Shown: piece by piece, positions 1-62,400 of the stretch
Layout of the letters: every line of letters begins with the position of its first letter
Numbering within the stretch: position 1 is the first letter of the stretch
Source: a virus
Lineage: Duplodnaviria > Caudoviricetes
Length of the DNA stretch: 62,400 nucleotides
Strand: one strand, 5' to 3'
IMG/VR virus record: IMGVR_UViG_3300030430_003380
Span: 1-62,400 of that record
Made by a program: the position numbers and the translations under genes
The notes under the pieces: model-generated
Told to the model about the DNA's origin: nothing
Database searches by the model: none
Seen by the model: the letters and a program-made list of their open reading frames with translations, nothing else

Positions 1-319
1 AATACTCAAAACCATCTACTCTACCAATTGTAGCAGCATCACTGTATGAGTTTTCTGTACCGTTATAAAAAGTTAAGGCTCTATTTTCGTATCCAAATCT
101 TTTTATCTTTCTAAGACCTACAGAAAAAGTATAATCAAACGGGGTTTCTATTACATCTTCTTCAAGAGATCCTGATGTTACAGACCAAACTTGATTGTCA
201 CCTAAAGATGTGCCACCATTTACTGCAGCATAAAAAGTAGAATATTTAAATATTTTGTGTAATCCCTGAGCACTTCCTAAAAAAGGAATAAATAATAATA
301 TTAATAGTATTTTTTTCAT
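1..319 (-). CDS. Secreted protein, N-terminal part (runs off window); probable outer-membrane beta-barrel, likely same gene as 62132-62400
   Basis: Not in ORF track. Hand translation MKKILLILLFIPFLGSA-QGLHKIFKYSTFYAAVNGG...GRVDGFEY; ATG overlaps the TGA of the 804-aa gene (ATGA); SPI signal peptide with Gln at +1. Confidence 0.8.
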   Translation of the reverse strand, partial: MKKILLILLFIPFLGSAQGLHKIFKYSTFYAAVNGGTSLGDNQVWSVTSGSLEEDVIETPFDYTFSVGLRKIKRFGYENRALTFYNGTENSYSDAATIGRVDGFEY

Positions 320-2730
320 CTCTTTAATACCTTCGTTGTGCTAGTGTTACCATTATACGTTACGCTAAAACTATAAATTCCAGAAGGAAGTAAACTTACA
401 TCTAATTGATTAAGACCTTTATGTGTTTGATTTTCTTTTATTTTAATAATAAGTTTACCTGATATATCATATACTTTTATACCAACAGGTCCATTAGTTA
501 GAATATTTAAGCTATCATCCATAGGGTTAGGATACATAACCACATTATGACCTCTAAGTAAATCTCTAGTATCAAGATCGCTATCTCCACTACAACTCCA
601 ATATAATTGTTGACACTTATCATCCCAGTTGTTATTACAACAATATGGATCAACCATAATAACCCAAGCATAACAGGTATCATTTAGCCAGTAAGGGACT
701 CCAGGACCTCCAATACAACCTGCATCATACAAACAACTTCCATCATCTGTATTATACACAGAGTTATAGTTGTGAGCAAAAGGATCCATACAGCCCTCTA
801 ATACATCTATACAACCCCCGTTGTCTGTATTAGCTAAAATATCGTAATTAAAAGCGTTTGAGTCTGTGCAACCATATACTATATCAACGCAAGAGAAATC
901 CTCTGTATTAGCCTCTAAATTGTAATTAAAGGCATTTGGGTCTGTGCATCCAGGAGTTATTGGAATACAAGACTCATTATTGGTGTTAGCAATAGGGTCA
1001 TAATTAAATGCAGTAGTATCAGTACACCCAAATATAAAAGGGATACAATTATCGCTTGCTGTATTCGCTTCATCATTATAATTATACATTGTAGGGTCCA
1101 TGCATCCTATTATTACAGGAATACAGCTACCATCATTAACATTAGATTCTATATTAAAATTAAACGCAAAAGGATCTGTACATCCTGGAACAGGATATAT
1201 ACAATTATCATTATTTACGTTTGCTGTACTATCGTAGTTAAGAGCTAAATTATCAGTACAACCAAAATACAAACAAGAACTATCTGCTACATTAGCAGCA
1301 TCATTAAAGTTCCAAGCTACCACATCCATACATCCATAAACAAAAGCTTCACACTCTCCGTCATCAACATTTGCTAGAGAGTCGTAATTAAAAGCTAATT
1401 CATTTGTACATCCTTCCACTACAGGAATACAATATCCAAAATCTGTATTAGCTAAAGAATCATAATTAAACGCTTCGGGATCCATGCAACCCTCTACTAC
1501 ATCTATACAATAATCACCACAATAAGGTAAAGCACTATATATATGCCAAAAAGGTGGCTCAAAAGGTTGAAGTGCACCTGCACCATTCATAGCAAATGGA
1601 TTAGATCCTCCTGATATTAATAAATCTAAATCTTCGTTAAATAAAGAAAAAGAATTGTGCATTGTTTGAAATTCTAACTCTTCTTGAGGTACTTGTGGTG
1701 GACCTAATTCAAAATATCTGATATGAACAGGAATATCTGTTCTTAAATATATCCATTTAACCTCTTCATATATACCAGGTCCTAAAGTGTATACTCCAAG
1801 AATAGAATCTCCTTGTGTAATAGCTAAATGAGAATCACCCCATCCGTCACCTCCTGCATCATTTAAAACTAATTTGTATTCACATATAGGAACTATATCA
1901 TTTAATGTAGCTTCAGGATCATAGTTATATGCATTCCAATTTAAACAACCTACAATATGTTCTGTTTCACAGCTACCATCATCTACTTGTGCAAAAGGAT
2001 TAAACTCCATGAAATCATTATCCATACATCCATATACAGTAGGTATTTCACAATTCTCTACATATATAACGCCTGAATATGCTACAGCTCCAAAATTAGA
2101 ATCAGGTAACTCCCATAATACGTCAGGGCTACCACAAGGCTCTAAATCACCCATAATAGTAAAACTACCATCTGAGCCTCCCCACTGACTACCACCTAAT
2201 CCATCACCATATGTATCACTTAATATAAGCTCTACACCTGTTTCAGGCACACACACTTGATATGGTATTGTAGTATTAGCTTGATTGTATGTATATTCAC
2301 CAGCTGCTACACTTTCTACTGGTTGTCCTGTAGATACATCTGTAAGAATCCATCCTGTTTCTCCAGGGTATTGATCTAATGTAATTTCAAGAAGCATTTT
2401 TGCTTGCCCTTCATCACATTCTACGTTAGCACAGCTACCATTATCTGTATCTGCTAAAGGATTGTAGTTTATAGCTTCTGGATCCATACATCCAGGTGTA
2501 ATATTAGGGTCTATTGGTAAAGGGCAATCACCATTATCAAATCCAAACTCAGGGCAGTTAAAATTTATAAGATAACCATTCCAGGAATATGTGTTGTCAT
2601 CACAAAAACCATCACCTAACCAACTTTCAGGAGCTTCATTTTCTGCACAATCTAAAAATAAAGTGTCTTGAGAGTAAACGTTTAAAGATATAAACGTAAA
2701 TAAAATAGTTAGTCTAGTTAACATTTCCAT
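316..2730 (-). CDS. T9SS type A sorting domain-containing Cys-rich surface protein (LNR/Notch-like repeat plus 13 GC(M/T)D..A.NY repeats)
   Basis: Signal peptide ...NVYS-Q (start may be the MLTR Met); WLGDGFCD...NC..FGFDNGDC LNR-like motif; C-terminal YPNP...VYDISGK...LDVSLLPSGIY...KVLKR. Confidence 0.88.
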   Translation of the reverse strand: MEMLTRLTILFTFISLNVYSQDTLFLDCAENEAPESWLGDGFCDDNTYSWNGYLINFNCPEFGFDNGDCPLPIDPNITPGCMDPEAINYNPLADTDNGSCANVECDEGQAKMLLEITLDQYPGETGWILTDVSTGQPVESVAAGEYTYNQANTTIPYQVCVPETGVELILSDTYGDGLGGSQWGGSDGSFTIMGDLEPCGSPDVLWELPDSNFGAVAYSGVIYVENCEIPTVYGCMDNDFMEFNPFAQVDDGSCETEHIVGCLNWNAYNYDPEATLNDIVPICEYKLVLNDAGGDGWGDSHLAITQGDSILGVYTLGPGIYEEVKWIYLRTDIPVHIRYFELGPPQVPQEELEFQTMHNSFSLFNEDLDLLISGGSNPFAMNGAGALQPFEPPFWHIYSALPYCGDYCIDVVEGCMDPEAFNYDSLANTDFGYCIPVVEGCTNELAFNYDSLANVDDGECEAFVYGCMDVVAWNFNDAANVADSSCLYFGCTDNLALNYDSTANVNNDNCIYPVPGCTDPFAFNFNIESNVNDGSCIPVIIGCMDPTMYNYNDEANTASDNCIPFIFGCTDTTAFNYDPIANTNNESCIPITPGCTDPNAFNYNLEANTEDFSCVDIVYGCTDSNAFNYDILANTDNGGCIDVLEGCMDPFAHNYNSVYNTDDGSCLYDAGCIGGPGVPYWLNDTCYAWVIMVDPYCCNNNWDDKCQQLYWSCSGDSDLDTRDLLRGHNVVMYPNPMDDSLNILTNGPVGIKVYDISGKLIIKIKENQTHKGLNQLDVSLLPSGIYSFSVTYNGNTSTTKVLKR
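733..1494 (-). repeat. Ten tandem ~26-aa Cys-bracketed repeats (GCxDxxAxNYxxxANxDxGxC) in the T9SS protein
   Basis: Counted in the translation; three more dispersed copies lie upstream in the protein. Confidence 0.9.
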
Positions 2731-3026
2731 CTTCTTCGTGCTTGTCGGATTCTTGAGTTAGGATTATTTCTAGTTTTTGCACTACTACGTTTTAGTTGAC
2801 CTAAAGATCTAGCACAATAAGATTTTCTTCTTTTAGCTGCTTTACTGCCAGGTTTTACTTTACCAGTTACAGCAGTTTTAAGTTTACTACCAGGATTTGC
2901 ACGTCTATATGCAGCGACACCTTTTTTTGTCATCCCAGCACCTTTTTTAGTAGGTCTAAAATTACCAGACTTAATACTGGTTTTTATACCCATACCTTTT
3001 TTTGCTTTTTTTATTACTTTAGCCAT
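2718..3026 (-). CDS. Small very basic phage protein (DUF6321-like)
   Basis: GAGMTKKGVAAYRRANPGSKLKTAV...RRKSYCARS...RRRWKC motif. Confidence 0.7.
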   Translation of the reverse strand: MAKVIKKAKKGMGIKTSIKSGNFRPTKKGAGMTKKGVAAYRRANPGSKLKTAVTGKVKPGSKAAKRRKSYCARSLGQLKRSSAKTRNNPNSRIRQARRRWKC

Positions 3027-3292
3027 TATCTCTTACGTTTGCGAACAGCTTTTACTTTTCTTTTTCTTTTATACCTAGACACCCTACCTTTAGTATTTTT
3101 TTCTTTTTGGGCTCTACGTTTTTCACTAGGGGTAAGTTCACTCCAAGTAGTGGGCGTATCTTTACTAATTCTTTTAGTAGGTCGAAAAGTGTTTTCACCA
3201 CCCTTGTAATCTTTCTTTCCTCTAGGTGTACGCCAGTCTTCTTTAAACCAACGTTTAAGTCGTAAACCTGCTGCTGTCTTTCTAACCGCCAT
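3026..3292 (-). CDS. Small very basic phage protein (DUF5872-like)
   Basis: LKRWFKEDW...RPTKRISKDTPTT motif; translationally coupled. Confidence 0.65.
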   Translation of the reverse strand: MAVRKTAAGLRLKRWFKEDWRTPRGKKDYKGGENTFRPTKRISKDTPTTWSELTPSEKRRAQKEKNTKGRVSRYKRKRKVKAVRKRKR

Positions 3293-3498
3293 TACTTCTT
3301 TTTCTTACCACCTTCACCCCAGTTAGCAGCACCTACTTTTCTACACTTAGCCATTGCACCACTTCTATAAGCTGAAGTCTTAGGTCCGTATCTAGATACT
3401 ACTTTGTGGTAGCAAGCATCTTTTACAGAGCCACCTTTCTTCATGCTTTTAACTTTTTTCTTTCGCTTTACAGCTTTACAAGTGCAATTCTTTCCCAT
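3292..3498 (-). CDS. Small basic Cys-containing phage protein
   Basis: KDACYHKV..RY....SAY.SGA..KCRK motif common in aquatic phages; coupled stop/start. Confidence 0.7.
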   Translation of the reverse strand: MGKNCTCKAVKRKKKVKSMKKGGSVKDACYHKVVSRYGPKTSAYRSGAMAKCRKVGAANWGEGGKKKK

Positions 3499-3710
3499 TA
3501 TTTATTAGCAAATTTTTCTACGCCAGAAATGCCAAACGAGCCAAGAACAACCCATACAAATGAATCGTATACAAACTCGTTTATTACTAGGTCTGATCCA
3601 ACCCACCCTGTAACAAGGTCAGCTATCATTATCAAACACATTATTGCAAAAGCTATAAATCCAACTATAGCCTTTTCATTCCAAGCGTTATCGTTCTTAA
3701 ATATTTCCAT
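3498..3710 (-). CDS. Two-TM membrane protein, holin-like candidate
   Basis: Two hydrophobic helices, C-terminal GISGVEKF. Confidence 0.55.
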   Translation of the reverse strand: MEIFKNDNAWNEKAIVGFIAFAIMCLIMIADLVTGWVGSDLVINEFVYDSFVWVVLGSFGISGVEKFANK

Positions 3711-3711
3711 T

Positions 3712-3951
3712 TTATTCTTCTTCTTCTATATACCAATCTGACTTAGCCATTTCAATTTTTATCTCGTCATAAGTGTATGTTGTTTTACCACTTAAAAAAG
3801 ATGGCTGTTCTCCTTCATATTTTACTAAAGCTTTAGTACCGTCAAGACTGTATCTTAACATGTCAGCATTTCTATTTATAAGCTTAGAAAAATTTACAAC
3901 AGAGTTTTCATCTGTAATTTCTGTGGTATCTATTATAACGTATGTAACCAT
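3712..3951 (-). CDS. Conserved small protein downstream of LamG fibre gene (possible fibre chaperone/partner)
   Basis: LRYSLDGTKALVKYEGEQPSFL...YTYDEI...W motif; position after LamG gene. Confidence 0.6.
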   Translation of the reverse strand: MVTYVIIDTTEITDENSVVNFSKLINRNADMLRYSLDGTKALVKYEGEQPSFLSGKTTYTYDEIKIEMAKSDWYIEEEE

Positions 3952-3954
3952 AAT

Positions 3955-5553
3955 TTAAGGAGTATCAGATGAAAATGTAACACCACCAGATGTTAATCCT
4001 GGATTTTCATTTAATTTTACTAAAGACACTTTACTAAGAACTATACCAACATTACCACTATTTTGTCCAGATAGCTGTAGAGGAAGATTATTCCTACTAG
4101 TTCCAGAGTAAGCAATATACTGTACATGAGTTCCAACAGCATGAGGTGCGTCTGCATAATTACCACCATTCCAAATACTGAAATGATCCGAACCGTCAAA
4201 ATCACTGTTAGAAACAACAGTGTAAGTTACTTTATATGTGTTACCTTCCGTTATTGTTACTCCATCAGCACATTGCATAAAAACTCTACCAGCATTACCA
4301 TGAGGAGTTGTAACAGAAATACTTAATTCTCCATTTTGAACAGAAGCTGTAGTGACACCACCAGGCTGTAAACTGTAACCAAGAGTAGTTAAAGTGGTAT
4401 TATCTAAATCACCAGAGTTGCTAAAGTTTGGTACAAGTAACAGCTCTGTTCCAAACCCAGGATTATTTAATTCTTTTATTGAAATATCACTAATATTAAC
4501 AGAACCAACACCCGTATCTTTAGATTTTATTCTTGCAAAAGTATCACCTGAACATCGAGCAATAAAAGTAAATCTATCTGTCCCATTAAAATTAAAAGAT
4601 TCTGAGTTTACGCCAAGAAACATACTAAAATCACCTGAGGTATAGCTTGAAAACTTTACAGTCATTCTATAAACCTTACCTATAGTAAGTATGTCATTTG
4701 TAAGAGTACTTCCTGTACCATCATTAGTAGCTACACCATTTGATACACTCCAACCACCATTAGCAGTCCATGTACCATCATTTAATTCACTACCAGTTGC
4801 AGCATTACCTTGATCGTGAACTACGCCATTTGCTTTATCATCAAAGAAACCATCACCCATTCTATAGTAAGTCTGAAGGTCAGAACTATTGTCGTAGTTA
4901 CCTTGATCAAACTTTAAATTAAGTGGTGAGCCATTATTGTAAATAGCAGTTACTGCATCAGAATCTAAAACAGTATTAAAAATTGCAAACTCATCTAACC
5001 CGCCTTCATAATGATTCAACGCTGAACCTTCAACACTTCTTGCAGCAAGTAATAAGCTTAAGTCACTTGTATAATTAGCATGATTAGCTGAAGGTATATC
5101 TGCTTGTTCATTAGTTTTATCTACACCATTAACGTATATTTTTCCTATACTGCTACCACTACTCTGTAAATCCATAGTTACAACAAAGTGAGTCCAAGAA
5201 CTTTGAGCACCATCAGAAAAAGCAAAACCACCGTTTCCAGTTGTCTTCCAAACACCAACATCAGCAGCTGCAGTAAATACAAACCTAGGAGATCCATCAG
5301 ATTGAAGTTGAAAATAAACTTCAGCTCTACCACCACTGTTACCATCATCATTTGAATCATTATCAACTCCAAAAATCATTTCAGAGCATCTACCATCACT
5401 AGGTTTAACCCAAAAGCTTATTGAAAAATCACCTCTAAATACAGATTGAAAAGTTTGATTTGTATCTATAAAATCATCAATCCCATCAAAGCTAGCACTA
5501 TACTTAGACTCTACTACTTGAGTAGCTGATATGTTACTTCCAAGACTAAGCAT
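3955..5553 (-). CDS. LamG/concanavalin-A-like domain virion fibre protein with two CBM-like modules
   Basis: SFDGIDDFI...FSISFWVK...WTHFVVT...KIYVNG...GGLDEFAIFN..L....VTAIYN; later GKVY/GNTY...ISIKE modules. Confidence 0.8.
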   Translation of the reverse strand: MLSLGSNISATQVVESKYSASFDGIDDFIDTNQTFQSVFRGDFSISFWVKPSDGRCSEMIFGVDNDSNDDGNSGGRAEVYFQLQSDGSPRFVFTAAADVGVWKTTGNGGFAFSDGAQSSWTHFVVTMDLQSSGSSIGKIYVNGVDKTNEQADIPSANHANYTSDLSLLLAARSVEGSALNHYEGGLDEFAIFNTVLDSDAVTAIYNNGSPLNLKFDQGNYDNSSDLQTYYRMGDGFFDDKANGVVHDQGNAATGSELNDGTWTANGGWSVSNGVATNDGTGSTLTNDILTIGKVYRMTVKFSSYTSGDFSMFLGVNSESFNFNGTDRFTFIARCSGDTFARIKSKDTGVGSVNISDISIKELNNPGFGTELLLVPNFSNSGDLDNTTLTTLGYSLQPGGVTTASVQNGELSISVTTPHGNAGRVFMQCADGVTITEGNTYKVTYTVVSNSDFDGSDHFSIWNGGNYADAPHAVGTHVQYIAYSGTSRNNLPLQLSGQNSGNVGIVLSKVSLVKLNENPGLTSGGVTFSSDTP

Positions 5554-5556
5554 TAA

Positions 5557-5919
5557 TTAGTGCTTTGGTGCTATGTAAGCTATTATTTTTCCTGAGTCAA
5601 CATCAATTTCTGTCCATCTTCCAAATATAGTGATACCTTTAGGAAATGTTACAGAGTCTACAACAGCACCACCAGTACCTTGTTCTTCTGTTTCTGCACC
5701 AGCAGTTAAATCATGAGCAGCAGTTTCTGTATTAATAAACTTAGTTGGAGCCTCTGAAATCAAACCACCTGAACCATCAAAAACTGTGTCATCTAAAAAA
5801 GTTATAGCAGCAAAAATATGATTTGTTGGTGGATTAATTTCTTCAGATGAGCCTGTAGTATATACAGATCCATATTGACCTAAAGAAAGTTCGTTGAACT
5901 TTGTACCTGTTAAAGCCAT
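5557..5919 (-). CDS. Small beta-rich putative virion protein
   Basis: FPKGITIFGRWTEI...GKIIAY; first gene after promoter. Confidence 0.6.
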   Translation of the reverse strand: MALTGTKFNELSLGQYGSVYTTGSSEEINPPTNHIFAAITFLDDTVFDGSGGLISEAPTKFINTETAAHDLTAGAETEEQGTGGAVVDSVTFPKGITIFGRWTEIDVDSGKIIAYIAPKH

Positions 5920-5952
5920 AATATTTTATTTTAAATTTTTTTATTTTATACG

Positions 5953-5960
5953 CAAATGTA
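5953..5960 (-). promoter_or_regulatory. Bacteroidota -7 promoter element TACATTTG
   Basis: Matches TAnnTTTG ~35 nt upstream of the 5919 start. Confidence 0.65.
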
Positions 5961-5990
5961 ATGATAATTTTTTAATTATAATAAAATTAT

Positions 5991-5998
5991 TATCTTTG
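5991..5998 (+). promoter_or_regulatory. Bacteroidota -7 promoter element TATCTTTG (divergent)
   Basis: Exact TAnnTTTG, 20 nt upstream of 6019 ATG. Confidence 0.65.
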
Positions 5999-6018
5999 AC
6001 CTAATTTAATCTAAGACA

Positions 6019-6342
6019 ATGAGGAATTACCTGAAGTATCTCAGTGATACCCTGTACTCCTTTGAAAGAAAGTACGACCTTACAGATAACCAAATGAGGT
6101 TTCTTCTTTTTATAAATGATGAGAAGAAATCTTTTACTAAAAGGTTTGTAAGAGAAAATATGTACATTAGTCAAAAATTTAATGATAAAATGTTTCCTGA
6201 GTTAGTTAAAAGGGATTACATTTTTTTATTTGAAAAACGAAACTGGAACTCAACCCAACCTAACCAGTATCGTGTTACAGCTAAAACAAGGAGGTTGGTA
6301 GATAAATTTTATAACGTCTTAGAAGGCAAAGAAGAATTTTAA
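6019..6342 (+). CDS. Winged-helix (MarR-like) DNA-binding protein
   Basis: YDLTDNQMRFLLFI...FPELVKRDYI...YRVTAKTRRLV pattern; next to a divergent promoter. Confidence 0.55.
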   Translation: MRNYLKYLSDTLYSFERKYDLTDNQMRFLLFINDEKKSFTKRFVRENMYISQKFNDKMFPELVKRDYIFLFEKRNWNSTQPNQYRVTAKTRRLVDKFYNVLEGKEEF

Positions 6343-6343
6343 A

Positions 6344-7000
6344 ATGAAAGTAATTAAAAAAGGTAAAAAAGCTAACAATGGTGCTAAGGTTAAAAAGCCA
6401 AAGAAAAAAGCTAATGATCCAATGCTAAGAGCTTTGACAAAAGGCGGAGAAGGAAGAGAATTTAAGAGTCTTAAAGCTAAAAATCTTTTTGAAAGCGTAG
6501 ATTCGAAAGGTGCAGAAATGAGAGGTGTTTTTGGACCTAAAGGTGCTGAATCAGCTAAATTAATTGCAAAATCAGATAATACTAAAAGCCCAAAGTTTAG
6601 ACCAGAGCCTCCTAAGAAAAAAAAATCTACTACTGATGAATTGATAGAAAAGGCTGAGAAAAGAGAAAGAGCTTATAACGTTAAAAAATTTAATGAAGAA
6701 TACGAAGAATCTAAAAAAAATAAAAAAGCTAAAAATGGTGCGTCTATGAAAAATGTAAAAGTTGTTAAAAAAGCTAAAGCAGGTGCTAAATTAAAAATGG
6801 TTAAAGGTCCTGATGGTAAAATGGTTCCATTCTACGCTGCTGATGGAAAAGGTAAAATGGAGTATGGTGGTGCTCTAAAAAAAATGAAAGCTATGTATGG
6901 CTCTAAAGTAAAAATGGCTAAACATGGAACTAAAGTAAAGATGGCTAAAAATGGATCTAAAATGAAAATGGCTGGTAAAGGAGCCTACATGAAAAAGTAA
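6344..7000 (+). CDS. Lys-rich protein with repeated (K/M)AxxG motifs; possible internal head/DNA-condensing protein
   Basis: Very basic, low complexity; KANNG, KAKNG, KAKAG, MAKHG, MAKNG. Confidence 0.6.
   Translation: MKVIKKGKKANNGAKVKKPKKKANDPMLRALTKGGEGREFKSLKAKNLFESVDSKGAEMRGVFGPKGAESAKLIAKSDNTKSPKFRPEPPKKKKSTTDELIEKAEKRERAYNVKKFNEEYEESKKNKKAKNGASMKNVKVVKKAKAGAKLKMVKGPDGKMVPFYAADGKGKMEYGGALKKMKAMYGSKVKMAKHGTKVKMAKNGSKMKMAGKGAYMKK
6902..6982 (+). repeat. 3 x 27-nt imperfect tandem repeat (xKVKMAKxG)
   Basis: tctaaagtaaaaatggctaaacatgga / actaaagtaaagatggctaaaaatgga / tctaaaatgaaaatggctggtaaagga. Confidence 0.85.
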
Positions 7001-7003
7001 TAA

Positions 7004-9127
7004 ATGAAATCACCCCTTAAGAAATCCATAGGTGAGGTAGTCACTGATTACGGAACTAAGGTAATGAGAATACTAAAGAAAAGGCTACAGCGTAGCCTTT
7101 TTGATTTTTACGGAGACGTAAAAGCTGATAACCTTAGAACAAGGGAGACTATTAATCCTCCAACAACTCCTGTCGATGGTGACGGTGGTGTTATATATAC
7201 AAAATCTGCAGACGGAAAATTATATTACAAAAGTAATGAAGTTTCAGAAGTTGAGCTTAGTTCTAGTGGATCTACACTAACCACTGAACAAGTTCAAGAT
7301 ATTGTTGGAGCTATGTTTAGTAGTAATACTGAAACTAATATTACAGCCACCTATGAAGACTCTGATGGGACAATAGATCTTGTAGCTACAGATACAAACA
7401 CACAGCTTAGCACAGAGCAAGTCCAAGATATTGTAGGTGCAATGTTTACTGGTAATACTGAAACAAGAATATCTGCTACATACGAGGATAGTGACGGTAC
7501 TATTGATTTAGTTGTAAATGATATACCTGTTGATTTAACTGTAAGTGGGGATGGAACTATTCACGCTGACAATGTACCTACATTAAATCAAAATACTACT
7601 GGTAATGCAGCAACTGCTACTGCTTTAACGTCTGGTAATAAAATTATTCAAGGTGATTTAGAGCTGCAAGGTAATTTATTGTTTAGCCAAACAGACGGGG
7701 GTCCTCAAAGTATTCATGACGCTCAAGATAATGCTGTTATTACAATTGCTGATGATGGTTTAACAACATTATTAGCTGCAGGAGATTTAGATATAGGAAA
7801 TCATGATTTTAGAGCTAAAAGCTTTACATCTGATGTGGCTACAGGTACAGCACCATTTACAGTTTCTTCTACTACAGAGGTAGCTAATTTAAACGCAGCA
7901 ACTGCTACAAATTTAACATCAGGAGATAAAACTTTAAATGGAATAATTACCTCAAAAGGACTTGTAGTAGATGATAATAGAAGTGTAACCCCAAGCGTAG
8001 ATGGTGTAGCAATACACGTTGATGCTATGGATGTAACAGATAGTAGCACATCTGCATCAGGAACAGCAAGTACCTATAATCATATAACTTTTGAAAATCC
8101 TAGATTATTTGCTACAAATGCATCTGTAACAACTACTGATGCAGCTACTGTATTTATAAAAGGAGCTCCATTTCCAAGCACCAATCAAACTATTACTAAT
8201 AATTATGCTCTTAAAATTAACTCTGGAGATAGTTATTTTGCAGGAGATATAATAGCTGCAAATAACACTATAAAAGACTCTGGAGGTAACACAATAATAT
8301 CATCTGATGGTAGTGGTGTTGTTACTATGGCAGGAGGAAATATAGTTATTGGTGGTAGTAATGCTAAGATTAACCTGAATGCTGGTTCTGATGTAGTATT
8401 AGAAGCAGATAATGCTGGAGGTAGCTTATCTTCTTCTATACAATATGTTGACGCTGCTGGAACAAATAGAATTATGTTAGGAGCTGATAGCAATGCAGTA
8501 GTATTAGCTAATAGAGCTTCAAATGGTACAGTACAAATTAGAGCTAATACATCTACTGCAGGTGGTAGTGGTGAGGTAACTGTTGTTACAGTACAGGATA
8601 ATCAAGTTGATATATCTCAAAATTTAAATGTTACAGGAACAATTACAGGTAAACAGTATCAAGTATTTCCAACTAACTTTATAGATGATATTGGTACTTC
8701 TGAGGTTTTTCTGCCTATACATGGAACAACATTTGAGCAATCTTTAGTTTACCAAGATGATGTAGCTTTAGTGGCTCCATGTGATGGTAGAGTAGTATCT
8801 GTTACTCTTAGCATAATGAGTGTAACAGGTACTTCTGACGTTAATGTTAGGGTTTATAGTAGAGCCCCAGATAACTCAGGTACAAGTTTAGCTAATTGGA
8901 CTTTAGAAGAAACTGAAGAAGTAAATATAACTTCTAGTGATGATAACCACGTTGTGCATTTTGGTTTTAGTAATGCTAAACATTTTGAAAGTACAGAAAA
9001 ATTTGCAATATCAATACAAGCAGACTCAGATATAATGAGTAATACATTTATCTATGCAACAACAGTAATAGAATGGGATTATAGCACTTTGTTAGGAGCA
9101 AGTGCAAAATATGATTCAGTACCTTAG
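7004..9127 (+). CDS. Tail fibre/spike-like protein
   Basis: T/S/G/N-rich; EQVQDIVGAMF repeats; PTLNQNTTGNAATAT and VATGTAPFTVSSTTEVANLNA fibre motifs. Confidence 0.75.
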   Translation: MKSPLKKSIGEVVTDYGTKVMRILKKRLQRSLFDFYGDVKADNLRTRETINPPTTPVDGDGGVIYTKSADGKLYYKSNEVSEVELSSSGSTLTTEQVQDIVGAMFSSNTETNITATYEDSDGTIDLVATDTNTQLSTEQVQDIVGAMFTGNTETRISATYEDSDGTIDLVVNDIPVDLTVSGDGTIHADNVPTLNQNTTGNAATATALTSGNKIIQGDLELQGNLLFSQTDGGPQSIHDAQDNAVITIADDGLTTLLAAGDLDIGNHDFRAKSFTSDVATGTAPFTVSSTTEVANLNAATATNLTSGDKTLNGIITSKGLVVDDNRSVTPSVDGVAIHVDAMDVTDSSTSASGTASTYNHITFENPRLFATNASVTTTDAATVFIKGAPFPSTNQTITNNYALKINSGDSYFAGDIIAANNTIKDSGGNTIISSDGSGVVTMAGGNIVIGGSNAKINLNAGSDVVLEADNAGGSLSSSIQYVDAAGTNRIMLGADSNAVVLANRASNGTVQIRANTSTAGGSGEVTVVTVQDNQVDISQNLNVTGTITGKQYQVFPTNFIDDIGTSEVFLPIHGTTFEQSLVYQDDVALVAPCDGRVVSVTLSIMSVTGTSDVNVRVYSRAPDNSGTSLANWTLEETEEVNITSSDDNHVVHFGFSNAKHFESTEKFAISIQADSDIMSNTFIYATTVIEWDYSTLLGASAKYDSVP
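7277..7513 (+). repeat. Two 36-aa direct repeats (LxTEQVQDIVGAMFxxNTETxIxATYEDSDGTIDLV)
   Basis: 7277-7384 and 7406-7513. Confidence 0.9.
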
Positions 9128-9146
9128 ACAAAATAAAATAATTTTA

Positions 9147-9154
9147 TATATTTG
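9147..9154 (+). promoter_or_regulatory. -7 promoter element TATATTTG
   Basis: Exact TAnnTTTG upstream of 9179. Confidence 0.65.
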
Positions 9155-9178
9155 CAAACACACATAATTTAAACTAAA

Positions 9179-9577
9179 ATGGCAACAGTAACACCAAAAT
9201 TAACAATAACAAGCACTGACTTACTATCTCAGAACTTAAATTTATCTTTATCTACATCTATTACTGCAAGCTCTACTACAGGTTTAGCTCGTAACGCAAT
9301 AACATCTACAGCTAAAGGCACAGCATCTGGTCAAGTAACATTACACACAGCAGCAGATTTTACAGCTCCTGCCTATCTATATGTGAAAAATACAGACTCT
9401 ACAGCATCAGACCATATAATAGTATATGATGCTACTACATCTGGAAATCCTATACTTTTATTATTGCAGGGTGGAGAGTTTGCTTTTATGCCTCTAAATA
9501 GTTCTATAGATTTAAAAGCTTACGCTGTAACTAGCGGAACAGTAGTTGAGTTTATGGTATTTGGTACAGAAGCTTAA
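9179..9577 (+). CDS. Small beta-rich putative virion protein
   Basis: YLYVKNTD...LQGGEFAFMP...VEFMVF, jelly-roll-like pattern. Confidence 0.55.
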   Translation: MATVTPKLTITSTDLLSQNLNLSLSTSITASSTTGLARNAITSTAKGTASGQVTLHTAADFTAPAYLYVKNTDSTASDHIIVYDATTSGNPILLLLQGGEFAFMPLNSSIDLKAYAVTSGTVVEFMVFGTEA

Positions 9578-9954
9578 GACTTCTTTTCCCAAGATTTTCT
9601 ATAATCACTTTGAACCTTTACACACCCTTCACATCGACAGCCATTTCTATAAGCTGTCGTTGAAGGACAAGGTTTACCCTGCCTATTTCTAGCTGCTTTA
9701 TAGTTACAACTCTTGTGTGAGAAAGCTATGTTGTCAATATCAAAAAACAAACCCCTGGGATCTTCTGAGTGAAGCCAAGGGGTTTTGTGTTCTATAGTAA
9801 ATTTATCTGAGTCTTTTATCTCTGCAGCACACTGATAACACCAGTGCATATCTAATTTCTTTGCAAACTCAAATAAAAGGTTTTTTTTGAGCCTATTAGA
9901 AGCAGTGCCAGGATCCATCCCTAACTGTTTAGTCTTCTCGTTCTTGATCCCCAT
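9574..9954 (-). CDS. HNH endonuclease with C-terminal Zn knuckle
   Basis: CYQC...TIEH...NIAFSHKSCN; CPS..AY..GCRCEGC. Confidence 0.8.
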   Translation of the reverse strand: MGIKNEKTKQLGMDPGTASNRLKKNLLFEFAKKLDMHWCYQCAAEIKDSDKFTIEHKTPWLHSEDPRGLFFDIDNIAFSHKSCNYKAARNRQGKPCPSTTAYRNGCRCEGCVKVQSDYRKSWEKKS

Positions 9955-10066
9955 CGTTAGATGAAATACTAATTACGTTACCAACAGGATCTTGACATAT
10001 TACAACACATAACTCGTCAATCCAATAGACACTATATATTATATTTAAAGTGCTACTATAAATCAT
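9929..10066 (-). CDS. 45-aa hypothetical protein
   Basis: Hand-translated MIYSSTLNIIYSVYWIDELCVVICQDPVG...; ATGA-coupled to upstream ORF. Confidence 0.4.
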   Translation of the reverse strand: MIYSSTLNIIYSVYWIDELCVVICQDPVGNVISISSNDGDQERED

Positions 10067-10176
10067 TTCTTTAATTTATTTAACGTTCCGTATACATACT
10101 TATCTTGAAGCTTTTTATTATTAGGAAACTTCTTCTTTGCTCTTTTGTATAACTTTTTCTTTAAAGCCTTAGGCAT
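10063..10176 (-). CDS. 37-aa basic peptide
   Basis: Hand-translated MPKALKKKLYKRAKKKFPNNKKLQDKYVYGTLNKLKK; overlaps both neighbours as in a coupled operon. Confidence 0.65.
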   Translation of the reverse strand: MPKALKKKLYKRAKKKFPNNKKLQDKYVYGTLNKLKK

Positions 10177-10462
10177 TTCTACTTCTTCTTATTGATTCTT
10201 TACCACGTTTGAATATACTAGCAACTTCACTTTTACCCATAACCTTAGCACGCTGCTCGCCTACAGTCAATATCTGTATCTTTCTAGCGTATGGTTTACT
10301 AATACGTTTAACTTTTGCAACAGTTGCCCTAGCATCTGCAGGAGTAGCAAACTTAATACTAACAGTGTCTTTTGGGTTTTCATCTGTATACAGTCGCCTA
10401 CCAGAACCTTTTGGTTTTTTACCAGTGCCAACTTTTGGATCACGTTTAACTGCTTTTGCCAT
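10169..10462 (-). CDS. Basic conserved phage protein (97 aa; start MAKAVKRDPK)
   Basis: DPKVGTGKKPKGSGRRLYTDENPKDTVSIKF motif; upstream extension in the ORF track runs through promoter-like non-coding DNA. Confidence 0.7.
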   Translation of the reverse strand: MAKAVKRDPKVGTGKKPKGSGRRLYTDENPKDTVSIKFATPADARATVAKVKRISKPYARKIQILTVGEQRAKVMGKSEVASIFKRGKESIRRSRNA

Positions 10463-10479
10463 AGTTTGATTTTTTGCCA

Positions 10480-11000
10480 AGGTATAAAAATTTTTTGAGA
10501 AGTAAAAAGGGTGGGGGTTATATATTAGTGTGACGTGTGCGATTGCAAACCCGAAACCGAATCTCTGCATGGGGGTGCCTAAAGTCGAATCCAACCCACC
10601 GATTACAAACACCGATTACTATATTCAGTTCAGCTGTAACTAAAGTACAACTAAGCTACTATTTATCTACTCTAAGGCGAAATTTAATCTTGTACAGGGA
10701 ATGGGGCATATGGTCGTAGCTCCACGAGATCTCAAGAAGGACATTCCAACCCTCTGCTTGATGATCATTTTACCCTCTGCTTCCAGACGGACTGTATCCG
10801 ATGACTTGGAGTATCATCCTGTATAAATGTGTGTGAGAGGGAGAGAGATAGGGAGTAACCCCCCAAACCTTACATCAGACATCAAAACATCCACTTATAC
10901 AGGCAAACATACCACAGGATAATTATCGTGTGTTACAGGGCTTCTAACTAATTATGTGGTATAATTATTTTACCACCTTCCTGTAGGCTATTAAAGGGCA
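10480..11000. other. Long non-coding region; candidate genome terminus/packaging or origin region
   Basis: No credible ORF, higher GC, G-runs, short direct repeats; separates early genes from late/HNH genes. Confidence 0.45.
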
Positions 11001-11001
11001 T

Positions 11002-11027
11002 AAAAAAAGGGAGCAAACGCTCCCCTT
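11002..11027 (-). terminator. Intrinsic terminator
   Basis: GGGAGC-gttt-GCTCCC followed by T7 on minus strand. Confidence 0.85.
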
Positions 11028-11087
11028 GATTAGTCATCGTACATTGATTTAAACAAAGCACATAAGACTACAATCGATAGTAACAGG

Positions 11088-11639
11088 CTAATCAACTTCA
11101 TGACCATCCTCCTGTAGCATTTCAGATGGTACATCTTGTGAAGATGGGCATACCTTGTCAATGATTCTATCTATAAGCCCTGTTAAAGCCTCATCATCGA
11201 AATCTGCATCGAATTCAATATCCTCTGCTACACTATCCCAATTTACATCAGAGTATGAAAGGCTATAATCATTAAGGATGATTTCATTATTGTGTTGTAC
11301 ATCAAAACTCTCATCCGATACTTCTACATCACTCTCTACATTTCTCTCAAATGAATCTTCAATACTATCTACATCAAGATTAAAACTAAGGAGTTCTCTC
11401 TCCGTTACTCTATTGAATGCATCTCTTAAGATATGTCTTAAATCATCAGCCTCTATACCACCTTTATTGATGTTAGTTTCGATGTCTAATACCTTAGCGT
11501 TAAGTTCTTCTAACTGCTCTGTCATAGACTTAACTTCATTGTACAATTCAGCCAATGGTTGTAGCTGATTTTCGAAGGCTTTAGCCTTGCTTACTAATTG
11601 ATGAATGTCTGAGATAATCTCTCTTGAAAAATTGTTCAT
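11088..11639 (-). CDS. Highly acidic early protein with N-terminal coiled coil
   Basis: D/E-rich C-terminal two-thirds. Confidence 0.7.
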   Translation of the reverse strand: MNNFSREIISDIHQLVSKAKAFENQLQPLAELYNEVKSMTEQLEELNAKVLDIETNINKGGIEADDLRHILRDAFNRVTERELLSFNLDVDSIEDSFERNVESDVEVSDESFDVQHNNEIILNDYSLSYSDVNWDSVAEDIEFDADFDDEALTGLIDRIIDKVCPSSQDVPSEMLQEDGHEVD

Positions 11640-11656
11640 GATTAATTGATTTTAGG

Positions 11657-11872
11657 TTAAATTGAAAATAGGTTAATTGGTTGCTCTTGTTCAGCGTAGA
11701 TATTAGTACTGCCATCATCGTGAAATTCAATGACAACTACACTTGCTCCACTTCTATGGAGTTTATCAATACACTTGAATTGAATTGGTGTAATATTCCA
11801 ACTGAATGTGCCTCTTGGCTTCTCAGTTCCATCAGCATTAACACCGATTACTTTAATAGTACTCTGCTTCAT
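11657..11872 (-). CDS. Hypothetical early protein
   Basis: ATG preceded by AACCAATTAAACCAA leader motif. Confidence 0.65.
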   Translation of the reverse strand: MKQSTIKVIGVNADGTEKPRGTFSWNITPIQFKCIDKLHRSGASVVVIEFHDDGSTNIYAEQEQPINLFSI

Positions 11873-11988
11873 AATTACTTGGTTTAATTGGTTAATAATG
11901 GCATAAAGATAATCAAATAATTGATACCTACAAGTACTGGTCTACTTGTACCCCTACACTTTTGATACATCTCTCTGCATATGTGTGC

Positions 11989-12018
11989 AAAAAAGAAAAG
12001 GGAGCATCTCTGCTCCCC
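11989..12018 (-). terminator. Intrinsic terminator
   Basis: GGGAGCA-gaga-TGCTCCC plus T-rich tail after DUF932 gene. Confidence 0.85.
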
Positions 12019-12038
12019 TGTTTTCATATGTGTGCCTG

Positions 12039-13031
12039 TTACACAAGTACAGATGTCTTCGTTGGCTCCTGTAACCATCTAACGATAGTATTGTAGGCAA
12101 CAAGATTCTTCTTGTACCCTGCACCTACCATCAAGTGATTAAGGTCTTTCTCCTTCTTCTCCATGTGGTTAGTGTAACGTGTAACTGCGTTAAACAATGT
12201 CCACAGGCTTTCTCCACCCTTCTGCTCCTTCTCGATGTTATACGCCTTAGCAAACATCTGAACGTTATTCTTAGTTCGTGTGCCTATCTCAGTTTTACCC
12301 TTTGGATTGAATAGGTTATTGATTACCTTAGTGACAATATCCTGCGTAATCTCAGCTGATGCCATATTGTGATAGTTCTCTATAACTTTAGCCTCCCCAT
12401 TCATAGCAGATTCAAAGCCTTGAATAGCCTGTGCTAATCTGTCACTTGCAGATGCAGTATGTCTAAACTTACTAATGTCTTTAAGGGCAGTGTAAAAAGT
12501 GTTAGAGCATATCACTACTTCATTAGTACTACCAAAGCCAATACTGGAACTACCATCATGTGAATTAAGGCAAGTGATGTATCTCTTGATACCATTGTTC
12601 TGATAGTTACCTACATTAACCTGTGGTAATGATAGCTGAAAGAATACCTTCTTACCATCCTGTAGGTTGCCACCTCTTAAATCTCCACCATATTGTGATT
12701 GTAAGTCTACTAAAGTTTCAGCTAAAATATCATTCTGCATAACTTCATATCTCGCACCTACAACACCAAGATTCTCATTGTTGTCACTACGGAATAATCC
12801 TCTACTATTAGTGGTCAATAACATACCACCATCTTCATCATCTTTTCTTGCTACCAATGGAAGGTCTAATACGTTCCATGCATTCCCTGTATCAGATAAC
12901 AGGTCGGCTATCTTAATGCCTCTTTTAATCTGCTTGTCATTTGTCATAACTAAAGGTTTAATTGATTTGATTTTTGTGCCTTCTGAAAAGTTAGGCATCT
13001 CGTTTAAAAAATTTTCTACGATGTTACTCAT
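12039..13031 (-). CDS. DUF932 (phage/plasmid TIGR03299-like) protein
   Basis: GVVGARYEVMQN...GKKVF...LNSHDGSSS...VICSNT...FRHT...LWTLFNAVTRYTNH. Confidence 0.88.
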   Translation of the reverse strand: MSNIVENFLNEMPNFSEGTKIKSIKPLVMTNDKQIKRGIKIADLLSDTGNAWNVLDLPLVARKDDEDGGMLLTTNSRGLFRSDNNENLGVVGARYEVMQNDILAETLVDLQSQYGGDLRGGNLQDGKKVFFQLSLPQVNVGNYQNNGIKRYITCLNSHDGSSSIGFGSTNEVVICSNTFYTALKDISKFRHTASASDRLAQAIQGFESAMNGEAKVIENYHNMASAEITQDIVTKVINNLFNPKGKTEIGTRTKNNVQMFAKAYNIEKEQKGGESLWTLFNAVTRYTNHMEKKEKDLNHLMVGAGYKKNLVAYNTIVRWLQEPTKTSVLV

Positions 13032-13062
13032 AATTAAAAGGTTAATTGGTTAATAATTTCAG

Positions 13063-13093
13063 CTAATATATAAATTAATATTAAACTACCAAA
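13063..13093 (-). promoter_or_regulatory. Bacteroidota sigma-A-type promoter (TTTG-19nt-TATATTAG)
   Basis: -33 and near-consensus -7 with canonical spacing. Confidence 0.65.
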
Positions 13094-13109
13094 ACTTTTT
13101 TCAGCTAAT

Positions 13110-13137
13110 AAAAAAAGGGGTACATTTCTGCACCCCT
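13110..13137 (-). terminator. Intrinsic terminator
   Basis: GGGGTGCA-gaaa-TGTACCCC plus T7. Confidence 0.85.
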
Positions 13138-13156
13138 CTTAACCAATCAACACCAA

Positions 13157-13549
13157 CTAAAAACTTGTCAAGCAAGTGGGACAACAAGTGAACACATCTG
13201 TGTACTCAACCACCTCGTTACACTTGCTACATAAATCTTTGTATATGCGTGTGATATTCTCATCCTTGCTAACGATATCCTCTTCCTGTTTCATTACTTC
13301 CATAGTTACCCTTTCCGTTTCCTTCCACATCTTAAAGTAATCTTGATTAAGGTCACATAACTCCTCTATGTCGTTAAGGTCTACAAGTAAGCTATACCCT
13401 TCAATTTGTGGTATCTCTATCCTTCCTTTGTCTACATGCGAGAGTATTCTATTTATACTATTATGCACAAGCCTTAGTCTAACTAATAACTCATGCTCTC
13501 TAACTGAAAAATCCACCTTCATAACTTTATACTCTACTACAATAAACAC
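13157..13549 (-). CDS. Hypothetical protein with C-terminal Zn ribbon
   Basis: CSKC...CCPTC; start could be a downstream Met (MKVDF). Confidence 0.65.
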   Translation of the reverse strand: MFIVVEYKVMKVDFSVREHELLVRLRLVHNSINRILSHVDKGRIEIPQIEGYSLLVDLNDIEELCDLNQDYFKMWKETERVTMEVMKQEEDIVSKDENITRIYKDLCSKCNEVVEYTDVFTCCPTCLTSF

Positions 13550-14048
13550 TCTCTAATCTTCTGTACTGAAAGTCATATTGGTCTAAAGAATGGTAGAATA
13601 TACCATCATCTGTAGCAATGACTTTATCTTCTCTCGTTTCATTAAAAATTGTATCCTTAAGATAATCCTGTAACTCTGTTTCTCTATCAGCTATAGCTTT
13701 AGCAAACTCTATCTGATTGAGTATACGCACTTCGTTTACGTTACATAGTATTTCTACTGCGTAAGCATCTTGTGGTAAGGTGTAGTAACGATAACTTCCA
13801 CTATCATCAACACCATCCTCTGATATGTCATAAAACTCATACCCATTCTTAACCTTCTCTACTACCATAACATCTTCTTCCTCATTCTTATAAGCCTCAG
13901 TCTTACAATAAGCATCAGCCTCTTGTTTAGTATCGAATAACTTTATCTCTGTACCATTCTCTGAAGAATGCCCTTCTCCATTCCATGTATCTACTGCGAT
14001 ATACTTTTTACTTTGCTTCATCTTGTTTTGTTTTAAGGAAATCTCCAA
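13527..14048 (-). CDS. Hypothetical acidic early protein
   Basis: Operonic overlap; start probably MKQSKK. Confidence 0.65.
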   Translation of the reverse strand: MEISLKQNKMKQSKKYIAVDTWNGEGHSSENGTEIKLFDTKQEADAYCKTEAYKNEEEDVMVVEKVKNGYEFYDISEDGVDDSGSYRYYTLPQDAYAVEILCNVNEVRILNQIEFAKAIADRETELQDYLKDTIFNETREDKVIATDDGIFYHSLDQYDFQYRRLESVYCSRV

Positions 14049-14238
14049 GTAATCCTGTGATTTCTGTTTCTACACTTTCTACAAAAATTGTCTTGTAATC
14101 ATCTGAACTACATTGAGTACTAATACTTGCGTATGGTACTTCAATAGCCTCAGCTAATTTCTTTACTGCCTCTCTTACTTCTGAAACATCTTCAGCGTAA
14201 TAAGGAATACTGATAATAAATCGTTTGTGTTCTGCCAT
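14008..14238 (-). CDS. Hypothetical early protein
   Basis: Leader motif upstream, operonic. Confidence 0.65.
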   Translation of the reverse strand: MAEHKRFIISIPYYAEDVSEVREAVKKLAEAIEVPYASISTQCSSDDYKTIFVESVETEITGLLGDFLKTKQDEAK

Positions 14239-14239
14239 T

Positions 14240-14434
14240 TTAATCTTGGTTTAATTGGTTAACTTTAACTCTCGTATCCATTTGTATTCTTAGATACTCT
14301 TTTCCATCATCATCTATATCTACATCAGCAATATTACAATCTATTAGATTATCAATCTGACATAAATCTGTAAATGTTTTTATGTGTAATTCACACATAT
14401 CGTTACCGAAATAATCTTCAATTTTAATTATCAT
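14240..14434 (-). CDS. Hypothetical early protein
   Basis: Promoter and leader motif upstream. Confidence 0.65.
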   Translation of the reverse strand: MIIKIEDYFGNDMCELHIKTFTDLCQIDNLIDCNIADVDIDDDGKEYLRIQMDTRVKVNQLNQD

Positions 14435-14463
14435 TTGATTTGGTTTAATTGGTTAATATTTTA

Positions 14464-14471
14464 CAAACATA
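14464..14471 (-). promoter_or_regulatory. -7 promoter element TATGTTTG
   Basis: Exact TAnnTTTG immediately upstream of leader motif. Confidence 0.7.
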
Positions 14472-14578
14472 CACTTTTCTTTTGAAACCACAATACCTAT
14501 TGTATTTTTTTTCCTTACATTATGTTTCCAAAAACTCTTGAAACCCCCAGCAGTAAAGGATCGTGTGTGTGCGTGTGA

Positions 14579-14719
14579 GTGGTGAAGTCACATGCGAGAA
14601 TCGACAGAATATAGTTAGGGCTAGTGCATAACATTGTGACTTTGCACCACATTGTATATACTAAAAGATTTTCACCTTCGTACATAGGTCAAACTAATGC
14701 GTTAGCATGTACGAAAGTG
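14579..14719. other. Two long imperfect inverted repeats (structured RNA or DNA hairpins)
   Basis: GTGGTGAAGTCACA/TGTGACTTTGCACCAC and CACCTTCGTACAT/ATGTACGAAAGTG. Confidence 0.6.
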
Positions 14720-14839
14720 GTTTTTGTTTTTAAATTCTATTTAGAAATAAAAGCCATGTGGAAGTACATCACTTAAGATGGGGTAAAGTTATAAGAAATA
14801 ATATTTAAAATCAACAAGGGAATAAATTATTTTTATTTT

Positions 14840-14871
14840 TTTGTGATATTAAATTATTTTACCTATCATTG
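14840..14871 (+). promoter_or_regulatory. Bacteroidota-type promoter (TTTG-20nt-TATCATTG)
   Basis: -33/-7 spacing, followed by leader motif and 14905 ATG. Confidence 0.65.
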
Positions 14872-14904
14872 CAGAAGTAATTAACCAAATTAAACCAATT
14901 TATT

Positions 14905-15282
14905 ATGGGATATACAAGCGAAGTACATATAGCAGTACCAAAGAAAGCAGAGAAAGAAATGGATAAAGTTTTAAATAAACATAATCTTATAACAGAGGAT
15001 GAGTATAGTTATAAGTTTAAAAAAACACACCACACGCAGAGGTGGAAAGAACATACTAATGGTGTTACCACAGATAAGTCTAACGATATTATTTTATATC
15101 AAGCAAGTAGTCTTAAATGGTACGAAGAATATGATGATGTTCAAGGAATAACAAGTATAGTAGAGGAGTACGAGCCAAGTGGTGCGTGTATGGTATGTGT
15201 GGGAGAAGATGGTGCAGTACACTCTGATATGGGAGAATATCACGATGTGTTTAATGTATATGTAAAAGTAGAATTAGCTTAA
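14905..15282 (+). CDS. Hypothetical phage protein
   Basis: MGYTSEV...LKWY...VCVGED motif; first gene of rightward operon. Confidence 0.75.
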   Translation: MGYTSEVHIAVPKKAEKEMDKVLNKHNLITEDEYSYKFKKTHHTQRWKEHTNGVTTDKSNDIILYQASSLKWYEEYDDVQGITSIVEEYEPSGACMVCVGEDGAVHSDMGEYHDVFNVYVKVELA

Positions 15283-15298
15283 CTTAAATTAAATAAAA

Positions 15299-15751
15299 AT
15301 GAAAAACAAGACAATTGAATGGGGATGGGAAAAAGGTAAACCATCAAATGTAAGAAGTAAAGAACATCAAGCGTTCTTAATTAAGGAGTACAATAAGAAC
15401 AGACCAGAAGAATATCATGTCAAAGATATGGCTGAACTTAACAGAGCCTTATTAGATAACGAGATAAAGTATTTTGGTATGCGTAGCGTTACAATAACTG
15501 AACGAAGAGTGTATCACAAGGTAGCTAAGATAACTATTGAATTACCTAAAGATATTGAGTTAAAAGATACTGATGAATGGTTGCAAGGTAATGATGCTTG
15601 GGAACAACCTTTAGATAATAAATTTAAAGATGCTACACTTGAGTATGGCTTAGGTTTAGATAACCCATCTTGTGATGGAATGAATGATTCTATGGCAGAC
15701 AGAGAAACAAGATACCATATTAATGGTGAAAACTATGGGGGACACTTATAA
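15299..15751 (+). CDS. Hypothetical protein
   Basis: Operonic ORF. Confidence 0.7.
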   Translation: MKNKTIEWGWEKGKPSNVRSKEHQAFLIKEYNKNRPEEYHVKDMAELNRALLDNEIKYFGMRSVTITERRVYHKVAKITIELPKDIELKDTDEWLQGNDAWEQPLDNKFKDATLEYGLGLDNPSCDGMNDSMADRETRYHINGENYGGHL

Positions 15752-15981
15752 TGGCTAAGATATATATAGATAACGCAAAGTACATGGGTTTTATATGTGA
15801 TGTTGCTCATATGATGGTAGAGCAAAGTTTTAATATAGAAGATATATGGGATGATGGGGAATATAAAGAGGATGCTCAAATATTTTTTGATGAAAAATAT
15901 GATGAAGTAGAAACCATGTTAAACAACACCCTAAACATACATAGCAATGAACACTTTGACGGAGATAGTAGAGAGGTATGA
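15751..15981 (+). CDS. Hypothetical acidic protein
   Basis: Coupled ORF. Confidence 0.65.
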   Translation: MAKIYIDNAKYMGFICDVAHMMVEQSFNIEDIWDDGEYKEDAQIFFDEKYDEVETMLNNTLNIHSNEHFDGDSREV

Positions 15982-16198
15982 TGATGAGGAGTTCTTAAAG
16001 GCTGATGGTTTTGATGAGGCAGTCATAGGGGTATGTCACATTTCAAGAAGGTTGATATACTCCTATGCTAAGTGCATTGAGATATTAATACAGGGTGAAG
16101 GCATGAGTGAGATTGATGCTATAGAACATCTATCTTACAATGTTATTAATAGCTATGTGGGAGAAAAAACACCCATATGGTGTATAGATTATGAATAA
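15947..16198 (+). CDS. Conserved phage hypothetical protein
   Basis: ADGFDEAVIG...YS..KCIEIL...A.E...YN....YVGEKTPI motif. Confidence 0.8.
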   Translation: MNTLTEIVERYDDEEFLKADGFDEAVIGVCHISRRLIYSYAKCIEILIQGEGMSEIDAIEHLSYNVINSYVGEKTPIWCIDYE

Positions 16199-16471
16199 AT
16201 GATAGAAACAAGAAAAGAGTTTATAAGTAGGGTGTTGTGGATGATAAAGGAGATAGATAAATCTAAATTTAAATCTTTAGATATACTATCTATGATAGAC
16301 TTTCAATTGAAACAAAGAGAGGTTGATTTAATGAAAAAAGACAGAGACATAATGATAAGTCTTATAGATAAATCATTAAATAATCTATCCATATACAATA
16401 GGCAAACTAAAGCAAAGATTTCGACTAAAGTTGAAGTTGAATTTAATAAGTTAATTGAAGAGGACAAATGA
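16199..16471 (+). CDS. Hypothetical protein
   Basis: Operonic ORF. Confidence 0.6.
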   Translation: MIETRKEFISRVLWMIKEIDKSKFKSLDILSMIDFQLKQREVDLMKKDRDIMISLIDKSLNNLSIYNRQTKAKISTKVEVEFNKLIEEDK

Positions 16472-16626
16472 AAATAGATATGCTACAGGTAACAAATCAA
16501 ATTAGATTTTACATAAGTGAAATAAAAAGTCTACAAGATGAGAACACAATTCTTAAAGATGAAAATAAGAAACTTAAGGTTGAATTAAAGAAGAAGAAGG
16601 ATGGAAAAACAAGTAAAGACAATTAA
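16468..16626 (+). CDS. 52-aa coiled-coil peptide
   Basis: Not in track; MKIDMLQVTNQIRFYISEIKSLQDENTILKDENKKLKVELKK..., ATGA-coupled, fills gap. Confidence 0.6.
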   Translation: MKIDMLQVTNQIRFYISEIKSLQDENTILKDENKKLKVELKKKKDGKTSKDN

Positions 16627-16960
16627 TGTTGATGAACTTTGGACAAGAAAAGGGAATGAATCTTGTTGCACTGAATATGTGTACTACGCTAAAATTAGGA
16701 GAAAGTATTTAAATTACATCAATGATAATATAGAGTCGTTATCAATAGAGTTGTTGAATAAGAAAAACTTTACTGATTCTAAATCGCTAAACGAGAGGAG
16801 AATTTATTATATTGTAAGGTCTATTGATAGGTTTAAGGTGCATGACCTAAAGAAATTACTCGATCAGGAGTACTCAATTACAGACTTTTTAAATAAGGCT
16901 AATGGAATACGAGAAAAAAATGTTGAAATCTTTGCTCGAAGAAATAGGGATAAATCATAA
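16601..16960 (+). CDS. Hypothetical protein
   Basis: Operonic ORF. Confidence 0.6.
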   Translation: MEKQVKTINVDELWTRKGNESCCTEYVYYAKIRRKYLNYINDNIESLSIELLNKKNFTDSKSLNERRIYYIVRSIDRFKVHDLKKLLDQEYSITDFLNKANGIREKNVEIFARRNRDKS

Positions 16961-17264
16961 ATTAAAAAGAAGTATTAAACCCAGTAAACATCCTTATATG
17001 CGAAAGTTAGAAAGGTATTTAAAGGCTCATAATTTTAAGTACATATACTTTTCTGATACAGATAGTTTAGCTATAACAGAAATTAATTATCATCCATTTA
17101 AATGTCTTTCAAATACCCTTATGACTCCATCAAATATAGGTATAAATGTTATGATGGTTATGAATGGTAGAGATATGTGTGATAAAAAGATAAATGACAT
17201 GGAACATGCTTTAGATTATATACTTTTAGATGATTTATGTTATAATATTATAGGTGTTGTGTGA
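16902..17264 (+). CDS. Hypothetical protein
   Basis: Operonic ORF. Confidence 0.6.
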   Translation: MEYEKKMLKSLLEEIGINHKLKRSIKPSKHPYMRKLERYLKAHNFKYIYFSDTDSLAITEINYHPFKCLSNTLMTPSNIGINVMMVMNGRDMCDKKINDMEHALDYILLDDLCYNIIGVV

Positions 17265-17350
17265 AAAAAATTTTACCACTTGTAGTGTTCTATTAAAAAA
17301 ATTTTTACTACTTTTACCGACAGAAAGTTAATTTAATTAAAAAACCAATT

Positions 17351-17917
17351 ATGGAAAAATCAGAGACCATTGGCAAGCTAACCCTTGCCTTATCGAAAGT
17401 GCAGGCTCAATTAAAACCTGCTAAAGAAAACTCAAAGAATCCTTTTTTTAAATCAAGCTATGCCGATCTTGGTGCAGTTTGGGATTCTGTTCGTAAACTA
17501 TTAGCTGAAAATGAATTAGCTATTATTCAAATGCCTACAGATGTGGGTGGTCTAACAACAATCTTATCACATTCAAGTGGAGAATACATTTCATCCACCA
17601 TGTACATTCCTTCAAAGGAAGACGCTCATGGTGTTGGCTCTGCTATATCATATGCGAGAAGATATGCTTTAGCATCAGTTGTTGGTGTGGTCACAGGTGA
17701 TGACGATGGCAATGGTGCAGTAAAAGGTACGCCTAATGTATCTAAGAAGCCTACATCTAAACCTAAGCTAACCGATGCTCAGTATAAGTCTATGCTGAAG
17801 GCTATTGAGGATGGTAAGGGTAGTGTTGTTGAGCAAAAGATGGCTGGGTACAACATGACTAAAACTCAAGAAGAAAAGTTAAATAAGATTTTGAAAATTA
17901 CTAAAACTTTAGTGTAA
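17351..17917 (+). CDS. ERF-family ssDNA annealing protein
   Basis: NPFFKSSYADL...LSHSSGEYI...GSAISYARRYAL..VVG...DDDGN. Confidence 0.92.
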   Translation: MEKSETIGKLTLALSKVQAQLKPAKENSKNPFFKSSYADLGAVWDSVRKLLAENELAIIQMPTDVGGLTTILSHSSGEYISSTMYIPSKEDAHGVGSAISYARRYALASVVGVVTGDDDGNGAVKGTPNVSKKPTSKPKLTDAQYKSMLKAIEDGKGSVVEQKMAGYNMTKTQEEKLNKILKITKTLV

Positions 17918-18684
17918 TGAGTTTGAATAAGTTTATTAGTAAACTAACAGATGATACCTTTTATTACTCTGACTATGAGTTCGTAACTAATTCTCAGTTA
18001 GGGTTGATAAAACAGGATGTTAGAACTTATAAGATGATGAGGGATAATCCTGATCTTAACAAGGAAACTATGCCTATGATCTTTGGTAGAGCATATCATG
18101 TAGCTATGTTAGAGCCTAATGATTTTAACGATAAAGTTTTAGTTTTTGATTCAGCTACAAGAACTACTAAAGGGTATAAGGAATTTGTGTTAGCTAACCC
18201 TAACGCACCTACAATAATCTTACAAAAAGAATACGATAAGATTATGTATATGCAAGATGTATTGTTCTCTCACAGCGAGGTGAATGACCTGTTACAAAAG
18301 GAAGGTGAACGGGAGATTGCAAACGCTTGGCAGGATCATGATACTGATGTTTTCTGTAAGGCTAAAGCTGATTACAAGAATGGTAAAACTATTATAGATC
18401 TTAAGACTACAGGTGATGGTAGCTTATATGGTTTCTCTAACTCGTGTAAGAAGTATGGATACGATAGGCAATCAGCATTCTATTTGGATGGGTTTGGTTG
18501 TGATGAGTTTGTTTTTATAACTCAAGAGAAGGAAAGACCATACAACGTATCTATATTCTATGCTGGAGATGAGTTCACAGAGAGAGGTAGGGCTGAGTAT
18601 AAATACTTGTTAGATGTTTACAAGAAATTTTTTATAAATAATGAGGAAGTAGTAGAGGAACACATAATTATGGAAACGCTATGA
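17917..18684 (+). CDS. PD-(D/E)XK exonuclease (RecE/exo VIII-like, DUF3799)
   Basis: FGRAYH.AMLEP...CKAKAD...IIDLKTT...YGYDRQSAFY; paired with ERF. Confidence 0.88.
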   Translation: MSLNKFISKLTDDTFYYSDYEFVTNSQLGLIKQDVRTYKMMRDNPDLNKETMPMIFGRAYHVAMLEPNDFNDKVLVFDSATRTTKGYKEFVLANPNAPTIILQKEYDKIMYMQDVLFSHSEVNDLLQKEGEREIANAWQDHDTDVFCKAKADYKNGKTIIDLKTTGDGSLYGFSNSCKKYGYDRQSAFYLDGFGCDEFVFITQEKERPYNVSIFYAGDEFTERGRAEYKYLLDVYKKFFINNEEVVEEHIIMETL

Positions 18685-18887
18685 CCTTAAGAGAAAAACT
18701 AGAAGAACAACAGATTAGCGAAAGATGGCTATCAGAAAGATTAGGGTTGAGCAGACCTACCCTATTAAAGTACTTAAAAAAACCTAACGAGTTTAGAGTT
18801 AAACACGTTAAAAAAATTGTTGAGTATTTAAGAATAACTGAAAGGGATGCATTAACTAATTATTTTAAACACAAAAATTATGAGTAA
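18681..18887 (+). CDS. XRE/Cro-like HTH protein
   Basis: ISERWLSERLGLSRPTLLKYL helix-turn-helix. Confidence 0.75.
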   Translation: MTLREKLEEQQISERWLSERLGLSRPTLLKYLKKPNEFRVKHVKKIVEYLRITERDALTNYFKHKNYE

Positions 18888-19143
18888 ATCTGAAAAAATT
18901 TACATTGGAAATGGAACTGAGAAGTTCGATGGTGGTATCGTACAATTCTCTCTTAATCTAACAAAACTTAAAAACGAAGCTTCTGAGCATATGTTTGAGT
19001 ACAATGGAGATAAGTTTATTAAGTTAAAGGTAGTTAAGAAAAGAGAAGCTGATGAGTATGGTAAGACTCATTACGTTGAGGTGGACACATTTAAGCCAGA
19101 GCCTAAAAAAGTCACTACAGTAGATGATGATCTACCATTTTAA
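18880..19143 (+). CDS. Single-stranded DNA-binding protein (Bacteroidota phage type)
   Basis: Beta-rich core, DEYGKTH, acidic DDDLPF tail. Confidence 0.7.
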   Translation: MSKSEKIYIGNGTEKFDGGIVQFSLNLTKLKNEASEHMFEYNGDKFIKLKVVKKREADEYGKTHYVEVDTFKPEPKKVTTVDDDLPF

Positions 19144-19152
19144 TTGATAATG

Positions 19153-19239
19153 ATAGGCATGAGTGAGAGCAGTTAAACTCTAATAATCATAGCTACTGCA
19201 GGTAAGACTTCCGTACAAAACCTATGAGCCTATTTTTTT
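19153..19239 (+). ncRNA. Putative structured cis-regulatory RNA/attenuator
   Basis: Closing stem ATAGGC/GCCTAT, two internal stems, T-run. Confidence 0.3.
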
Positions 19240-19252
19240 AAAACCAAAGACC

Positions 19253-19738
19253 ATGATATTAAGAGTATCCGATAAAGACATAGTTGACACAAGTAAGATT
19301 GGTTACATCACCCTTGATGGACAAAAAATTATATTTGGTGATTTAACTTGGTCTATATATAATAATGAAATGGAAGCTCAATGTGTGTTCAATAATATAG
19401 TAAATCATATGCAGATTAAAGACATGAGGTTTGCTGAAAAGAAAACCATTCAGCCAAATGATAGAAAAGAAAAAGCATTTGAGATGTTCTGGAACCTGTA
19501 TGATAAAAAAGTATCGTACAGCCAAGCAAAAACAGCTTTCATGCAACTAACCTTGCAAGAGATGGGAAAGGCTGTGAAGTCAGTTAAAGAATATATAGAC
19601 TCAACACCAAATAAAGAGTATAGAAAAAACCCAACAACATGGATACGCCAGAAGTGTTGGAATGATGAAATAGTTTTAAATAAAATAAAGAAAAAAAATA
19701 GATACGTTAAGCCTAAATATATAACAGATGAAAGATAA
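19253..19738 (+). CDS. Replication initiator/helicase-loader-like protein
   Basis: FEMFWNLYDKKV...YRKNPTTWIRQKCWNDE C-terminal initiator motif; directly upstream of DnaB. Confidence 0.7.
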   Translation: MILRVSDKDIVDTSKIGYITLDGQKIIFGDLTWSIYNNEMEAQCVFNNIVNHMQIKDMRFAEKKTIQPNDRKEKAFEMFWNLYDKKVSYSQAKTAFMQLTLQEMGKAVKSVKEYIDSTPNKEYRKNPTTWIRQKCWNDEIVLNKIKKKNRYVKPKYITDER

Positions 19739-21050
19739 GGTTGAAATGGAAAAAAGGCTTATAGGTAAATTAATGTCAAAGCCAGACGAGTATTATGACT
19801 TACATGGAATGTTGTCTGAAGATATTTTTAGTGACAACATAAATAAAAGGCTTTACAAATCTATATCTACTATACTTAATAATGGTGGTAAGTTAGATAT
19901 GATAAATGTAACTAAAGGAATAAAAGGTAACGATGCTTCAATAAGATTAGCTGAATGCGTTTCACTTGATCACTACGCATACATAGGAAAGAATATAGTT
20001 TTATTTTTATCACAAGAAGATAAAAAAATTAAATTAAAAAGGTTAGCTAAATCAACAATTAAAAGGCTTGATGACGGAGATGATTTATTTGATGTTATAG
20101 AACATGTCGATGATCAGATGAAAATAATATCTGATATTAAGTCAAGTGAAATGCCTGACATAGTAAAACAACTTAAAGTTTTACATGATGATATAGATAG
20201 AAGAATGTCATCAAAGGACATGAACGGTCTACCTACAGGTTTTCAGTCTGTAGATAAATTTACTGGTGGTTGGCAAGCCACCGACTTAATTATAATAGGT
20301 GGTGCATCATCTATGGGTAAGACATCACTTGGTTTAGCTTTTTGCTATAACTGTGCTAAAGCAGAAATACCTGCTGCAGTGTTCTCATACGAGATGGGTG
20401 ACACACAGCTTTTACAAAGACTAGTTTCTTTAGAAAGTAAAGTTAACAATAGGTATATAATGAAGGGGACTATTGAAGATGATGAGCTTAAAAGGATACA
20501 TAAAGCTATAGGCAAGTTAGAAAAAACTTGTTTATTTGTTGATGAGTGTAAGGATTCATCTTTAAGTTATCTTTTAAATAAGATAAGAAAATATGTTATC
20601 GTAAAGAAGGTTAAGTTTTTCTTAATAGATTATCTTCAACTTGTTAAAGGTGTTGGAAGTTCTAGAGAGCAGGAAGTGGCTGTTGTTGCTCGTGAACTTA
20701 AGAATATAGCTAAGGAATTAGATGTAACAATAGTTGCGTTGTCACAACTTAGTAGAGCAGTTGAAAGAAAGGATGGTTGTAGACCAAGTCTTTCAGATTT
20801 AAGAGAGAGTGGTGAGATAGAACAAGCATCAGATATAGTTATGCTGGTATATAGACCAGAATACTATGGTATAATGACTGATGATAACGGTCAATCTACA
20901 GAAGGTCTTGTAGATTTGATATTCGCTAAAGGTAGAAATATAGGTACAGGAACGTTACCTCTTAGATTCCAAAAAGAATACACAAAGTTTATTGATCCAC
21001 AGGATTTTGAAGCTAAATTTATATCAGTTAAACCAGAAGAATCTTTTTAA
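19728..21050 (+). CDS. dnaB: Replicative DnaB-like helicase
   Basis: GGASSMGKT, IDYLQL, ALSQLSR, SDLRESGEIEQASD, AKGRN. Confidence 0.96.
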   Translation: MKDKVEMEKRLIGKLMSKPDEYYDLHGMLSEDIFSDNINKRLYKSISTILNNGGKLDMINVTKGIKGNDASIRLAECVSLDHYAYIGKNIVLFLSQEDKKIKLKRLAKSTIKRLDDGDDLFDVIEHVDDQMKIISDIKSSEMPDIVKQLKVLHDDIDRRMSSKDMNGLPTGFQSVDKFTGGWQATDLIIIGGASSMGKTSLGLAFCYNCAKAEIPAAVFSYEMGDTQLLQRLVSLESKVNNRYIMKGTIEDDELKRIHKAIGKLEKTCLFVDECKDSSLSYLLNKIRKYVIVKKVKFFLIDYLQLVKGVGSSREQEVAVVARELKNIAKELDVTIVALSQLSRAVERKDGCRPSLSDLRESGEIEQASDIVMLVYRPEYYGIMTDDNGQSTEGLVDLIFAKGRNIGTGTLPLRFQKEYTKFIDPQDFEAKFISVKPEESF

Positions 21051-21053
21051 ATT

Positions 21054-21137
21054 ATGATAGAAGTATTTTTAAGTGTCCTTTGTTTTATTTTATTATACAT
21101 GGCTTGGGAAATAGTTAAATATAATAGTAATAAATGA
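21054..21137 (+). CDS. 27-aa single-TM peptide
   Basis: Not in track; MIEVFLSVLCFILLYMAWEIVKYNSNK, TGA overlaps next ATG. Confidence 0.5.
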   Translation: MIEVFLSVLCFILLYMAWEIVKYNSNK

Positions 21138-21583
21138 GAAAGGAGCCTAGATTTGAGAGTCAAGAAGATAGAGATAGGGAAGCCGAAACTCTTCGTATAT
21201 TACTTGAAGGTAAAGACTTAACCTTTAATCAACTGGATAAATATGCACCAGTTGATGCTGAAATAATTGACAACAGAACAATGCAGGTTATATCTTTATG
21301 TGAGGTAAAGACAATGAGTCTTAATATGATAGACATAGAAAGAGTTAGAACATCTGTAAGAAAAATACAGCATTGTCAAAAAGAAGCTTTACAAAAAGGT
21401 TTACCACTATGTATAGCGTGGAGGTTCTTAGATGGTATTGGTTACATATGGATGCACAAAATAACAAAAGCCACAGTTGAGTGGGGTGGCATGAAAAACC
21501 CACGACCAGGATCTATATGGGATAGAGAATTATTATTCTACATAGATATGGATTTATTAACTATAATTAATTTTACAAAATGA
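21134..21583 (+). CDS. PD-(D/E)XK-fold nuclease-like protein
   Basis: YAPVD...CEVK motif. Confidence 0.6.
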   Translation: MRKEPRFESQEDRDREAETLRILLEGKDLTFNQLDKYAPVDAEIIDNRTMQVISLCEVKTMSLNMIDIERVRTSVRKIQHCQKEALQKGLPLCIAWRFLDGIGYIWMHKITKATVEWGGMKNPRPGSIWDRELLFYIDMDLLTIINFTK

Positions 21584-21774
21584 GTAAACAAGAAAAAGAA
21601 GAAGAAAAAAACTACAGAAGACAAAAGTTTGATTGCGAGATGAGATTTAATATTGTTGAACTAGCAAGTCAAATGAAAGGTGATCTAAAGGAAAACACTA
21701 GAAACTTAGCCTCATATGTTTTTACAGGATACTTTCCTCAACCTGAAGAAGAAAAAAATAAATCAAAAAAATAA
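21580..21774 (+). CDS. Hypothetical protein
   Basis: Coupled ORF. Confidence 0.6.
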   Translation: MSKQEKEEEKNYRRQKFDCEMRFNIVELASQMKGDLKENTRNLASYVFTGYFPQPEEEKNKSKK

Positions 21775-21804
21775 TTCGTATCTTGCAGGCTACAATAATA
21801 TAGC

Positions 21805-22044
21805 ATGTCGAGTAAGAGTTCTAAGTATTACAAAAAAAATAAAAAGTCATACGCAAAGAAAAAAAAGTATGACTCCAAATATTCTTCATCAGAGAAGAGA
21901 AAAAATTATCGTGTTAAGCTAAACTTTTTTAATAGAAAAAAAGGTAAAAAAGGTGACGGAAAAGATGCATCACACACTAAGTCTGGCAAAATAGTATTAG
22001 AGAGTCAATCTAAAAACAGAGCAAGAAATAGAGGTAGGAAGTAA
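21805..22044 (+). CDS. Basic degenerate HNH-like protein
   Basis: KGDGKDASH...KNRARN motif. Confidence 0.6.
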   Translation: MSSKSSKYYKKNKKSYAKKKKYDSKYSSSEKRKNYRVKLNFFNRKKGKKGDGKDASHTKSGKIVLESQSKNRARNRGRK

Positions 22045-22049
22045 TTATT

Positions 22050-22526
22050 TTGTATCTTGGCTTGATGCGATTCAAACGAAGAAAGGGAAAGCAGATAACT
22101 AAAGCTAAGAAACACGTTGCAGATGGAATCACATTTGCCTCTGGCTTAGAGCTTTACTGCTACAGAGCATTAAAAAAAGCAAAGATCCCCCACGAATATG
22201 AAGGAAAGACCTTTGAGCTTGTAGACAAATTCAAGTTTGAAGGTCTTCTTATGGATAAGGGTAAGACAAAGGGTAAGACTACCTTTAAGAAAAAACCTGG
22301 AAACATAAGAAACATAACCTACACACCCGACTTCATAAATTTAAAAAAAGGTTTTATTATAGAGACGAAAGGTATAAGGACTCCTGAGTTTAAGATGCGA
22401 TTCAAGCTGTTCTTAAAACACCTGTATGATACAGGTCAGAAGTTAGATGTTTATGTCCCATCAAATCAAAAGGAGGTAGATGCTACAGTCGATACCATCT
22501 TAGGTCGGGGTCCTTATAAAAAGTAA
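22050..22526 (+). CDS. Endonuclease I/DUF1064-like Holliday-junction resolvase
   Basis: DGITFASGLE...YE...TYTPDF...IIETKG; start probably MRFKRRK (22065). Confidence 0.8.
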   Translation: MYLGLMRFKRRKGKQITKAKKHVADGITFASGLELYCYRALKKAKIPHEYEGKTFELVDKFKFEGLLMDKGKTKGKTTFKKKPGNIRNITYTPDFINLKKGFIIETKGIRTPEFKMRFKLFLKHLYDTGQKLDVYVPSNQKEVDATVDTILGRGPYKK

Positions 22527-22605
22527 AAGGAGGGAACCACCCCTCCTTTCATATCAACCAAAAAACCAATCAGAATGACGTCCCAGAACGGGACTAAGAT
22601 TAGTA
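22522..22605 (-). ncRNA. Putative ~80-nt small RNA
   Basis: TACATTTG at 22609-22616, GTCCC/GGGAC hairpin, U/G-rich linker, terminator. Confidence 0.4.
22526..22549. terminator. Terminator hairpin between convergent transcription units
   Basis: AAAGGAGGG-aaccac-CCCTCCTTT. Confidence 0.85.
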
Positions 22606-22651
22606 GTACAAATGTAATAATATTATTTATAAAAAAACGTATAATAAAATA

Positions 22652-25600
22652 TTATTTATAAGTATCTCCTATTGGTAATCTTAAAACCTTACCATGATCC
22701 CTCCACACTCTATTAATAATATGATCAGCTAGATGATTAGGCACTTTCAATTTATTAATCATAAGCTCTTTACTTTGATTTAAAGTATAGTGGTGAGCCC
22801 TTGCTGCAGCCACTAATACAGCCATCTGATCAACAAAGCCACTAAGATGTGGATCATAAAGAGGACTAAGTCTATTTAGTCTGCTATTTAGCTCATCCTG
22901 ATCGTACAAATTAAACTTCTCTCTGTTTAGTAAAGGTAGATTAATACCTTCTTCATAGAATATTTTATTACCTTTAGCTCTAGACTTAATCTTATTGAAC
23001 TGATCAGATAACTTAAACTGAGCTGATGTATCAGTATATATTCTACTTACTCTAAAACCAAGTAGTGCAGATATTTCATAAGAAACAACCCTTCTCTTGT
23101 CTGGATCAAAAGCATCATACAACTTAAACCCTTGCATAGCTGTAGAAGGTGCAAGCTTACCGCCAACGTATGTAACTACAGCAGGAATTATATCGTACCA
23201 TGGAGCTTCTTTATTGTATATTCTTTCAAACTCATTATCTCTAGCCTCTTGTATAGCGTTAAGAGTCATTTCCTCTGACAAGAATGGTTTGTATATTGTC
23301 TCTAGTATTCTAACTAAAGCGTCTTTACCATCTTTACTATCCACACCCTTAACAGCTATTCTAATCATATCTCTTATGTATCCTATACCAGACATCTTAG
23401 ACATGTTAACATAATCAACGTAAGGTCTACCTTGTTCATCTACACCACTACCTTTAGGTACTACGAAACCTGTTTGATCCCAATCAGGTTGTAATGCTCT
23501 TAGGTATCTTTTCTCAACCTCTTCGTCATCTCCTGCACCAAGTAACATTTGAAGCATCATTAGTTGTAAAGATTCTACAAGTGTTATTGTAGCTATAGAT
23601 GAGGCAAGTCTTGTTACACCCATTGATTTCAACTCTGGGTTACCACTACTCATCTCATTAAATGCTAGCATTACAGAGTTCTTAGCACATCTGATAGACT
23701 CAGCCTGGAATGCTACGAAGGTACCAACAAAAGGTGATCGACCTATGAATCTAATTATTCTAGGTATCTCATTATAGTTAGGGTAAGTGTTTCTTACATT
23801 CTCTGCGGCAACTAGGTCTGCCTCGTTTTCAGAAAGACCAGCTTTCATGTATTTTTCTTTCTCACTTAAAAATCCAAATATCTTAAATACATCATCTTCA
23901 GCTTGATACGCAGCAGTTAGTTTTTGATCTAATGTCTTTAACAACTTAGCTATATCACTTTCAGACTTGTTTGCAAAGAAAGTGTCAACATCAAAGTCTG
24001 CATCAGATAAATCTTTTGCTATACCTCTAATTTCTTGTAATGATGCAGACGAACTAACTACTCCAAGCTTGACTAGTTTTTTATAAAGATCTTTCATCTC
24101 AGGATCTTTAAACGTAGATACAGCTTGTATAGCTACCCTAGCAGAAGTAAACAACTTCTTACCATCCAAGTGACCATTCATTAACATGAAAGAAGAGTTA
24201 CCTATAATATTTCTTGTATGAGTACCAACACTCCAGATAGTCTTCATCTTTTTACCAAACATAACTACCTTCATGTATTGCTGATAGAAGTAGTTATCAA
24301 ACATATTCATCTTTCTATCAATCTCACTCAATACAGAGTACATCTCATCATCCAAGAAGTAACCATTTAAACTTCCAAATCTAGGATCTTTAACTTGGTT
24401 GTTAAACCCTTGATTTAATATCGCAGGTCTTCTACCAGATTCATCTGGTGGTGACAAGAATAATCCTTCACCAATATCTATAAGCTCTCTGTACATTTTA
24501 TCAGAGGTCACAGTTCTTGCTATCTTAGATATAGTATTTGTATAGTTGTAGAAAGGATCGTGTATCTCACCAAGTAAATCTCTAATCTCTACTGGTAGAT
24601 CTTCATTTCTAGCCATGAATATAGAACCAACTCTAGTTAATGCGTTACCAAAACCTTGTGAATAAGTCTGTATTCTTTCAGCTCTTGAAGTTTCATCTCC
24701 ATTCTGTATTATATCTAAGTCTTGTTTAGCAAAATCATAAGCCTCCTGCTCTGATAGTTCAGGATTTTTTTCCATATGAGCATTGGTCATAAAGTTCAAA
24801 GCTCTGTTAATTATCTTTTGATCTTCTTGCTTCCAACCCTTCTTCTCATACTGTCTGTATCTTCTTGTAAGATAAACACCAAGATTAGCATCAACCTTAA
24901 GAGTTGTAGGACCATCAACAATCTCCTCTCTAATTAAAGTTTTACTGAGCTGATCTATATGATCTCTCATGTTTATAAAAGCAGCTTTAAGTCTAGGGTT
25001 TCTTAACCTTAGTATCTTAGATCTGTCAGCTAAAAGCTCTGTGGCTTTTTGACCATCTATTTTTCTCTTACCAGAAACACTATTATTATATTCTATTATA
25101 GCAGCCTTAACTTCTTTAACGTTTTCACTAGCCTCAAACAACTCTTTATTTAAAGCACCTTGTGCCACAGTCATAAGGTCTTTAACCTCTTTACTACTAT
25201 GAGTACCAAATGGTTTTGCAAACAATCTAGATAACCTAACATCATACTGCTTGTCAGATATAGCCTTGAATGATGTAGCCCACCGACCTAAATCATAATC
25301 TCTTTCTATCATCATACGACCTATATCCCAAAGAACAGCAAAACCACCACGTCTATAAACAGTTCTACCTTGCTGGTTTGCTAGTTGGAATCTAGTTTTC
25401 GTATTAGATCTTACAGGTTCCCAAGTTGTAGCCATCTGTTTTCCACTATCATCAAACAAGAATCCTTGGAATCCTAATCCAGAGGCTAACTTAGCAATCT
25501 CTTCCATCTGATTGTAAGATACATCTTTAGACTTAACTTCTTTAGTATCTATGTTATCACAACAATCCTTAAGACTTTCTATCACTTCTTCAGATATATG

Positions 25601-28600
25601 CTCTGGGTAGTTAATCTTTACAGATAAACCTGTCTCTGTAGGTATAACTTCAGATGTATTTATGTGACCAAAGTTATCTGTATCTTCAAGAGCATGTCTA
25701 ACTAAGAATAAGCTAAGATTCATAGCATCCATATCCTTAGTTTCAAAGTTTAGGGTAGACTCCATTCTGTTTTCTGAATCCTTAAACCTATCTATATTGT
25801 AGTTAGCTACATCTCTTAGGTTTAGTGGATCCTTGTCTAGTGGATATAGTCTATCCATAGGGAACATAGATTTAACTTGAACGTCACCTATTCTTGAGTT
25901 TTCTTTTATATCAAGATTAGTATCAAAGAATGCTCTAGATCTAGACCACTTATTGTATTGTTCGTTAGAGAATGGTGTCATCTTCACGTTAGAAGGATCT
26001 ACCATCTCTGTATTTTCTGGAGCATAATGACTTAGAGATACCATGTTATCTATAATCTCCATATCTGGATACTCATTCTTAAGCTCCTCATAAGAGTCTG
26101 TAAGTTTAGCAAACTGTCTAGGATTTAAATTGCTAGTACCATTTTGATTAAGTTGGAACTTAGCTATACCTTTATTCTTGTGAGACTCCACCATATCCTG
26201 AGTTATAGGGAAGTTTCTAGCTCTCATTGGTTGTTTCTCTATAATCCCTCCACTTTCTAAATATTCAACAACTTTATCAGATAGTTTAAGTTTTGAAAGT
26301 AGGCTATTTCTATCAGCAACCAAAGCACCATCAATAGCAGCTTTAACTGGATTTATTAATTCTTTTAAATTAGATACGCCAATTTCTTGGGCTGACTCAG
26401 GAAATTCGTCAATTTTTTCTCTAATTGGCATAAGAAAACCATTTTGAAGATCATCTAAAAACGCTTCCTTACTCTCGTATATAGGAACAGACTCCACCTC
26501 TACGCTTTGAGTTATTCCCTCACCAACAGTTGTCCCTCCAAATGTTGAAATACGATTGACAAGTTTTTTACCTTTCGTGTATAGAGTTAAAACTTTACCA
26601 TCTTTCCTTAAACCTGTAGCATTACCAAGAAGCATGTCTATCTTTTGAACTGCAGTCCTAATCTCAACATCAGTTTCTACCTTAACTTCTTTTACAAGAT
26701 CTTCCCTTAGGTTACCTTTAGGACTCTCCATCTCATCTAACAAAACTGCTTCAACAGTATCTTGAAGGTATGTTTGAGTAATAAGGTTGTATAATTCATT
26801 ACTTATAGTACCATCCTCTTCAACCTGTATATCTATGAAGTCTAAAGGACTCTTACCTTCTCTCTCAAACTGACCTCTAACAATATTAGGTAGAGTATTG
26901 TCGTAGAAGTTTTTTAAACCTTCAGCTTGTTTACCCTCTGTAGGGACACCCTCTATCACCACACTCTCTTCACCAGTAATTAAAGCTACAGAGTCGTAAC
27001 CATTTTGTATAGCCACCTTCATTGCAGCTCTGACAGCTAGACCTGTATTCTTTGTTATATCACTCCAAGGGAAGTTAGGAACTCTATTTAAAACTTTAGT
27101 ATTCCTACTGAACTCTTTACGAACTTCCTCAAGATCTAAATCTTCTATTTTTTTCTCTAAAGCTTTTTTCTTAGAATTATAGTTTTCCCTCATAGAAACT
27201 ATCTCACGAGTTAAGCCATTAGCACGAGGATTAAATCCATTTAACTCCTCTGTAGTATTTAAACTAGAACCAAAATAAGTATCTAGTTTTGTCTCTAGCT
27301 CTGCAATCTTCCCATCATCTGGGGTAGTAGAGTTTATAAGTGTTGTTATTTGACTATCAAAATCTTCTAGTTCACGCTTATGTTGCTCTTCAAGACCGTC
27401 AAGAATTTGATCTCTAGTTGACTGAAGATCAATAATTTCATCGTAAAGTCTACTCTCTTCAACTTGTAATCTATCTATTTTAGCAGACAACTCACGACTC
27501 TTATCTCTAGCCTCAACTATATCTTTTAGTTCAGCAAAACCTTTCTTTCTACCTTCAGCCTCCCAATCAGATTGAACCTCTAGTATTAACAAAACTTTCT
27601 TACCATCCACAATCCTATCCTCTGTTCTAACAAATCCAACTAGGTTATCATTAAACCCAGTAAAGTGTCCACTGGTGTGGATTGTTTCACCTTTAGGGTT
27701 AAGGTTTATAAGTATGTTTTGAGGATTGTTTCTATCTTTTCTATTTCTATTTCTACCCCACGATACTGTAGCGTACTTAGAATTATATTTTTCTCTTAAC
27801 TCAGCTAAACTATTAACTCCAGGAAACAGAGATGACTTTGCTACAAAGTCAGATAGAACGATATACCTAACATCATTAGGCTCATTAACTCCACTATCTC
27901 TTATTGTTGTTGGCTCATTAGTGTTTAAAAAGTTTACAGCTATACCTGATAACCTGAAAGAATTAAGATCAAAGTCTTCATCAACACCTGTCATTTTGTG
28001 AGTTTCAATATCACCATTAGGCATTTTAATATCAAACGTTATATCGTAGGTAATATTTCCCTCATCATCAGGTACTCTTATATCTTTTTGAATTACACGA
28101 GAAACATTCTTCACAGTAACATCACCAAAATCTTTTTCTTCAATAACAAAGTTTTCACCTAATAAAGTAACCTCAATATCTGGAGTTAGGTTGTTAACTA
28201 ACACCTTTACATCTTCATATGTAGGATTCTTACCTGTAGTCTTAACTACGGTGTTCAAAGCCTCCTCTAAACCTGTAGATTTTATCTCATCACCAACACC
28301 CTTAACACCTGTGTCCTGCATTAACTTAATCCACTGCTTAACAGGTTTTCTAAACTTTCTACCTTTCTTAATTGTATTTAAGGTAGTGATTAAGTTAGAG
28401 TCAAAGTTCAGTGAGTTTCTTGCACTTAACTGAAACTTAGTTTCTTCTATGGTTATAGCATCAGGATCAAAGACAACATAGTTTCTAGCGTCACCTTCCT
28501 TATATGTCATACCATCTATACCAGCAGAAAGCATTAACATGGATGCTTCTTTCTGTGAACCTAGCTGACTCTCTAACTGTCCATAAAGTTGTGCTGTTGT

Positions 28601-31600
28601 AATGTTAGACTTCTCCTCAATCATGTAAGCTCTGTCAGCCTTACTAACTTTATCGTCACCAATCATCTCATCTACAATCTTCTCAACTGTTTCAACAGGA
28701 ACCTTAGAGTCCCAGTCTAAGTAGTCATACTCGTGATGTTGTTTTCCTGCGTGGAGTGAAACCTTAACTAAAGTACCAGCTCTTTTATAATTAGGTCTTA
28801 TATCATTGTTAGCCCAATCAAGAAGGTCTTGCGATGCTTCGTATTCAAATCTAAATTGATTTACTGCTGAGTCAAAATCAGACGTACCCTCTAGTAAATC
28901 TAAAAATATAGACTTCATCTCCATCTCTCTATAAGCTTCTTGAGATCTTACAGCACGAGCTTTATTCACCAACATAGTGTTGTACTCATGTACAGGCATG
29001 CTACCTATCTTATCATCTGCTGATGTAACTGATCCATCTCTATAACCTTTAGCTACTTCTTGCTCACTAGAGAAATAGAAACCATGACCATACTGAAGGT
29101 GACTCTTAATATAATTAGGGTTAAACTTGTCTATATTATTTGGACCACCATGATATAAATTACTTATTTGGAATCTACCAAACGCAGCATCACCGCCAGT
29201 AAAGTCATTAATAACATCTACGTTTGTTACAATACCACCATACATAGCAACATTGTAAGCTGACCTGTCTTGCTTATGCTTGAAAGGAATAGGTTTATTT
29301 TTCTTCTTTTCTGTCTCAGACATATAATTAGGAAAGGCTTCCTTTATATGAATAAACTTATTGAATATTTTGAAGTTACCTCCAGGTAAAACAAAAGGAT
29401 AACCAGGGTGATGACCAGCATCTCCCTCCTTAGTTTCTTTAATCGTAGCGTTAGTGTCTAAGTCTACAACACCAATAAGGTCACCCATTCTAGCATTCTC
29501 TATGAGTGGCTCGTTAACAAACTTTAATAAATCTTCAGGTCTAGGTAAACCAAGTTTTTTATTAAACTCAATCTTGTACAACTCTTGCATCACTTTGTTT
29601 CTATCACCAGTACCTATGGTTCTCATGTAGGCTTTAAACTCATCAAAGTTTTTAAACTTTTTCTTTGGTAAGTTTGTGTCTCTCTTTAATTTTTTTCTCT
29701 TACCTGTAACCTTATCTGTTTCCCAAAAATGATTAAGAACTGCAGCTTTATTAAAGGTGTTGTTTATCTGAGCTATAATTTCATTTCCAAACTTTTTATT
29801 GTTTTTTGATAAAGCTAACTCAACTTCTTTCTCAACATACTCTATAAAGTTTAAGTTTCCAGAAATAGAAGCGTTACTCATAGCCATAAAGACAACCTTT
29901 GTAACATCATCTTTTTTAAGTTTGTTTAGTAGGTTTTCAGCTTTAGACTTAGTAGTCCAAGCCCAACCTCCAGTGTCTTTCATCATAGGGTATAGTAATC
30001 CACCCATCATCTTATGCTTAACTCCAGTATCACTAGTTATATTACCAACTGAAGACCTGTCGATAGGAGCCACATAAACCTTTTCTCCATTTAAATCTAT
30101 AATAGATCCTACAGGAATATCTGTTTCTGAAAAATCAAATCTTTCTCTAAGCTGAAACTTAGATGGACCTCTATCAGATAGTAAATCTTCAGACACCTCT
30201 ACAAAGTCTGTAAGCATATCCTCACCAGCCTCAAGAGAGTTTTTTGTCATCGAATTATACTTAGCTTGGAACATTGCAACCTCTGTTGGCTCACCAACTT
30301 CAAACTCGTTTCCTGCTATGTTAATTTTCTTACCAGCTACGAAAGACTTAGCTAAACCTTTTTTAAGGTCACCTAGATTCTGTACAGTATCAAGTGTTAG
30401 ATCAAATATTTCACCATCAAAGTCAACGCCAAAGTAATGTTGTATAATATTCTTTACAGCCTGTTTTATTCTACCAAGAGTGCTTTGACTTCTTATAAAT
30501 TGATTTACAGCAGCATCACCCATCATCTCAGCAAAAGCTTCTTCAGTAAAGTATGCTCTCTTCTCTGCTGCAGACTTATCTTTTAAATAAGATGCAACCA
30601 TTTCGTTATTACCATACAACTGTTTAGCCCACTCGTAGTAAGACAACCTGATCCTTCTACCATCTTCAAGAACTATAAGCTTTGAATCTGATACTCCATC
30701 TGCTTTTCTTACAAGCTTTTCTATTTGTTTATATATCTTTCTACCTTCCTTTGTAGTCTTTAATTTATTTACCAAAGGATGTATTATCTCGTGGAACAAA
30801 GTATTACCTTGTATGTATTCCATGTTAAGATATATGGTGTCACCAAGGTAGAAAGCTGACTGACGAGAGTGACCAACTGGATCGTTGACCCCCTTTTGTG
30901 CTAGCATCTGAGCCATAGAGTCAGAGTTTCTAGCTATAGAGAAGTTAAGGTTACCTATAGATGATAACATCTTAACAATGAATCCTAATATTTTTTGTCT
31001 ACTATTAGGGTAGCCTTCAAAGAATGTAGCATCATAGTTTTCGCTAGTTGAGTCTAACTGATCCATGTTGTCAGCGTTAATATCCTTACCATGAACAGCC
31101 TCGTTTGTACCAAATCTTATAGAGAACTTTCTACCATTAGCATCTTTCATTATAAAGAAACTAGCACCATTTCTAGCGTCTGGTGATTTCTCTACAATAC
31201 CGTTTACAGACTGAACACTACCATTACTATTTAGAACACCTGTCTTACTTGAGAACACAGAAGTTTGACCAAAATTTCTACCCAGATTTAAAGCCTGAGC
31301 ATCTGTAAGCCCTTCAACCATGAACGATTCTTTAGACACTCCATTCTCTACAGTCCTAACAGTTTTATATTTAACTCCAAGGGCATCTAGCCTAGCCTTT
31401 AAGTTAGTAGACCTATTTTTGTTTTGCTCTGCAGTGTATCCATTCTTTTGCGATGATACAATATGGTAGTCTTTCTGTAAGTCATCTTGAGATACAGAGT
31501 CCATACTCTTAGCATCAGCTTTTCTAAACTCTAAGTTATTCTTCTTTACAAGCTCTGCCTTAGCATTCTCTTTAGCCATATCAGCTTTCTTCATCTCCGC

Positions 31601-34288
31601 CTGTCTGTGAGCCTCTAATAATTGATGTGCAGTTTCGTAATTTATGTTAGCAAACTCTATGGTGCCAACATCAGCACCAAGACCCTTACCTTGTTTACCT
31701 GAGTCTACAAGAACAGCAGTACCATCATGTTTTACAACAAACTCAAAAGTCCTATCCTGTAAAGCATCAAACTCTCTAGCACCTGTAGTAGCCTTAGCTT
31801 CTTTATCAGTTTGTTCTATATACTCTTCAAGTTTAGCTATCTGACTTTCTGTTAAAATCTTACCAAGCTGATTAACGTTTACACGAACAGCACTACCAGA
31901 TCCGACACCTGCTTCAGCTAACTTCTGTTCTACATACTCTATTCTGTTTTCGTTTATCTCTTTTTTGGTATACTCACCATCTTTATACTGAAACTTCTCC
32001 TCTGCTTCTTTCTGAAACTTTCTAGTCAAAGCTTTTTTTACAGCCTGAAACTCATCCTCTCCCTCTTTAGATACAGTGAATGAACCAGCTTGAAAGTCTG
32101 CAAGATTACCAATAGATATTCCTTTACTCTTTAAGAAAGAGTTTAATCTAGAGATAGTGCTTTCGTAAACTTTACTGGTAACAACAGTACCCTTATCAGC
32201 TATCAAAGCATCTATCTTAGATAAAGTCTCTTGTATACCATTTATTATATCAGCAGCACCACCATTCTTTACATTATTTTTATCTACAGATTCAATAGTT
32301 TTCAAGGACTTATCAAGTTCTTTAACCAACTCTAGCATAGAATCTCTAGCCTCCATAGCATCTTGACTGGTGTACCCCTCTAGTTTAGCTTTCATTTTAG
32401 CCTCTACTTCTGAGTCAATAGAGGTGTCAAACCCTATATCACCATTAGCTACAGCAGCTAAATTAGTTTCATCCTGAAAGAACAATAATGCATCCCTTCT
32501 AGTTAAAACTCTTTCGCTACCTGTCTTGTTATCAGTTATAGTTATAGAAGCTAAATTTTCTAAATCACCACTAATATCCTTCATAAAAGAATACCTAAGT
32601 TGTCTACTACCAATAACACCACCCATACCTGCACCAAGAATACCAGCATCAGTAACCTTCATTACAGCGTCAACGAAACTCTCTGGGGTACCAGCACCTG
32701 TTATAGCGTCATTAAGGATATTAGTAACCTCTGTACCCATCTCTGACCCAGCTTCCATACCCATGCCCTTGAAGTAATTTTTAACAAAGTTTTCTGACAT
32801 CTCCGTTGGAACATCAACTAACTTCATTTTACGCAGCTTACGCATAGTGTTTATATACTGGTAGGTAGGTATTTCAAATATCATCTCAGCACCACCACTA
32901 ACCATAGAGTTTATAGCTATCATAAGGGTACTCATGTCTACCTCACCTCTCTCTCTCATGTCCTTAAGGTCTAAAGACTTTTGACCATAAGCACTGGTAC
33001 CCATAGCACCTAAAGTTATACGCTGTGCTGCAGTTGTAGACAATCCAGCAGCTCCAAGAAACGCACCACCAGCATACATAGATAAGATCTGTGGTGCTGT
33101 TTGTGCTAAACCATTTCCAAACTGAGCTATAGCGTTACCAATGTTACCCTCTGTTAAAGATTCTGTAATACCATCAAACTCATAAGCTCTAGTTTTTTTC
33201 ATCCAAGATTCAGAACTCTCTTTAAGTGATCTTGCTATCTCACCACCATATCTATTGTAAGCTGTTATATTGTAATTGTTCATAGAGCCATAAGCAAGGA
33301 TTCCCTCTAAAGGCTCTATAATACCAGCAAGTAAACCTAGACTACCGCTAGCAAAAGAGTCAGCTAAATCACTAAACTGACCACCAGCCTCTAACTGTCT
33401 CTGATATAGGTTATTAAGGTAAGCACCCATCTCACTATTCTCAACCATTATAGGAGATATGTAGACATCATTCTTACCTTCTTGAAGGTCGTCTACAAAA
33501 TCTTGGTCTAACAAAGACTCCTTCATCTCTACAGGACTAACGTTTTTACCGTTAATCTTGAAGTGTTCCATCTGAACAAAAGTCTCATCTATACCCCTTT
33601 CTTTGAGGACATCCTCAATCTCACTTGGAGCATAGTTAATTACAGCATCATTAAAGTTTTGGGTGTTATAAGCTATGTCAGCTTCCTTAAACTCTTCTTT
33701 AAATAAATCTATTCTAGAGTTTAGAGTAGATAATTTATTATCGTTCATACGAGCATCAGAACCATAAGGATCCTTCTCTAACTTCATTTGCAACTCTCTT
33801 TGTTGCTTTAAAAGTTCTTGATAATATCGGTAATCTACACCGTAGTTTTCATACCATTGAGCCTTATATTCTTCTGTAGTTGGTACTTTTGATTGCTCTT
33901 CTTGTTCAAGCTTAACTTGTTTTTGCTTAAACCTATTCTCTGCAGATTCTAAAAGATAGTCTGAGTCTTCCGATTGAGATGTAATAGGTTCTTGATCTTG
34001 ATCCATGCTGACTTCCATAGTAGGCTCCGCATCTGAAGAATCTTTTTTTTTTACATCTTCTTGTGAAACATCTTGCTTAGGTTGTTGCTCTTTAGGTTTT
34101 TGTTCAACCCCCATAAGACTAGCAAAATCTTCTAAGCTATCTTCATAACCGTCTTGTTTAAATAAACCATAAGAGTGCGACAAAGCCTCTGGGTTTTCAG
34201 ACATAAGTATTTTAAATTCATCTAAACTATCACTATATCCATCTTTAGTGAATAAATCGTAGGCATACTGAATTGCTTCTTCGTTCAT
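22652..34288 (-). CDS. Giant polyvalent virion/ejection protein (zincin HExxH, DUF3293-like, ART-PolyVal-like, LPD38-like C-terminus)
   Basis: FHEIIHP...EEAFAE; LYHG...YGHGFYF...AGIDG...YVVFDP; VRNTYPNY...PFVGTFVAF; last gene of tail/ejection block. Confidence 0.85.
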   Translation of the reverse strand: MNEEAIQYAYDLFTKDGYSDSLDEFKILMSENPEALSHSYGLFKQDGYEDSLEDFASLMGVEQKPKEQQPKQDVSQEDVKKKDSSDAEPTMEVSMDQDQEPITSQSEDSDYLLESAENRFKQKQVKLEQEEQSKVPTTEEYKAQWYENYGVDYRYYQELLKQQRELQMKLEKDPYGSDARMNDNKLSTLNSRIDLFKEEFKEADIAYNTQNFNDAVINYAPSEIEDVLKERGIDETFVQMEHFKINGKNVSPVEMKESLLDQDFVDDLQEGKNDVYISPIMVENSEMGAYLNNLYQRQLEAGGQFSDLADSFASGSLGLLAGIIEPLEGILAYGSMNNYNITAYNRYGGEIARSLKESSESWMKKTRAYEFDGITESLTEGNIGNAIAQFGNGLAQTAPQILSMYAGGAFLGAAGLSTTAAQRITLGAMGTSAYGQKSLDLKDMRERGEVDMSTLMIAINSMVSGGAEMIFEIPTYQYINTMRKLRKMKLVDVPTEMSENFVKNYFKGMGMEAGSEMGTEVTNILNDAITGAGTPESFVDAVMKVTDAGILGAGMGGVIGSRQLRYSFMKDISGDLENLASITITDNKTGSERVLTRRDALLFFQDETNLAAVANGDIGFDTSIDSEVEAKMKAKLEGYTSQDAMEARDSMLELVKELDKSLKTIESVDKNNVKNGGAADIINGIQETLSKIDALIADKGTVVTSKVYESTISRLNSFLKSKGISIGNLADFQAGSFTVSKEGEDEFQAVKKALTRKFQKEAEEKFQYKDGEYTKKEINENRIEYVEQKLAEAGVGSGSAVRVNVNQLGKILTESQIAKLEEYIEQTDKEAKATTGAREFDALQDRTFEFVVKHDGTAVLVDSGKQGKGLGADVGTIEFANINYETAHQLLEAHRQAEMKKADMAKENAKAELVKKNNLEFRKADAKSMDSVSQDDLQKDYHIVSSQKNGYTAEQNKNRSTNLKARLDALGVKYKTVRTVENGVSKESFMVEGLTDAQALNLGRNFGQTSVFSSKTGVLNSNGSVQSVNGIVEKSPDARNGASFFIMKDANGRKFSIRFGTNEAVHGKDINADNMDQLDSTSENYDATFFEGYPNSRQKILGFIVKMLSSIGNLNFSIARNSDSMAQMLAQKGVNDPVGHSRQSAFYLGDTIYLNMEYIQGNTLFHEIIHPLVNKLKTTKEGRKIYKQIEKLVRKADGVSDSKLIVLEDGRRIRLSYYEWAKQLYGNNEMVASYLKDKSAAEKRAYFTEEAFAEMMGDAAVNQFIRSQSTLGRIKQAVKNIIQHYFGVDFDGEIFDLTLDTVQNLGDLKKGLAKSFVAGKKINIAGNEFEVGEPTEVAMFQAKYNSMTKNSLEAGEDMLTDFVEVSEDLLSDRGPSKFQLRERFDFSETDIPVGSIIDLNGEKVYVAPIDRSSVGNITSDTGVKHKMMGGLLYPMMKDTGGWAWTTKSKAENLLNKLKKDDVTKVVFMAMSNASISGNLNFIEYVEKEVELALSKNNKKFGNEIIAQINNTFNKAAVLNHFWETDKVTGKRKKLKRDTNLPKKKFKNFDEFKAYMRTIGTGDRNKVMQELYKIEFNKKLGLPRPEDLLKFVNEPLIENARMGDLIGVVDLDTNATIKETKEGDAGHHPGYPFVLPGGNFKIFNKFIHIKEAFPNYMSETEKKKNKPIPFKHKQDRSAYNVAMYGGIVTNVDVINDFTGGDAAFGRFQISNLYHGGPNNIDKFNPNYIKSHLQYGHGFYFSSEQEVAKGYRDGSVTSADDKIGSMPVHEYNTMLVNKARAVRSQEAYREMEMKSIFLDLLEGTSDFDSAVNQFRFEYEASQDLLDWANNDIRPNYKRAGTLVKVSLHAGKQHHEYDYLDWDSKVPVETVEKIVDEMIGDDKVSKADRAYMIEEKSNITTAQLYGQLESQLGSQKEASMLMLSAGIDGMTYKEGDARNYVVFDPDAITIEETKFQLSARNSLNFDSNLITTLNTIKKGRKFRKPVKQWIKLMQDTGVKGVGDEIKSTGLEEALNTVVKTTGKNPTYEDVKVLVNNLTPDIEVTLLGENFVIEEKDFGDVTVKNVSRVIQKDIRVPDDEGNITYDITFDIKMPNGDIETHKMTGVDEDFDLNSFRLSGIAVNFLNTNEPTTIRDSGVNEPNDVRYIVLSDFVAKSSLFPGVNSLAELREKYNSKYATVSWGRNRNRKDRNNPQNILINLNPKGETIHTSGHFTGFNDNLVGFVRTEDRIVDGKKVLLILEVQSDWEAEGRKKGFAELKDIVEARDKSRELSAKIDRLQVEESRLYDEIIDLQSTRDQILDGLEEQHKRELEDFDSQITTLINSTTPDDGKIAELETKLDTYFGSSLNTTEELNGFNPRANGLTREIVSMRENYNSKKKALEKKIEDLDLEEVRKEFSRNTKVLNRVPNFPWSDITKNTGLAVRAAMKVAIQNGYDSVALITGEESVVIEGVPTEGKQAEGLKNFYDNTLPNIVRGQFEREGKSPLDFIDIQVEEDGTISNELYNLITQTYLQDTVEAVLLDEMESPKGNLREDLVKEVKVETDVEIRTAVQKIDMLLGNATGLRKDGKVLTLYTKGKKLVNRISTFGGTTVGEGITQSVEVESVPIYESKEAFLDDLQNGFLMPIREKIDEFPESAQEIGVSNLKELINPVKAAIDGALVADRNSLLSKLKLSDKVVEYLESGGIIEKQPMRARNFPITQDMVESHKNKGIAKFQLNQNGTSNLNPRQFAKLTDSYEELKNEYPDMEIIDNMVSLSHYAPENTEMVDPSNVKMTPFSNEQYNKWSRSRAFFDTNLDIKENSRIGDVQVKSMFPMDRLYPLDKDPLNLRDVANYNIDRFKDSENRMESTLNFETKDMDAMNLSLFLVRHALEDTDNFGHINTSEVIPTETGLSVKINYPEHISEEVIESLKDCCDNIDTKEVKSKDVSYNQMEEIAKLASGLGFQGFLFDDSGKQMATTWEPVRSNTKTRFQLANQQGRTVYRRGGFAVLWDIGRMMIERDYDLGRWATSFKAISDKQYDVRLSRLFAKPFGTHSSKEVKDLMTVAQGALNKELFEASENVKEVKAAIIEYNNSVSGKRKIDGQKATELLADRSKILRLRNPRLKAAFINMRDHIDQLSKTLIREEIVDGPTTLKVDANLGVYLTRRYRQYEKKGWKQEDQKIINRALNFMTNAHMEKNPELSEQEAYDFAKQDLDIIQNGDETSRAERIQTYSQGFGNALTRVGSIFMARNEDLPVEIRDLLGEIHDPFYNYTNTISKIARTVTSDKMYRELIDIGEGLFLSPPDESGRRPAILNQGFNNQVKDPRFGSLNGYFLDDEMYSVLSEIDRKMNMFDNYFYQQYMKVVMFGKKMKTIWSVGTHTRNIIGNSSFMLMNGHLDGKKLFTSARVAIQAVSTFKDPEMKDLYKKLVKLGVVSSSASLQEIRGIAKDLSDADFDVDTFFANKSESDIAKLLKTLDQKLTAAYQAEDDVFKIFGFLSEKEKYMKAGLSENEADLVAAENVRNTYPNYNEIPRIIRFIGRSPFVGTFVAFQAESIRCAKNSVMLAFNEMSSGNPELKSMGVTRLASSIATITLVESLQLMMLQMLLGAGDDEEVEKRYLRALQPDWDQTGFVVPKGSGVDEQGRPYVDYVNMSKMSGIGYIRDMIRIAVKGVDSKDGKDALVRILETIYKPFLSEEMTLNAIQEARDNEFERIYNKEAPWYDIIPAVVTYVGGKLAPSTAMQGFKLYDAFDPDKRRVVSYEISALLGFRVSRIYTDTSAQFKLSDQFNKIKSRAKGNKIFYEEGINLPLLNREKFNLYDQDELNSRLNRLSPLYDPHLSGFVDQMAVLVAAARAHHYTLNQSKELMINKLKVPNHLADHIINRVWRDHGKVLRLPIGDTYK

Positions 34289-34304
34289 TTGTTATTTTTT
34301 ATGC

Positions 34305-36164
34305 TTATTTAGACTTGCGAATTGCTTGCAAAATATCTGTCATTGTGAATGGAGTACCTGGAGAAAAATCTTTACCACCGTCCATTTTTTTAGTATATGG
34401 GATTGTTAAAACACCATTACTACTAAGACTTGGGGTTCTTACACCAATATTATTATATGATTTCCAAAAAACTTTTCTAACACCACTCTTACGAAGTTGA
34501 TCATAATTATCCTCAGTTAAACTGTTTTCAAAAGGATAAGATTTACCACCTATTTCTATATTACCATCAGTAGATGGAGGTTTAAGACCTAAATACGCAT
34601 CAACCTCAAAATCACTTTTAGGAACTTCTTGTACTGAAGTAGTTGATCCTCCTGGTTTATTCTTATTAAAGTTTGAAGCGTTATTTTCTTTAGGAGGGTT
34701 TTGTTTCTTTTGTAACTTATAATACTCAAACTGTTGTAAATGTACTGATGGTTTAGCATTTCCAACAACTTTGAATGGAGCTGAACTCATATTATCAAAA
34801 CTAACTAAAACAGTGTTATTAGTTCCAGGTAACTTATATTCACCAACAAAATCCCCATTTGCAAGTTGCATTGTCTTTACAAGTTGAGCATTTTCAAATA
34901 ATGCGTCTTCTCCTACTTTACTTGCTGATACTTCTAAAAGTTGTTCAAAAGTTATAGATTCTCCGTTTGGATCTGTAAATTCTTGTTGTTTATTATTTGG
35001 TCCAACATAAATATCTTTAGATGATATATCAAGTTTACTATCAAAATCTTTTAACTCAACAGGTATATCTGTCCCTTCAGCAGCAACAAATCCATTATAA
35101 GAGTTACTACCTGGCTTTGGATTATTGTATTTACCTACAAACTCTGGAGTTAGGATGCTGCTAGATTTATCATCATCATCTTTGTCAACCTTCTTATAAC
35201 TCTGTTTTATAACCTCTTCTTTTCTCAAGTCTTTTGTTAAATCTTTTGCCAACCATTTAGCGTACTGATCTGCAAGATCTGCATTGTAAGAATCGCTTTT
35301 AGGGTCCAATACTTCAGGGCTATCAATACCCTTAGTATTTTCTTCTTCAAAAAATCTAGTTTGATTTGATTGATCCATATAGTCAACTATCCAAGTAGAC
35401 TTAGCAACCTCACCAGTAGGTAAGTAAAGCTCGTTTGGGTTTAACTGCTCATAGATCTCATTTTCTATCTGATCTAATCTTTGATCTGTATAAAAACCAG
35501 TAGTTGTTTGAATATTATTAGCTATAGAAATTCTCTGGTCTCTAGTCTCTAAAAGACCACCCTTGCCTTTTTGCTTTTCTATATACATAGTACTACCTCT
35601 CTTAGGCTCTGGAGTACCTTTCATCGTAGGTAAATCTACAGGAAGGTTAGGGTTTATTTCACCATTCTTCAAACCTTCAAGAAACAATTTCTCATGAAAA
35701 TCAATTAAATAAGTACCCTCTTTAGACTTTTTATAGAGGTTAATATTAGTACCCTCTGTTCTCATGTCGTTAACAGTAGCATTGTAGTTTGTTGTTCTAT
35801 CTTTTAAAAAAGTTACATCCTGAAGTATTTGATCTTCTCTTCTTCTATACTCAGCTAAAGACTCATCTTTTATATTACCATTTTCATCCATGTTTTCGGT
35901 AATCCATTCATGATGACCTTTAATCTTACCAGCTATATAAGGTTGATAGTTAACATGAATCTCACCTTTATCAAAATACTCATCATAAAGGTTTTCTCTA
36001 TTCTCTCTTCTACGTTTAGCTCTAAGTTCTTCGTTTCGCTTTTGCTCTTCTTTGAACCTAGCAACATCTTGTAGGTGAGTTTGAATATCTCTAGATTCCT
36101 GTACTAAGTCCCTATTATTAAGATTACCTGCATCACCAATTCCAAATAGTCCTTCGTAAGCCAT
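34305..36164 (-). CDS. Putative internal virion/ejection protein
   Basis: Position between muzzle and giant protein; charged helical N-terminus. Confidence 0.6.
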   Translation of the reverse strand: MAYEGLFGIGDAGNLNNRDLVQESRDIQTHLQDVARFKEEQKRNEELRAKRRRENRENLYDEYFDKGEIHVNYQPYIAGKIKGHHEWITENMDENGNIKDESLAEYRRREDQILQDVTFLKDRTTNYNATVNDMRTEGTNINLYKKSKEGTYLIDFHEKLFLEGLKNGEINPNLPVDLPTMKGTPEPKRGSTMYIEKQKGKGGLLETRDQRISIANNIQTTTGFYTDQRLDQIENEIYEQLNPNELYLPTGEVAKSTWIVDYMDQSNQTRFFEEENTKGIDSPEVLDPKSDSYNADLADQYAKWLAKDLTKDLRKEEVIKQSYKKVDKDDDDKSSSILTPEFVGKYNNPKPGSNSYNGFVAAEGTDIPVELKDFDSKLDISSKDIYVGPNNKQQEFTDPNGESITFEQLLEVSASKVGEDALFENAQLVKTMQLANGDFVGEYKLPGTNNTVLVSFDNMSSAPFKVVGNAKPSVHLQQFEYYKLQKKQNPPKENNASNFNKNKPGGSTTSVQEVPKSDFEVDAYLGLKPPSTDGNIEIGGKSYPFENSLTEDNYDQLRKSGVRKVFWKSYNNIGVRTPSLSSNGVLTIPYTKKMDGGKDFSPGTPFTMTDILQAIRKSK

Positions 36165-36167
36165 TTC

Positions 36168-37187
36168 TTAATAGTTAAATTTTAATCTGTTTTTTATTTT
36201 AGATAAGTAGCTACCACCATGCTCCATCATTGTAGGTTCTTCTTCCTTCATAGGTTGTTCTTGTCTCATAGAATCTTCTTTCTTCATAGGAGCTTCAGTC
36301 TCTTTAGCTGATATAACATTGCTATCATACTTTTCAAAAAGTTGTTTTAGTAAAGACATAAGAGCTTTACCATCACCTTTCTCCATAAGCATCTCTATTT
36401 GAGCTCTGTCATCTGGTGGCATTATAATTTCTTGACCTGTCATCTCACCAATCTTTTCACCATCTTGAACTATGTCAATAGGGTTAGTATCGTGGCTAAA
36501 CTCATCAGGAGTTGTACCACCTTCTTCAGCTTCCAATTTAGCACCTTTCTTACCCATAAAAGCCTCTTGTATATCCTCACCAAACAACCCTTCAGAAGCA
36601 CCTGTTTGTATACCACCCAATACACCACTCATAATACCTTCAGTACCCTGAGTTCCTTGCTTAACAGCAGACTCTAATTCTTTTTGCAATCCTGCAGCTT
36701 CAGTTGTAGCCAACGCAACATCTTTTTCTTCAGCCTTTTCTTCTGCTGTCGCTAAGTTTTTCAAAGCTGCAGTTTTAGCAGTTTGCTGTACGTCAAGTAA
36801 ATCTAACCTATCTTTAGCGGCTTGCCTTTCCATACCCATAGCTACAGGTAGGGCATTTCTAGGATCTCTAGATAAGTTTGCCATCGCTGTAGCAAAGTTA
36901 GCTGCTCTAGCATCTTCTAATCCCTCTATATAATCTTGATCAACAGGCTCATCAACCATTTCTCTAAAAGTTGATGGTACCTCGTAAGTTAAACGACCAC
37001 TAGCTTTAAGGTCGTCAATAGCACTTCGTGCATCTCTTTCTCTGTCCTTACCTCTTTTTCTGTCAAATATTCCTTTAATACCTTGACCTATAAAAGGCAA
37101 GGCTTTTATTCCTAAAGCTGCAAGTTCTGCTCCAGTCAAAGCTTTTTTTACTTTTTTATTCTTATTATATTTAGGATAGTATGCCAT
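36168..37187 (-). CDS. Putative internal virion/ejection (pilot-like) protein
   Basis: Gly/Ala-rich hydrophobic ends flanking a coiled coil; FSH..NP...GEMTGQE motif. Confidence 0.65.
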   Translation of the reverse strand: MAYYPKYNKNKKVKKALTGAELAALGIKALPFIGQGIKGIFDRKRGKDRERDARSAIDDLKASGRLTYEVPSTFREMVDEPVDQDYIEGLEDARAANFATAMANLSRDPRNALPVAMGMERQAAKDRLDLLDVQQTAKTAALKNLATAEEKAEEKDVALATTEAAGLQKELESAVKQGTQGTEGIMSGVLGGIQTGASEGLFGEDIQEAFMGKKGAKLEAEEGGTTPDEFSHDTNPIDIVQDGEKIGEMTGQEIIMPPDDRAQIEMLMEKGDGKALMSLLKQLFEKYDSNVISAKETEAPMKKEDSMRQEQPMKEEEPTMMEHGGSYLSKIKNRLKFNY

Positions 37188-37201
37188 TTTTTAGATTTTT
37201 A

Positions 37202-37209
37202 CAAATGTA
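37202..37209 (-). promoter_or_regulatory. -7 promoter element TACATTTG
   Basis: Exact consensus upstream of 37187. Confidence 0.65.
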
Positions 37210-37223
37210 CTAATTTTTTTTCA

Positions 37224-40200
37224 TTATTTATTACTGAGCTCACTCTTGTCTACATCTACGTTTGCAGCGTATAAGTTAAACTTATATTTAGATTGATACC
37301 AGTGAGATGTAAGTATTGTTTTAAGGTAGTGACCCTTAAGTTTTTCACCATCTATAAGCCCTTCTTTAACTATAAAGTAAAACTTACGACCTTGGAGACT
37401 ACTGTAGTTAACCGTAGAAATAAAGTCAACACTATTCTCTGATATGTTATAAACCCAACCCGAATGAGTGGTCTCTCCAGTTTTAGTATCCATACAATGT
37501 AAAGAATATTCACATGGGTAAACAGATGCATTTGACTTAGATGATGTTCCGTTTTTAGCTACAAAAATACCACTAGGTGGATTTACTTTTTGAACCCTTA
37601 ATTTAGTTATACTAAATTCAGGTTGATTAATAGTTGTTTTTATATATAAATAAGGATCAAGATTAATATCACCAGATGTTATTTCAATAGAAAAATTTCT
37701 ATTAGTATTTCTAGAATTAATTGTAATAGTTTCAAACCCTGTATTTTTAGATGGCAAACCCAAACTTCCACTTAAATTAGTTTCACCACCAAGTCTGAAA
37801 GATAAATTAATATTACCTCTTTGTATTCTTTCTGTTTTAACATGAAAAGAAATTATATAAGTAGATCCAGAACTAAAATTTAAAGAAGAAGTTGTTCTTA
37901 CCTGAGAAAAAGCGTTTTGTTTACTAAAATGTAAAACGTTACCACTGCTATTTTTATTTTCTTGAACTTTAACTCCTGCATTTAAAACAGTCCAATCAGA
38001 GGCGTTTGAAAAGCTTCCTTTATTGGAAAGAATATCATCACCAACTGTATTTTTGCTTTTAATATTAAAAACTTCTTCAAACTTAAAATCTCTTTTTACA
38101 TTATAAATACCATATATACCTCCAGGTATTATATTAGAAACAGACACAACCTTATTACCAATAAAAGGAAATTTGTTTATTTCAAAACGACCATTAAGAG
38201 AAAAACTACCACCAGAATACCTCCTTGCATTAAAAATACCCAATCCAAAAATATTAGAAGCATCTCCATTAAAGTCACCTTGAAGCTCACCATATCCCTG
38301 TATATTAAATTTACTTGCAGCAAAAGGAATTTGAGAATATTGAATACCTTCTTTTGTTTTATAATCAATAACATCAATTCTATTATTTTTTGATATATGA
38401 TTAACAGTATTATCTAAAGTTATTTTTTGTTTTGTTAAAATATTTTTAACTACATTGTATTGAGCTGAATCATTTTCGCTATTATAAAACCTAATTAAAT
38501 CTCCTGGAGCTAAATCTTTGTAAAAGTTAGATGAAGATGTACCATAAAGACAATAAGGTGAGTTTGCCTGTGTAGATATAAGACCATCAACTTTTTTATA
38601 ACCTATTTGAGTAGATATAACAGAGTCATAAGAGTTATTATGCTGACCCATGTTTGTAGACATATTAGTTAAAAGTTTTGTGTCACTCTCTAAAGATATA
38701 GCATTATAAGTTTTTACAGACGAAGTATCTGAGTTAAAAGGAAACTCTATATTTGAGTTATATCTAATACCATAAAAAGTATTAAAGTTAGATCTATTTT
38801 CTGTATTGTGTTTATATATTTTACCATTTTTATATGTAACAAATTGTCTATTTATTTTACCGTAAAATTCTGGTTTGTAACTATAAAAAGATGTCCATTT
38901 TTTTAGGGTATCATTAAAAGATATGGTTTTAGAAGGATCGTAACCTTCAATAAATACATTTTCAATTAAAGAGTAGGACTCATCAAAATTAACATTACTA
39001 GATCCCCAAAAGCCAGAATTTTCGTAACCTTCAGTTTTTAAAACCCTTGGTAGCGTGATTATATATTCATCATACTTAGGGTCATACCCAGCAACAATTT
39101 TAATATTTTCAACTTTTTCCTCTACATACTTTTGACTTTTATCTCTAAAATAATCGGACATTCCATAGTCAGATATTCTTGTTATACCATCTCTACTAAG
39201 TCTTAGAACAGAACCTCTCTTTATATCTACAAAATAAAATCTATCGTTATTCTCAACTATACTCTCAGGATTAAGGCTACATCCATTTTCTGCAGAATAC
39301 ACCTGAGCATAGTCAGCTAGTATATCTTTAGACAGAGTTAGGTTAGAAGCACCATCAGCATAATTAACTATATTCTTGCCAACCAAAGTTCTACCTACTC
39401 TATTCTCGTGAAATATTAAAAGATCATCACCCTTAATCATTAAAGATTGTATTGACCCAAAGTCTTGATTATAGTCGTAATATGGAGATATTGCCATGTC
39501 AAAAGTACTAAAACCATTAAAATTACCTGTGCTGGTAAAAACATCAGAGTAATATACTGAGGCTGACAGCCTTCTTTCCTCAGAGTAAGGGTTTACTATA
39601 TTAACCCTACCCTTATCCCAGTTGTTAGAATTATAAAAGTCTGTTAGGTAATAGCTCTCGCAAGCAAAAACTTGAGGTGCAATACCTGTAGTATCAGCTT
39701 CACCTTCACTATTAACAGCAGCATCTTGATGATGAAGAGTCATAACCCTTCTTCTAGTGTAAACATCACCATGAAGTAAAGTTCCCTCTGCAAAGTTTGT
39801 AGTGCTGTTTCCACTATCATCAATAGGTCCCTGTAAACCATCTATAGCTGTAACCTCCATTCTAGACTCCTCGTCAAAAAAGTAATCAGAACCTTGACCC
39901 TGATGGGATCTAAAATCAGTTCCTGGATTCTCTATCTCAAATTTTTCACCTACCTCATAAAACAAACCAGAAACTTCTGATTGTATAGATTTTTTAGGTC
40001 TATATATCTCTACTATAAGCTTGTGATAACCATTATGAGAAAAATCATCGTCAGTATGATCAACTTGAGAGTGATCAACAGCTATACTCCCATCAATATT
40101 TCCATCATTTGATATAGAAAAATCTATATCGTTATTAGCATCTGTAGGGCTATCTATAACAATGTAAAATCCTGGAATAAGGTTAGATCCTCCAACAGCA

Positions 40201-43200
40201 TCCTGAATCTCTTCTCTAGTGTAAAAATCATAAGATGATATAGGGACATCTATATTCTCTTTAAAATACCTCCTATTGTCTTCATTACCACCACCAAAAG
40301 ATATATATCTAACTCTATCTCCTTTTGCGTAAACATAATCTATTATAGCTGACGTAGAGTCTATATAACTATCCACATCAACACTTTCTTCACTCAATCC
40401 TTTTAATGATCCTAACCCTAAGTATATTTTATTATCTTGATTACCAGTTCCTTTATACGAGTTTAATATAGGGATTTGTATAAACTCATCTATAGTAGTG
40501 TTACCAGAGTAAACCCATTGATAATGAGTTGCCCATACTGGAGGCTTGTGATATATCTTCCACTCAAGACCATTAAATGTACTTTGAGGCTGAGCAATCT
40601 CAGTATAAAAAGGTGCGTAAACGTTTGTGCCTGAATTAAAAGTGTTTATAGCTTTTGATGTATTAACAAAAGAAGCCCTATTTGTCTCGTCATAGTACAC
40701 TAAACCAAAACCATGATTAGCTCCAGTCTTATAAGACTTACCAAAAGAAGGTGCACCACTATAAGTAGATCTTGAAGAAGTAAGCCCACCATGAAACATA
40801 TTTGTAGTACCACCTGAGCTAGTTCCCTTACCTGCGAAATTTAGATTAGCAGTAGTACCTATAGCAGTTTCAGAATAATTAGTATCATTTGTTATTATAT
40901 CAATTCCTACAGAATCAGGTAGTGGGTCATAATTTTCTGGATAAGTAAAAGTTATAGACAATTTTTTAGTAGACGAATTGTAAGACGCTACTGTTAAATC
41001 ATGCACAGGTAGGGTTTGAACATCATTATATATAGCTGATCCTCCATCTATAAAGTAACCAAAACTAGTATCTAAAAAAAAGTCTCCAACGTTAATTCTC
41101 TCTTCAAGGTGCAAACCTATGTCGTCAACACTACCAGGATTAAATATAGACGATTCATGCGTAAAATTACCACCCCTTGGAATAATACTTGATTGACCAG
41201 GAGCTTGTCCATGATTTTGAAATAAAGTTTTAACCCAATTATATCTTAAATTTATAATACCATCACCACCGTTTGTTTCTGGGTCTAAAGGTTGTAGATT
41301 AAAGCTAACTTTAAAAACAGTGCTAATAACTGGACCACCTGCATTTATCACTTCAAAATCAGGAGCATTAGTATAATTCCCATTTTGACCACCTCCACTA
41401 ATTTTATTTATAAACTGAGTCTCAGCATCTAAAGTAGTTACAGGCTTTATCTGCAGATTGCAGTATATATCTGTATTATCATATCCATCAACAACGTTAC
41501 CATACGCTATTCTATTTTTAGGCAATATGGTTTGAGCTTTTGCTAGTTTAGGTAAAGCATCTTGAAGCTTGTCAATATCTGTTTTAGATACAAAAGGGTA
41601 GACACCATCATTCCTAAATATTGCAGTTGAAAACTTAACATTAGCCTGAATAGCTCCACCAAAAAATAAACTAGGGCTAGTTAAAAGAGATTCGTTCTTT
41701 CTTCTTTTTAAATACTTTATAAAGTCATTAGGTATAGTTTCTATAAGAAAAAACTCACCATCATTACCATCCCTAGCTACAACCTCTACCTTATCTACAT
41801 AAGATATGCTATCGTTATATTTTATGTTTATAATGTTATTTACAGCATTATTAATAGTAGTGTTGTCTTCACCAGTAATATATCTCTTGGTGTAAACACT
41901 TTGATTAGCTACATCTGATATACCACTGTAAGCCGATACAGTACCATCTTTATAAACATATCTATATCTAAACTGAAAAAACTTACCAACTATATGATTT
42001 ACCCTAGCTGGCTCTTTATTAAAAGAAAACTCTGGTTTATACCTTGGTTGATGAGATAAAGCGTCAAGATATATCATCTTATCTTCAAACTCTCCAAAAC
42101 TAATTAGAGGAGAGTAGGCATCATCAGGCTGTGCATGTAGTACCTTACCCCCAGGAGATGTTGGTTCTAAATCAATAAAAGGAGTATTAGTTATAATACC
42201 ATTATTAGTTTTTAAATCAGCGTTAAACGATGATAAATCAAAATTAGTCGTACTTATACTAAAGTTAGACCACTTAGTAGTAGCCTCAAAAGTATGTGTA
42301 TTAACTATAAAATCAACTTCAATAAAGTATGGATTACCGTTAACTACAACGCAAACAAAATCACCAGCAAATAAATCTTTAGTAGGATTTTCACCCTGCA
42401 TTGAAACAGTTTTGTCGTTAAAAGTTAGAGTAACAGAAGTTGTTCCTTTTCCAAAGGGTTTAATAATATCAACAGCCTTAGCGTAACCATTATATCCTTT
42501 ACCTAATAAAGCTGGAGATAGAATCTCAAACTGTTGAAGGTATAAATGATCGTTTTTCTTAAAAGGATGATTGTTAGTTACACCAATTAATACAGTCCTT
42601 TCTTCTTTTATTTCTTTTAACGATATATTACTTATAGTTATATCAATGCCATGCTTATTTCTTTTAATTACAAAATAAGTGTTTTTAGAATAATATTTAG
42701 TTTTGTGGGTACCAACAGTTGTTTTTATAGCAATTTGTTCAGCTTCATCGTCAGCAGTATAAGTAGCTAATCCATTATCTTTATTACTACTGTCTATATC
42801 ATAAGAAAGCTCGTAATATTTTCCAGGAGTTACTACACCTGCCTTTAATATGTTTATATCTGTCGACCCTGAAGCTTCTGTAATAAATCTAAAACTTCCA
42901 GTGTCAGAAGAAATTACATTAGAGGTTTCACCGTTTATAGTGTTATCACCATCAACAAATCTAATTTGCCAATTATTATTTGAAATAATTTCACGACCTA
43001 AAATGAAATCATTTAATATTCCTTGAAACGTAGGACCAAGTTTTATATACTGCTCGTTTCTTTTAGCCTTTTCTACATCAATTTTTCTAGGTCTATTAAA
43101 ATTATCTGTAAAGTAAAGTATGTCTTCAACTTTATTAATACCAGTTATTAAATGATCTTTATCAAAGTTTAAAACACCTTCAGTGACCCCATTACTACCT

Positions 43201-43430
43201 GTTTTACCATCTTGATAAACTACAGTAGTTTTATCCTCAATCTGATTATATTCTACAATACAATCATATTTACCAGCTACACCAACATTATCTTCGGAAT
43301 ATAAAAAATAGTATATACAATTTGTAGGTTTATCTTCATAAGAGCCTATACAAATATATTCTCCTGGTAAAGTTTTAGTAGAAAAACTTTTATATGTATT
43401 TGAGTTTTTATTTTTTACTATTAAAGACAT
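37224..43430 (-). CDS. Tail nozzle/muzzle (stabilisation) protein, main part
   Basis: CIG..ED, LNF...LITGIN...LYFTD..NRPRKI, FRYRY.Y.DG, AKAQT...NRI.YGN, G.VYYD...R, GCSLNPES, YFVD.KRG.V.RLS.DG, GYDPKYDEY, WTSFYSY.PE. Confidence 0.82.
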   Translation of the reverse strand: MSLIVKNKNSNTYKSFSTKTLPGEYICIGSYEDKPTNCIYYFLYSEDNVGVAGKYDCIVEYNQIEDKTTVVYQDGKTGSNGVTEGVLNFDKDHLITGINKVEDILYFTDNFNRPRKIDVEKAKRNEQYIKLGPTFQGILNDFILGREIISNNNWQIRFVDGDNTINGETSNVISSDTGSFRFITEASGSTDINILKAGVVTPGKYYELSYDIDSSNKDNGLATYTADDEAEQIAIKTTVGTHKTKYYSKNTYFVIKRNKHGIDITISNISLKEIKEERTVLIGVTNNHPFKKNDHLYLQQFEILSPALLGKGYNGYAKAVDIIKPFGKGTTSVTLTFNDKTVSMQGENPTKDLFAGDFVCVVVNGNPYFIEVDFIVNTHTFEATTKWSNFSISTTNFDLSSFNADLKTNNGIITNTPFIDLEPTSPGGKVLHAQPDDAYSPLISFGEFEDKMIYLDALSHQPRYKPEFSFNKEPARVNHIVGKFFQFRYRYVYKDGTVSAYSGISDVANQSVYTKRYITGEDNTTINNAVNNIINIKYNDSISYVDKVEVVARDGNDGEFFLIETIPNDFIKYLKRRKNESLLTSPSLFFGGAIQANVKFSTAIFRNDGVYPFVSKTDIDKLQDALPKLAKAQTILPKNRIAYGNVVDGYDNTDIYCNLQIKPVTTLDAETQFINKISGGGQNGNYTNAPDFEVINAGGPVISTVFKVSFNLQPLDPETNGGDGIINLRYNWVKTLFQNHGQAPGQSSIIPRGGNFTHESSIFNPGSVDDIGLHLEERINVGDFFLDTSFGYFIDGGSAIYNDVQTLPVHDLTVASYNSSTKKLSITFTYPENYDPLPDSVGIDIITNDTNYSETAIGTTANLNFAGKGTSSGGTTNMFHGGLTSSRSTYSGAPSFGKSYKTGANHGFGLVYYDETNRASFVNTSKAINTFNSGTNVYAPFYTEIAQPQSTFNGLEWKIYHKPPVWATHYQWVYSGNTTIDEFIQIPILNSYKGTGNQDNKIYLGLGSLKGLSEESVDVDSYIDSTSAIIDYVYAKGDRVRYISFGGGNEDNRRYFKENIDVPISSYDFYTREEIQDAVGGSNLIPGFYIVIDSPTDANNDIDFSISNDGNIDGSIAVDHSQVDHTDDDFSHNGYHKLIVEIYRPKKSIQSEVSGLFYEVGEKFEIENPGTDFRSHQGQGSDYFFDEESRMEVTAIDGLQGPIDDSGNSTTNFAEGTLLHGDVYTRRRVMTLHHQDAAVNSEGEADTTGIAPQVFACESYYLTDFYNSNNWDKGRVNIVNPYSEERRLSASVYYSDVFTSTGNFNGFSTFDMAISPYYDYNQDFGSIQSLMIKGDDLLIFHENRVGRTLVGKNIVNYADGASNLTLSKDILADYAQVYSAENGCSLNPESIVENNDRFYFVDIKRGSVLRLSRDGITRISDYGMSDYFRDKSQKYVEEKVENIKIVAGYDPKYDEYIITLPRVLKTEGYENSGFWGSSNVNFDESYSLIENVFIEGYDPSKTISFNDTLKKWTSFYSYKPEFYGKINRQFVTYKNGKIYKHNTENRSNFNTFYGIRYNSNIEFPFNSDTSSVKTYNAISLESDTKLLTNMSTNMGQHNNSYDSVISTQIGYKKVDGLISTQANSPYCLYGTSSSNFYKDLAPGDLIRFYNSENDSAQYNVVKNILTKQKITLDNTVNHISKNNRIDVIDYKTKEGIQYSQIPFAASKFNIQGYGELQGDFNGDASNIFGLGIFNARRYSGGSFSLNGRFEINKFPFIGNKVVSVSNIIPGGIYGIYNVKRDFKFEEVFNIKSKNTVGDDILSNKGSFSNASDWTVLNAGVKVQENKNSSGNVLHFSKQNAFSQVRTTSSLNFSSGSTYIISFHVKTERIQRGNINLSFRLGGETNLSGSLGLPSKNTGFETITINSRNTNRNFSIEITSGDINLDPYLYIKTTINQPEFSITKLRVQKVNPPSGIFVAKNGTSSKSNASVYPCEYSLHCMDTKTGETTHSGWVYNISENSVDFISTVNYSSLQGRKFYFIVKEGLIDGEKLKGHYLKTILTSHWYQSKYKFNLYAANVDVDKSELSNK

Positions 43431-43440
43431 AAAATATTAA

Positions 43441-46400
43441 TTAAAAACCAGTTATTGTAGTATATCTTGATGCGCTTGCAAAAAGAGTATGATCATCAAA
43501 ATTTGAAGCTATTATATTTCCCAACTGAGGTTCGTAAAGCCCACTAAATTGAATATCTTCTGTTGCAGGAACGTTGTCATACTGAAATTGATCAAAATAA
43601 AAGATCATTTGAATATCCCTATGTTGAAACAAATCATTTTGATTAGTTATAAATGAGTTCCATGGTGATTGAGATATATCTATACCACTAACTGCAGATA
43701 AAAAGGGAACTCCATCACCAATAGTTGATGTTTCTTCATTAAAATTAGCAAATAAACAAATTAATTTTTGAGTTGGGTATCCCAATCCAGATGGTATAAA
43801 ATCAATTGTTTGCCCATTTTGAAATCTATTTGTCAAATAATAAACTATATTATTAGTTTCACTATGTGGCTGATTTGCTAAAGCTTGACACTCGCTACCT
43901 GTAAGAATTACCAAAGTAGCAACCTCTGTTCGAGAACCGTCAATCATATATTGAATACTAAGTCTATAATCATTATTGAAATAAGCACTAAAAGATAAAG
44001 GACTACCACTTATACCACTCGTATCGGTTCCTACAAAAGTAAGCAATGTAGCCGCAACATTAGGACCTGTAAGAAAAGTTCCAGAATTATCTTGAAGATA
44101 AATTATTTGATTTTGTAAACTTATAACATTTAGCTGTGATTGTTCTAAATCAAGTTGAATTTGAGCTATCTCTTGAGCATGTTGTTCTTGTAAAGATACA
44201 AGATCTTCAGGGTTTGCTTGTGAGGCTTGAAAATAATTAACATACGCACTGTAAACTTGATTCTGAACAGCATTAGAAAAATCAAGTACGGCATCTGCAT
44301 AAGATTGAAGCCTATCTCCTATAGTTGAAACACTACCAGTACCATCAAAATATCCAGGAATAACTTTATTAAGAATATCGTTATAAACAGATTCTGACAC
44401 AAATTCACTAAGAGTGTCAAGTCCAGAGTTTTGCCAATCTAAAACAATATTATTAACCCCATTATATCTTTCAAGATAAAGTTCTTCAGCCTCTGGAACT
44501 AGATTGTTTAAATTAAAATCTATTGCTTCCTGAGCATCATTACTTAATCTAATTTGAGTCAACTTAATTTGAAAATCATTAACCTGTTGGCTGCTTACTG
44601 GTGGTGTAATTATAGTTATATTAGCCCACTTGTTTAAAAAATTTGATTCGTTGGTATCAACAACAGTAAATGTATGCTCAAAAACAGTATTACCTGTAGT
44701 ATTTAAACTTTGACTTATTTCAAATCCATAATTAATGTTACCATCCCATTGGTCAGAATCATCCCACAGATTAGTTATAAAAACATTATAGTTATTTGGT
44801 ATACTACTTGCCCCAGGACCAGTGCCTACGTCAGAACAATTAAACATCATCGTAATTGAAATTTCATTACCATTTTGCCAAGCTCCTTGATTAGTAAAAG
44901 ATGAATAAGGAAGTCTTACAGCACTATAAAGATTAGAACTTAAAGGAAGTATTAAGCCACCATTAGTTTCAGATCCAGAAGGGTTAACAATATTCCCTGA
45001 AGCATCAAAGGTAGATAAAATACTAAGGTCATTAGCATCACTAAAAAGACCCTCATATAAAATAAAATCACCTTGAAATAAACTTACGTTATTCATTCCT
45101 GGTTGATAAATTACTTGATTTTCAAGAGATAAAGCATTATATACTGTAAGAGTTTGAGAATAAGAATCACTTAAAGATGTGTATATATCATTATATTCAT
45201 TAAGTTTAGATACAATTATAGCGTCAGATATTCTTAGCTCTTCAAGTTGTGTTTGTAAATCATCAATTTGATTATTTAAGTCTTGAATAGTGGACCCAAG
45301 ACTAACTATTGTAGCACCTTGAGTAGCAATCTGTGCAGATTGATCAGATATAGTAGATTCTAAAGCTGCTACTGCAGCAACATGATCTGCAGTGAGAGCA
45401 GCTAAATCTGCATCAAACTGTGCTTGCAAAGCATCTTGTGCAGCTTGATCAGCAGTTTCTGCAGCAGCTAAAGCGTTAGCATGATTTATGTTTAATTGAT
45501 CAATTTCTGCTTGATAACCCGCTACTACGTCAGCTGTCTGTTGACTTAAAGTGTTTATTACATTAGATATAATGTCTTCAACAGATGTTATTATATTGAT
45601 AAAGTCAGTTGCTAAAGGTAAACCTGCAGCTTGTAAATGTTCTTCAAAAGATTGATTAAAATTATCTATAAAAGATGATTGGCTAGTCTGGAATTGATTA
45701 AACTGACTAATTAAAAGTATAACGTCTGCAGCTAAAGCATCAAAAGGTAAAGATCCCTGTACTGTTGGAACTATATCAGTGCTTAAATTTGTAACAGCAA
45801 TATTTAATTCCCCTAAACCAATATTCAAATTTTCTATGTCTTCAAACAACTCCGTATTTTCATCTGAAAGAATATCGTTAGCTTGGTTAAGATTGTTAAT
45901 ATTCCCCTCTAACCCAAGTATAATCTGGTTAGCATCATCTAAATCAGATTGAGTCTGACCTAAATTAGCAAGTGCTTGATCTGTTAATGCTATTTGAGCT
46001 TGAAGATCTGCTTCTAAAATACCATTATTAACGGTTTGTTGAATAGAAAATTGTTGTAAATCATTAAAATTATCAATTGCATTTTGTAAATCTTCTTGTA
46101 AAACATTATAGCTATTAACTATAGAATTTGTAATTTCAATAGAATTGTCAACTATTTGATAATTATTAAGAGTGATAAAAGTTCCATTACCAAAAATTGT
46201 AGCAGCATCTGTTTCTCCATCTGTAAATTCATTACCAGGCTGTAAGGCTACCATTAAATTTTCTGAGCTATCTAATAACGCTAGCTTAAATCTAACACCA
46301 ACAGGACCAACAACTACAATACTAAAAGAATTATTATTGCTATCAAAAGTTGCATTTTCAGAAAAAGTTAAAAAGAATTTGTCAGGATCTATATTAAAAT

Positions 46401-47457
46401 TTAAAGGTAGCCCGTCACATAAAACACTTTTACTTTCAGAAAATTGCCTATGTAAAAATGCAGATAATTTATTTTGATTTGAGTCAAACTCAAACTCTCC
46501 CTCAAACTCTCCACCAGATGAAAATGTGCCTTGATTTATTGTTAAAAAAGGTTCAAACTCAAATTCAAAAGTTTCATCTGCTGGATTCATGTTTTCCCTA
46601 TAAGAAAAAATAGCTACTTCATCAAAACTTGTAGGTGATGTAGGCTCCTCTCCAATAAATGTAATTCTCCAGACAGTTCTATTACCAACCTCATAAAGGG
46701 TTCCATCAGGACTTACAACAACACCATCATCATTAGTATCTGTATTAAAAATACCTCCAGAATCAAAACCTGGCAACAAGAATGCAGATAAGTTTTCGCT
46801 AACGCTTATAGGTATTCCAACTCCTTGTTCACCATAAGTGTATATTAAATTATCTGAATCAACATTAGATGAAATAGATAAATCAAAGTTAACACCAGCA
46901 ACATCACATTCAATTACAATATCAAAATAACCACCATGTAACACAGAATTTTGACCAAAAGATAAAAGTTTTACACTTGCAGTAAACTGATTACCAGTAT
47001 TAATGTCATAAACATTAATACCACTATTAAAAGGACCAACGCTACTAAATTGAGAGTTTAAATAAAAAGATGTAAAGGTATGACCAGTGTTTCCATTCCA
47101 ATTAAATTCTCCAATAAGAACATTACCATTAGGTCCAACTGAAAATAAAGAAAAGTTATACGCTTGATTAGTTTGTTCCCAACCCTGTATTCTTATAACT
47201 TTTTGATAAAACACAGTTGCAGGATTTATTTCCTCATATAAACCGTTGTCGTTAACAAAAAAAGTTTCTGGATCTGTAGAATAAAAATCAAAAGGAACCT
47301 CAACGTTTCCTTCTATATTTTCTAAAGAACCAATAGTTCCATCAACAGATGTTGCAGCTCTAACATTTAAAGCGTCTATGTAATCAGGGTTTTTGATAAG
47401 ACGAACATCTCCGTCTTTATTCATTCCACCCATAAAACTTCTTTTTTCTAAAGGCAT
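43441..47457 (-). CDS. Acidic coiled-coil virion protein bearing the muzzle-type N-terminal segment
   Basis: F.GGMNKD.D.RL....Y.DALN.R...G.LENI.GN in first 51 aa; long heptad region. Confidence 0.75.
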   Translation of the reverse strand: MPLEKRSFMGGMNKDGDVRLIKNPDYIDALNVRAATSVDGTIGSLENIEGNVEVPFDFYSTDPETFFVNDNGLYEEINPATVFYQKVIRIQGWEQTNQAYNFSLFSVGPNGNVLIGEFNWNGNTGHTFTSFYLNSQFSSVGPFNSGINVYDINTGNQFTASVKLLSFGQNSVLHGGYFDIVIECDVAGVNFDLSISSNVDSDNLIYTYGEQGVGIPISVSENLSAFLLPGFDSGGIFNTDTNDDGVVVSPDGTLYEVGNRTVWRITFIGEEPTSPTSFDEVAIFSYRENMNPADETFEFEFEPFLTINQGTFSSGGEFEGEFEFDSNQNKLSAFLHRQFSESKSVLCDGLPLNFNIDPDKFFLTFSENATFDSNNNSFSIVVVGPVGVRFKLALLDSSENLMVALQPGNEFTDGETDAATIFGNGTFITLNNYQIVDNSIEITNSIVNSYNVLQEDLQNAIDNFNDLQQFSIQQTVNNGILEADLQAQIALTDQALANLGQTQSDLDDANQIILGLEGNINNLNQANDILSDENTELFEDIENLNIGLGELNIAVTNLSTDIVPTVQGSLPFDALAADVILLISQFNQFQTSQSSFIDNFNQSFEEHLQAAGLPLATDFINIITSVEDIISNVINTLSQQTADVVAGYQAEIDQLNINHANALAAAETADQAAQDALQAQFDADLAALTADHVAAVAALESTISDQSAQIATQGATIVSLGSTIQDLNNQIDDLQTQLEELRISDAIIVSKLNEYNDIYTSLSDSYSQTLTVYNALSLENQVIYQPGMNNVSLFQGDFILYEGLFSDANDLSILSTFDASGNIVNPSGSETNGGLILPLSSNLYSAVRLPYSSFTNQGAWQNGNEISITMMFNCSDVGTGPGASSIPNNYNVFITNLWDDSDQWDGNINYGFEISQSLNTTGNTVFEHTFTVVDTNESNFLNKWANITIITPPVSSQQVNDFQIKLTQIRLSNDAQEAIDFNLNNLVPEAEELYLERYNGVNNIVLDWQNSGLDTLSEFVSESVYNDILNKVIPGYFDGTGSVSTIGDRLQSYADAVLDFSNAVQNQVYSAYVNYFQASQANPEDLVSLQEQHAQEIAQIQLDLEQSQLNVISLQNQIIYLQDNSGTFLTGPNVAATLLTFVGTDTSGISGSPLSFSAYFNNDYRLSIQYMIDGSRTEVATLVILTGSECQALANQPHSETNNIVYYLTNRFQNGQTIDFIPSGLGYPTQKLICLFANFNEETSTIGDGVPFLSAVSGIDISQSPWNSFITNQNDLFQHRDIQMIFYFDQFQYDNVPATEDIQFSGLYEPQLGNIIASNFDDHTLFASASRYTTITGF

Positions 47458-47461
47458 TTAT

Positions 47462-48697
47462 TTACATTTTTGGAGATTGCTTGAAAGCTTTTCTAGAAAT
47501 TTGCATAGCAGCCTCTTTATTAAAGTTCATCATTCTAGCTCTAGCCAATCTTTTTTCGTTAAAATAAGATCTCTTAGCCATCTGCTTTTCGTTAGCAGGA
47601 ATACCACGTTTTCTTTGAATATATTTATAGTACATATAAGACCTTAAAGCTTCTTCGCAAAACTTATGTATTTTAGGTACATCACCCGCAGAACCCAACT
47701 GAATTAAAGATTGTTGTAATACACAAAAAGTTTGAGGATTGGTAGGAACAAATACATTTGCATCAAAAGTGCCATCAGGATCTAATAAATCTTTTGGTGC
47801 AGATAATAAATTGCTTATTACTATTGTTACAATACCACCCTCATTAGAAGCAGTTATATTAGTATCATTAGGTGCAACATGATACCTTGGATGACCCTCA
47901 TTTATTACTCTAGTCACAGCCTCAGCAATTTCTTCTGATGAAGTGTTGTCACCTTTATTTATAGATACAGGTACAAATATTTCTAAAGAACTTGGGTTTG
48001 AAGTTAAATCTTCAAAAGGATTTTCAGTGCTGTCTTTAAATATATATGTAATTGAACCACCATTTCTACTAGGTATTTTAAACACAGAACCGTTTTTAAT
48101 CATGTAAGTATAATTTTCAAGACCCGCATTAGCTCCTCCTTTTATAGATGGAGCCATTGAAAATTTTATTATATGGTCTTTTCCAGGTGTAGCAGTAACA
48201 CCATCAGATATATATTCCATAAACACTGTTTTACCAGCAACGTCTGAAGAAAAATTTATAGTTCCATCTTGTCTATTAACTCTGTAATAACCTAAAGTAT
48301 TTTGACCACCACCTATACCATATTTTCTACCAACCTCTGTATGATAATAAGGATTGTTTTCATCATAAGGGTCATCATTAATAACTGATTGAATAGTAGC
48401 ATCTAAAGATAAATTAGACTTATAACCTAAGGGATGAAACTCATCGTCATCACCTCTAAAACCAATCCTAAGTTCTTTTACATAATCAGCAGGTAAAGCA
48501 CACTGAAGTGTTGTAGAGTCTACAAGCATTGTATCCGTTTTAACTTTTTGTTCAACGTCAAATGTAAGCTCTCTAAGTCCTTGTAACGCTAGTAATCTTA
48601 ATTGATATATTTGTGCTTCTTTATCATAAGAGGTGTCATCAATCATTAACTGAACATCGTTAACAACCTCTTCTATAGTTGTGTAATCTATTGCCAT
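47462..48697 (-). CDS. Tail ring/tube protein with internal insertion
   Basis: GLRELTFD...LPADYV...G.I.FSS...EYISDG...HKFCEEAL..Y...R.A..R. Confidence 0.7.
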   Translation of the reverse strand: MAIDYTTIEEVVNDVQLMIDDTSYDKEAQIYQLRLLALQGLRELTFDVEQKVKTDTMLVDSTTLQCALPADYVKELRIGFRGDDDEFHPLGYKSNLSLDATIQSVINDDPYDENNPYYHTEVGRKYGIGGGQNTLGYYRVNRQDGTINFSSDVAGKTVFMEYISDGVTATPGKDHIIKFSMAPSIKGGANAGLENYTYMIKNGSVFKIPSRNGGSITYIFKDSTENPFEDLTSNPSSLEIFVPVSINKGDNTSSEEIAEAVTRVINEGHPRYHVAPNDTNITASNEGGIVTIVISNLLSAPKDLLDPDGTFDANVFVPTNPQTFCVLQQSLIQLGSAGDVPKIHKFCEEALRSYMYYKYIQRKRGIPANEKQMAKRSYFNEKRLARARMMNFNKEAAMQISRKAFKQSPKM

Positions 48698-49470
48698 TAT
48701 TTTGTAGTTTTAGATTTAGCAGGAACTCTAGCATTTTGAAGCATCTCTTTGGTAGACGCATAATTAATTAAAGAAATTTCTCTTAAGTTAACGCCAAGAT
48801 ATTCTAGTATCTTAATAACAATTTCCCCATGAGTTCTACTAGGTAAATTAAATTGACTAGAAGTAGAAGGATCATGCACTGGTTTTCCTGCAACAGTAAC
48901 ATATGACCAGTTTGGGGATCTCTTAGGATACATGTATGCATGAACAATTACATTTTCTATATTGTCTGGAAAAATTTTAATTTTTAATTGTGTAGAATTA
49001 ACATCACCACTCATAAGACCTACAGGAAAATCTACAGAAGGTTTTACTAAACTACTTCTAAGAATTTTATTTATATTTTCAGAGCTTACTAACTCTAAAG
49101 GTATATGAGAATTTATTCCTAAATTTTCATCTGGTAATATAAAAATTTCTTTAACAAGAAGTGTCTCGCTATCAACTATAACTTCTGCTTCTGAATAACC
49201 AGATGTAATTGGAACTAATTTTGTTTTATATTGTGTTGTAATTAAAAAAGGTGCTAAATCTTGTTCCGCTATTTCAGGAGTTAAAGATTCTTCCATAACA
49301 CCTGATATTTTTTTAGCTTGGGATTTTTCTTGAAGTATTTCTATTCTTTTATTAATTAACTCTAGCTCTGCCTGTTTTGCTAAAAGATTAAAGTCAGAAG
49401 GTGTTATAAAACCTCTTTGTTCTTTATTTGCAAAGGTTTGAACTAATCTATATATTTCATCAATACTCAT
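48697..49470 (-). CDS. Head-tail adaptor/ring protein
   Basis: ANKEQRGFITPSDFNLLA.QA...PNW.Y...IL.YLG. Confidence 0.7.
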   Translation of the reverse strand: MSIDEIYRLVQTFANKEQRGFITPSDFNLLAKQAELELINKRIEILQEKSQAKKISGVMEESLTPEIAEQDLAPFLITTQYKTKLVPITSGYSEAEVIVDSETLLVKEIFILPDENLGINSHIPLELVSSENINKILRSSLVKPSVDFPVGLMSGDVNSTQLKIKIFPDNIENVIVHAYMYPKRSPNWSYVTVAGKPVHDPSTSSQFNLPSRTHGEIVIKILEYLGVNLREISLINYASTKEMLQNARVPAKSKTTK

Positions 49471-49492
49471 TTCTATGTAATTTATTCCCTAG

Positions 49493-49500
49493 CAAAAATA
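49493..49500 (-). promoter_or_regulatory. -7 promoter element TATTTTTG
   Basis: TAnnTTTG between terminator and tail operon. Confidence 0.55.
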
Positions 49501-49519
49501 CAAAATAAATCGAGATAAT

Positions 49520-49545
49520 AAAAAAAGGGGACCGCTAAGTCCCCT
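49520..49545 (-). terminator. Intrinsic terminator
   Basis: AGGGGAC-loop-GTCCCCT plus T-run. Confidence 0.85.
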
Positions 49546-49569
49546 ACATAAATATATTGCATTAACTAA

Positions 49570-50448
49570 TTATTGATTTATGTTTTTTAACCTACGTTCT
49601 ATTTCTTCATAAACAGACTCACCTTCACCAGAAGAACAGAAATCTACCATTCTATCAATAGGCTGTGTACCTATAGCAGGAACACAAATTGTATTACCTG
49701 AGTTTGTCCAAGTAATACCTGTTTTCTTCATAGAAATAATACCTGATTCCTCAGCCATTAATAAAAGTTGTTTCATCTCTGTTCTAGGGTCATTCATACC
49801 TGCTAAGAAAGTTGTAGGATTCTTTTCTGCTTGTATCTTCATATCCCAACGTATTTCATCAACACTCTTGTTAGTGTTAACACCTAATACCTTAGCATAC
49901 CCTACAAGCTCATTTAAAGGCATTTTAAGAGCAGCTTGGACAGCATCCATAACATTAGTTACTTTTTCAATATCCTTCTTAGCATCTCTTGATTGATCCT
50001 TTAATCTAAATGAAGGAACTTTACCTTTCATTCTATTAGGATTGTCAGCGTTAGCATTACACGCATCTAAATACTTTTTAAGAGTAGGGTTAGTATGATC
50101 TACAAAAAGAAAACCATTAGTAAAAGATATAGGATCTCTCATCTTAGCGTTTTCTGATTGCTCATCAGCGTATATAGATGTTTCACCAGCAACATATCTA
50201 ATCTTTCTGTTTTCACCAGTTACTGCATCAAATATAACATCTTCTGATTTTATCATATATACTATAGGAAACTGAGTTTTTCCATTCCTATCTTTTCTAC
50301 TCTTAAGTAATTGATAAATTGAAGGTTTAATTTCTTTTGTTCCTGCAGTAAATTTTGGAACAAACTTTTTTTCTACTACGGGAGCTTTAGCTTCGACCTT
50401 AGTAGACGTAGGAGGCGTAACAGCCTTACGTTTTTTTGTTGGTGTCAT
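49570..50448 (-). CDS. Conserved head-module protein of unknown function
   Basis: Follows MCP block; IRY...SIY..EQ...I.F.NG.L.V...NP.L..YL. Confidence 0.65.
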   Translation of the reverse strand: MTPTKKRKAVTPPTSTKVEAKAPVVEKKFVPKFTAGTKEIKPSIYQLLKSRKDRNGKTQFPIVYMIKSEDVIFDAVTGENRKIRYVAGETSIYADEQSENAKMRDPISFTNGFLFVDHTNPTLKKYLDACNANADNPNRMKGKVPSFRLKDQSRDAKKDIEKVTNVMDAVQAALKMPLNELVGYAKVLGVNTNKSVDEIRWDMKIQAEKNPTTFLAGMNDPRTEMKQLLLMAEESGIISMKKTGITWTNSGNTICVPAIGTQPIDRMVDFCSSGEGESVYEEIERRLKNINQ

Positions 50449-50486
50449 AATAATTATTTTCTAAAATTAACTTAAAGTTTTATAAA

Positions 50487-50506
50487 GGAGGGGATTACTC
50501 CCCTCC
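50487..50506 (-). terminator. Intrinsic terminator after MCP/decoration genes
   Basis: GGAGGGGA-gtaa-TCCCCTCC followed by TTTAT. Confidence 0.75.
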
Positions 50507-50534
50507 AGTAAATATAATTAACTATTTCTAGTTA

Positions 50535-50879
50535 TTAAGCAGCATAAGTAATTGCACATCCTGATACACTAGATAAAAACTCAGAGTTATCCGCATCGCA
50601 AACAACAATAAATCCATTATCTTTAGAAACAGGCTCATTAATTTTGTCTGCTAAAGCTTTTAACACTTCTTTTATTTTTCCACTACCAAAAGTTAAAACA
50701 ACTTTGTCGTTAACATCTCCTGTAGCAAGTGAGTCACCTACAACTTGAGGCTTAAAATATAAAGTAGCTGTTGTAGCTGATGTTGCATCTGCACCTTTTA
50801 ATGCACTTGCTGGGTAAAGAGCCGCTTCACCTGTAGCGTCTGCAGAATTACCATCAGCAAAATATAAGTACTTTTCCAT
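50535..50879 (-). CDS. Putative capsid decoration/auxiliary protein
   Basis: Immediately after MCP in same transcript, Ala/Thr-rich. Confidence 0.55.
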   Translation of the reverse strand: MEKYLYFADGNSADATGEAALYPASALKGADATSATTATLYFKPQVVGDSLATGDVNDKVVLTFGSGKIKEVLKALADKINEPVSKDNGFIVVCDADNSEFLSSVSGCAITYAA

Positions 50880-50905
50880 TTTCTTATGTTTTTATATATT
50901 AATAA

Positions 50906-52312
50906 TTATGATTTTTTGAACAATAAGAAACGGTTAGGAGCAAATCCTTCAAAACCTCTCTCAGATCGGTAGTTACACTGTAACGTATCTGTTTGATTAG
51001 TTTTGTTTTGTAGGACAGCAGAACCAGTTAACCAGTGCTCCATCTCACGAGAGTATCCACCAGCAGCTTTGTAACGTAAACGTAAAGCAGGAATCTTTTC
51101 TCCTGAACGAGGATCACGTTGTGAATCCATAGGAATACACATTCCGTAACCATTGTAGTTAAATCCATCAGCACCTAATAAAGATGGGTGATTAAATAGG
51201 TCGTATGTTTTCTTGTGGAAAGTGTAACCACCACGAGAGAACGAGTTAAAACCTAAGTTCAACGCCATATCTTTGTTATTTGCGAAAGTACCATAATTAG
51301 CACCACCTGCAGCATAAGCTCCCTGTGCAGCTAATAGGTCATCAATATCTAAAGACAAGTTAATACCAGCGTAAAGAGCCATCTCTTTTGCACCTCTAAA
51401 TTTATCTAAAGATTTTACTGCAGCATCAAAGTCAGCCATTGTAATTGCAGAAGAACCAAGATCCATAGATTGACCTTTGTTTTCCATAAATGGTAAAAGA
51501 CCTTCAGTTAAGTAAACTCGACTTCCTCCAGTATCACCAGTATCTACTGTATTGGCATCACCAGCTTGACCTAATACACATGCTAATTCACAGTAATCCA
51601 TGAATCTATTGTAAGTGTCAGCCTCACCTTTTAAGTACCATAGGTATCCAGAACCTGATTTAGGAGAATCAACTTTTAAGTAAGTAATATTAGTTGCTTC
51701 AGTACCTGTAACTTCAAATGTTTCTTTAATAATTTGACAGTTGTTTTGGTAGTGGTGTACACGAGGTGTTAAACCATCAGGTTGTCCAGTACCTTCAGCA
51801 TAAGCATTACCAATAATAACAAACTCAGAAGAAGCTATAAGAGCTGTTTCAGCAGCACCTACTAACTGAACTTTCCAAGTTAAAGCAGATCCTGATTGTA
51901 CTAAATAAATATTACCACCAGCATTTTGAATTAAGTCACCAACTCTTAAAGCGTGGTGACCTGCAGCAGTATCATCATCAGCACTTACACTTAAAGTACC
52001 TTGATTACCACTTTCAGCAGCAATAGAACCTGTAAAATTATTGTGATAAAAGTCTTCTTCGTAGTGTTCAAAAAGATGACTTGATGTTTCTTTCTTGTCT
52101 CCAAGTAATTCTAAAAGACCAGTAATACCTTGATCACCGTATCTTTTAATCATTTGTTCGTCAACATCACGCTTATGTATTCCTTGAGCTGCTGTAGTAG
52201 TTCCCCCATCCATTCGAGAAACTAAATCAACAGAACTTACATAGTTAAATGATGTTGCAACTTTTACTGCTGAAGGTGTTAACTTCGCAGCCGCATTTGA
52301 AACTGTTGCCAT
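50906..52312 (-). CDS. Major capsid protein
   Basis: N..QIIKE...VTGT...GYLWY.K.E.DT..RF.D..E, TEGL, Y.SERG; position after portal/scaffold. Confidence 0.9.
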   Translation of the reverse strand: MATVSNAAAKLTPSAVKVATSFNYVSSVDLVSRMDGGTTTAAQGIHKRDVDEQMIKRYGDQGITGLLELLGDKKETSSHLFEHYEEDFYHNNFTGSIAAESGNQGTLSVSADDDTAAGHHALRVGDLIQNAGGNIYLVQSGSALTWKVQLVGAAETALIASSEFVIIGNAYAEGTGQPDGLTPRVHHYQNNCQIIKETFEVTGTEATNITYLKVDSPKSGSGYLWYLKGEADTYNRFMDYCELACVLGQAGDANTVDTGDTGGSRVYLTEGLLPFMENKGQSMDLGSSAITMADFDAAVKSLDKFRGAKEMALYAGINLSLDIDDLLAAQGAYAAGGANYGTFANNKDMALNLGFNSFSRGGYTFHKKTYDLFNHPSLLGADGFNYNGYGMCIPMDSQRDPRSGEKIPALRLRYKAAGGYSREMEHWLTGSAVLQNKTNQTDTLQCNYRSERGFEGFAPNRFLLFKKS

Positions 52313-52343
52313 AACAATCTATATTTTTTAAAAATTAATTACT

Positions 52344-53435
52344 TTATTTACCCCAGATTTCATCTCTGAGCATATCTAGTGTAGATCTTTGCTTTTGAGG
52401 AGCTCCTTGTTTATCTTGTGTAAACGAAGGATTTTTAATTTCATTAATTACGCTTTCAGTACCTTTACTTCTATACTGATTAGCAACACCCCTAACAATT
52501 TTATCCATGTTATTCAAGATGTACATATCAGTATTCAAAGCATCAAAGTCCCAGTTACCACCTTCATCAATATACTTATCAAAAAAGTTTTCTAAATTAG
52601 AGTTATAACCTTTAATCTCTTGACGAGCATTGTCATCTAGATTGTAAATAAACTCTTCACCTTGGTCGTTCATTTCAAATGATAAACCTTCAAGATCATC
52701 GACCTCAGATTCCATTTGACCTAACCACTCAGTTCTTTCTTGTTCAGATACTTCAGGAGAAGCACTCTCAGTAGGCATAGCATAATCTTCTTTTACCTTA
52801 TTAAAGTACTCTCTAGCAGCTTTAGCGTCTTTCATTAATTGAACCTTACCAGCATTCATATCTCTCGTAGTGTACTCATCTTTGTCCATCTTATATGTCG
52901 CAGCCATATAATCGTTTAACTCAGCTTCAGTTAAATTAGGATTATCTAATCTTAGATACTCCTTCATTACTGCGTCATCAGATACATTAGATAAATCAAC
53001 TGTTTGAGTGTTCAGATAATCTTGAACTGTACGACCAGTATTTTTTACATACTCATTAATAACTCGAAGCTGCTCGCTAGCGAAATCACCACTTTCTGCT
53101 TGTGTACTAGTTATGTTAAGATCATCAAATGATGTTAGGTCTCTCCCAAGCTTCTCGCTAAGGTATTGTAAGACAACTTCATCATCACTGATTTCTTCAC
53201 CCTCTACTTGTTGATCACCTTGAAATTCATCAACATTGGTAGTTTCCTCATTATTTAAAGAACTATCACTTGTTAAATCTATAACGTTAGAATCATCTTC
53301 CGTTACAGTTTGCTGTTCTTGTTGTTCAACACCCTCATCTTGATTAGATGTAAGGTCAACAACATTATTATTTTCTGCTTCTGTGCCTGCGACTTCTCCA
53401 CCGAAGGCTTTTGCAAATTGATCTTCTATTGCCAT
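52344..53435 (-). CDS. Putative scaffolding protein
   Basis: Acidic helical protein between portal and MCP. Confidence 0.7.
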   Translation of the reverse strand: MAIEDQFAKAFGGEVAGTEAENNNVVDLTSNQDEGVEQQEQQTVTEDDSNVIDLTSDSSLNNEETTNVDEFQGDQQVEGEEISDDEVVLQYLSEKLGRDLTSFDDLNITSTQAESGDFASEQLRVINEYVKNTGRTVQDYLNTQTVDLSNVSDDAVMKEYLRLDNPNLTEAELNDYMAATYKMDKDEYTTRDMNAGKVQLMKDAKAAREYFNKVKEDYAMPTESASPEVSEQERTEWLGQMESEVDDLEGLSFEMNDQGEEFIYNLDDNARQEIKGYNSNLENFFDKYIDEGGNWDFDALNTDMYILNNMDKIVRGVANQYRSKGTESVINEIKNPSFTQDKQGAPQKQRSTLDMLRDEIWGK

Positions 53436-53464
53436 TTTATTTAAATTTACTTTAGTTGTTTTCG

Positions 53465-53472
53465 CAAATATA
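53465..53472 (-). promoter_or_regulatory. -7 promoter element TATATTTG
   Basis: Exact consensus upstream of scaffold/MCP operon. Confidence 0.7.
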
Positions 53473-53495
53473 ATTTTTTTCTAGTTAGAATCAAA

Positions 53496-55898
53496 TTATT
53501 CTTCCTGTTTATTTTCAGTAATACCTAAAGGACCTCTGCGTCCTTCTCTTTGTTCTATTAATTGAGATTGATTTATAGCAGATTGCTGTTGAACAGACTT
53601 TCTAGTTTCTCCTTGTACAGATGCAGCACCTTCTTTACCAAGATTACTAAGTTCTATTTCTCTTAATCTTCTTTGATGTTGAGCTTGCTCAAACTGTTCT
53701 TTAAGCTGATAATCAAGTTGTTTTAATTGCATATCTGCCTGAGCTTTTGCCTGAACACGAGCTTGCTCTATCTGCATCTCAGCTTGCATTTCTTGTTGTT
53801 TTAACTGTGAAGATTGTTGAGCTGACTGTTGTTGCAACTGAGCATTTTGTTCTGCTGCTTGTTGAGCCATAGATCTTTGTTCTCTTTGATATTTAGATCT
53901 TCTTAAGACAAGCATTTGATTAGCCATCTTAACATTTTTTATAGAACGTATAGCTATAGCATCCTCTAACCTAAGTTCTTTTTGAGCTAAAGATACTTGT
54001 ATATTTTGCTCCATCATTTGCCTTTCTTCTTCATCAGGTGCTATATCCAAAGTAATACCAAATTCATGTATAGATAATTTTTTCATCATATCTATACTAT
54101 TCATAGACGCACCACCTATAACGTTAGCATACATCCCATGTAGATTTTTAAAATTAACTAAGTCTTGCATTCTAATACTTATACTTTGAGATATACTTCT
54201 TGTAACGCTAAGATAGGCATCATTAATATCTCTAGTAGCATTATTAGAGGCTAGTAAAGCTAACTTTTGAACACCCACTAAAGCTTCGCTGGATGGTTTA
54301 GAAGCATCTCTTGCTTCGTTTACACCAGTTACATCACGAATCATTTGTAAGTTATGTTGATAAACATTTATAAGGGTAGCAAAGTCACGACCTATACCAT
54401 TTTCTAATTCTTGAATAGGCATAGCGTTAGTCATATTACCTTCGTCATCCATTCTACGATAATAAACATTACCAGTTTGATCGTATATTTCTTGAAGTTC
54501 TAATGGTGTAAAAGTACCTCCATCACCCTTTGATACGTTTTCTAATGCACCTATCTCAAACGCTGCACCTTTAGGTCTAGCCTTAGCAAGAACCTGTTGT
54601 ATCTTAAGATGAGCTAATTGTATCTGGTCAGCAAAAGGAATCATCCTATCTACCAAAGAACGACTCTTCATTTTGTATAAGTTTGGTTGATAAATTATAT
54701 ACGAAAGTCTTGTTTCAGATAAATTTGACTTAGGTCTAGGCATATCTTGCATCATACCATAATTAAATATATAATCTGTACCAACTATATATTTACCACT
54801 ATAAATAACTTTTACAGTAGATCCAATACTTTCTCTTTTAGTTTTAGATTTTTTAGGTGGTTTATAATTACTAGGTTTTTTATTTACAGAATAACCACCA
54901 AATTTATTTTCTTTCTTTTCATAATTTAAGGAATGACTTGTAATAAACTCAGCATCTAATATATTTACGCTAAACTTATCATAATCATAAGTTTGGTTTC
55001 CATTTTCATAATAAGCCTGAGTACCGTAGTTCATAGGATTATTATTTTTACCTGCGTACTGTTTTGCAATTTTAGCATAATCATCTTCATCAAACTCATC
55101 CCCTGCCTGTTGCTTAAGATCAGCAATAGTTATAGAGTAAACTTCACCTGCATGACGAATATTTTTAAAATCTGGTTTAGAAGAAAAAGAAGTTATAAGA
55201 TTTGCAGGATCAACGTGTCTTATTTTAACACCTTCAGTTTTTGATATTTCTGTTTTAGCAGCACAAAGACCTAACACAACAAGATCGCGAATCATATATC
55301 TTTTAATATTATCGTAATCATTTATATCCATGGTGTATTCTATAGATTTCTCTAAAGCTATTTCTACTGATTGTTTGTAGTTCATAGCCATGTACATTTC
55401 TATTTCTTCAGGAGTATCAGCAACAAAACTTTCATCTGTTAACTTCATTCCAGCCTTATCTTCAATCTTTGAAATAAAAGACCTCATCATCATATCAGCA
55501 TACATTTTCTTTTTTTGCTCATATCTTTGATTAGTAGCAACTGGATCTATAGACTTAGCTTTAACCTCATAATCTTGATTTACCATACCATTAACAATAA
55601 CGTCAACAAACTTTGGTACTATTGATACTGGGGTAAAATCTATATTTAAATACGATGTATCACCTTGTACATCAAGAAGGTCTTTATATTTACCTACATC
55701 TTGATTACCTTCAGCATAAGATCTGTTACGATTGTATCGTATCTTCTTATCTCTAAAGTAAACATCACTATTATCTTGCCACTCATAGTACATGGTTCTA
55801 AAATATTCAAGACCATATTCTTTTGTAGCTTTTTCTTCATTTGTAGCTAGAGGTGATGGATAACCATTTAATTTTTTCTTATCGTTTAGATAGTTCAT
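53496..55898 (-). CDS. Portal protein
   Basis: PKFVD.IVNG, VDPANL, IRDVTG.N.ARD, Gln-rich C-terminal barrel; follows TerL. Confidence 0.9.
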   Translation of the reverse strand: MNYLNDKKKLNGYPSPLATNEEKATKEYGLEYFRTMYYEWQDNSDVYFRDKKIRYNRNRSYAEGNQDVGKYKDLLDVQGDTSYLNIDFTPVSIVPKFVDVIVNGMVNQDYEVKAKSIDPVATNQRYEQKKKMYADMMMRSFISKIEDKAGMKLTDESFVADTPEEIEMYMAMNYKQSVEIALEKSIEYTMDINDYDNIKRYMIRDLVVLGLCAAKTEISKTEGVKIRHVDPANLITSFSSKPDFKNIRHAGEVYSITIADLKQQAGDEFDEDDYAKIAKQYAGKNNNPMNYGTQAYYENGNQTYDYDKFSVNILDAEFITSHSLNYEKKENKFGGYSVNKKPSNYKPPKKSKTKRESIGSTVKVIYSGKYIVGTDYIFNYGMMQDMPRPKSNLSETRLSYIIYQPNLYKMKSRSLVDRMIPFADQIQLAHLKIQQVLAKARPKGAAFEIGALENVSKGDGGTFTPLELQEIYDQTGNVYYRRMDDEGNMTNAMPIQELENGIGRDFATLINVYQHNLQMIRDVTGVNEARDASKPSSEALVGVQKLALLASNNATRDINDAYLSVTRSISQSISIRMQDLVNFKNLHGMYANVIGGASMNSIDMMKKLSIHEFGITLDIAPDEEERQMMEQNIQVSLAQKELRLEDAIAIRSIKNVKMANQMLVLRRSKYQREQRSMAQQAAEQNAQLQQQSAQQSSQLKQQEMQAEMQIEQARVQAKAQADMQLKQLDYQLKEQFEQAQHQRRLREIELSNLGKEGAASVQGETRKSVQQQSAINQSQLIEQREGRRGPLGITENKQEE

Positions 55899-57988
55899 GC
55901 TCTTATTCGTTTACTAAACATTCCTCTGTTATTATATTTTTTAACTAAAGGAGATGAAATCTTTAATTCTTTTTTAGGTTTTATATATTTTTGAGAAGCT
56001 AGTAAAGCTAAAGAAGAAGATATACTAGCATCGTATTTTGTTCTATTATCTATCTCGAACCTACTCCAGTCATCTAAAAGAGTGTTAAAATAACATCTAC
56101 CAATTTCACCTGTATTTGCATTGTATCCAACATAATCATATATATATGTGGCTATAGCTTCTGCTTGAGCATTTATTACTGCTGCACCAGAGCCAGGTAT
56201 ACCTTTAGTTTTTTGTTTACCTCTGCTCCATTCTGTATGAGTCATATCTGGTCTATCCATTAAATACTCATAGTATCCTCTGTTTTCAAAATACTTTAAT
56301 ATTCCTACTTTATTATTCTCTACTAATATTTGACATCCATAAAATACACACATCTTAATCATGTCTTCGTAAAATATTTCCGCTTTAGGAGGTCTATTAA
56401 TGTACTCACACACAAACTGCATAGACGCATCACTTGCCATGCTAAACTTATGGAATACATGAGCAGCAGCGTCAGACCTTCTACCATCCGTAGTGGTATC
56501 ATGATCATAAGGGTCACATCCTGCAACCAAAACATCTGATTTACCAGGGAACTTTTTGCTATATCTAGATGTAATAACATTTTGGTTTTGAACTTCTGGA
56601 ACCCAAGTAATTTCCCATTTACCTTTTCTGTGAGGTATCCAAATAACCTCGCTATCTTGTATGCCATTTTTCCAAACAAATTCACCTCTTGTTGTTGGAG
56701 TGTTATTTATCTCATTATAATCCATTTGTTGATAAATTCTCTCAACATCAAATATACAACTTTGCGTATCGTTTCTAAAAGCTTCTTCTACAGTAAATGG
56801 AAACTGACGTTTAAATTCAGATAAAGCTGTAGTGTCATCTTTTAATACATCTCTCCTGTTTTGTATATAATCTCTAGCACCAGTATCAATCATCATATCA
56901 TCAATACCCATAACAGGTTTATCTGGTGTATCTATAACAGAATAACCATATTCATCTATAAAACCTTCAAGGTTATCATAAGCTGGTATAAAAAGTTTAT
57001 ATAGACCACTTTTAGTCCTACCATTGAGATCTTTTTCACCCATGTCAGAGTCATAAAATATGTCTTTAAACTCTGCACCACCATCTTGTTGTTTGTTAGC
57101 AGTAGAACCCATCATACACTTACCAACAACTTTTCTACCTAACAAAAGACATGTTTGAGTTACACTCCAGTTTTTCTTTATAGAGTTTTGACCTGTCCAC
57201 TTACCAGCCTCATCATGTACTAGAAGTTTTAACTTCATACCATCATAACTATTGTCAGCAGTATTTTTCCAATCTATTATAGAATTTAAGGCTTCAGATT
57301 TTTCTATGTGTTTTTGATTTCTTGTTATCTTTTTAGCAGGCTCTCTAAATGCTAACTCTACACGAGGATTACTAGAACCATCCTGTATAGGTTGAAAAAA
57401 GAAAGGATAGTTTCTATAAATACGAACCACCTTATCAGTAAACATTGTTTTAGCATCAGCACCTGTTTTAGATAACAAACCAAAGTTACTATCGTAAACT
57501 TGAGTAGCTAGATTAACTATTTCGCTACTTGCCATGTAAGAAAAACCACTACGTCTGTTTTTAAGAAAACACATACCGTATGAGTTCTTATCGTTTTTAC
57601 ACGCTTCCCAAAAAATAAAGAACGTTCTATTAGCATCCCTGTAATCAGGATAACCAACATCTATTTTGCTCCACTGGAGAAACATATAATGAGACCCAGT
57701 GATATAAGTTGGAACACCATTATTATAAAACCACAAACCATCTCTTCTTCTTCTAAACTCTTCTTCTATGTAGTCTACATAATCTGTAGCATTCTCTCTT
57801 GTTAATCCCTTTGGTATATCCTCTCTAGTCCACTTTTGTTGTTTCTTAGGCAGGTTGTGATATAGTATATTTTTTTTATATCTAGGCTTTTTAGGTAGAA
57901 CTATCTTTAAGTTGTCAAACTCTAAGATATCACCTTCACTACCGTCTATAAGATATATTATATCATTTTTTTGCATACCTTTCAGCAA
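55895..57988 (-). CDS. terL: Terminase large subunit
   Basis: Walker A KNRRSGFS, Walker B LLVHDEAGK, GSTAN, nuclease GCDPYD...ENNK. Confidence 0.93.
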   Translation of the reverse strand: MLKGMQKNDIIYLIDGSEGDILEFDNLKIVLPKKPRYKKNILYHNLPKKQQKWTREDIPKGLTRENATDYVDYIEEEFRRRRDGLWFYNNGVPTYITGSHYMFLQWSKIDVGYPDYRDANRTFFIFWEACKNDKNSYGMCFLKNRRSGFSYMASSEIVNLATQVYDSNFGLLSKTGADAKTMFTDKVVRIYRNYPFFFQPIQDGSSNPRVELAFREPAKKITRNQKHIEKSEALNSIIDWKNTADNSYDGMKLKLLVHDEAGKWTGQNSIKKNWSVTQTCLLLGRKVVGKCMMGSTANKQQDGGAEFKDIFYDSDMGEKDLNGRTKSGLYKLFIPAYDNLEGFIDEYGYSVIDTPDKPVMGIDDMMIDTGARDYIQNRRDVLKDDTTALSEFKRQFPFTVEEAFRNDTQSCIFDVERIYQQMDYNEINNTPTTRGEFVWKNGIQDSEVIWIPHRKGKWEITWVPEVQNQNVITSRYSKKFPGKSDVLVAGCDPYDHDTTTDGRRSDAAAHVFHKFSMASDASMQFVCEYINRPPKAEIFYEDMIKMCVFYGCQILVENNKVGILKYFENRGYYEYLMDRPDMTHTEWSRGKQKTKGIPGSGAAVINAQAEAIATYIYDYVGYNANTGEIGRCYFNTLLDDWSRFEIDNRTKYDASISSSLALLASQKYIKPKKELKISSPLVKKYNNRGMFSKRIRA

Positions 57989-58256
57989 AAGATCCTTTAA
58001 AATCTTTTTTCTCTTCTATTAAGGATTCTCCTTCCTTGATTCTATCTTCAAGGTTTTTTATTCCTAAAAGAATTTCTTGACAGTCCTCAAAACATTCTCT
58101 TTTTGCTTTTATAGCTTGTCTTCTTTTAGCATCATCTTCTTCTATTAAAGGTTTACTTATTTCTTCTATAAGAAGATCTACAGCTCCTTTACTTGCTTCT
58201 ATTAACTTCTCTAAAGTTTTAAGAGCATAATCTTTATTCTGCTCCTTCATAAACAC
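57963..58256 (-). CDS. Putative terminase small subunit
   Basis: Short helical protein overlapping TerL start. Confidence 0.45.
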   Translation of the reverse strand: MFMKEQNKDYALKTLEKLIEASKGAVDLLIEEISKPLIEEDDAKRRQAIKAKRECFEDCQEILLGIKNLEDRIKEGESLIEEKKDFKGSFAERYAKK

Positions 58257-58803
58257 CTAATATATCAAAGTTTCTCATTCGTAGAAGAGACTCTCCATTT
58301 ATATCCATGTCGTACTCAGAGTTTTCACTAAAAAATACTCTATCTCCTTTTTTAACACCCTGCTCTTTCATCCAGTCATTTATATATACAGCATGACCAT
58401 GAAGCTCTACATCAGAAGCAGATGTTTCTAAAAATATACCAGATTCAGTTTTTTCTGCTTCTTTTCTTTCTTGTTTTACAAAGTTCCATATACCTATTGG
58501 TATCATTTCACCATCTCTTTCAACTAAATATATTTGATCTTTAGTAGCCTGATAAACTTCTTTATTATCTATATATTTTACTTTGTTTGAATCTGTTGCA
58601 ACAAAATGATGAAACCATATTTTATCACCTTTTTGTATGTTTAATTTATTATGCATAGGTGTCTCGTAAACAACTCCAAATTGTCTTGCTAACTTCATCG
58701 GGTTATAAGACGTGTCTCTATACAATTCAACACCATTTAACATAATGGTGTCTTCAGTTTGCTTTACCACTTCTATCCAGTAAAGATCTTTAATTGGCTT
58801 CAT
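58234..58803 (-). CDS. GroES-like co-chaperonin with two tandem Cpn10 domains
   Basis: MKPI...GVV..P...IQKGDKIWF and IPIG...KTESGIFL...VKKGDRVFF...INGE.L..MR..DILGV. Confidence 0.75.
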   Translation of the reverse strand: MKPIKDLYWIEVVKQTEDTIMLNGVELYRDTSYNPMKLARQFGVVYETPMHNKLNIQKGDKIWFHHFVATDSNKVKYIDNKEVYQATKDQIYLVERDGEMIPIGIWNFVKQERKEAEKTESGIFLETSASDVELHGHAVYINDWMKEQGVKKGDRVFFSENSEYDMDINGESLLRMRNFDILGVYEGAE

Positions 58804-58820
58804 ATTTATTTATTTAAAAT

Positions 58821-59090
58821 TTACTTAACTTCGTATTCATCTAAAACAGCAGTGTTATATTCTATTGCTGTGGGTTGAGAAAAAAACCTTTTCCAAGGTC
58901 TTGAAAACTCTTCTTCATCTTTTTTTATATATACATCATATACTACTTGTTGATGTTTATACCAAGCCGCTTCGTCTTGAATTATTGCGGTGACTTCTAG
59001 TGAACCTCCAAGCATCTTTTGACCTACCTGATAAGTCAATCCTTGCTTTAAGTCCCCTATTGTTATTTTTCTTATAATGGGATTTTCCAT
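58821..59090 (-). CDS. Conserved hypothetical protein
   Basis: IIRKITIG...YQVGQ...WK.F....IEY. Confidence 0.7.
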   Translation of the reverse strand: MENPIIRKITIGDLKQGLTYQVGQKMLGGSLEVTAIIQDEAAWYKHQQVVYDVYIKKDEEEFSRPWKRFFSQPTAIEYNTAVLDEYEVK

Positions 59091-59105
59091 ATTTATTTAA
59101 TTTAA

Positions 59106-60653
59106 TTAAGCTAATGTTCTTGATATTTTTATAAAGTGACAATAAAGAAATTTAGTTGTAGCTGATAAATTTTGTAAAGCTACAACTGGTTTTAATTGTG
59201 TAGTAGCTGTCATAGCTAAGGATTTTGAAGTAGAAACAGATTCAGTAACACCACCTGCAGTTGTTGTAGTTGGAGTAGATGTTAAGCCATATTGTATGTC
59301 ATTTACAAAAACACTAATTTTTCTATTTTCATCAAAAGCTAACTTTAATCTATAAACAGTACTAGCAGTGACTGCTACACCTAAATCTGTAATATAGTCA
59401 GTTCCACCTATACTATATATAAAATGAAGATTACCATTATTTGTTAAAGTTCCTGTTTCTGTATCATCATCACTAGAATATAAAAAATAAGCTTTATCGT
59501 TATCCGAAGTAATAGTGGCTGCAGTTGATAACTTCATTCCAGCCCATATTGCTGTATTTGTAATATCACTATGAGTTGATATTGCTACATTAAGTTCTGT
59601 TTGATACTCAGGATAAAAGTTTACATTTCTCCAAGGAGACGTGTTTATTAAGTCAGTATTATTTCCTTGATTACCAATTTTAGGATGAAGTATTACTTGA
59701 TCATTATCACCAGAAGTACTATATATTCTTAATCCTGGTTGAGCTCCAGCATACGATACATTATTTTCGCTAGAATTAGTTCCGTCTAAAGCCCAATGAT
59801 CATTAGCATCTATATGAGGATCAACTGTAACTTGAACTGTAAAAGTCATACTAGAAATATCAACATTAGCATTTGATATTCTAATTTTACAACTACCATT
59901 TGCTATATCATAAGCCATTACAACAACAGCAGCATTATCACCAACAGTTGCACTAGTATCAACTAAAACTGCGTGTATATAAGACTTAGTGTGTATCATG
60001 GTATTATTAAAAGTAAACTCTTGAGAGTCGTTAGCAGCTAAATCATTAGCAACTGTAGTAATTCTAGTGTTTTTAGTATTACTAGTCACAGCATCTGTAG
60101 CACTACCAGATTGAGTTATTTCAGCATCTTGTATGTCTTTATAAGGAAGTTTATGAAAATACTCATCAAGAAAATATCTATCTTCAGATTGAGAAATTAT
60201 ACCATTTACTTTAAGATTTGCGTTTTTATCTAAAGTCATAGATACAGATCCATTAGTACTAAAACTAAATGAATCATCAGCATGATTATAAGATATTTTA
60301 CCTACATCATTATCATTACTATCACCAAAAAACATATTACCCTGAGATGATGCACCTGACAATATAGATAAACCAGTATTTGTTGAAGACTCTAAAACAA
60401 CTTCATCAGCTAAAGAATTTGCTGTAACTGAGCCTGCAGATGTAGATAAAACATGTAATAATCCGTCAGGAGTAGAACCTGTATTACCAATACCTACTTT
60501 TGGAAAAACAGCTTTATCTGTAGATAATTTCATAGCAACATTATTTCCAGAACCACTTTGAACTTGTTTTAAAGTAGTGTTAGAAATTTCACTAGAAGAT
60601 TGAATTAAATTTTTATATGTAGATGCTATTGATCTTCCTTTTAAATCTGACAT
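59106..60653 (-). CDS. Tail fibre/spike-like protein
   Basis: MSDLKG..IASTYKNL N-terminus; VGIG..TP...LHV and G..FFGD....D.G.I.Y.H fibre motifs; lectin-like C-terminus. Confidence 0.7.
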   Translation of the reverse strand: MSDLKGRSIASTYKNLIQSSSEISNTTLKQVQSGSGNNVAMKLSTDKAVFPKVGIGNTGSTPDGLLHVLSTSAGSVTANSLADEVVLESSTNTGLSILSGASSQGNMFFGDSNDNDVGKISYNHADDSFSFSTNGSVSMTLDKNANLKVNGIISQSEDRYFLDEYFHKLPYKDIQDAEITQSGSATDAVTSNTKNTRITTVANDLAANDSQEFTFNNTMIHTKSYIHAVLVDTSATVGDNAAVVVMAYDIANGSCKIRISNANVDISSMTFTVQVTVDPHIDANDHWALDGTNSSENNVSYAGAQPGLRIYSTSGDNDQVILHPKIGNQGNNTDLINTSPWRNVNFYPEYQTELNVAISTHSDITNTAIWAGMKLSTAATITSDNDKAYFLYSSDDDTETGTLTNNGNLHFIYSIGGTDYITDLGVAVTASTVYRLKLAFDENRKISVFVNDIQYGLTSTPTTTTAGGVTESVSTSKSLAMTATTQLKPVVALQNLSATTKFLYCHFIKISRTLA

Positions 60654-60654
60654 T

Positions 60655-61041
60655 TTATTTTTTTCTTATTTTTTCTATAGACCTACCTGCAAAGTAAGCT
60701 CCATATACTGTTATTAATAATGTTTGATATATAGGTATATAACTTTCTTGAATAACAAACTCTCCTATATTGCCATCAAACACTGACAAAACTACAAAAA
60801 TTGCAGTTAAAAATATACATATCAAAGGTCTGATGTTTTTACTAAGCCAGTTGTCAGACTTCATATCTGCTTCCCAACGTCTAGTAACTTGTTCTTGAGC
60901 TTGTGCTTCTGCCTGAATAAGAACTTCTTTCATAGCTTTTTTAGCAGCCATGGCTTCTTCTTTTGATGTAGATAAATTATCTACAACATTACCAAGTTTT
61001 TCAATTACACCTCCACCTAAAAAACTTAATAACTTACTCAT
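60655..61041 (-). CDS. Holin (3TM/DUF3154-like)
   Basis: RRWEADMKSDNWLSKNIRP...YGAYFAGRSIEK; adjacent to endolysin. Confidence 0.8.
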   Translation of the reverse strand: MSKLLSFLGGGVIEKLGNVVDNLSTSKEEAMAAKKAMKEVLIQAEAQAQEQVTRRWEADMKSDNWLSKNIRPLICIFLTAIFVVLSVFDGNIGEFVIQESYIPIYQTLLITVYGAYFAGRSIEKIRKK

Positions 61042-61493
61042 GACTCAACAAATTTATATTTTGTTTTTCCTTTTTCATTTTTGTAAGCCTCAAGAACTTC
61101 ATTTCTGTTACTGTTTTTCTTTAAAGATATATGTATCCAGGAAAAATTAAACTCGTTTATCATTTGATCAAACTCTAAATTTGAATCCAAAATCCAATCA
61201 TATATAACTTTATTATTCATTTTTCCATCACTCCAGTATTGCAGGTCCAAAGCTTGAGCTTTGCTATGCTGACTGCGAGATGATCCACCAATAGCTTTAT
61301 TGAGTTGCGGGCTACGATAACCACTACTAATACGAATAGGACCAATACTGTCCCTAAGAGGTTGTATGAGGTTGTCAATAAGGTTTTGCATATTTTCCAA
61401 ATGTTCCTGAGACATCTCATTTTTTATTCCTAACCTTTTAGCTGTATTACTATGCTCAATTTCTGCACGAGTAAAATTTTTACTTATTTTCAT
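61038..61493 (-). CDS. Endolysin, peptidase M15A family
   Basis: ISKNFT..E, ISSGYRS..LN..IGG...SQH....ALD, WIHIS. Confidence 0.9.
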   Translation of the reverse strand: MKISKNFTRAEIEHSNTAKRLGIKNEMSQEHLENMQNLIDNLIQPLRDSIGPIRISSGYRSPQLNKAIGGSSRSQHSKAQALDLQYWSDGKMNNKVIYDWILDSNLEFDQMINEFNFSWIHISLKKNSNRNEVLEAYKNEKGKTKYKFVES

Positions 61494-61501
61494 AATTTAT
61501 T

Positions 61502-61840
61502 TTAAAATGCTTCCATGACTATTTCATCTATAGAATCTTGAACATCTTTTTTAGTAGCTTCCATAGTCATCATTATATTTGCTTGAAATCTTTTTACTTC
61601 TTCATTATTATTAAAAATTACAATAGTAGGCACAACTACTATTTTATATTCTTTAGACCATCTTGAATCTGCAGTTATATCAACTCTTTTGGTTTTGCAA
61701 TCTGTAAGTTTTGGCAACCAAACCACCTCATTAGTTTTATTAAAACTAGCATTAAATTCAACAGCAACCATACCATCAGGAAAATCCTGACTAAAAGCTG
61801 ATAATGATATAAAAAAAAATGTAATTAGTAATTTTTTCAT
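61502..61840 (-). CDS. Secreted thioredoxin-fold protein lacking CxxC
   Basis: Signal peptide AFS-Q; VEFNASFN replaces the WCxxC region; YKIVVVPTIVIF...EVKRF. Confidence 0.75.
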   Translation of the reverse strand: MKKLLITFFFISLSAFSQDFPDGMVAVEFNASFNKTNEVVWLPKLTDCKTKRVDITADSRWSKEYKIVVVPTIVIFNNNEEVKRFQANIMMTMEATKKDVQDSIDEIVMEAF

Positions 61841-61844
61841 AACT

Positions 61845-62129
61845 CTATCTTAAGTTATCAATCTTTTCTTCCATTCTAATCATTTGATTTTTTATCTCTT
61901 TTACATCTTCTTGAGTTGTCATAATAGTTTGTCGTATAAGTTGATCTTTCATATCATACTCCATACGAGTAATTTCAGGGTCAGGAGGCAGGGGTAGTTC
62001 TTTAGCATCTGCTATATCATTTTGAAGTGTAAACCACATTCCAACTAATGTAAATATAAGAACAGCAATACCCGCTAGTGTTTTTAAACTTATATTAAAT
62101 GATGTTTCTTCGCTTAATTCTTTTGCCAT
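61845..62129 (-). CDS. Single-TM protein with periplasmic coiled coil
   Basis: TM LAGIAVLIFTLVGMWF, Pro linker, heptads. Confidence 0.7.
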   Translation of the reverse strand: MAKELSEETSFNISLKTLAGIAVLIFTLVGMWFTLQNDIADAKELPLPPDPEITRMEYDMKDQLIRQTIMTTQEDVKEIKNQMIRMEEKIDNLR

Positions 62130-62131
62130 GA

Positions 62132-62400
62132 TTAAAATATTACATAATTAAGACCCACACTAAAGTTGTGCCACTGTCTGTTCCAATACTTATTGTACCT
62201 ACCCTCTACAAATATACCTAAACTTTTATTAAATCTATAACCGTATATTAAGCCAATAGAGTAATCTATCCATTGACCATTATTATACTTATGATATGAA
62301 TATAAATTATCAGTATCTAAATGATAAGGCATAATGTTTCCCCAAGTGTGAAACCAAAAATCTTTTGTAAAATGATAATAATCTAAACCTAAAACAAAAG
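62132..62400 (-). CDS. C-terminal part of probable outer-membrane beta-barrel protein (runs off window)
   Basis: Frame open to the edge: FVLGLDYYHFTKDFWFHTWGNIMPY...GLIYGYRF...GIFVEGRY...FSVGLNYVIF; amphipathic aromatic strands and terminal Phe. Confidence 0.75.
   Translation of the reverse strand, partial: FVLGLDYYHFTKDFWFHTWGNIMPYHLDTDNLYSYHKYNNGQWIDYSIGLIYGYRFNKSLGIFVEGRYNKYWNRQWHNFSVGLNYVIF

Follow-up and report, generated by a model that had tools for sequence, protein, structure and literature searches.

What a set of predicted envelope proteins is doing among the late genes of a phage is the question raised by this locus. The original prediction had joined a T9SS cargo, an outer-membrane beta-barrel, a membrane-anchored coiled coil and a periplasmic thioredoxin (Trx) fold into a single cassette co-transcribed with the lysis genes. 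We therefore examined the gene arrangement, the individual proteins and their distribution, and weighed several explanations of what the set might do.

Gene arrangement at the ends of the contig

The window analysed here takes in the contig from end to end (62,400 nt). This phage contig is nearly complete and is interrupted within a single gene, that of the barrel. Its source is an uncultured marine phage infecting flavobacteria-type bacteria. All six genes named by the original prediction lie on the minus strand where they had been placed. The gene for the 804-aa cargo (316..2730) overlaps the following start by 4 nt, in the claimed ATGA arrangement, and the gaps at the far end are as tiny as described (2, 4 and 8 nt, with the M15 and holin genes overlapping by 4 nt). 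Comparison with three relatives revealed that the two end ORFs, whose relatedness the prediction depended on, are both parts of one 344-aa barrel gene. The N-terminal 106 aa (1..319, minus strand) comprise the predicted signal peptide, strands 1-2 and a conserved loop at residues 72-102, and the C-terminal 88 aa (62132..62400, minus strand) comprise strands 8-12 and the terminal Phe. Because the window ends cover barrel residues 1-106 and 257-344, about 150 codons are absent. In a locus that is ~90% identical (L041), 447 nt separate the two ends, and contigs of L041-like genotypes, as distinct from the window's own, tile over both break points. No terminal repeat of the contig was detected at k=15-50.

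Beyond the barrel C-terminus, all on the minus strand, lie a 94-aa predicted inner-membrane protein with an N-terminal TM helix, a Pro-rich linker and a coiled coil (61845..62129), a 112-aa thioredoxin fold predicted to be exported (61502..61840), a Peptidase M15 endolysin (61038..61493; PF08291 at 57 bits; phrog_894, endolysin) and a holin (60655..61041; PF11351 at 27.9 bits, cut-off 24.8; phrog_3427, holin). The module is located just upstream of the lysis genes. Promoter-like and terminator-like sites occurred in our scans at counts close to shuffle levels, that is, chance; the terminator scan placed two sites within the cargo gene, one within the M15 gene and none between module genes. The predicted compartments of the four proteins (inner membrane, periplasm, outer membrane and surface) fit the original claim, as judged from sequence and models.

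The thioredoxin fold proposed for the 112-aa protein held up, but it has no redox-active site: the CxxC is deleted relative to solved thioredoxins, and is absent from the consensus and the rows shown of a 45-sequence alignment. The coiled-coil protein has the topology expected of a spanin inner-membrane subunit, namely an N-terminal TM followed by a periplasmic coiled coil, which is a resemblance of topology and not of homology. A complex prediction for the barrel, coiled coil and Trx protein gave a score of 0.18 against a mark of 0.32, which is evidence neither way.

The outer-membrane barrel

The barrel, modelled from the relative L045, has 12 strands (pLDDT 75, pTM 0.69), a polar lumen and a large insert on the outer side. 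Its best fold matches are all membrane barrels, and its Atlas matches are outer-membrane barrels at 0.93. The terminal Phe, cited in the original prediction as a BAM signal, is present in 76 of 81 distinct sequences. With an even-stranded amphipathic barrel, a signal peptide and a terminal aromatic residue, the modelled protein has the defining features of an outer-membrane beta-barrel and BAM substrate. Fold matches include NanC (Foldseek E 3.5e-6), KdgM (Z 10.2) and EstA (Z 10.6), with rmsd 5-6 and 9-13% identity; because the fold rows tied, no family can be named. No named family was retrieved from Pfam, PHROG, the fold libraries or Atlas, which applies to the families listed there; specifically, the full protein had no Pfam match and the two window fragments had no NCBIfam match. 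Compared with PorV and PorP-SprF, the model has 12 strands versus a 14-strand FadL-like architecture, and FadL-type chains rank lower but tied.

In the conserved loop (residues 72-102), 79 of 80 rows have a motif that is absent from all 4 rows of a stand-alone cellular barrel clade that has no adjoining coiled coil or Trx gene. The assignment of this loop to the periplasmic side comes from a single model, in which the loop itself is of low confidence. The notion of a strictly phage-only barrel had to be abandoned, as one stand-alone copy, of a kind that is rare, was found amid housekeeping genes in a Flavobacteriales MAG. A GTDB pattern scan (6 loci) missed this copy and is therefore not exhaustive. 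The protein search returned 3,483 barrel homologs, and each pattern scan gave, at the least, more than 550 confirmed viral stretches. Among marine phages that are uncultured the set is common; a search of 50,697 phage records did not recover it.

The T9SS cargo and its C-terminal tails

The 804-aa cargo (42 Cys) consists of a predicted Sec signal peptide, a Cys-rich N-terminus, two beta-sandwich domains, 13 Cys-repeat units and a type A CTD. The CTD claim was checked with the TIGR04183 HMM, which matched residues 732-804 (319..537, minus strand) at 44.6 bits (cut-off 23); PF18962 matched the protein at 49.5 bits (cut-off 27). The CTD was modelled as a 7-strand beta-sandwich (pLDDT 77-87 across 730-800) whose best matches are solved T9SS CTDs, and it resembles the NucA CTD as bound by the T9SS translocon of F. 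johnsoniae (8glk_D, rmsd 1.4 over 72 residues, Z 10.5). By HMM and fold, this is a genuine type A T9SS tail, and T9SS export of the cargo is predicted from it. The N-terminus is basic-hydrophobic with a helix at 2-17, a candidate signal peptide; a crude hydrophobicity test was positive for 210/217 tail bearers versus 730/2962 other proteins.

The first beta-sandwich domain (residues 109-222; 2065..2406, minus strand), delimited from sequence and model, has an Asp/Gly motif common to small cB cargos. The second (residues 282-400; 1531..1887, minus strand) bears a weak likeness to PLAT/C2-like and Ca-dependent carbohydrate-binding modules, at a Z of about 6 that is in the range of common arrangements. 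Ten of the Cys repeats, each 24-26 aa, are in tandem from residue 414 to about 670 (721..1491, minus strand), and the array was modelled at pLDDT<50, so that its fold is not confident. At E<=1e-20 the cargo has matches in 51 of 151 genomes, nearly all, among the matches listed, to the repeat region, and the Cys repeat is also present in large proteins of marine Flavobacteriales. In every one of four classes, the cargos have more Bacteroidota O-glycosylation sequons than any of 100 shuffles; the barrels have fewer than any shuffle.

That the cargo jams the host T9SS, one of the roles in the original prediction, or that the proteins are virion components, we consider very improbable. A real CTD would engage PorV/SprA, and cyanophage S-CAM3 has a virion protein containing the Cys repeat. 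However, jamming would not require a large, variable, glycosylated body, no genomic support beyond the tag speaks for it, and the predicted signal peptides and barrel fold speak against packaging.

Most loci that seemingly carried no cargo turned out to encode a predicted secreted protein whose tail, short and CTD-like, goes undetected by TIGR04183 and Pfam (0/11 short-tail proteins match TIGR04183). Such tails occur in 73 of the 123 barrel loci. By eye they resemble, in length and order of motifs, the short CTDs of T9SS cargo, tails of 43-55 aa with a cleavage-type motif, motif B (Tyr..Gly plus basic), motif D and a basic motif E. The ‘dgtv’ tail was found in 45 of 121 Flavobacteriales genomes and was C-terminal in 12/12 loci inspected; SprA and PorV were both present in the 5/5 ‘dgtv’-bearing Flavobacteriales genomes tested. 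The sequences identify one tail type as an apparent multi-copy C-terminal signal in small marine Flavobacteriales having SprA and PorV. The cA/cB tail was found in only 1 of 151 genomes. The short tails point to an annotation gap, in which TIGR04183 and PF18962 miss the T9SS-type cargo of small-genome marine Flavobacteriales and their phages, and tail type may help host prediction.

A nested gene set

The claim that the four genes co-occur was borne out in 40/44 cargo-anchored and 112/123 barrel-anchored loci, but as a nested set and not as a fixed four-gene unit. Coiled coil and Trx accompany all 123 non-redundant barrels (123/123), and cargo accompanies 112. The idea that the trio often lacks cargo was reduced to 11/123 loci, or 8/26 at 70% de-replication. 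Among the 42 holin-anchored loci with at least 5 kb upstream, 29 have all four genes, 1 the trio, 4 coiled coil and Trx, 3 the coiled coil alone and 5 none. Nesting in these loci is strict: coiled coil and Trx form the core, to which first the barrel and then the cargo can be added. Coiled coil and Trx without barrel occur in phage genomes that are 100%, 99% and 96% complete, and no lipoprotein replacing the barrel was found in the barrel-less near-complete genomes. The loss events derive from few lineages. Inspection of the 331-372 aa ORFs that precede coiled coils lacking a barrel showed that they are no divergent barrels.

In two of the five loci with none of the genes (the two read), a 77-aa N-terminal-TM coiled-coil protein occupies the slot before M15, and a third has an ORF of the same size there. 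With an hhalign probability of 20%, this protein does not qualify as a clear homolog of the 94-aa coiled coil. A 74-aa protein of the 77-aa type in L334 weakly matches an Rz-like spanin PHROG (E 0.005).

Member order is shuffled and other genes are inserted among the members, and in L270 and L283 a distance of 6-7 kb separates barrel and cargo from the coiled coil. These arrangements, together with the stand-alone barrel of the cellular genome, would fit independent units in a late-expressed, recombination-prone region, with a coiled coil and Trx pair on one side and a barrel with or without cargo, or a free cargo moron, on the other. We regard this as unlikely, since a barrel without coiled coil and Trx was seen in 0/123 phage loci and the barrel of the cellular genome no longer has the conserved loop.

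Lysis context and proposed role

A lysis gene lies within 4 kb in 73/123 barrel loci (20/26 at 70% de-replication); none was recognised within that distance in 50/123, and 26/123 have no lysis gene in the locus. DUF5675 was not counted as a lysis gene because PHROG assigns it no function. The neighbouring endolysins are of at least three unrelated types (M15, amidase and phrog_33083-type). No spanin family match was obtained among the window proteins scanned, despite the holin and endolysin. The window has no lipobox ORF by a pattern that detects just 3/5 control lipoproteins, and neither Trx nor barrel has a lipobox Cys, so that the outer-membrane lipoprotein of a spanin pair was not found in them. 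Spanin absence is not special to this phage: in the rows of Table 3 of PMC8776804 that we consulted, no spanin is listed for three of four flavophage groups, and the abstract of 10.1101/515445 puts phages without a spanin at ~15%. Many Bacteroidota phages have no recognised spanin. Among the roles offered by the original prediction, a lysis-linked one is best backed by the genomic data.

We tentatively favor, at well short of even confidence, a late-gene module that forms a spanin-independent link from inner to outer membrane, acting at lysis, with optional surface display. What the data show is the gene set, folds, targeting signals and nested inheritance described above; the steps of the mechanism we infer, and binding, export, a physical complex and co-transcription of the members are proposals within it. 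The coiled-coil protein would be tethered to the inner membrane and extend about 60 residues into the periplasm, much as an i-spanin does, and the redox-dead thioredoxin fold would bind it as a soluble periplasmic adaptor. The BAM-inserted 12-strand barrel may serve as the outer-membrane dock for this adaptor via loop 72-102, a part that a host outer-membrane protein would play in barrel-less phages. After wall removal by holin and M15 endolysin, the chain would connect both membranes and help the outer membrane give way. The cargo would add an optional layer on the outside: a host-like protein of Cys repeats, glycosylated and with a CTD that suits the host T9SS, displayed on the infected cell close to the barrel. 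Speaking for the membrane link are the nesting, the other TM coiled-coil protein in the slot before M15, the proximity of lysis genes (also in 8/11 cargo-less loci), the unrelated endolysins, the lack of a recognised spanin, the loss of the loop where the core is missing and the sequon enrichment. Against it stand the dispensable barrel, the many loci without a nearby lysis gene and the lack of an o-spanin-type lipoprotein in the set; a 60-residue coil is also short for a periplasm-spanning fusogen. The commonness of spanin absence, the lipobox pattern's 3/5 detection of controls, the few lineages behind the losses and the low-confidence topology of the loop weigh against it too.

A possible though less probable explanation is surface remodelling unrelated to rupture, in which the infected cell acquires a coat of barrel and cargo, coiled coil and Trx serve in assembly or anchoring, and proximity to lysis genes merely reflects late expression. 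The effect could be receptor masking, superinfection exclusion, an adhesion change or keeping progeny from binding to debris, as T5 Llp does. Cargo is present in 112/123 barrel loci, 47 of these 112 having no lysis gene within 4 kb, and it varies from 160 to 1239 aa while keeping a predicted signal peptide and a CTD-type tail. Its repeats are similar to those in large host proteins, barrel clades follow cargo class (in a quick tree only), and a passage of PMC7468147 suggests superinfection exclusion or competition for phage T9SS cargo. However, coiled coil and Trx are kept without barrel and cargo, often immediately preceding the endolysin, and 8/11 cargo-less trios adjoin lysis genes.

The set might also time lysis, with the coiled coil as an antiholin-like brake, Trx as a periplasmic switch, and barrel and cargo carrying the circuit out to the surface; cues from outside the cell (superinfection, Ca, glycans) would then delay lysis. 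T4 lysis inhibition offers an analogy. We find this doubtful, more so than the independent units. It predicts inside-out nesting, and outer parts were never found without inner parts, but any inside-out assembly would also nest. Small membrane proteins with weak holin-family matches flank the core in several lineages, and the barrel's polar lumen and large outer insert would suit a relay, but T4 RI/RIII homology is absent in the PHROG and Pfam scans, and the 3TM-type holin is not known to have a periplasmic regulatory domain. A broader version, which we think rather unlikely, is a four-compartment relay in which a glycosylated sensor or adhesin, exported by the hijacked host T9SS and with its CTD type swapped to suit the host, would dock on the phage-specific barrel. 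Through its conserved periplasmic loop and the dead thioredoxin, the barrel would act on the coiled coil, gating holin-endolysin lysis or outer-membrane rupture. If true, such a relay would tie bursting to what the infected cell's surface touches. The defined, separable gene series (coiled coil; plus Trx; plus barrel; plus cargo) makes the passage of Bacteroidota phages through the outer membrane testable.

Comparison with known systems

Phage T9SS cargo by itself is already published; among the results listed by our literature searches, none described a set of coiled coil, Trx and barrel. Type A T9SS cargo is reported among ‘Cryophage’ variable genes (Bellas et al. 2020, PMC7468147), and T9SS-domain genes in crAss-like phages (PMC6949934). 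As described in passages of these papers, the cargos share with ours a Bacteroidota phage gene, a type A CTD, presumed use of the host T9SS and a variable body. The cargos they name differ from ours (an endoglucanase, a GH39, a PA14-domain protein), and the passages say nothing of a barrel, coiled coil or Trx fold linked to them, nor of short CTDs.

Prevotella intermedia is called, in a passage of Ye et al. 2025 (PMC11969387), the sole species observed with short CTDs. The likeness of our short tails to these is one of length and element order, compared by eye with that paper's text. The ‘dgtv’ class differs in lacking the motif D Gly, and the tails described here come from marine phages and small-genome Flavobacteriales.

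The barrel shares its fold with 12-stranded monomeric outer-membrane barrels (NanC, KdgM, Tsx and autotransporter beta-domains), and its strands are likewise of the Arg/Lys/Glu-rich lumen type. Unlike these barrels, it carries an outer insert of 70 aa and a conserved inner loop of 30 aa.

In two-component spanins (lambda Rz/Rz1), an inner-membrane coiled-coil protein with an N-terminal TM works with an outer-membrane partner, encoded beside holin and endolysin. The window likewise has an N-terminal-TM coiled coil predicted in the inner membrane, an outer-membrane partner and adjacent holin and endolysin genes, although its coiled coil had no spanin match in PHROG or Pfam. Unlike in Rz/Rz1, the outer-membrane member is an integral barrel, not a lipoprotein, and is sometimes absent, and there is a soluble Trx-fold third member. 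Phage proteins of lytic conversion and exclusion, such as T5 Llp, Cor, Lom and the Lc/NmpC porin, are also placed in the outer membrane of the host. Each is encoded by a single gene in an enterobacterial phage, whereas the set described here is nested, predicted to span four compartments and predicted to use the T9SS.

Genome context and gene order

The window, a whole virus record of 62,400 nt, carries portal, large terminase, virion structural, DnaB helicase and GroES-like genes, and no integrase was detected among the window proteins scanned. Its terminase is 47.6% identical to that of an uncultured podovirus record and 36-37% identical to those of Maribacter phage Panino and the Flavobacterium Elemo phages, and the majority of the 129 terminase matches, by organism, are to Flavobacterium, uncultured and Cellulophaga phages; we infer a Flavobacteriales-type host. 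The GroES-like co-chaperonin gene (58234-58803, minus strand) adjoins the terminase. A 3,878-aa virion-type protein (22652-34288, minus strand) matches DUF3293 above cut-off, with a weak DUF3990/ART-PolyVal match at residues 1711-1771 below cut-off.

The original prediction placed an envelope gene set beside the lysis genes, and all of its genes are present at the positions given: the T9SS cargo (316-2730, minus strand), a beta-barrel split between the two ends, a 94-aa coiled-coil protein and a 112-aa thioredoxin-fold protein (Trx), followed by the M15 endolysin and holin. Comparison with three relatives confirmed that the end ORFs (1-319 and 62132-62400, both minus strand) are related, encoding residues 1-106 and 257-344 of a single 344-aa barrel gene. 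The two barrel ends are equally spaced throughout the matches listed, and no terminal repeat was found in the window. In L041, a relative ~90% identical at both ends, the ends lie 447 nt apart, and contigs of L041-like genotypes from three marine runs tile the barrel gene across both break points. Based on the relatives' whole barrel gene, the L041 spacing and the tiling contigs, the window is an almost complete genome whose ends fall within the barrel gene, and its genes do run in the order cargo-barrel-coiled coil-Trx-M15-holin. Successive overlaps and gaps along this order are -4, 2, 4, 8 and -4 nt, a spacing that suggests co-transcription of the set with the lysis genes.

Immediately upstream of the cargo, three short ORFs encode very basic products (DUF6321, DUF5872 and one of 68 aa; 2718-3498, minus strand), possible DNA-binding or membrane-active peptides; basic proteins of this kind adjoin the set in many phages. 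A 70-aa membrane protein of no family (3498-3710, minus strand) accompanies the set across lineages (52/123 loci) and is kept in barrel-less relatives.

Nesting and distribution of the set

Removal of 94 loci with flanks below 4 kb and 17 that were redundant at 95% reduced 234 full-length barrels (barrel-anchored loci) to 123. The coiled coil and Trx were found in 123/123 of these (within 4 kb in 121), and a lysis gene lies within 4 kb in 73. The cargo was found in 112, a descriptive count since the tail HMMs were built from the same loci. The predicted co-occurrence of the four genes in relatives is upheld, in a nested form and not as a fixed unit. After de-replication at 70% (n=26), the coiled coil and Trx were each present in 26, the cargo in 18 and a nearby lysis gene (within 4 kb) in 20. 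Of the holin-anchored loci, 42 had 5 kb or more of upstream sequence; without de-replication, 29 of these held all four genes, one the barrel, coiled coil and Trx, four the coiled coil and Trx, three the coiled coil alone and five none. Searches that started from divergent core genes retrieved the coiled coil and Trx without the barrel in 22/42 loci with enough flank (not de-replicated); the barrel is absent anywhere in three genomes that are 96-100% complete, and ten further barrel-less records are fragments. No barrel without the coiled coil and Trx was seen in the phage loci surveyed, and the single locus with a cargo and no barrel begins at a contig end. Gene order within the set is shuffled among loci, and phage records of 127-138 kb also carry the set, there flanked by unrelated genes; beside the constant pairing of coiled coil and Trx with the barrel, we rank third, as unlikely, the reading that these are independent co-located units.

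Barrel homologs numbered 3,483 among 5,219 candidates (407 representatives at 50% clustering), and none of the barrel, Trx and coiled coil was matched among 50,697 phage records. When 185,579 prokaryote genomes were scanned by pattern, six loci emerged: a short fragment, and five phage-like contigs bearing the complete set, binned in MAGs whose taxa are unrelated and include an archaeon. The MAGs (L124-L128) are labelled Parvibaculum, Sphingobacteriales, Flavobacteriales, Nitrosopelagicus and Rickettsiales, and these contigs are probably viral contamination. Profile searches found the barrel in 1/401 Bacteroidota genomes (on a phage-like contig) and 2/401 Flavobacteriales genomes. In the second of the latter, the MAG G456, a barrel copy stands alone among housekeeping genes (L306:9379-10593, contig C35); this copy and another at L309:2992-4194 have a degenerate loop and C-terminus. 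The stand-alone barrel was found in none of 40 relatives, and one metagenome copy is 78% identical to it. In a quick tree it sits on a long branch within phage diversity, and the loop motif missing in its clade is present in 79/80 other rows (the context of four rows is not known); it was possibly captured from a phage. That the barrel is phage-only holds mostly, in that the set lies on phage-like contigs, and fails for the G456 copy.

Barrel, coiled coil and Trx

The barrel model has 12 strands (pLDDT 75), with 70 aa inserted between strand 7 and strand 8; its nearest folds, all tied, are NanC, KdgM, OmpG, Tsx and autotransporter barrels, and no named family was found in Pfam or PHROG. The 30-aa loop 72-102, predicted from the strand count to face the periplasm, is the best-conserved barrel loop (mean 0.63 vs 0.41-0.47 for outer loops). 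The coiled-coil protein consists of a TM helix, a Pro linker and a coil. Trx is homologous to thioredoxins and has lost the CxxC segment; it carries a signal peptide, no lipobox and an invariant terminal Phe (79/79 sequences). A second, small OMP-type barrel gene with weak PF13505 similarity (L156:11048-11536, L162, L170, L171) directly follows the 12-strand barrel in five loci, and in several close relatives the coiled coil and Trx are separated by a 100-120 aa membrane protein (phrog_26616, 'lipoprotein'; L045:7323-7625 and similar).

Cargo proteins and their tails

The 804-aa cargo contains 42 Cys, 13 Cys-repeat units (ten tandem), a pair of beta-sandwich domains and a C-terminal domain (CTD) of type A, onto which CTDs solved within the F. 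johnsoniae translocon superpose. The reading that the cargo jams the host T9SS, or that the proteins belong to the virion, ranks last and is very improbable. The Cys repeat is host-like, with matches in 51/151 Flavobacteriales genomes, the majority in ORFs that range from 1,000 to more than 7,000 aa. Cargo-type repeats also occur in a virion protein of cyanophage S-CAM3 and in phage proteins of 1,300-1,900 aa that have neither a signal peptide nor a CTD (L133, L136, L150, L237, L249 and others).

Using the Bacteroidota O-glycosylation sequon (PMC12871550) and sequences de-replicated at 60%, sequons exceeded all 100 shuffles in four cargo classes (193 vs 76, 140 vs 35, 62 vs 9 and 9 vs 3), an excess for which the repeat consensus partly accounts; barrels, at 4 vs 15, lay under every shuffle. 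The controls gave a mixed picture: one LamG-type family was depleted too, and the GroES-like and terminase sets were mildly raised. Surface remodelling by the set, ranked second, is a doubtful reading.

By neighbour clustering, most seemingly cargo-free loci with barrel, coiled coil and Trx encode a protein that ends in a 40-50 aa tail and is either small and exported (160-310 or 169-202 aa) or of the Cys-repeat type. TIGR04183 scored above cut-off in 0/11 short-tail vs 8/9 long-tail proteins. Element order in the short tails matches, by eye, that of P. intermedia's short CTDs, which are cleaved and glycosylated according to PMC11969387. The commonest tail is multi-copy in Flavobacteriales genomes of 1-2.3 Mb (45/121, up to 52 matches), sits at the C-terminus in 12/12 loci read, and is accompanied by SprA and PorV in 5/5 tested genomes. 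In profile comparison, the other two tail types connect to each other and to the commonest at 88-91%, with a weak link to the long CTD (4-36%); they have matches in 1/151 genomes. A ~42-aa tail like a short T9SS CTD occurs in up to 52 proteins per small-genome marine Flavobacteriales (G422, G436, G456, G488, G511 and 40 other genomes; L292-L303), and phage proteins with it escape both TIGR04183 and PF18962.

Phage T9SS cargo has already been published (PMC7468147 and PMC6949934); no description of the coiled coil/Trx/barrel set was found in the literature searched, judged from search listings.

Relationship to lysis and to known systems

Because the coiled coil and Trx keep their place beside holin and endolysin, the latter being of several types, and because no lipoprotein spanin was found in the window using a lipobox pattern of limited sensitivity, we tentatively rank first, as possible, a spanin-independent link from inner to outer membrane. 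The barrel would then be the phage's own outer-membrane dock and the cargo an optional surface layer. Against such a link, the barrel is dispensable, 50 loci have no lysis gene nearby, and spanin-less flavophages are common (PMC8776804), with about 15% of phages lacking a spanin (10.1101/515445). A lysis-timing relay ranks fourth and is quite unlikely.

A 74-77 aa N-terminal-TM coiled-coil protein with weak holin and Rz-like PHROG matches (L386:5196-5429, L384:5320-5553, L334:5076-5300, L350:337-561) fills the slot before M15 in some loci, replacing or accompanying the coiled coil. MW202828 is a related podovirus without the set, in which a 207-aa N-terminally anchored protein adjoining M15 (L312:15391-16014) has a sequon-rich stalk, C-terminal beta-strands and no PHROG match; it is a candidate for another kind of outer-membrane lysis protein.

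Rz/Rz1, RI, Llp, Cor, Lom and Lc serve as background for comparison. That the set is a new surface-to-lysis relay is rather unlikely. Unlike spanins, the set includes no lipoprotein and so is not classed among them; it may possibly work like one.

Follow-up and report, generated by a model that had tools for sequence, protein, structure and literature searches.

A predicted minus-strand small RNA complementary to early-gene start regions, at the end of the structural block of an uncultured tailed phage

Introduction

Between the last structural gene of a marine tailed phage (Duplodnaviria; Caudoviricetes) and a convergent nuclease gene lies a short U/G-rich stretch that, read on the minus strand, is the antisense image of an early-gene leader together with its start codon. 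What does this locus encode, and on what would its product act? We addressed this question in the window, by which we mean the whole 62,400 nt stretch of DNA that was analysed (positions 1 to 62,400 of IMG/VR virus record IMGVR_UViG_3300030430_003380), and in related viral contigs. A sequence-only reading of the same DNA had proposed a trans-acting small RNA that shuts off the early genes, and perhaps host mRNAs too, with a plus-strand leader for a 28-aa ORF as the alternative.

Results

A promoter box, a hairpin and a terminator on the minus strand

The features of the locus and its predicted partners are collected in Table 1. The promoter box, 5' hairpin, linker and terminator described in the sequence-only reading were all found at the positions given there. 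The DNA 5' of box TACATTTG is AT-rich and overlaps the end of the giant 3878-aa gene; the TAnnTTTG consensus to which the box was matched is that given in PMC7366714. The earlier remark that no clear -33 element is present was correct, and most other likely promoters of the window lack one too. Boxes of the same class also precede genes at 5960, 37209, 53472, 49500 and 14471 on the minus strand and at 9147 and 5991 on the plus strand. Structural and early genes alike carry this box, so the promoter class gives no indication of late timing.

The GC-rich stem-loop is followed by a T-run on the transcribed strand, which is the signature of a rho-independent terminator. It overlaps the TAA stop codon (22524-22526) of the convergent plus-strand gene, and also ends that gene. 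Folding of a 111 nt minus-strand RNA gave -30.9 kcal/mol (z = -2.93; 1/200 shuffles as good), and an 86 nt RNA folded at -28.8 kcal/mol into a hairpin, an open stretch and the terminator. Within the linker, the 3' half of the seed is predicted to be unpaired (probability 0.5-0.9), and the GAUUGG part to be paired about half of the time with the 5' end of the RNA. Rfam gave no match in 22000-23200 at E <= 1, and none in the whole window at the gathering score.

Table 1. Coordinates of the minus-strand unit, its neighbours and the start regions predicted to pair with it (energies in kcal/mol)
Feature	Position	Strand	Basis or remark
-7-type promoter box TACATTTG (TAnnTTTG class, Bacteroidetes-type)	22616-22609	-	sequence match to consensus
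Predicted small RNA, ~85 nt	22518..22604	-	5' end inferred from box, 3' end from terminator T-run
5' hairpin GUCCC/GGGAC, 5-bp stem, loop GUUCU (DNA GTCCC/GTTCT/GGGAC)	22594-22580	-	
Linker, or anti-leader 'seed', U/G-rich, CGUCAUUCUGAUUGGUUUUUUGGUUGAUAUGAA	22579-22548	-	between hairpin and terminator
Seed core TTGGTTTTTTGGTT (RNA form UUGGUUUUUUGGUU)	22569-22556	-	
CAU in seed	22577-22575	-	complement of plus-strand ATG
Strong intrinsic terminator	22551-22524	-	12-pair stem-loop, loop UGGU, T-rich tail to 22518
3878-aa virion structural gene	22652..34288	-	last of structural block; phrog_22602 virion structural protein
DUF1064 / Holliday-junction-resolvase-like (endonuclease) gene	22050..22526	+	convergent, stop abuts terminator
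28-aa ORF, judged not a gene	22575..22661	+	presence, length, frame and sequence all vary among relatives
Predicted target: start region of 64-aa early gene (14240-14434)	14435..14465	-	duplex -26.1, best of 64
Predicted target: start region of 76-aa gene (14008-14238)	14239..14270	-	duplex -23.2
Predicted target: start region of 125-aa gene (14905-15282)	14875..14904	+	duplex -21.1
Predicted target: start region of 71-aa gene (11657-11872)	11873..11900	-	duplex -20.5
Predicted target: start region of DUF932 gene (12039-13031)	13032..13060	-	duplex -20.3; Pfam DUF932
Predicted target: start region of Erf-like gene (17351-17917)	17325..17350	+	duplex -20.1; PHROG Erf; 11-mer match

The unit is conserved in uncultured relatives

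The unit recurs in about 55 uncultured viral contigs, and three search handles, independent of one another, led to it. With the giant-protein C-terminus as search handle, 3 of 13 stretches were confirmed to carry it, and with the downstream small protein described below, 47 of 65. A pattern of seed plus terminator returned 17 stretches, eight of them homologous loci, and a pattern of the terminator alone returned 49 loci (three of which are truncated), with a TGGT[TG] tract in 48 and the box in 46. A TAnnTTT[GA] box stands 45-86 nt upstream of the terminator in 31/31 unique relatives, a set obtained from 47 loci by leaving 12 unused (seven exact duplicates and five truncated) and merging four more that were identical, and is invariant in alignments A2 and A3. 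At the sequence level, the window and all 31 of these relatives therefore have a putative promoter of their own, as expected of a trans-encoded small RNA.

The covariation asked for in the sequence-only reading was found as compensatory changes in the stems. In 19 long-form sequences, the 5' hairpin had changes on both sides in four of its five pairs, with 100% of cells paired; short-form relatives lack this hairpin, its place being taken by a weak A/U stem whose loop contains the anti-start CAU. The 10-bp consensus stem of the terminator was 98.4% paired with four compensatory pairs, and across both helices 98.9% of cells were paired and 8/15 pairs had changed on both sides. In a shuffle control, the observed value was reached by 0/500 for four of five structure measures, and by 216/500 for the measure of further pair types. 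Both helices together contain 42 cells with G-U pairs and none with A-C, which, together with the T-run, fits the minus strand only.

The U/G tract itself is conserved amongst the aligned relatives while the flanks and the hairpin stems diverge, and the unit keeps its place even where the C-terminus of the giant protein is only 38% identical. Folds predicted for 15 representative relatives leave the seed open, consistent with a conserved accessible seed, of which only the 3' half is clearly open in the window. In the relatives, early genes start in the context CUAUG and the RNA retains the opposing CAUAG, both of which are absent from the window. Two loci (L064 and L065) retain only part of the tract, and in a third (L109), which lacks the box, the same hairpin and U/G tract follow a gene. 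A blastn search of 21000-24000 against the phage collection found no cultured relative, the helicase had only <60% matches, to unrelated phages, and the giant-protein C-terminus matched Cellulophaga, Pelagibacter and Pseudoalteromonas phages at 22-31%. By these searches there is no close cultured relative, and hence no model phage to draw on.

Complementarity to early-gene start regions in the window

The leader motif AACCAA-N(1-8)-AACCAA occurs in five copies in the window against 0.12 expected, and 0/100 shuffles reached five. Four copies stand 5-7 nt before real start codons, at 11872, 14238 and 14434 on the minus strand and at 14905 on the plus strand; the linker itself, read from the plus strand, provides the fifth. 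The motif of the 64-aa gene (14454-14440) is placed just downstream of a box, TATGTTTG (14471), that of the 76-aa gene sits inside the end of the upstream ORF, and the 125-aa gene is the first of the plus-strand early/replication block.

When the linker was paired with the 64 start regions of the window, six reached -20 kcal/mol or better, all of early or recombination genes and none structural, and in the structural block (22.6-62.3 kb) 0/22 genes reached -15 kcal/mol. The five best duplexes averaged -22.4 kcal/mol, against -14.5 +/- 1.2 for 100 shuffled linkers, of which none was as good. The earlier observation that the linker resembles the reverse complement of the leader and start codon at 14434 is borne out by the strongest of the predicted duplexes, and the proposed pairing with the ERF leader by an exact 11-mer (17339-17349) and the duplex listed in Table 1. 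The best duplexes of the window are interrupted, with 9 bp followed by an internal loop and then shorter blocks. The predicted targets lie 5-11 kb from the RNA locus, some of them on the other strand, so that the complementarity is to targets encoded elsewhere, and it exceeds chance.

The seed changes with the leader motif between genomes

The early leader motifs differ among seven genomes, and the antisense stretch of the RNA differs with them. In a cross-genome matrix of duplex energies, the own-genome diagonal was reached by 9/5040 permutations, and by 3/720 after removal of the near-duplicate G011; the genomes are related, so these counts are not probabilities. The mean of the five best duplexes was reached by 0/100 shuffled seeds in six of the seven genomes and was weak in G003 (6/100). 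A reversed-seed control was uninformative in G000 and G003, because the seed core reads alike in both directions. The seed matches the replication-initiator start region exactly over 18 nt in G011. In G012 and G013, the longest exact match of the seed to any start region belongs to another early gene, with 13 and 12 nt, respectively. Genes were called crudely in these comparisons, as the longest ATG ORFs. In the relatives, the start codon is itself part of the motif.

We also considered the start region of the replication initiator as a single conserved target. This was only partly borne out: pairing with the seed was matched by 29/20000 permutations overall, and the own region ranked first in only three of nine clades, the near-duplicates G005, G002, G006 and G011 having been dropped from the clade tests.

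The proposal of a trans-acting RNA directed at the early regulon has thereby gained a conserved minus-strand unit, complementarity beyond chance and a seed that changes with the leader motif. That a discrete RNA accumulates, at a particular time, and represses by pairing is what we infer from this arrangement.

A small ORF downstream, and a possible role in cis

In every relative but L135, a conserved 43-aa ORF directly follows the unit and is itself followed by convergent genes; the window has lost this ORF, and nothing follows its terminator. The loss appears to be recent, since L026/L047 is near-identical to the window (its replication protein in G005 is 98% identical) and keeps the ORF. 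The 43-aa protein belongs to no PHROG or Pfam family, and a search of 185,579 species genomes with its profile yielded no relative, whether as a host or as a prophage copy. Relatives were also present, as contigs only, in a marine metatranscriptome (X1; 0.11 of words) and in a run of unspecified kind (X2; 0.26). One unstranded contig of 1381 nt from X1 aligns with 22292-22522 and with 22525-23530 and carries 144 extra letters between the two blocks, at the site of the small ORF in relatives; as it shows neither strand nor ends nor level, it speaks neither for nor against transcription.

This arrangement raises the question of whether the unit acts only in cis, with the promoter serving the 43-aa ORF, the terminator acting as an attenuator that keeps a small hydrophobic protein low or conditional, and the U/G tract being a protein site or functionless. 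The window would then hold a leftover leader, its ORF lately lost, that still terminates two convergent genes. The small ORF begins 12-25 nt after the T-run in 47/49 terminator-retrieved loci, leaving no space for a separate promoter, and such near-obligate linkage argues for some role in cis. The order of promoter, short terminated RNA and gene also resembles that of attenuators and of the lambda pR'-tR' unit, and the recent loss of the ORF fits this account. However, a leader acting in cis alone leaves unexplained why the tract is antisense to the early start regions of its own genome and changes with them. Neither the window RNA nor those of the relatives showed an alternative antiterminator pairing in their folds, the seed does not pair with the start region of the ORF, and the box, tract and terminator persist in L135 and in the window, where the ORF is absent. 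We consider an exclusively cis-acting leader unlikely. A role in cis is a rival only in that exclusive form; it is compatible with a dual role, and the RNA may be leader-derived, since in relatives the transcription unit of the 43-aa ORF begins with it and its terminator.

The small ORF was also considered as the target of the RNA, in the manner of a type I toxin-antitoxin system, and was rejected. Its start region ranks only 19-75 among 47-80 start regions as a partner of the seed, and its whole mRNA pairs with the RNA at -10 to -15 kcal/mol, compared to -19 to -26 kcal/mol for the best early targets.

A second antisense copy, and the possibility of a repeated cassette

A second antisense copy of the leader motif lies at 13156-13142, before another minus-strand terminator. 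Like the 43-aa ORF of the relatives, this copy had been missed by the sequence-only reading. It can pair in cis with the leader of the next gene, forming a strong predicted RNA helix (z = -5.09). Each of the two inverted copies in the window is followed at once by a terminator on the transcribed strand.

Repetition of this kind could mean that hairpin and leader are an intergenic cassette without antisense function, spread and homogenized by recombination, the phage having genes for Erf and an exonuclease. A single inverted copy would have come by chance to the boundary of the structural block, where only the hairpin matters, as a bidirectional terminator. In T4-type phages, cassettes of promoter and stem-loop mediate such shuffling. 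Modules of hairpin plus leader stand in sense orientation before real genes in L017, L018/L024, G012 (31336), G004 and G007, the replication-initiator gene of the last three being preceded by a similar hairpin and leader in the orientation opposite to that of the unit; the second inverted copy in the window also suits this account, and genome-specific similarity would arise from concerted evolution by gene conversion as well. Against this, the inverted copy has stayed in place, with a box on the antisense strand at a fixed distance, despite the divergence of the giant C-terminus, and the tract has persisted while its surroundings and the stems changed. The position of both inverted copies directly 5' of a terminator is expected of an RNA function and not of neutral cassettes. 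We find a cassette without antisense function quite improbable.

Readings on the plus strand and at the level of DNA

Two further readings are, in our view, highly improbable. The first takes the site as a plus-strand start region with a mini-ORF, either a genuine leader of a small peptide or a site for loading ribosomes: there the motif reads in the sense direction, an ATG follows at leader-like spacing in the window and within 50 nt in 26 of 32 unique variants, yet an ATG is missing from the other six, the peptides of the 26 are unrelated and 2-46 aa long, frameshifts distinguish near-identical relatives, the T-run, G-U pairs and promoter box all belong to the minus strand, and the site follows a hairpin and is antisense to the giant gene. 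The 28-aa ORF, offered earlier as the alternative, was rejected as a gene on these grounds. The second, equally remote, takes the motif as an operator for a DNA-binding regulator of the phage, placed at early promoters and here; a repeated motif of 14-18 bp with one copy right after the early -7 box at 14471 would suit it, but the sense copies are fixed 5-7 nt from start codons and always on the coding strand, even within operons or an upstream ORF (14238), the start codon itself is part of the motif in relatives, and the copy at 13156-13142 makes a strong RNA helix with the next leader.

Discussion

From these predictions, we give an even chance to the reading that the minus strand of the locus encodes a small RNA of some 85 nt which acts in trans against start sites. 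Transcription would begin at its own Bacteroidetes-type -7 promoter, just past the last structural gene, and stop at the intrinsic terminator. The U/G stretch between the 5' hairpin and the terminator, as the antisense of the A/C-rich early leader motif and start codon, would pair in trans with the start regions at 14434, 14238, 11872 and 13031 on the minus strand and at 14905 and 17351 (ERF) on the plus strand. Such pairing would mask the unstructured A-rich leader on which ribosomes of this phylum depend, reducing translation of the early regulon and possibly also the stability of its mRNAs.

More tentatively, we speculate that the early genes of each phage are marked at their start sites by a private 'address', specific to the genome and some 15-25 nt long with the AUG included, and that the antisense small RNA at the end of the structural block co-evolves with it and acts as a temporal switch, shutting off the whole early regulon as an RNA counterpart to T4 RegA. 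The copy at 13156-13142 would do likewise in cis for the next gene. We hold this wider model to be possible, with the balance somewhat against it.

Parts of the proposed mechanism have counterparts in phages and bacteria. In phage T4, the translational repressor RegA turns off a group of early messages by acting where their translation starts. RegA is a protein, whereas the effector proposed here is an RNA that would recognise its targets by base pairing with the leader they share. At lambda pR'-tR', a promoter is followed by a strong terminator, yielding the short 6S transcript, with a gene beyond the terminator. Our unit is similar in having a promoter closely 5' of a strong terminator and, in relatives, a gene beyond it, but what lies downstream is a single 43-aa ORF and not a late operon, and we know of no antisense seed in the 6S transcript. 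A late antitermination unit of the lambda type was considered and set aside, given that one 43-aa ORF and convergent genes lie downstream in relatives and nothing in the window. Trans-acting RNAs derived from leaders or UTRs include the riboswitch-terminated RNAs of Listeria and the 3'UTR-derived RNAs of enterobacteria. As in these, a terminated leader or a terminator-proximal part of an mRNA would double as a base-pairing regulator, with the seed beside the terminator hairpin; unlike in the riboswitch-terminated RNAs, no ligand-binding fold is evident here.

The c4 antisense RNA of phages P1 and P7 is processed from the operon transcript of its single target, ant, and serves the immunity of temperate phages. 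In contrast, the unit described here is a separate promoter-terminator unit with several predicted targets, and no lysogeny genes were seen in the window. Processing of the c4 type from the operon of the target does not fit predicted targets 5-11 kb away and partly on the other strand, nor does the Rfam search of 22000-23200 (E <= 1) place the RNA in the P1/P7 c4 family. According to a review, c4 blocks translation by pairing around a ribosome binding site encoded elsewhere, and its complementary parts are displayed in open or loop positions, as they are predicted to be here (PMC12197685).

GibS of Bacteroides thetaiotaomicron is a trans-encoded, intergenic small RNA whose extended, conserved, single-stranded seed pairs across the start codon region of target mRNAs and represses these, and it was the first trans-encoded small RNA of the phylum with known targets (PMC7366714). 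The setting is shared at the level of the phylum, with TAnnTTTG promoters and no Shine-Dalgarno sequence; in our case, the pairing with start regions is predicted. GibS is chromosomal, with its seed at the 5' end and few metabolic targets, whereas the RNA proposed here is phage-encoded, has its seed just 5' of the terminator, and has as predicted targets the phage's own early genes, which share one leader motif. The two have no sequence relation, in that Rfam gave no match.

Post-transcriptional control has hardly been charted in Bacteroidetes or in their phages. The phage small-RNA literature, as represented by the available sections of one review (PMC12197685) and otherwise by abstracts, mentions no phage RNA that silences the early genes of its own genome through a common start region. 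On the wider model, no regulatory RNA of a Bacteroidetes phage would have been described before this one, nor any phage that silences a regulon via a shared translation start region. If our reading is true, it would explain why the early leaders are far more conserved than translation in this phylum requires, and the pair of repressor and leader would be a compact, portable tool for the genetics of Flavobacteriia. It would also allow the early regulons of uncultured marine phages to be read from sequence alone, by finding the anti-leader RNA and then its matches.

Genome organization and host

The record (62.4 kb, estimated completeness 99%, G+C about 33%) comprises a structural block and two divergent early blocks, and no tRNA genes were found in the whole window. 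Among cultured phages, Cellulophaga podophages come closest, yet identity is only 22-31% and confined to part of the giant protein. The last 300 aa of the 3878-aa virion protein (22652-34288) resemble a Pseudoalteromonas-phage protein annotated as an ADP-ribosyltransferase (27%), and also structural proteins of Cellulophaga and Pelagibacter phages. Genes of the window have upstream TAnnTTTG boxes and A-rich leaders without a Shine-Dalgarno sequence; by the promoter consensus and leader features given in PMC7366714, both are consistent with a host in the Bacteroidetes, probably among the Flavobacteriia.

The non-coding region between the early blocks has a fold z-score of only -1.79, and may contain either an origin or a further small RNA. 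Its G+C is locally higher, with a GT-rich run inside, and a terminator-like hairpin with a T-run lies near 14674-14730 on the plus strand.

Features of the window and of related loci
Feature	Position	Strand	Remarks
Structural block	22652-62332	minus	portal, several virion structural proteins, giant 1338-, 2068- and 3878-aa genes
Early/replication block	14905-22526	plus	Erf, exonuclease, replication initiator, DnaB-type helicase, DUF1064/resolvase-like nuclease
Second early block	14434 down to about 9574	minus	small genes of unknown function, DUF932 protein
Non-coding region	14435-14904		470 bp
Promoter box	22616-22609	minus	TACATTTG
Hairpin	22594-22580	minus	GUCCC-GUUCU-GGGAC
Linker core	22569-22556	minus	UUGGUUUUUUGGUU, in 32-nt linker
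Terminator	22551-22518	minus	12 pairs, T-rich tail
Predicted target	14434	minus	duplex -26.1
Predicted target	14238	minus	duplex -23.2
Predicted target	14905	plus	duplex -21.1
Predicted target	11872	minus	duplex -20.5
Predicted target	13031	minus	duplex -20.3; DUF932 gene
Predicted target	17351	plus	duplex -20.1; ERF
Second antisense leader-motif copy	13156-13142	minus	UUGGUGUUGAUUGGUUA
Terminator	13139-13114	minus	immediately 3' of second antisense copy
43-aa ORF	L002 1844-1972, L003 5362-5490, L004 5398-5526		viral loci; 44 further loci

A conserved minus-strand unit

The putative small-RNA locus lies in a 125-bp gap with a stop codon on either side, at 22652 for the 3878-aa gene and at 22526 for the convergent nuclease gene. 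The sequence-only reading had described a box, hairpin, linker and terminator here, and all four were recovered at 22616-22518. The leader motif AACCAA-N-AACCAA occurs five times in the window (0.12 expected); four copies stand 5-7 nt upstream of real start codons, and the remaining copy is the minus-strand linker read on the plus strand. A mirrored reverse complement of the leader and a sense leader copy on the plus strand are one and the same fact, so the question becomes which strand matters.

The minus strand is the functional one: the alignment has 42 cells with G-U pairs and none with A-C, the stem is followed by a T-run on this strand only, the promoter box is on it too, and the plus-strand ORF is not conserved. 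That ORF, of 28 aa (22575-22661), had been proposed to follow a plus-strand leader and is rejected: in 6 of 32 unique variants there is no ATG at 50 nt or less from the hairpin, the ORFs of the others encode 2-46 aa without common sequence, and one-base indels shift the frame between near-identical relatives. Covariation in related phages, one of the checks proposed in the sequence-only reading, was observed. Among 19 long forms, both sides had changed in four of the five hairpin pairs (stems include GUCCC/GGGAC, GCACC/GGUGC, GCUCC/GGAGC, GUUCC/GGAAC and UUCCC/GGGAA, among others) and in 4 of 10 terminator pairs, with 98.9% of cells in both helices paired. On four of the five measures none of 500 shuffles did as well as the alignment, and on 'further pair types' 216 of 500 did; slid controls all fell far below the observed pairing values.

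A search with the last 400 aa of the giant protein retrieved three loci (86, 85 and 38% identity), a seed-plus-terminator pattern matched 17 stretches, eight of them homologous, and a profile of the 43-aa protein encoded just downstream in relatives found 47 loci. A terminator-only pattern gave 49 loci, three of them truncated, of which 47 had the small ORF, 48 a TGGT[TG] tract and 46 the box. Three independent handles converge on one unit, in roughly 55 distinct contigs. Once duplicates and truncated loci were removed, a TAnnTTT[GA] box stood 45-86 nt upstream of the terminator in all 31 unique sequences. The layout is box, variable 5' part, U/G tract ending (U)UGGUU, 4-10 nt and terminator, in a long form with a 5' GC hairpin (the window, L039, L083, a large near-identical group, L067 and L046/68) or a short form with a weak A/U stem and CAU in the loop. 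On L109, a viral contig of 541 nt, an unrelated gene is followed by the same terminator sequence, and a TTTGGTTTAG tract stands ahead of it; hairpin and tract are present there without promoter box or small ORF, and the module may move between contexts.

Complementarity and co-variation with early start regions

Predicted duplex energies between the linker and the -35..+9 region of each of 64 crudely called genes in the window averaged -11.6 (sd 4.3), and six regions reached -20 or better. The 14434 and ERF leaders, which the linker had been proposed to pair with, are both among them (table). In the structural block (22.6-62.3 kb), none of 22 genes scored better than -14.7. The 3' half of the seed is predicted to be open both here and in 15 relatives chosen as representative. 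Early start regions (window 11657-19738; relatives' genomes G003, G009 and G011-G014) are conserved over 15-25 nt with a genome-specific motif, far beyond the A-rich context required in the Bacteroidetes. The 14238 motif copy falls within the end of the upstream ORF.

We compared the window with six relatives, five of them complete or nearly so and one 78% complete. Over-represented 7-mers upstream of start codons vary by genome: ATTAACCAATTAAACCAA in the window, TAAACCAAAAATCAAATCA in G003, and variants of AACCAAAAACTA(A/G)AAACT immediately 5' of ATGAA in G009, G011, G012, G013 and G014. Read as its reverse complement, the RNA's tract resembles the early motif of its own genome in every case, start codon included; the relatives have CAUAG in the RNA opposite CUAUG, and the window has neither. 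The longest exact matches were 11 nt (window and G003), 13 nt (G012), 12 nt (G013) and, to the replication initiator of G011, 18 nt. The mean of the top five duplexes was reached by 0 of 100 shuffled seeds in six of seven genomes (6 of 100 in G003), and the double-centred diagonal of the 7x7 seed-by-genome matrix by 9 of 5040 permutations (3 of 720 without G011), counts that are indications and not probabilities given the relatedness of the genomes and the crude gene calls. Pairing of the seed with the replication-initiator start region was significant overall across nine clades (29 of 20000, likewise an indication), but a genome's own initiator start region ranked first in only three of the nine. 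The target is better described as a family of early start regions than as a single gene.

Alternative explanations

In all relatives except L135, the ATG of the 43-aa ORF lies 12-25 nt past the terminator. The protein has two hydrophobic stretches and 20 invariant residues, with no Pfam or PHROG family match. The window has neither this ORF nor the small acidic convergent ORF of L004; the loss of the former is judged recent, because the almost identical L026/L047 retains it. L135 likewise keeps box, tract and terminator and has no ORF, which makes two such cases. A purely cis-acting leader or attenuator would account for the linkage of unit and ORF, but is unlikely, as it fails on the antisense image and its co-variation; the ORF's own start region is a poor duplex partner of the seed. 

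A neutral or recombination cassette of hairpin and leader is quite improbable. Similar modules do occur in sense orientation before real genes (L017, L018/L024 and the replication initiators of G012, G004 and G007), and gene conversion could yield genome-specific similarity, but the fixed place, the fixed antisense-strand promoter and the conservation across very divergent relatives speak against it. A DNA operator is most improbable, given that sense copies are strict in strand and in spacing to start codons.

A second antisense copy

A looser motif search of the window (8 matches, 1.34 expected) located a second antisense copy directly past the stop codon of a minus-strand early gene. In a read-through RNA, this copy is predicted to pair with the DUF932 leader (13040-13053) and enclose the terminator (-41.4 kcal/mol, z = -5.09, 0 of 200 shuffles). 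A shorter equivalent is predicted in G003, and no other predicted terminator in six genomes had such an antisense tract. The element may be a helix that acts in cis, either to sequester the start site or in processing. A trans role for the small RNA gains weight because leader:anti-leader pairing in cis is plausible in the same phage.

Proposed mechanism and origin

The anatomy and the comparative signal are strong, and from sequence we infer the function of the RNA. T4 RegA is a protein analogue of early-regulon shut-off. Rfam has no family for the locus. Functionally nearest are GibS, a trans-encoded small RNA of Bacteroides thetaiotaomicron with the phylum and start-region pairing in common (PMC7366714), and the c4 antisense RNA of phages P1/P7, which blocks a ribosome binding site. 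The listings, abstracts and review PMC12197685 consulted mentioned no phage RNA against a shared early start region, and none from phages of Bacteroidetes.

The short RNA would begin a few nucleotides past the box, end at the terminator, and block initiation on early mRNAs by pairing with their A/C-rich leader and AUG. Masking about 15-25 nt of leader should be effective because, according to PMC7366714, Bacteroidetes initiation relies on an unstructured A-rich leader rather than Shine-Dalgarno contact, and covering the start region was shown to be effective for GibS. Its place behind the structural block suggests that the RNA acts late; the box class is common to early and structural genes and gives no pointer to timing. 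Read-through of the terminator in relatives would express the 43-aa ORF too, so the RNA may derive from a leader and have an additional role in cis.

A GGAGGGG-type hairpin and leader precede the replication initiator in G012 (31290-31365), G004 (about 4580-4630) and G007 (about 8455-8505), cases also listed as loci L094, L033 and L037. This module resembles the small-RNA locus in inverted form, as a paralogue would, and the likeness suggests that the RNA gene was born by inverted duplication of a target's upstream region.

Follow-up and report, generated by a model that had tools for sequence, protein, structure and literature searches.

RNA-virus polyproteins carry their protease in the same chain; the 3C, 3C-like and NIa proteases cut after Gln with a small or aliphatic residue next, and sites and protease co-evolve. 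These enzymes are chymotrypsin-like Cys/Ser proteases, and spacer peptides occur in viral polyproteins. T4 gp21 and phiKZ gp175 are separate prohead proteases that cut capsid-packed, ejected internal proteins at short consensus sites; capsid and scaffold proteins are substrates too, and the sites end in Glu. For DdrB and DarA of phage P1, we know of no cleavage site. Anthrax lethal factor and the Pro-Pro endopeptidases form what we take to be peptidase family M34. Lethal factor has basic residues upstream and cuts before an aliphatic one, with one site reading ...TLQ/LP... (PMC3153234, Table 1). For polyvalent proteins of phages and conjugative elements, Iyer, Burroughs, Anand, de Souza and Aravind (2017, PMC5512222) have already proposed autoproteolytic release of domains by a zincin, and they describe P1 DdrB, with its C-terminal zincin, as processed before packaging. 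The parts of that paper dealing with cleavage, junctions, boundaries, linkers and shuffling describe no junction or cleavage-site motif (PMC5512222), and we found no published description of a junction motif such as the one reported here.

The window analyzed here, the whole 62.4-kb stretch of DNA, is an IMG/VR record that represents a whole virus genome (99% complete), in which one giant gene, P0001, stands at the end of the structural gene module (Table 1). Like the proteins of Iyer et al. (2017, PMC5512222), P0001 is a giant phage protein, presumably entering the host along with the DNA, with a zincin-like domain, an ART-PolyVal-like domain and domains of unknown function: DUF3293, the zincin, a PUA-like domain (domain X), ART-PolyVal and a virion domain are found together in one 3878-aa phage ORF. 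The C-terminal domain, common to 96 giant proteins, matches PHROG 22602 and, by tblastn, gp123 of Cellulophaga phage phi18:3 (23% identity, E 2e-31), which is annotated as a virion structural protein from MS/MS of virions. The best explanation is that P0001 would be a 'polyvalent' polyprotein packaged in the virion, the source being, as part of the same explanation, an uncultured podovirus-like phage of marine Bacteroidota. Elsewhere in this genome, the ORF between the portal and capsid genes resembles an acidic scaffold, and many ORFs are without a family match.

Table 1. Features of the giant ORF, in window coordinates
Feature	Position	Strand	Residues	Remarks
Giant ORF (P0001)	22652..34288	-		single ORF, 3878 aa, 18.6% of the 62.4-kb genome
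N-terminal region	31469..34288	-	1-940	kept in relatives
DUF3293 (PF11697)	31256..31435	-	952-1011	30.5 bits vs cut-off 25
Zincin-like metallopeptidase domain	30284..31036	-	about 1085-1335	
HEIIH	30779-30793	-	1166-1170	
EEAFAE	30527-30544	-	1249-1254	
MFQA	30263-30274	-	1339-1342	degenerate first post-zincin junction, M for K/R
Acidic spacer, 34 residues	30161..30262	-		between the two post-zincin sites; pLDDT about 28
KFQL	30149-30160	-	1377-1380	junction spacer / domain X
Domain X	29177..30148	-	1381-1704	PUA-like (YTH/ASCH-type) core with helical insert
RFQI	29165-29176	-	1705-1708	junction domain X / ART
ART-PolyVal-like ADP-ribosyltransferase module	28439..29164	-	1709-1950	
KFQL	28427-28438	-	1951-1954	junction ART / M3
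Module M3	26162..28426	-	1955-2709	coiled-coil-like middle
KFQL	26150-26161	-	2710-2713	junction M3 / M4
Module M4	25394..26149	-	2714-2965	
RFQL	25382-25393	-	2966-2969	junction M4 / C-terminal domain
Conserved C-terminal virion domain	22655..25381	-	2970-3878	
KFNL	22907..22918	-	3791-3794	motif-like; probably not a junction

All six FQ motifs of the initial annotation were recovered in this ORF at residues 1339-2969, five as [KR]FQ[LI] and one as MFQA, every one C-terminal of the HEIIH...EEAFAE zincin. The positions given for them were the low ends of the motifs, MFQA alone being off by 3 bases, and the estimate of blocks of about 250-900 aa holds, with measured lengths of 324, 242, 755, 252 and 909 aa. 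Of the zincin signature, HEIIH lies where it had been placed; EEAFAE, assigned to the same span, lies elsewhere (Table 1). In P0001, [KR]FQ[LI] occurs 5 times against a mean of 0.121 in shuffled sequences (0 of 2000 shuffles reach 5) and [KRM]FQ[LIA] 6 times against 0.216 expected (0 of 2000 reach 6), the pattern having been picked post hoc, after the data had been seen; it is replicated in the relatives. Bare FQ is found 13 times against 6.7 expected, a count reached by 2.25% of shuffles. The motif is not shared by several head proteins: the rest of the genome, taken as the 45 other ORFs that reach 90 aa or more (14,929 aa together), has one [KR]FQ[LIVA] in all, and it falls in a 112-aa thioredoxin-like ORF.

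That the motifs lie at domain boundaries is borne out at five of five sites by the limits of homology and at two by predicted structure. The first post-zincin site, MFQA, occupies the position of FEVG-x(8-12)-[KR]FQ[LV]D in relatives and reads VFQA in P0002 and TFQA in L003; its region has an AF2 pLDDT under 50, and the linker around MFQA and the first KFQL one of about 28. The same two-site layout, with a spacer of 29-37 residues, is also present in relatives such as P0018 and P0003. The first KFQL aligns with RFQA/RFQP of P0003-5, and homology to domain X in distant proteins begins at residues 1374-1384. In the AF2 model its K and F have pLDDT under 50 and Q-L-R-E (1379-1382) forms a short strand at the edge of domain X, a domain that is itself modeled confidently (pLDDT 81.4, pTM 0.78; VIA rows with Z 5.3-6.9). 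RFQI falls in a segment of pLDDT <50 (AF2 model residues 340-356), and the upstream context is common to P0001 and P0043 as far as RFQIS, after which P0043 diverges. RFQI and the second KFQL bracket the ART-like module, as had been noted: a 248-residue BLAST match to P0006 (30% identity) covers exactly residues 1705-1952. Scanned by itself, the module reaches 32.2 bits with Pfam ART-PolyVal (PF18760), which the comparable domain carries in other relatives; the cut-off is 31.2, and only profile positions 9-47 of 140 are matched. A scan of the whole of P0001 gives 21.4 bits. Since stand-alone ART-PolyVal proteins end in ...IEI[LV]RKYG[LVI], the domain itself may account for part of the pattern that follows the ART module. 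M3 is homologous to a module of the relatives that ends ...TPELKAATDKVGPLRFQ, and the KFQL closing M3 has its counterpart in P0003 as RFQA at 2460. The last junction is found in all zincin-bearing relatives among those listed, as [KR]-x-Q (or S/N/K) and then an aliphatic residue; it lies 8-10 residues ahead of the point where the C-terminal domain has its conserved start, and at least eight unrelated upstream contexts precede it. KFNL, in a conserved stretch of that domain, corresponds to KFS[LI] in P0043/P0099/P0049, and the other relatives whose sequence covers this place read F/Y-D-[ILF]; it is probably not a junction.

Upstream of the series, residues 1-940 gave no match in family searches and contain three Gly-rich hydrophobic stretches (312-335, 455-473 and 541-559). 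A second Pfam scan, of residues 901-1340 with E up to 5, returned DUF3293 (33.5 bits) and a weak DUF484 and no peptidase model, and a profile search of the zincin against PDB sequences returned no peptidase at a meaningful E. In alignment A1, H89, E90 and H93 of HExxH never vary among the 14 relatives and lie in a predicted helix (84-99); E172 and E177 of EEAFAE, likewise invariant (14/14), lie inside predicted helix 163-191 and provide a candidate third metal ligand of the gluzincin type. A zincin fold has a helix, a three-stranded sheet and two helices, and the AF2 model (core pLDDT 70-87, mean 58.7) has a zincin-like order of helices and strands. Its top VIA fold rows, zincins or domains derived from them, are lethal factor, Certhrax, PprI and PPEP, at modest Z values of 4.9-6.2. 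Foldseek against the PDB gave nothing at E <=0.001 (best E at least 0.13), and a BFVD search gave three rows with E <0.001, all of them large phage structural or polyvalent proteins. Sequence comparison shows this zincin in none of the collection's cultured phages.

Replication was sought among giants, taken as proteins of at least 1900 aa, the zincin group being those with this zincin and HExxH. The 53 zincin-bearing giants contain 105 [KR]FQ[LIVAMP] against 9.6 expected and the 66 giants without this zincin 12 against 14.4 expected, in groups whose counts are not phylogenetically independent. Across 27 related viral loci, 72 motifs are found in 76,858 aa of giant ORFs, whereas the remaining stop-to-stop frames, counted from 150 aa upward and totaling 65,447 aa, contain 10. 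The larger clade of relatives has the motif as [LI]-[RK]-[FM]-Q-[AV]-P. Of 122 contexts, 89 have A, V, L or I at P1', often then Pro, with K/R at P3 and Gln at the third position imposed by the search pattern. Seven of the 53 zincin-bearing giants are without the strict motif, and their junctions, where inspected, read RNQA, KYQV, REQN, RMQA, REQV and TFSL; P2 is not fixed, since junctions such as RNQA, KYQV and REQN occur. The cultured relative elemoC gp20 has one RFQA only. In distant giants that carry other zincins, domain X is bordered by Q/[ILV], which suggests that the junction code may be widespread.

That the motifs may also mark points of cassette exchange, as the initial annotation proposed, is strongly supported by sequence comparison across 57 relatives. 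Unrelated upstream and downstream contexts recombine at the motif, the 127 distinct sites representing 52 upstream and 56 downstream context families in 79 pairings. In P0004, a 247-aa insertion begins directly after IRAQA and closes with GLRFQA. Internal BLAST ends fall within 5 residues of a motif in 25.3% of 10,900 cases (13.9% of 4,213 unique ends), versus 1.1% of random positions. Breakpoints that coincide with the motif would also be left if the motif had no common function and were a remnant of linkers copied with the modules, kept by chance or as recombination microhomology, and stretches such as ATT AGA ATG CAG GCT CCT do recur among the sites. We regard this as very improbable, given that the contexts before P4 are unrelated and that synonymous codons vary at every motif position. 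Even the five sites of P0001 differ in synonymous codons, and over 72 sites TTC is used 25 times and TTT 24, CAA 43 and CAG 29, indicating selection at the protein level.

Comparison of close and sister lineages points the same way, against a mere remnant. P0001, P0002 and L003 have five [KR]FQ[LI] each, and although the flanks change, P0002 (84% identical over residues 1300-3000) and L003 (80% identical in the zincin region) retain every one of the 15 K/R-F-Q positions. P0049 and L014, in contrast, have six [KR]FS[LI] each and zero FQ, and P0099 at the corresponding junctions has three FS, one FN and TFSL, with zero FQ; one FS site in each of these three is the C-terminal intradomain site, probably no junction. 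For each site the switch takes two base changes or more, and both Ser codon families are in use. This concerted FQ-to-FS change in a sister lineage points to one shared recognition factor. A common reader is not necessarily a cutter, and the motif could stay uncut as a docking or linker element for one partner (the zincin cleft acting as a binder, a chaperone, or the machinery of packaging or ejection) that keeps or threads the beads in order; indeed, the N4 virion RNA polymerase, itself a carrier of a peptidase domain of this kind, enters the virion uncut (Iyer et al. 2017, PMC5512222). We consider docking unlikely. The motif looks like a typical protease site, with Gln at its third position (fixed by the pattern), then an aliphatic residue and often Pro, and the conserved two-site spacer after the zincin resembles the spacer peptides of viral polyproteins. 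In P0052, the one relative without cargo modules, HExxH has been lost (SQVIH), which fits a role of the zincin in processing.

The reading we favor is that one common factor would recognize the junction motif (basic, Phe, Gln, aliphatic) and that this reader would most likely be the zincin of the same chain. The chain runs from the N-terminal region through DUF3293, zincin, short spacer, PUA-like domain, ART and two modules to the C-terminal virion domain, and we infer that the zincin would cut after Gln (P1), ahead of the aliphatic P1' residue, turning the modules into separate proteins. Indirect support for cutting by the zincin comes from the restriction of the motif to this protein, its enrichment alongside this zincin clade, the protein-level selection, the concerted FQ-to-FS change and the likeness of the sites to those of lethal factor, the zincin's best fold match. 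Each module would have its own site at its C-terminal end, so that insertion, loss or swap at the motif would keep processing intact, which would explain the cassette shuffling. We judge the chances evenly balanced that the embedded candidate zincin cuts after Gln and before an aliphatic residue, thereby freeing ART and the other modules. Release had been placed after injection; cutting within the capsid is equally possible.

Alternatively, another protease, from the host or an unrecognized phage prohead enzyme, may cleave the motifs while the zincin has another task, acting for example on host proteins or peptidoglycan. Dead or altered zincins are found together with motif-like junctions: P0052 retains IKRQLP at the only junction it has, HDIVH replaces HExxH in P0049 and yet six KFSL/RFSL are kept there, and P0006, without any HExxH, has RYQV and RFAT around its ART domain. 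The FQ-to-FS switch across a lineage could follow a change of host, and the many unmatched ORFs leave room for such an enzyme. However, prohead proteases normally also cut capsid, scaffold or portal proteins, and the near-confinement of the motif to P0001 does not fit this expectation. The scaffold-like ORF between the portal and capsid genes also counts against this reading. The motif enrichment, moreover, tracks the zincin clade, and apart from an M15 endolysin no peptidase was found by Pfam among the 43 ORFs scanned. We therefore hold cleavage by another protease to be quite unlikely.

Cleavage by the built-in zincin would set P0001 apart from several described systems. Unlike T4 and phiKZ, in which separate enzymes act on several head proteins, the motif here is confined to one protein, and neither Pfam (43 ORFs) nor PHROGs (19 ORFs) revealed a prohead protease gene, in a genome with many unmatched ORFs. 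P1 DdrB/DarA has a single cut where P0001 has a series of junctions, and no homology between them was found. Like lethal factor sites, those of P0001 are basic upstream and aliphatic at P1', and the zincin model compares with the lethal factor N-domain (Z 6.2), its catalytic domain (Z 4.9) and PPEP-3 (Z 5.0), values that indicate at most a common arrangement. No sequence similarity to lethal factor or the Pro-Pro endopeptidases is detectable and, unlike in lethal factor, the substrate would be the zincin's own chain. In contrast to the zincins of Iyer et al. (2017), that of P0001 matches no Pfam peptidase model, and in contrast to their proteins P0001 has a junction motif of 4-6 residues that changes in concert and lies at cassette breakpoints. 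The likeness to RNA-virus polyproteins consists in beads on a string with a Gln-type motif at each junction and a candidate protease in the same chain; the differences are that this candidate is a zincin in a DNA-phage structural gene and that it would yield injected effectors, not replication machinery. It is possible, though we lean slightly against it, that marine phages have true polyproteins in their giant virion proteins, under a protease-site code whose P1 residue, Gln in one lineage and Ser in another, co-evolves with the built-in zincin. If so, effector modules would be plug-and-play cassettes, and these proteins would be a DNA-phage counterpart of RNA-virus polyproteins.

The gene for P0001, the giant protein of this phage, is a single uninterrupted frame for 3,878 aa that takes up 18.6% of the genome, and the module anatomy that we propose for its product is listed in the table below. 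All six motif positions in the initial annotation, and its HEIIH/EEAFAE pair, agree with the sequence of the ORF, and its motif observation is confirmed: [KR]FQ[LI] occurs five times in P0001 against 0.12 expected, a count reached in 0/2000 shuffles. In the other 45 ORFs of the genome, [KR]FQ[LIVA] is found once in 14,929 aa. Since the pattern was chosen after seeing the data, its replication in relatives weighs more. All five sites are kept in the closest relative, P0002 (84% identity over residues 1300-3000), and in more distant relatives (about 30% identity) RFQ[AVP] appears three or four times, in differing contexts. MFQA was considered as a chance match, as it first seemed unconserved, but it occupies the same position as the first post-zincin junction of the relatives and is kept as a degenerate junction site.

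Proposed module anatomy of P0001 and positions of other features discussed in the text
Feature	Residues of P0001	Window positions	Strand
Giant ORF (P0001)		22652-34288	minus
N-terminal region with Gly-rich hydrophobic stretches	1-940		minus
DUF3293	952-1011		
Zincin	about 1085-1335		
MFQA	1339 on		
34-residue spacer	1343-1376		
KFQL	1377 on		
Domain X (PUA-like)	1381-1704	29177-30148	minus
RFQI	1705 on		
ART (ADP-ribosyltransferase module)	1709-1950		
KFQL	1951 on		
M3	1955-2709		
KFQL	2710 on		
M4	2714-2965		
RFQL	2966 on		
C-terminal virion domain	2970-3878		
Two post-zincin motifs with spacer	1339-1380	30161-30274	minus
KFNL (set aside)	3791-3794	22907-22918	minus
804-aa ORF ending in Por_Secre_tail		316-2730	minus
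2,068-aa ORF		37224-43430	minus
1,338-aa ORF		43441-47457	minus
189-aa ORF with Cpn10 domain		58234-58803	minus

Relatives were collected with two queries: the C-terminal domain retrieved 96 giant proteins, and the zincin module, run against 1.84 billion representatives, retrieved 46. Among giants of at least 1900 aa, the 53 with a zincin of the P0001 type and an intact HExxH contain 105 [KR]FQ[LIVAMP] where 9.6 are expected, and the 66 without such a zincin contain 12 where 14.4 are expected; these proteins share ancestry, so the counts are not independent trials. Four more proteins match the zincin without HExxH in the matched stretch. In two of them (P0055 and P0056) HExxH is present and its apparent absence is an artefact of the stretch chosen; in P0049 and P0052 it is truly absent. 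The strict motif is missing in seven zincin-bearing giants, whose inspected junctions read RNQA, KYQV, REQN, RMQA, REQV or TFSL. Across 122 distinct contexts, with P3, P2 and P1 fixed by the search pattern, the consensus is L/I at P4 (76/122), R (81) or K (41) at P3, F (80), M (26) or Y (16) at P2, Q at P1, A/V/L/I at P1' (89/122) and P at P2' (52/122). The cultured Flavobacterium phage elemoC_14-1A encodes gp20 (L032:16921-28005), a 3,694-aa structural protein that combines DUF3293 with HEIFH (residue 1543) and, 140 residues on, TSRFQA; gp20 shows no overall enrichment of the motif (1 RFQA against 0.54 expected) and is a possible experimental system. In P0107-P0127, distant giants with another zincin, domain X starts with Q followed by I, L or V in about 12 of 20 distinct contexts. 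The pattern R[KRQE]Q[QKR], chosen post hoc, occurs 16 times against 4.4 expected in 18 distant giants, at the borders of domain X, and may represent a different junction code, which we regard as a lead.

The initial annotation also proposed that the motifs are cassette exchange points, and the sequence comparisons strongly support such a role at module borders, because contexts recombine, an insertion is bounded by the motif and BLAST ends cluster there. More informative than the group counts are the contexts: the 127 distinct sites combine 52 upstream and 56 downstream context families in 79 different pairings, with eight different upstream families preceding one and the same downstream module start. 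Compared with P0003, P0004 carries a 247-residue insertion that starts directly after IRAQA and ends in GLRFQA. In pairwise comparisons of 57 relatives, 25.3% of 10,900 internal BLAST-match ends lie at most 5 residues from [KR][FYM]Q, against 1.1% of random positions; when each end is counted once (4,213 ends), the share is 13.9%. A crude module map gives 39 module orders among 57 proteins.

These borders coincide with domain edges as far as homology and predicted structure define them. Distant proteins show homology to domain X from residues 1374-1384 to near 1690, the ART match to P0006 covers residues 1705-1952, and in all zincin-bearing relatives listed [KR]-x-Q-aliphatic stands 8-10 residues ahead of the conserved start of the C-terminal domain, whichever module precedes it. 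AlphaFold modelling of the zincin region from 14 sequences gave a mean pLDDT of 58.7, with 70-87 in the core and about 28 in the tail that contains MFQA and KFQL. The model of residues 1365-1720 (20 sequences; pLDDT 81.4, pTM 0.78) falls under 50 at model residues 1-14 and 340-356, which places the whole RFQI at 1705, and the K and F of KFQL at 1377, outside the predicted confident fold; Q-L-R-E of the latter forms a short edge strand. The claim that the motifs are domain boundaries rather than parts of folded domains is thus supported by prediction at the two modelled sites, and at the other three it is given by homology limits only. The motif behind ART may in part belong to the ART domain itself, because stand-alone ART-PolyVal proteins end in RKYG plus an aliphatic residue at their C terminus.

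A DNA-level repeat or recombination signal as the motif's cause is rejected on account of synonymous codon variation: the five sites of the window differ in synonymous codons, and 72 sites in 27 viral loci use both Phe codons and both Gln codons about equally. Selection acts at the protein level. A sister lineage shows Ser in its junction motifs in place of the Gln of P0001. P0049 and the viral locus L014 carry [KR]FS[LI] six times each and P0099 has three FS, one FN and TFSL, all with no FQ, and P0001, P0002 and the locus L003 have five FQ each; one FS site in each of P0049, L014 and P0099 is a C-terminal intradomain site and probably no junction. Both Ser codon families are represented at the switched sites, and therefore the switch is not gene conversion. 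We disfavour the idea that unrelated modules each have their own structural cap, because such caps would not switch jointly. A common factor reading every junction site is implied, and would explain the change from Gln to Ser in concert. KFNL near the C terminus of P0001 was set aside as a further site, as it lies within a conserved stretch and breaks this Q/S lineage rule; it aligns with KFS[LI] in P0043, P0099 and P0049, and with F/Y-D-[ILF] in other relatives having residues there.

The candidate reader would be the zincin of the same chain, and we consider a putative cut by this zincin after Gln the best explanation of the junction motif, with an even chance of being correct. HExxH, together with two Glu of a helix further along the chain, is invariant in 14/14 aligned relatives, and the order of predicted secondary-structure elements fits a zincin. 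In fold, its model comes closest to domains of anthrax lethal factor and to Certhrax, PprI and Pro-Pro endopeptidases, with modest Z values (4.9-6.2). Foldseek against PDB gave no E of 0.001 or better, no Pfam peptidase model matched, and a profile search against the sequences of PDB chains gave no meaningful match; in BFVD three matches lie under 0.001, all to large phage structural or polyvalent proteins. In 50,697 phage records searched by tblastn, nothing matched the zincin module, and the middle region had two weak matches. Besides the zincin and the endolysin, no protease was found among 43 ORFs of the genome. Substrates of lethal factor are cut ahead of an aliphatic residue and have basic residues upstream (PMC3153234, Table 1), a site logic that the junction motif shares. 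P0052 (2176 aa) is the sole relative without cargo modules between zincin and C-terminal domain, and its HExxH has decayed to SQVIH, a single case that fits a zincin with a cargo-release task. There is, however, counter-evidence: the single junction of P0052 is still IKRQLP despite SQVIH, P0049 keeps its sites despite HDIVH, and P0006 lacks HExxH, yet RYQV and RFAT flank its ART domain. Since the chain must reach the capsid before its cargo is freed, the putative cut may take place in the head or follow ejection.

The C-terminal domain of P0001 is related to phi18:3 gp123, a protein detected in virions by MS/MS. In P0001, P0018 and P0003 the zincin is followed by two junction motifs with an acidic spacer of 29-37 residues between them, and a small spacer peptide would result if both were cut. 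In many distant giant phage proteins, a zincin and, about 160-215 residues further on, domain X form a conserved pair. Domain X has a confident predicted fold (pLDDT 81.4) with a helical insert; it had no usable match in the protein atlas and no E of 0.001 or better by Foldseek against PDB, and its 13 PDB matches with Z of at least 5 (Z 5.3-6.9) are YTH, ASCH or McrB-N-type domains and PH1033. YTH, ASCH and McrB-N-type domains are readers of modified bases, and PH1033 is presumably of the PUA-like class. M3 matched only unnamed clusters in the protein atlas, at 0.79. A search for stand-alone or split ART modules gave eight shorter proteins, two of them cut copies of P0001 itself, with no informative split at a motif.

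With its 62,400 bases, the window represents a complete virus record (estimated completeness 99%). Its gene products include a terminase, a portal and an SU10-type capsid protein, together with several very large virion proteins; a DnaB-type helicase and an M15 endolysin are also encoded, and an ORF for an acidic, scaffold-like protein stands between the portal and capsid genes. We infer a Bacteroidota host, because the nearest terminases listed come from Flavobacterium, Cellulophaga, Maribacter and Tenacibaculum phages (129 matching records, best at 48% identity) and one 804-aa ORF carries at its end a Por_Secre_tail domain (E 5e-13), the C-terminal sorting domain of type IX secretion. Such a domain is unusual in a phage protein. 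A GroES-like Cpn10 domain (E 2e-13) is found in a 189-aa ORF, and related elemo phages carry GroES and GroEL genes. Neither of the two giant ORFs upstream of the polyprotein gene matches Pfam or contains a junction motif; in the 1,338-aa ORF there are seven bare FQ dipeptides, none in motif context.

If confirmed, the zincin and its site could provide a new sequence-specific protease tool, and the Gln/Ser lineage switch offers a natural experiment on the co-evolution of protease and site. The motif would also explain how injected effector modules are exchanged with the carrier left intact, and gives a rule for splitting unannotated proteins of 2,000-4,000 residues into functional units for annotation and structure prediction. 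Polyvalent proteins were defined by Iyer et al. 2017 (PMC5512222), who proposed processing by their own zincins and whose passages on cleavage, domain junctions and shuffling give no site motif. A 2026 preprint on phage phi24B (bioRxiv 10.64898/2026.04.10.717836) describes a 2,811-aa polyvalent virion protein, and its sections on that protein do not address processing. In the open-access literature searched, no account of such a motif at the domain junctions of phage polyvalent proteins came to light. Autoprocessing has thus been predicted since 2017 without a known site, and a defined motif makes the prediction directly testable. The carrier protein and the idea of autoprocessing are already known; what is new is the junction code, with its concerted evolution and its role as a border between cassettes.

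Follow-up and report, generated by a model that had tools for sequence, protein, structure and literature searches.

The window analysed here is the whole 62,400-nucleotide stretch of a metagenome-assembled virus record (99% complete), and represents an uncultured marine podovirus whose crass-type muzzle (tail-tip nozzle) gene is split in two. Its host probably belongs to Flavobacteriia, because its TerL is similar to those of phages of Flavobacteriia. On the minus strand, the ORF list of the window places P0001 (1338 aa, 43441-47457) directly ahead of P0002 (2068 aa, 37224-43430). The junction reads ...GGT TTT TAA, a spacer of 10 nt (ttaatatttt) and ATG; the ATG of P0002 lies in the +1 frame relative to P0001 and is preceded, two codons upstream, by an in-frame TAA. 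The two ORFs, the TAA plus 10 nt between them and the stop in the downstream frame are as a sequence-only reading of this DNA had described them, and so is the N-terminal motif of P0001. The same reading had P0002 starting almost directly at CIG; the motifs CIG, IYYF, IVEY, LNF and ITGIN are all present, but 26 residues precede CIG. No internal repeats were detected by BLAST within or between P0001 and P0002. The features of the locus, in the direction of transcription, are as follows.

47293..47457, minus strand: N-terminal segment, the proposed docking strands (P0001 residues 1-55)
47212..47292, minus strand: linker after the N-terminal segment and start site of the insertion (P0001 residues 56-82, pLDDT <50); classical homologues continue straight into CIG
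46135..47211, minus strand: conserved beta-rich base of the appendage (P0001 residues 83-441; AF2 model m9b9e88dd52ef, block pLDDT mostly 70-89)
45133..46134, minus strand: long, very acidic helical/coiled-coil stalk (P0001 residues 442-775; helix from residue 442, 48 D+E versus 2 K+R)
44527..45132, minus strand: beta-sandwich resembling a carbohydrate-binding module, CBM (P0001 residues 776-977; AF2 model m326dee0c1688, residues 12-213)
44086..44511, minus strand: helical region (P0001 residues 983-1124; helices at model residues 219-360)
43444..44058, minus strand: C-terminal beta-rich domain of unassigned fold (P0001 residues 1134-1338; low-confidence model)
43431..43443, minus strand: fission junction, comprising the P0001 TAA stop (43441-43443) and the 10-nt spacer
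43353..43430, minus strand: what is left of the linker between insertion and blade 1 of the fused forms (P0002 residues 1-26, MSLIVKNK...); aligns with ..AKRFV(R/K)NKIL.. just before CIG in fused ORFs
43026..43352, minus strand: first conserved block of the muzzle body (P0002 residues 27-135); aligns to residues ~72-165 of unsplit homologues, rich in invariant positions in alignment A4
38826..39593, minus strand: C-terminal part of the muzzle core (P0002 residues 1280-1535)
38646..38789, minus strand: incomplete match to the C-terminal domain of the muzzle, with which the N-terminal segment is proposed to pair (P0002 residues 1548-1595)
37227..38483, minus strand: lineage-specific C-terminal extension (P0002 residues 1650-2068), the last ~50 residues being conserved in alignment A4

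The Crassvirus muzzle is a tail-tip hexamer with a ring-joining domain, a seven-bladed propeller, IG1, IG2 and a crass domain. P0001 and P0002 resemble the crAss001 muzzle gp44 (PDB 7QOK, 7QOL and 8CKB; Pfam PF25731 and PF25729) in that they match the two ends of one Pfam model. Residues 6-60 of P0001 match positions 5-60 of the 1224 in PF25731 (crAss_MUZ; E 2e-9, 36.6 bits, cut-off 27), a match that goes unreported when the entire 1338-aa protein is scanned, and a profile of the N-terminal segment (A3) matches residues 5-58 of gp44 (7qok_A, E 1.3e-4). Residues ~1280-1535 of P0002 match positions 1012-1223 of the same model (E 8.8e-16, 57.7 bits), and this C-terminal core also matches PHROG 14478 (E 3.2e-77). 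P0001 opens with the N-terminal segment of the muzzle family, which P0002 lacks. Further downstream, its residues 1548-1595 align with positions 2-59 of the 83 in PF25729 (crAss_MUZ_C) at 18.0 and 20.7 bits, below the cut-off of 27; a fused relative, L054, reaches 29.1 bits. By analogy with the description of crAss001, the first conserved block of the body may correspond to propeller blades 1-2.

Within the structural module the gene stands where it does in crAss001, downstream of the genes for portal, capsid and small structural proteins and upstream of giant genes for putative cargo. The gene order of the window recurs in MW202828.1 and, among 22 syntenic loci of split or fused type, in 21, the remaining one (L068) having no flanking DNA. 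Unlike gp44, a single chain of 1371 aa, the window spreads the fold over two genes, carries ~1280 extra residues on the N-terminal segment, and adds lineage-specific insertions and a C-terminal extension of ~420 aa to P0002. Whole-protein searches with P0001 or P0002 do not recover gp44. No PDB match was found for the entire P0002, no Pfam or PHROG family for its residues 1650-2068, and only chance PDB matches (E>0.2) for the entire P0001. A viral-contig scan found no relative of P0001, and tblastn of P0001 against 50,697 phage records returned only the N-terminus of MW202828.1.

Alignment to unsplit homologues bears out the sequence-only reading that the N-terminal and CIG motifs are contiguous in one polypeptide: they are so in MW202828.1 (1551 aa) and in Tenacibaculum phage Gundel_1 (1386 aa), which P0001 and P0002 match end to end. 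Segments of this kind are common, with 3999 cluster representatives matching at E<=0.001. All 12 columns invariant over 28 split, fused and classical segments are retained in the window, and the segment is the best-conserved part of P0001, with a mean identity of 87% among 25 orthologues and of 33-41% in the distal parts. Along with its single copy in the genome and its predicted lack of structure when modelled by itself, this conservation speaks for a segment that needs a partner.

The split is conserved among related loci. Among 79 metagenome loci, 21 have the two-ORF split, 17 are fused, 7 are classical and 1 is split elsewhere; the rest comprise one ORF1 with its stop on a too-short contig, one ORF of 455 aa and 31 loci cut too early to classify. 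All 26 protein clusters with the N-terminal segment in the length range of P0001 are full-length P0001 orthologues. The muzzle is not a single polypeptide here, the two ORFs lying in different frames in a layout kept in 21 loci. The junction, for which the sequence-only reading had proposed verification in reads, was confirmed at the level of assembled contigs. One contig of 10,290 nt, taken from a different study, crosses it with one substitution and no indel, and contigs from runs X1 and X2 cross it without indel; contigs from X3 and X4 were not counted, since they fail to bridge the junction by 31 letters on each side. Because the window is a metagenome-assembled record compared only with assembled contigs, an assembly error or a recent inactivating mutation giving a pseudogene was considered. 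To this explanation we assign next to no probability, given the independent contig, the recurrence of the layout in 21 loci of many samples, whose orthologues share as little as 30% identity, the intact ORFs of these orthologues (1247-1665 aa and 1727-2068 aa) and the strong constraint on the N-terminal segment.

Production of P0001 and P0002 as one protein by recoding, that is by bypass, frameshift, readthrough or RNA splicing, was also weighed. The fused relatives described below show that a single chain is viable, and both the window and L008 have TTT as the final sense codon ahead of the TAA and again just before the ATG, like a take-off and landing pair. Ribosomal bypass was nevertheless rejected, because the TTT pair is not conserved among the other orthologues, being absent from L004, L005, L006, L009, L010 and others. 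Reassignment of TAA was rejected because the downstream ATG stands in another frame. Spacers of orthologues measure 2-29 nt and fall in all three relative frames, several of them holding additional stops, and the +1 frame of the window has its own TAA past the frame-0 stop; readthrough or a simple frameshift is thereby excluded, in agreement with the sequence-only reading. The other ORFs of the genome, up to 3878 aa, are open under table 11. Rfam revealed no intron or ribozyme in 36000-49000 at E<=1, the sole hit being a snoRNA model that scored 26 bits, short of its gathering score of 60, and was put down to chance, and Pfam revealed no intein or endonuclease domain in P0001. The interruption itself is a conserved coding module of 1280 aa. 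Recoding is therefore regarded as extremely improbable, and a natural split of the muzzle gene, with the ~55 first residues on the appendage protein and the remainder in the next ORF, is strongly supported by homology and by the 21 loci.

The origin of the appendage is suggested by the fused relatives. In 17 syntenic loci, occupying the same gene neighbourhood as the split pairs, one ORF joins segment, insertion and body; the 11 complete ones measure 3181-3594 aa, and their linker ..AKRFVRNKILNKTT..CIG is continuous. The fused giants match P0001 residues ~70-349, so the beta-rich base is common to both forms, and P0001 residues 1134-1338 are not homologous to the region preceding the junction site in fused forms. 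From these single-ORF loci, the appendage can be read as a giant insertion that separates propeller blade 1 from the N-terminal segment. On sequence comparison it would therefore be a module inserted into the muzzle and afterwards severed from it rather than a foreign fibre that acquired a tag, a point missed by the sequence-only reading. One clade is cut after VKNKI, that of the window before IVKNK. Every one of 200 bootstrap trees requires 2 changes of the split state, and a single split clade is rejected by the AU test (p 3e-6, for a group defined after the tree was seen). Two independent events are thus indicated by the different cut residues of the two clades and the two changes on every tree; parsimony does not favour two fissions over two fusions.

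The appendage is acidic, as had been noted (170 D+E versus 33 K+R, pI 4.05). Its description as a coiled coil holds for about residues 442-775 and 983-1124, but the remainder is beta-rich in the AF2 models, both of which are of middling confidence (pLDDT 64 and 62). The beta-rich base (residues 83-441) has a mean identity of 66%, and the stalk (residues 442-775) is the least conserved part of P0001, at 33%. The model of residues 1-460 had no Foldseek match at E<=0.001; its best VIA-align score against known folds was Z 6.8, with nozzle and T4 gp11-like chains included, which is below the level to trust. Residues 776-977 superimpose on the CBM4 structure 1gui_A with a VIA-align Z of 11.2 (rmsd 3.5 A over 143 residues), and the entire model m326dee0c1688 matches 66 chains at Z>=8, those listed including CBM22, CBM29 and phage tailspike and fibre domains; this CBM-like fold is a common beta-sandwich that carries no specificity information. 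For residues 1126-1338, the Atlas search gave no usable match.

Two known nozzles indicate where the N-terminal segment may sit. In the T7 nozzle gp12, as published, the 45-residue N-terminus gives three strands to a platform jelly-roll barrel formed with the C-terminal domain, and this barrel binds the adaptor (PMC6702177). The ring-joining domain of crAss001 is described as similar to that of T7 (PMC10172136). T7 gp12 thus serves as the template for the location of the segment; as described there, it is a single chain with no insertion after its N-terminal strands (PMC6702177). No sequence similarity between T7 gp12 and the window proteins was detected, and P0001 residues 76-229 show a weak structural echo of its residues 140-249 (Z 4.7). 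The sequence-only reading had proposed that the N-terminal strands complete the beta-propeller in trans. This is probably the wrong domain, as the likeness to T7 gp12 and crAss001 points to the platform barrel; by this analogy, the segment probably completes the ring-joining (platform) barrel and not the propeller.

A split nozzle has been published in 2026 for the Pseudomonas podophage A1002, consisting of the nozzle-rope gp39 and the nozzle-base gp42; according to that report, the two proteins rebuild a canonical nozzle by strand complementation of platform and propeller, and a partitioned ancestral nozzle is proposed (PMC13730344). In both systems a long fibre-bearing part carries the smaller of the two nozzle pieces, the two-chain fold of the window being suggested by homology. 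They differ in the piece concerned. In A1002, as there described, the rope protein ends in the C-terminal platform and two partial blades, whereas the appendage of the window begins with the N-terminal ~55 residues. The A1002 genes are gp39 and gp42, whereas those of the window are adjacent. Fused intermediates exist for the family of the window and none is reported for A1002, the two systems being compared here by their descriptions. Another natural split within the same muzzle family is found in Cellulophaga phage phi13:2 (KC821633). Its gp120 (1613 aa) runs from the N-terminal segment directly into the body and lacks the C-terminal domain, and the next gene, gp121 (241 aa), is crAss_MUZ_C (E 5.9e-20, 71.9 bits). 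Unlike in the window, the cut is at the other end of the body, there is no appendage, and the stop is followed by an in-frame ACC ATG. In the search listing, phi18:3, phi19:3 and phi46:3 carry the same two-CDS annotation under the match, with phi13:2 the one examined in detail. If the N-terminal segment pairs with the C-terminal domain, cultured phages of the phi13:2 type would already build the barrel from two chains.

Taken together, we consider it likely that the muzzle gene is split and that the N-terminal segment keeps its old place in the fold, anchoring an acidic, CBM-bearing appendage on the tail. A long in-frame insertion would have parted the ~55-residue segment from the body, ahead of its first conserved block; many relatives still encode segment, insertion and body in a single ORF, and in the clade of the window the gene would later have been cut just before blade 1. 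From such a cut it follows that the 1338-aa appendage protein opens with the muzzle's own N-terminal strands and that the 2068-aa body is without them. Judged by homology, the segment would bind in trans and retain its old place in the muzzle fold, which by comparison with T7 gp12 would be the ring-joining barrel formed with the C-terminal domain, where the muzzle joins the tail ring. There it would anchor the appendage, a CBM-like domain on a helical stalk that presumably binds host surface glycans. Six appendages per hexameric muzzle is a guess from crAss001.

Alternatively, the segment could be an ordinary fibre anchor on the tail ring or adaptor alone, with P0002 assembling and working without it and no completion of the fold in trans. 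The platform domain of T7 contacts the adaptor, so the segment could have retained that contact alone, and a conserved N-terminal anchor with a variable distal part is usual in tail fibres, a gradient that P0001 has. Such an anchor appears unlikely, since the segment is homologous to an integral part of the muzzle chain, is covalently joined to the body in fused relatives, retains all family-invariant residues and is present in a single copy in the entire 62.4-kb genome, leaving no second one to serve P0002. P0001 might also be an assembly factor or decoy rather than a virion appendage, its segment transiently filling the muzzle site, for example to time tail assembly. P0001 is known from genes alone, and the segment folded without a partner looks unstructured (AF2 pLDDT <50 for residues 1-81), which would suit this role. 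We regard it as very unlikely, because in fused relatives the module must be part of the virion if their muzzle serves at all, the module is built like an adhesin, with a stalk, a CBM-like domain and a variable distal end, and the gene lies inside the structural operon.

Beyond the preferred reading, in which the segment anchors the appendage at its old place in the muzzle, a more general proposal, for and against which we see an even balance, is that the junction between the N-terminal strands and blade 1 acts as a display port for in-frame insertions ranging from none to ~2,350 residues. On at least two occasions the insertion, together with the strands, would have become a separate protein that attaches to the tail again, filling in the platform barrel in trans. 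On this view the 55 residues would need nothing else for docking and would serve as a split-protein tag of natural origin, from which giant glycan-binding fibres hang where ring and muzzle meet. A separate C-terminal gene, like that of phi13:2, could likewise supply this barrel.

The split and the N-terminal segment would both escape automatic pipelines: scanned in full, the 1338-aa protein has no family match, and nothing seems to be missing from the start of the muzzle body. Residues 5-58 of gp44 in 7QOK offer a definite site for asking whether ~55 residues dock large cargo on a podovirus tail, and such a docking site could help the engineering of crass-like and Flavobacteriia phages. Moreover, within syntenic loci one conserved tail-tip fold takes a classical form, forms with a small or a giant insertion, and forms split on two occasions, and this series provides a clean case of phage receptor-binding hardware arising by insertion and then fission.

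The window is an entire virus record of 62,400 bases (completeness estimate 99%), in which the gene order is TerL, portal, SU10-like capsid protein, small structural proteins, P0001 (the appendage ORF), P0002 (the muzzle-body ORF), two further genes and a 3878-aa ORF:

55895-57988, TerL
53496-55898, portal
50906-52312, SU10-like capsid protein
43441..47457, minus strand, P0001, 1338-aa ORF upstream of P0002
37224..43430, minus strand, P0002, 2068-aa ORF downstream of P0001
22652-34288, minus strand, 3878-aa ORF downstream of the muzzle

The TerL shows 48% identity to the uncultured record MW202828.1 and 36-37% identity to Maribacter and Flavobacterium phage TerLs. The 3878-aa ORF, with a match to DUF3293 (30.5 bits) and weak ones to DUF3990 and ART-PolyVal at its residues 1711-1771, has the look of a polyvalent protein that is ejected or carried as cargo; MW202828.1 carries an 11.6-kb gene at the equivalent position. 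No family match was found for the two genes between P0002 and this ORF. Upstream of P0001 lie genes at 47462-48697 and 48697-49470. P0001 ends in GGT TTT TAA, followed by 10 bases (ttaatatttt) and the ATG of P0002, which is shifted to the +1 frame with respect to P0001; a TAA in this +1 frame stands two codons ahead of the ATG.

Both ORFs belong to one family of muzzle (tail-tip nozzle) proteins. In tblastn searches of the phage collection, P0001 residues 1-51 align right at the beginning of a CDS of 1551 aa in MW202828.1, and P0002 from residue 27 on aligns immediately after this match in the same CDS. The comparable CDS of Tenacibaculum phage Gundel_1 encodes 1386 aa. In a four-way alignment, the first ~55 columns are covered by P0001 and P0002 begins at about column 52. 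The N-terminal motif and those of the block opening with CIG, which the sequence-only reading had described as contiguous in one polypeptide, are indeed contiguous in the MW202828.1 and Gundel_1 CDSs. Its central claim, that the muzzle gene is split with the first ~50 residues on the appendage ORF, is borne out by PF25731 (Crassvirus muzzle protein), of which positions 5-60 of 1224 match P0001 residues 6-60 scanned alone (36.6 bits, cut-off 27) and positions 1012-1223 match P0002 residues ~1280-1535 (57.7 bits). A sub-threshold match to PF25729, the C-terminal domain family, follows in P0002. Moreover, a 28-row profile of the N-terminal segment matches residues 5-58 of the crAss001 muzzle gp44 (7qok_A, E 1.3e-4), and a six-frame profile search of the whole window genome found a single copy of the segment, in P0001.

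The split recurs in other genomes. When 5.8 billion proteins, limited to the P0001 length range, were searched with P0001 residues 1-60, all 26 clusters found were full-length P0001 orthologues (30-99.6% identity overall). A metagenome scan with the alignment of P0001 orthologues gave 79 loci, which were sorted by ORF calling and BLAST.

Layouts of the 79 loci, which include near-duplicates from different assemblies (e.g. L004/L005, L041/L042)
Two genes, both ORFs visible: 21
First ORF with stop, contig too short for the second (L024): 1
N-terminal segment, insertion and body as one ORF (fused): 17 (11 complete, 3181-3594 aa; 6 running off the contig)
N-terminal segment directly followed by body (classical): 7
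Split elsewhere (L082): 1
455-aa ORF on a low-coverage contig (L039): 1
Contig end reached before the layout was readable: 31

The TAA-ATG spacer is 4-29 nt long in the window's clade (16 loci), occurs in all three relative frames and often contains further stops, and is 2 nt long in a second split clade (5 loci). With spacers so variable in length and frame, there is no common signal for frameshift, readthrough or bypass, in agreement with the earlier view that neither readthrough nor a frameshift joins the ORFs. Ribosomal bypass via matched TTT codons was rejected, the pair being present in the window and L008 and absent elsewhere. No intron or ribozyme was found by an Rfam scan. The junction was also checked for assembly error: besides the 21 loci with both ORFs, a contig of 10,290 nt that comes from another study covers window positions 42900-44000, showing a single substitution and no indel. 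A further contig, matching at 100%, is from run X1, which may be the source sample. At L039 (1820-3187), a complete 455-aa ORF on a ~3x contig stops after the N-terminal segment and a portion of the base domain, through either a further truncation or misassembly.

The 17 fused ORFs share the gene neighbourhood of the window's genes, with orthologues of the 292-, 257- and 411-aa genes upstream, and at split and fused loci alike the 339-aa gene is found 9.6-10.8 kb downstream of the point where the ORF bearing the N-terminal segment starts. P0001 residues 70-349 resemble the first ~300 residues of the fused insertions. Given this resemblance and the shared synteny, the appendage is a module inserted after the N-terminal segment, ahead of the first conserved block of the muzzle body. 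Among 1.84 billion cluster representatives, a profile search identified 3999 proteins bearing the segment at E<=0.001, and in all 150 of the matches listed it spans residues 1 to roughly 70. With lengths below 1000 aa, 98 of the 150 were left unclassified, many likely being fragments; local body HMMs and Pfam served to sort the remaining 52. The body begins before residue 150 in 15 of the 52 (one rescued by Pfam), at residue 197-450 in 16, and at residue 1402-2427 in nine, whose lengths are 3108-4131 aa, while 12 carry the segment without a body. The 16 intermediate insertions (130-390 aa, same site; among P0071-P0162) are unrelated to the base domains of P0001, so different modules have entered at one and the same position, which makes the site between N-terminal segment and body an insertion hot spot.

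In the fused forms, the linker before CIG reads ..AKRFV(R/K)N(K/T)IL(N/K)KTT... In the second split clade, the first ORF ends in ..AKRFVKNKI plus stop and the second starts with MALESTT.., and in the window's clade the second ORF itself begins MSLIVKNK... Remnants of the linker thus stand on different sides of the cut in the two clades, placing the cuts some eight residues apart. In a quick body tree (27 rows, four classical forms as outgroup), the eight window-clade rows are sister to the rest and the other four split rows are nested among 11 fused rows; the ingroup grouping was the same in a more careful tree without outgroup (23 rows, 1694 columns). The split state required two changes in 200/200 bootstrap trees, and a single split clade, a group named after the tree had been seen, was rejected by the AU test (p 3e-6). 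By parsimony, two fissions cost the same as two fusions; fission is probably the direction, given that in-frame insertions come in graded sizes.

Across 25 orthologues, mean identity is 87% in P0001 residues 1-55, 79% in residues 56-82, 66% in residues 83-445 and 33-41% beyond 445. In the AF2 model of the N-terminal part (13-row alignment, mean pLDDT 64), residues 1-81 have pLDDT <50, beta-rich domains are predicted at residues 83-440, and a helix starts from 442. The model of residues 765-1338 (mean pLDDT 62) contains a predicted beta-sandwich at residues ~776-977, similar to CBM4, CBM22 and CBM29 modules and to phage tailspike/fibre domains; 1gui_A ranks first among its structural matches (Z 11.2, rmsd 3.5 A, 143 residues), with 5w6h_A at Z 10.0. 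Helices follow at residues 983-1124, then a poorly modelled C-terminal domain. Acidic residues outnumber basic ones in P0001 by 170 to 33 (pI 4.05). The first beta domain after the N-terminal segment (residues ~77-235, window 46753-47229) gave weak matches, all below trust level, to podovirus nozzle residues ~140-250 (T7 6r21_a, Z 4.7; P-SCSP1u 8i4m_A, Z 5.8; Kp7 7y22_Y, Z 5.2) and to T4 gp11 (Z 5.0). In addition, P0002 residues 104-274 (window 42609-43121) are 45-47% identical to a near-C-terminal region (about residues 1180-1410) of some P0001 orthologues (P0022, P0026, P0027 and P0028), pointing to a module common to body and appendage in related phages.

The N-terminal strands had been proposed to complete the beta-propeller. 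According to PMC6702177, the platform jelly-roll barrel of T7 is formed by the C-terminal domain and three strands of the 45-residue N-terminus, and binds the adaptor; the ring-joining domain and propeller of crAss001 are described as similar to those of T7 in PMC10172136. By this analogy, the N-terminal segment would more likely complete the ring-joining barrel than the propeller. In the cultured Cellulophaga phage phi13:2 (L083, KC821633; 3265-8835), gp120 (1613 aa), the muzzle homologue, has no C-terminal domain, and the next gene, gp121 (241 aa), matches crAss_MUZ_C (71.9 bits). The two genes share a frame and meet at TAA ACC ATG, so they would be fused if the stop were read through. The location of the C-terminal domain on a separate gene suggests that the same barrel may naturally be built from two chains. 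Two CDSs are annotated under the muzzle match in phi18:3, phi19:3 and phi46:3 too. L082 (8132-14107) is split in a third way: a 1313-aa ORF has the N-terminal segment and first body block, and beyond a TAA and further stops comes a second ORF, of 667 aa, which holds the last core block and crAss_MUZ_C (34.3 bits).

The nearest published parallel comes from Pseudomonas phage A1002 (PMC13730344, Nov 2026), in whose split nozzle a truncated base is complemented by a rope protein that bears the C-terminal platform plus two partial blades. The rope protein thus carries the C-terminal fragment, whereas P0001 carries the N-terminal one. A full-text search, with most subscription journals outside its coverage, found no published description of a muzzle gene cut after the N-terminal segment or of giant fused muzzle forms. 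In summary, the split muzzle is a real feature, split nozzles as such being already known from A1002. The N-terminal segment and the body, which are covalently linked in relatives, are encoded here by separate genes, and the segment is strongly constrained; by homology, it would still take its place in the muzzle fold, binding P0002 in trans.
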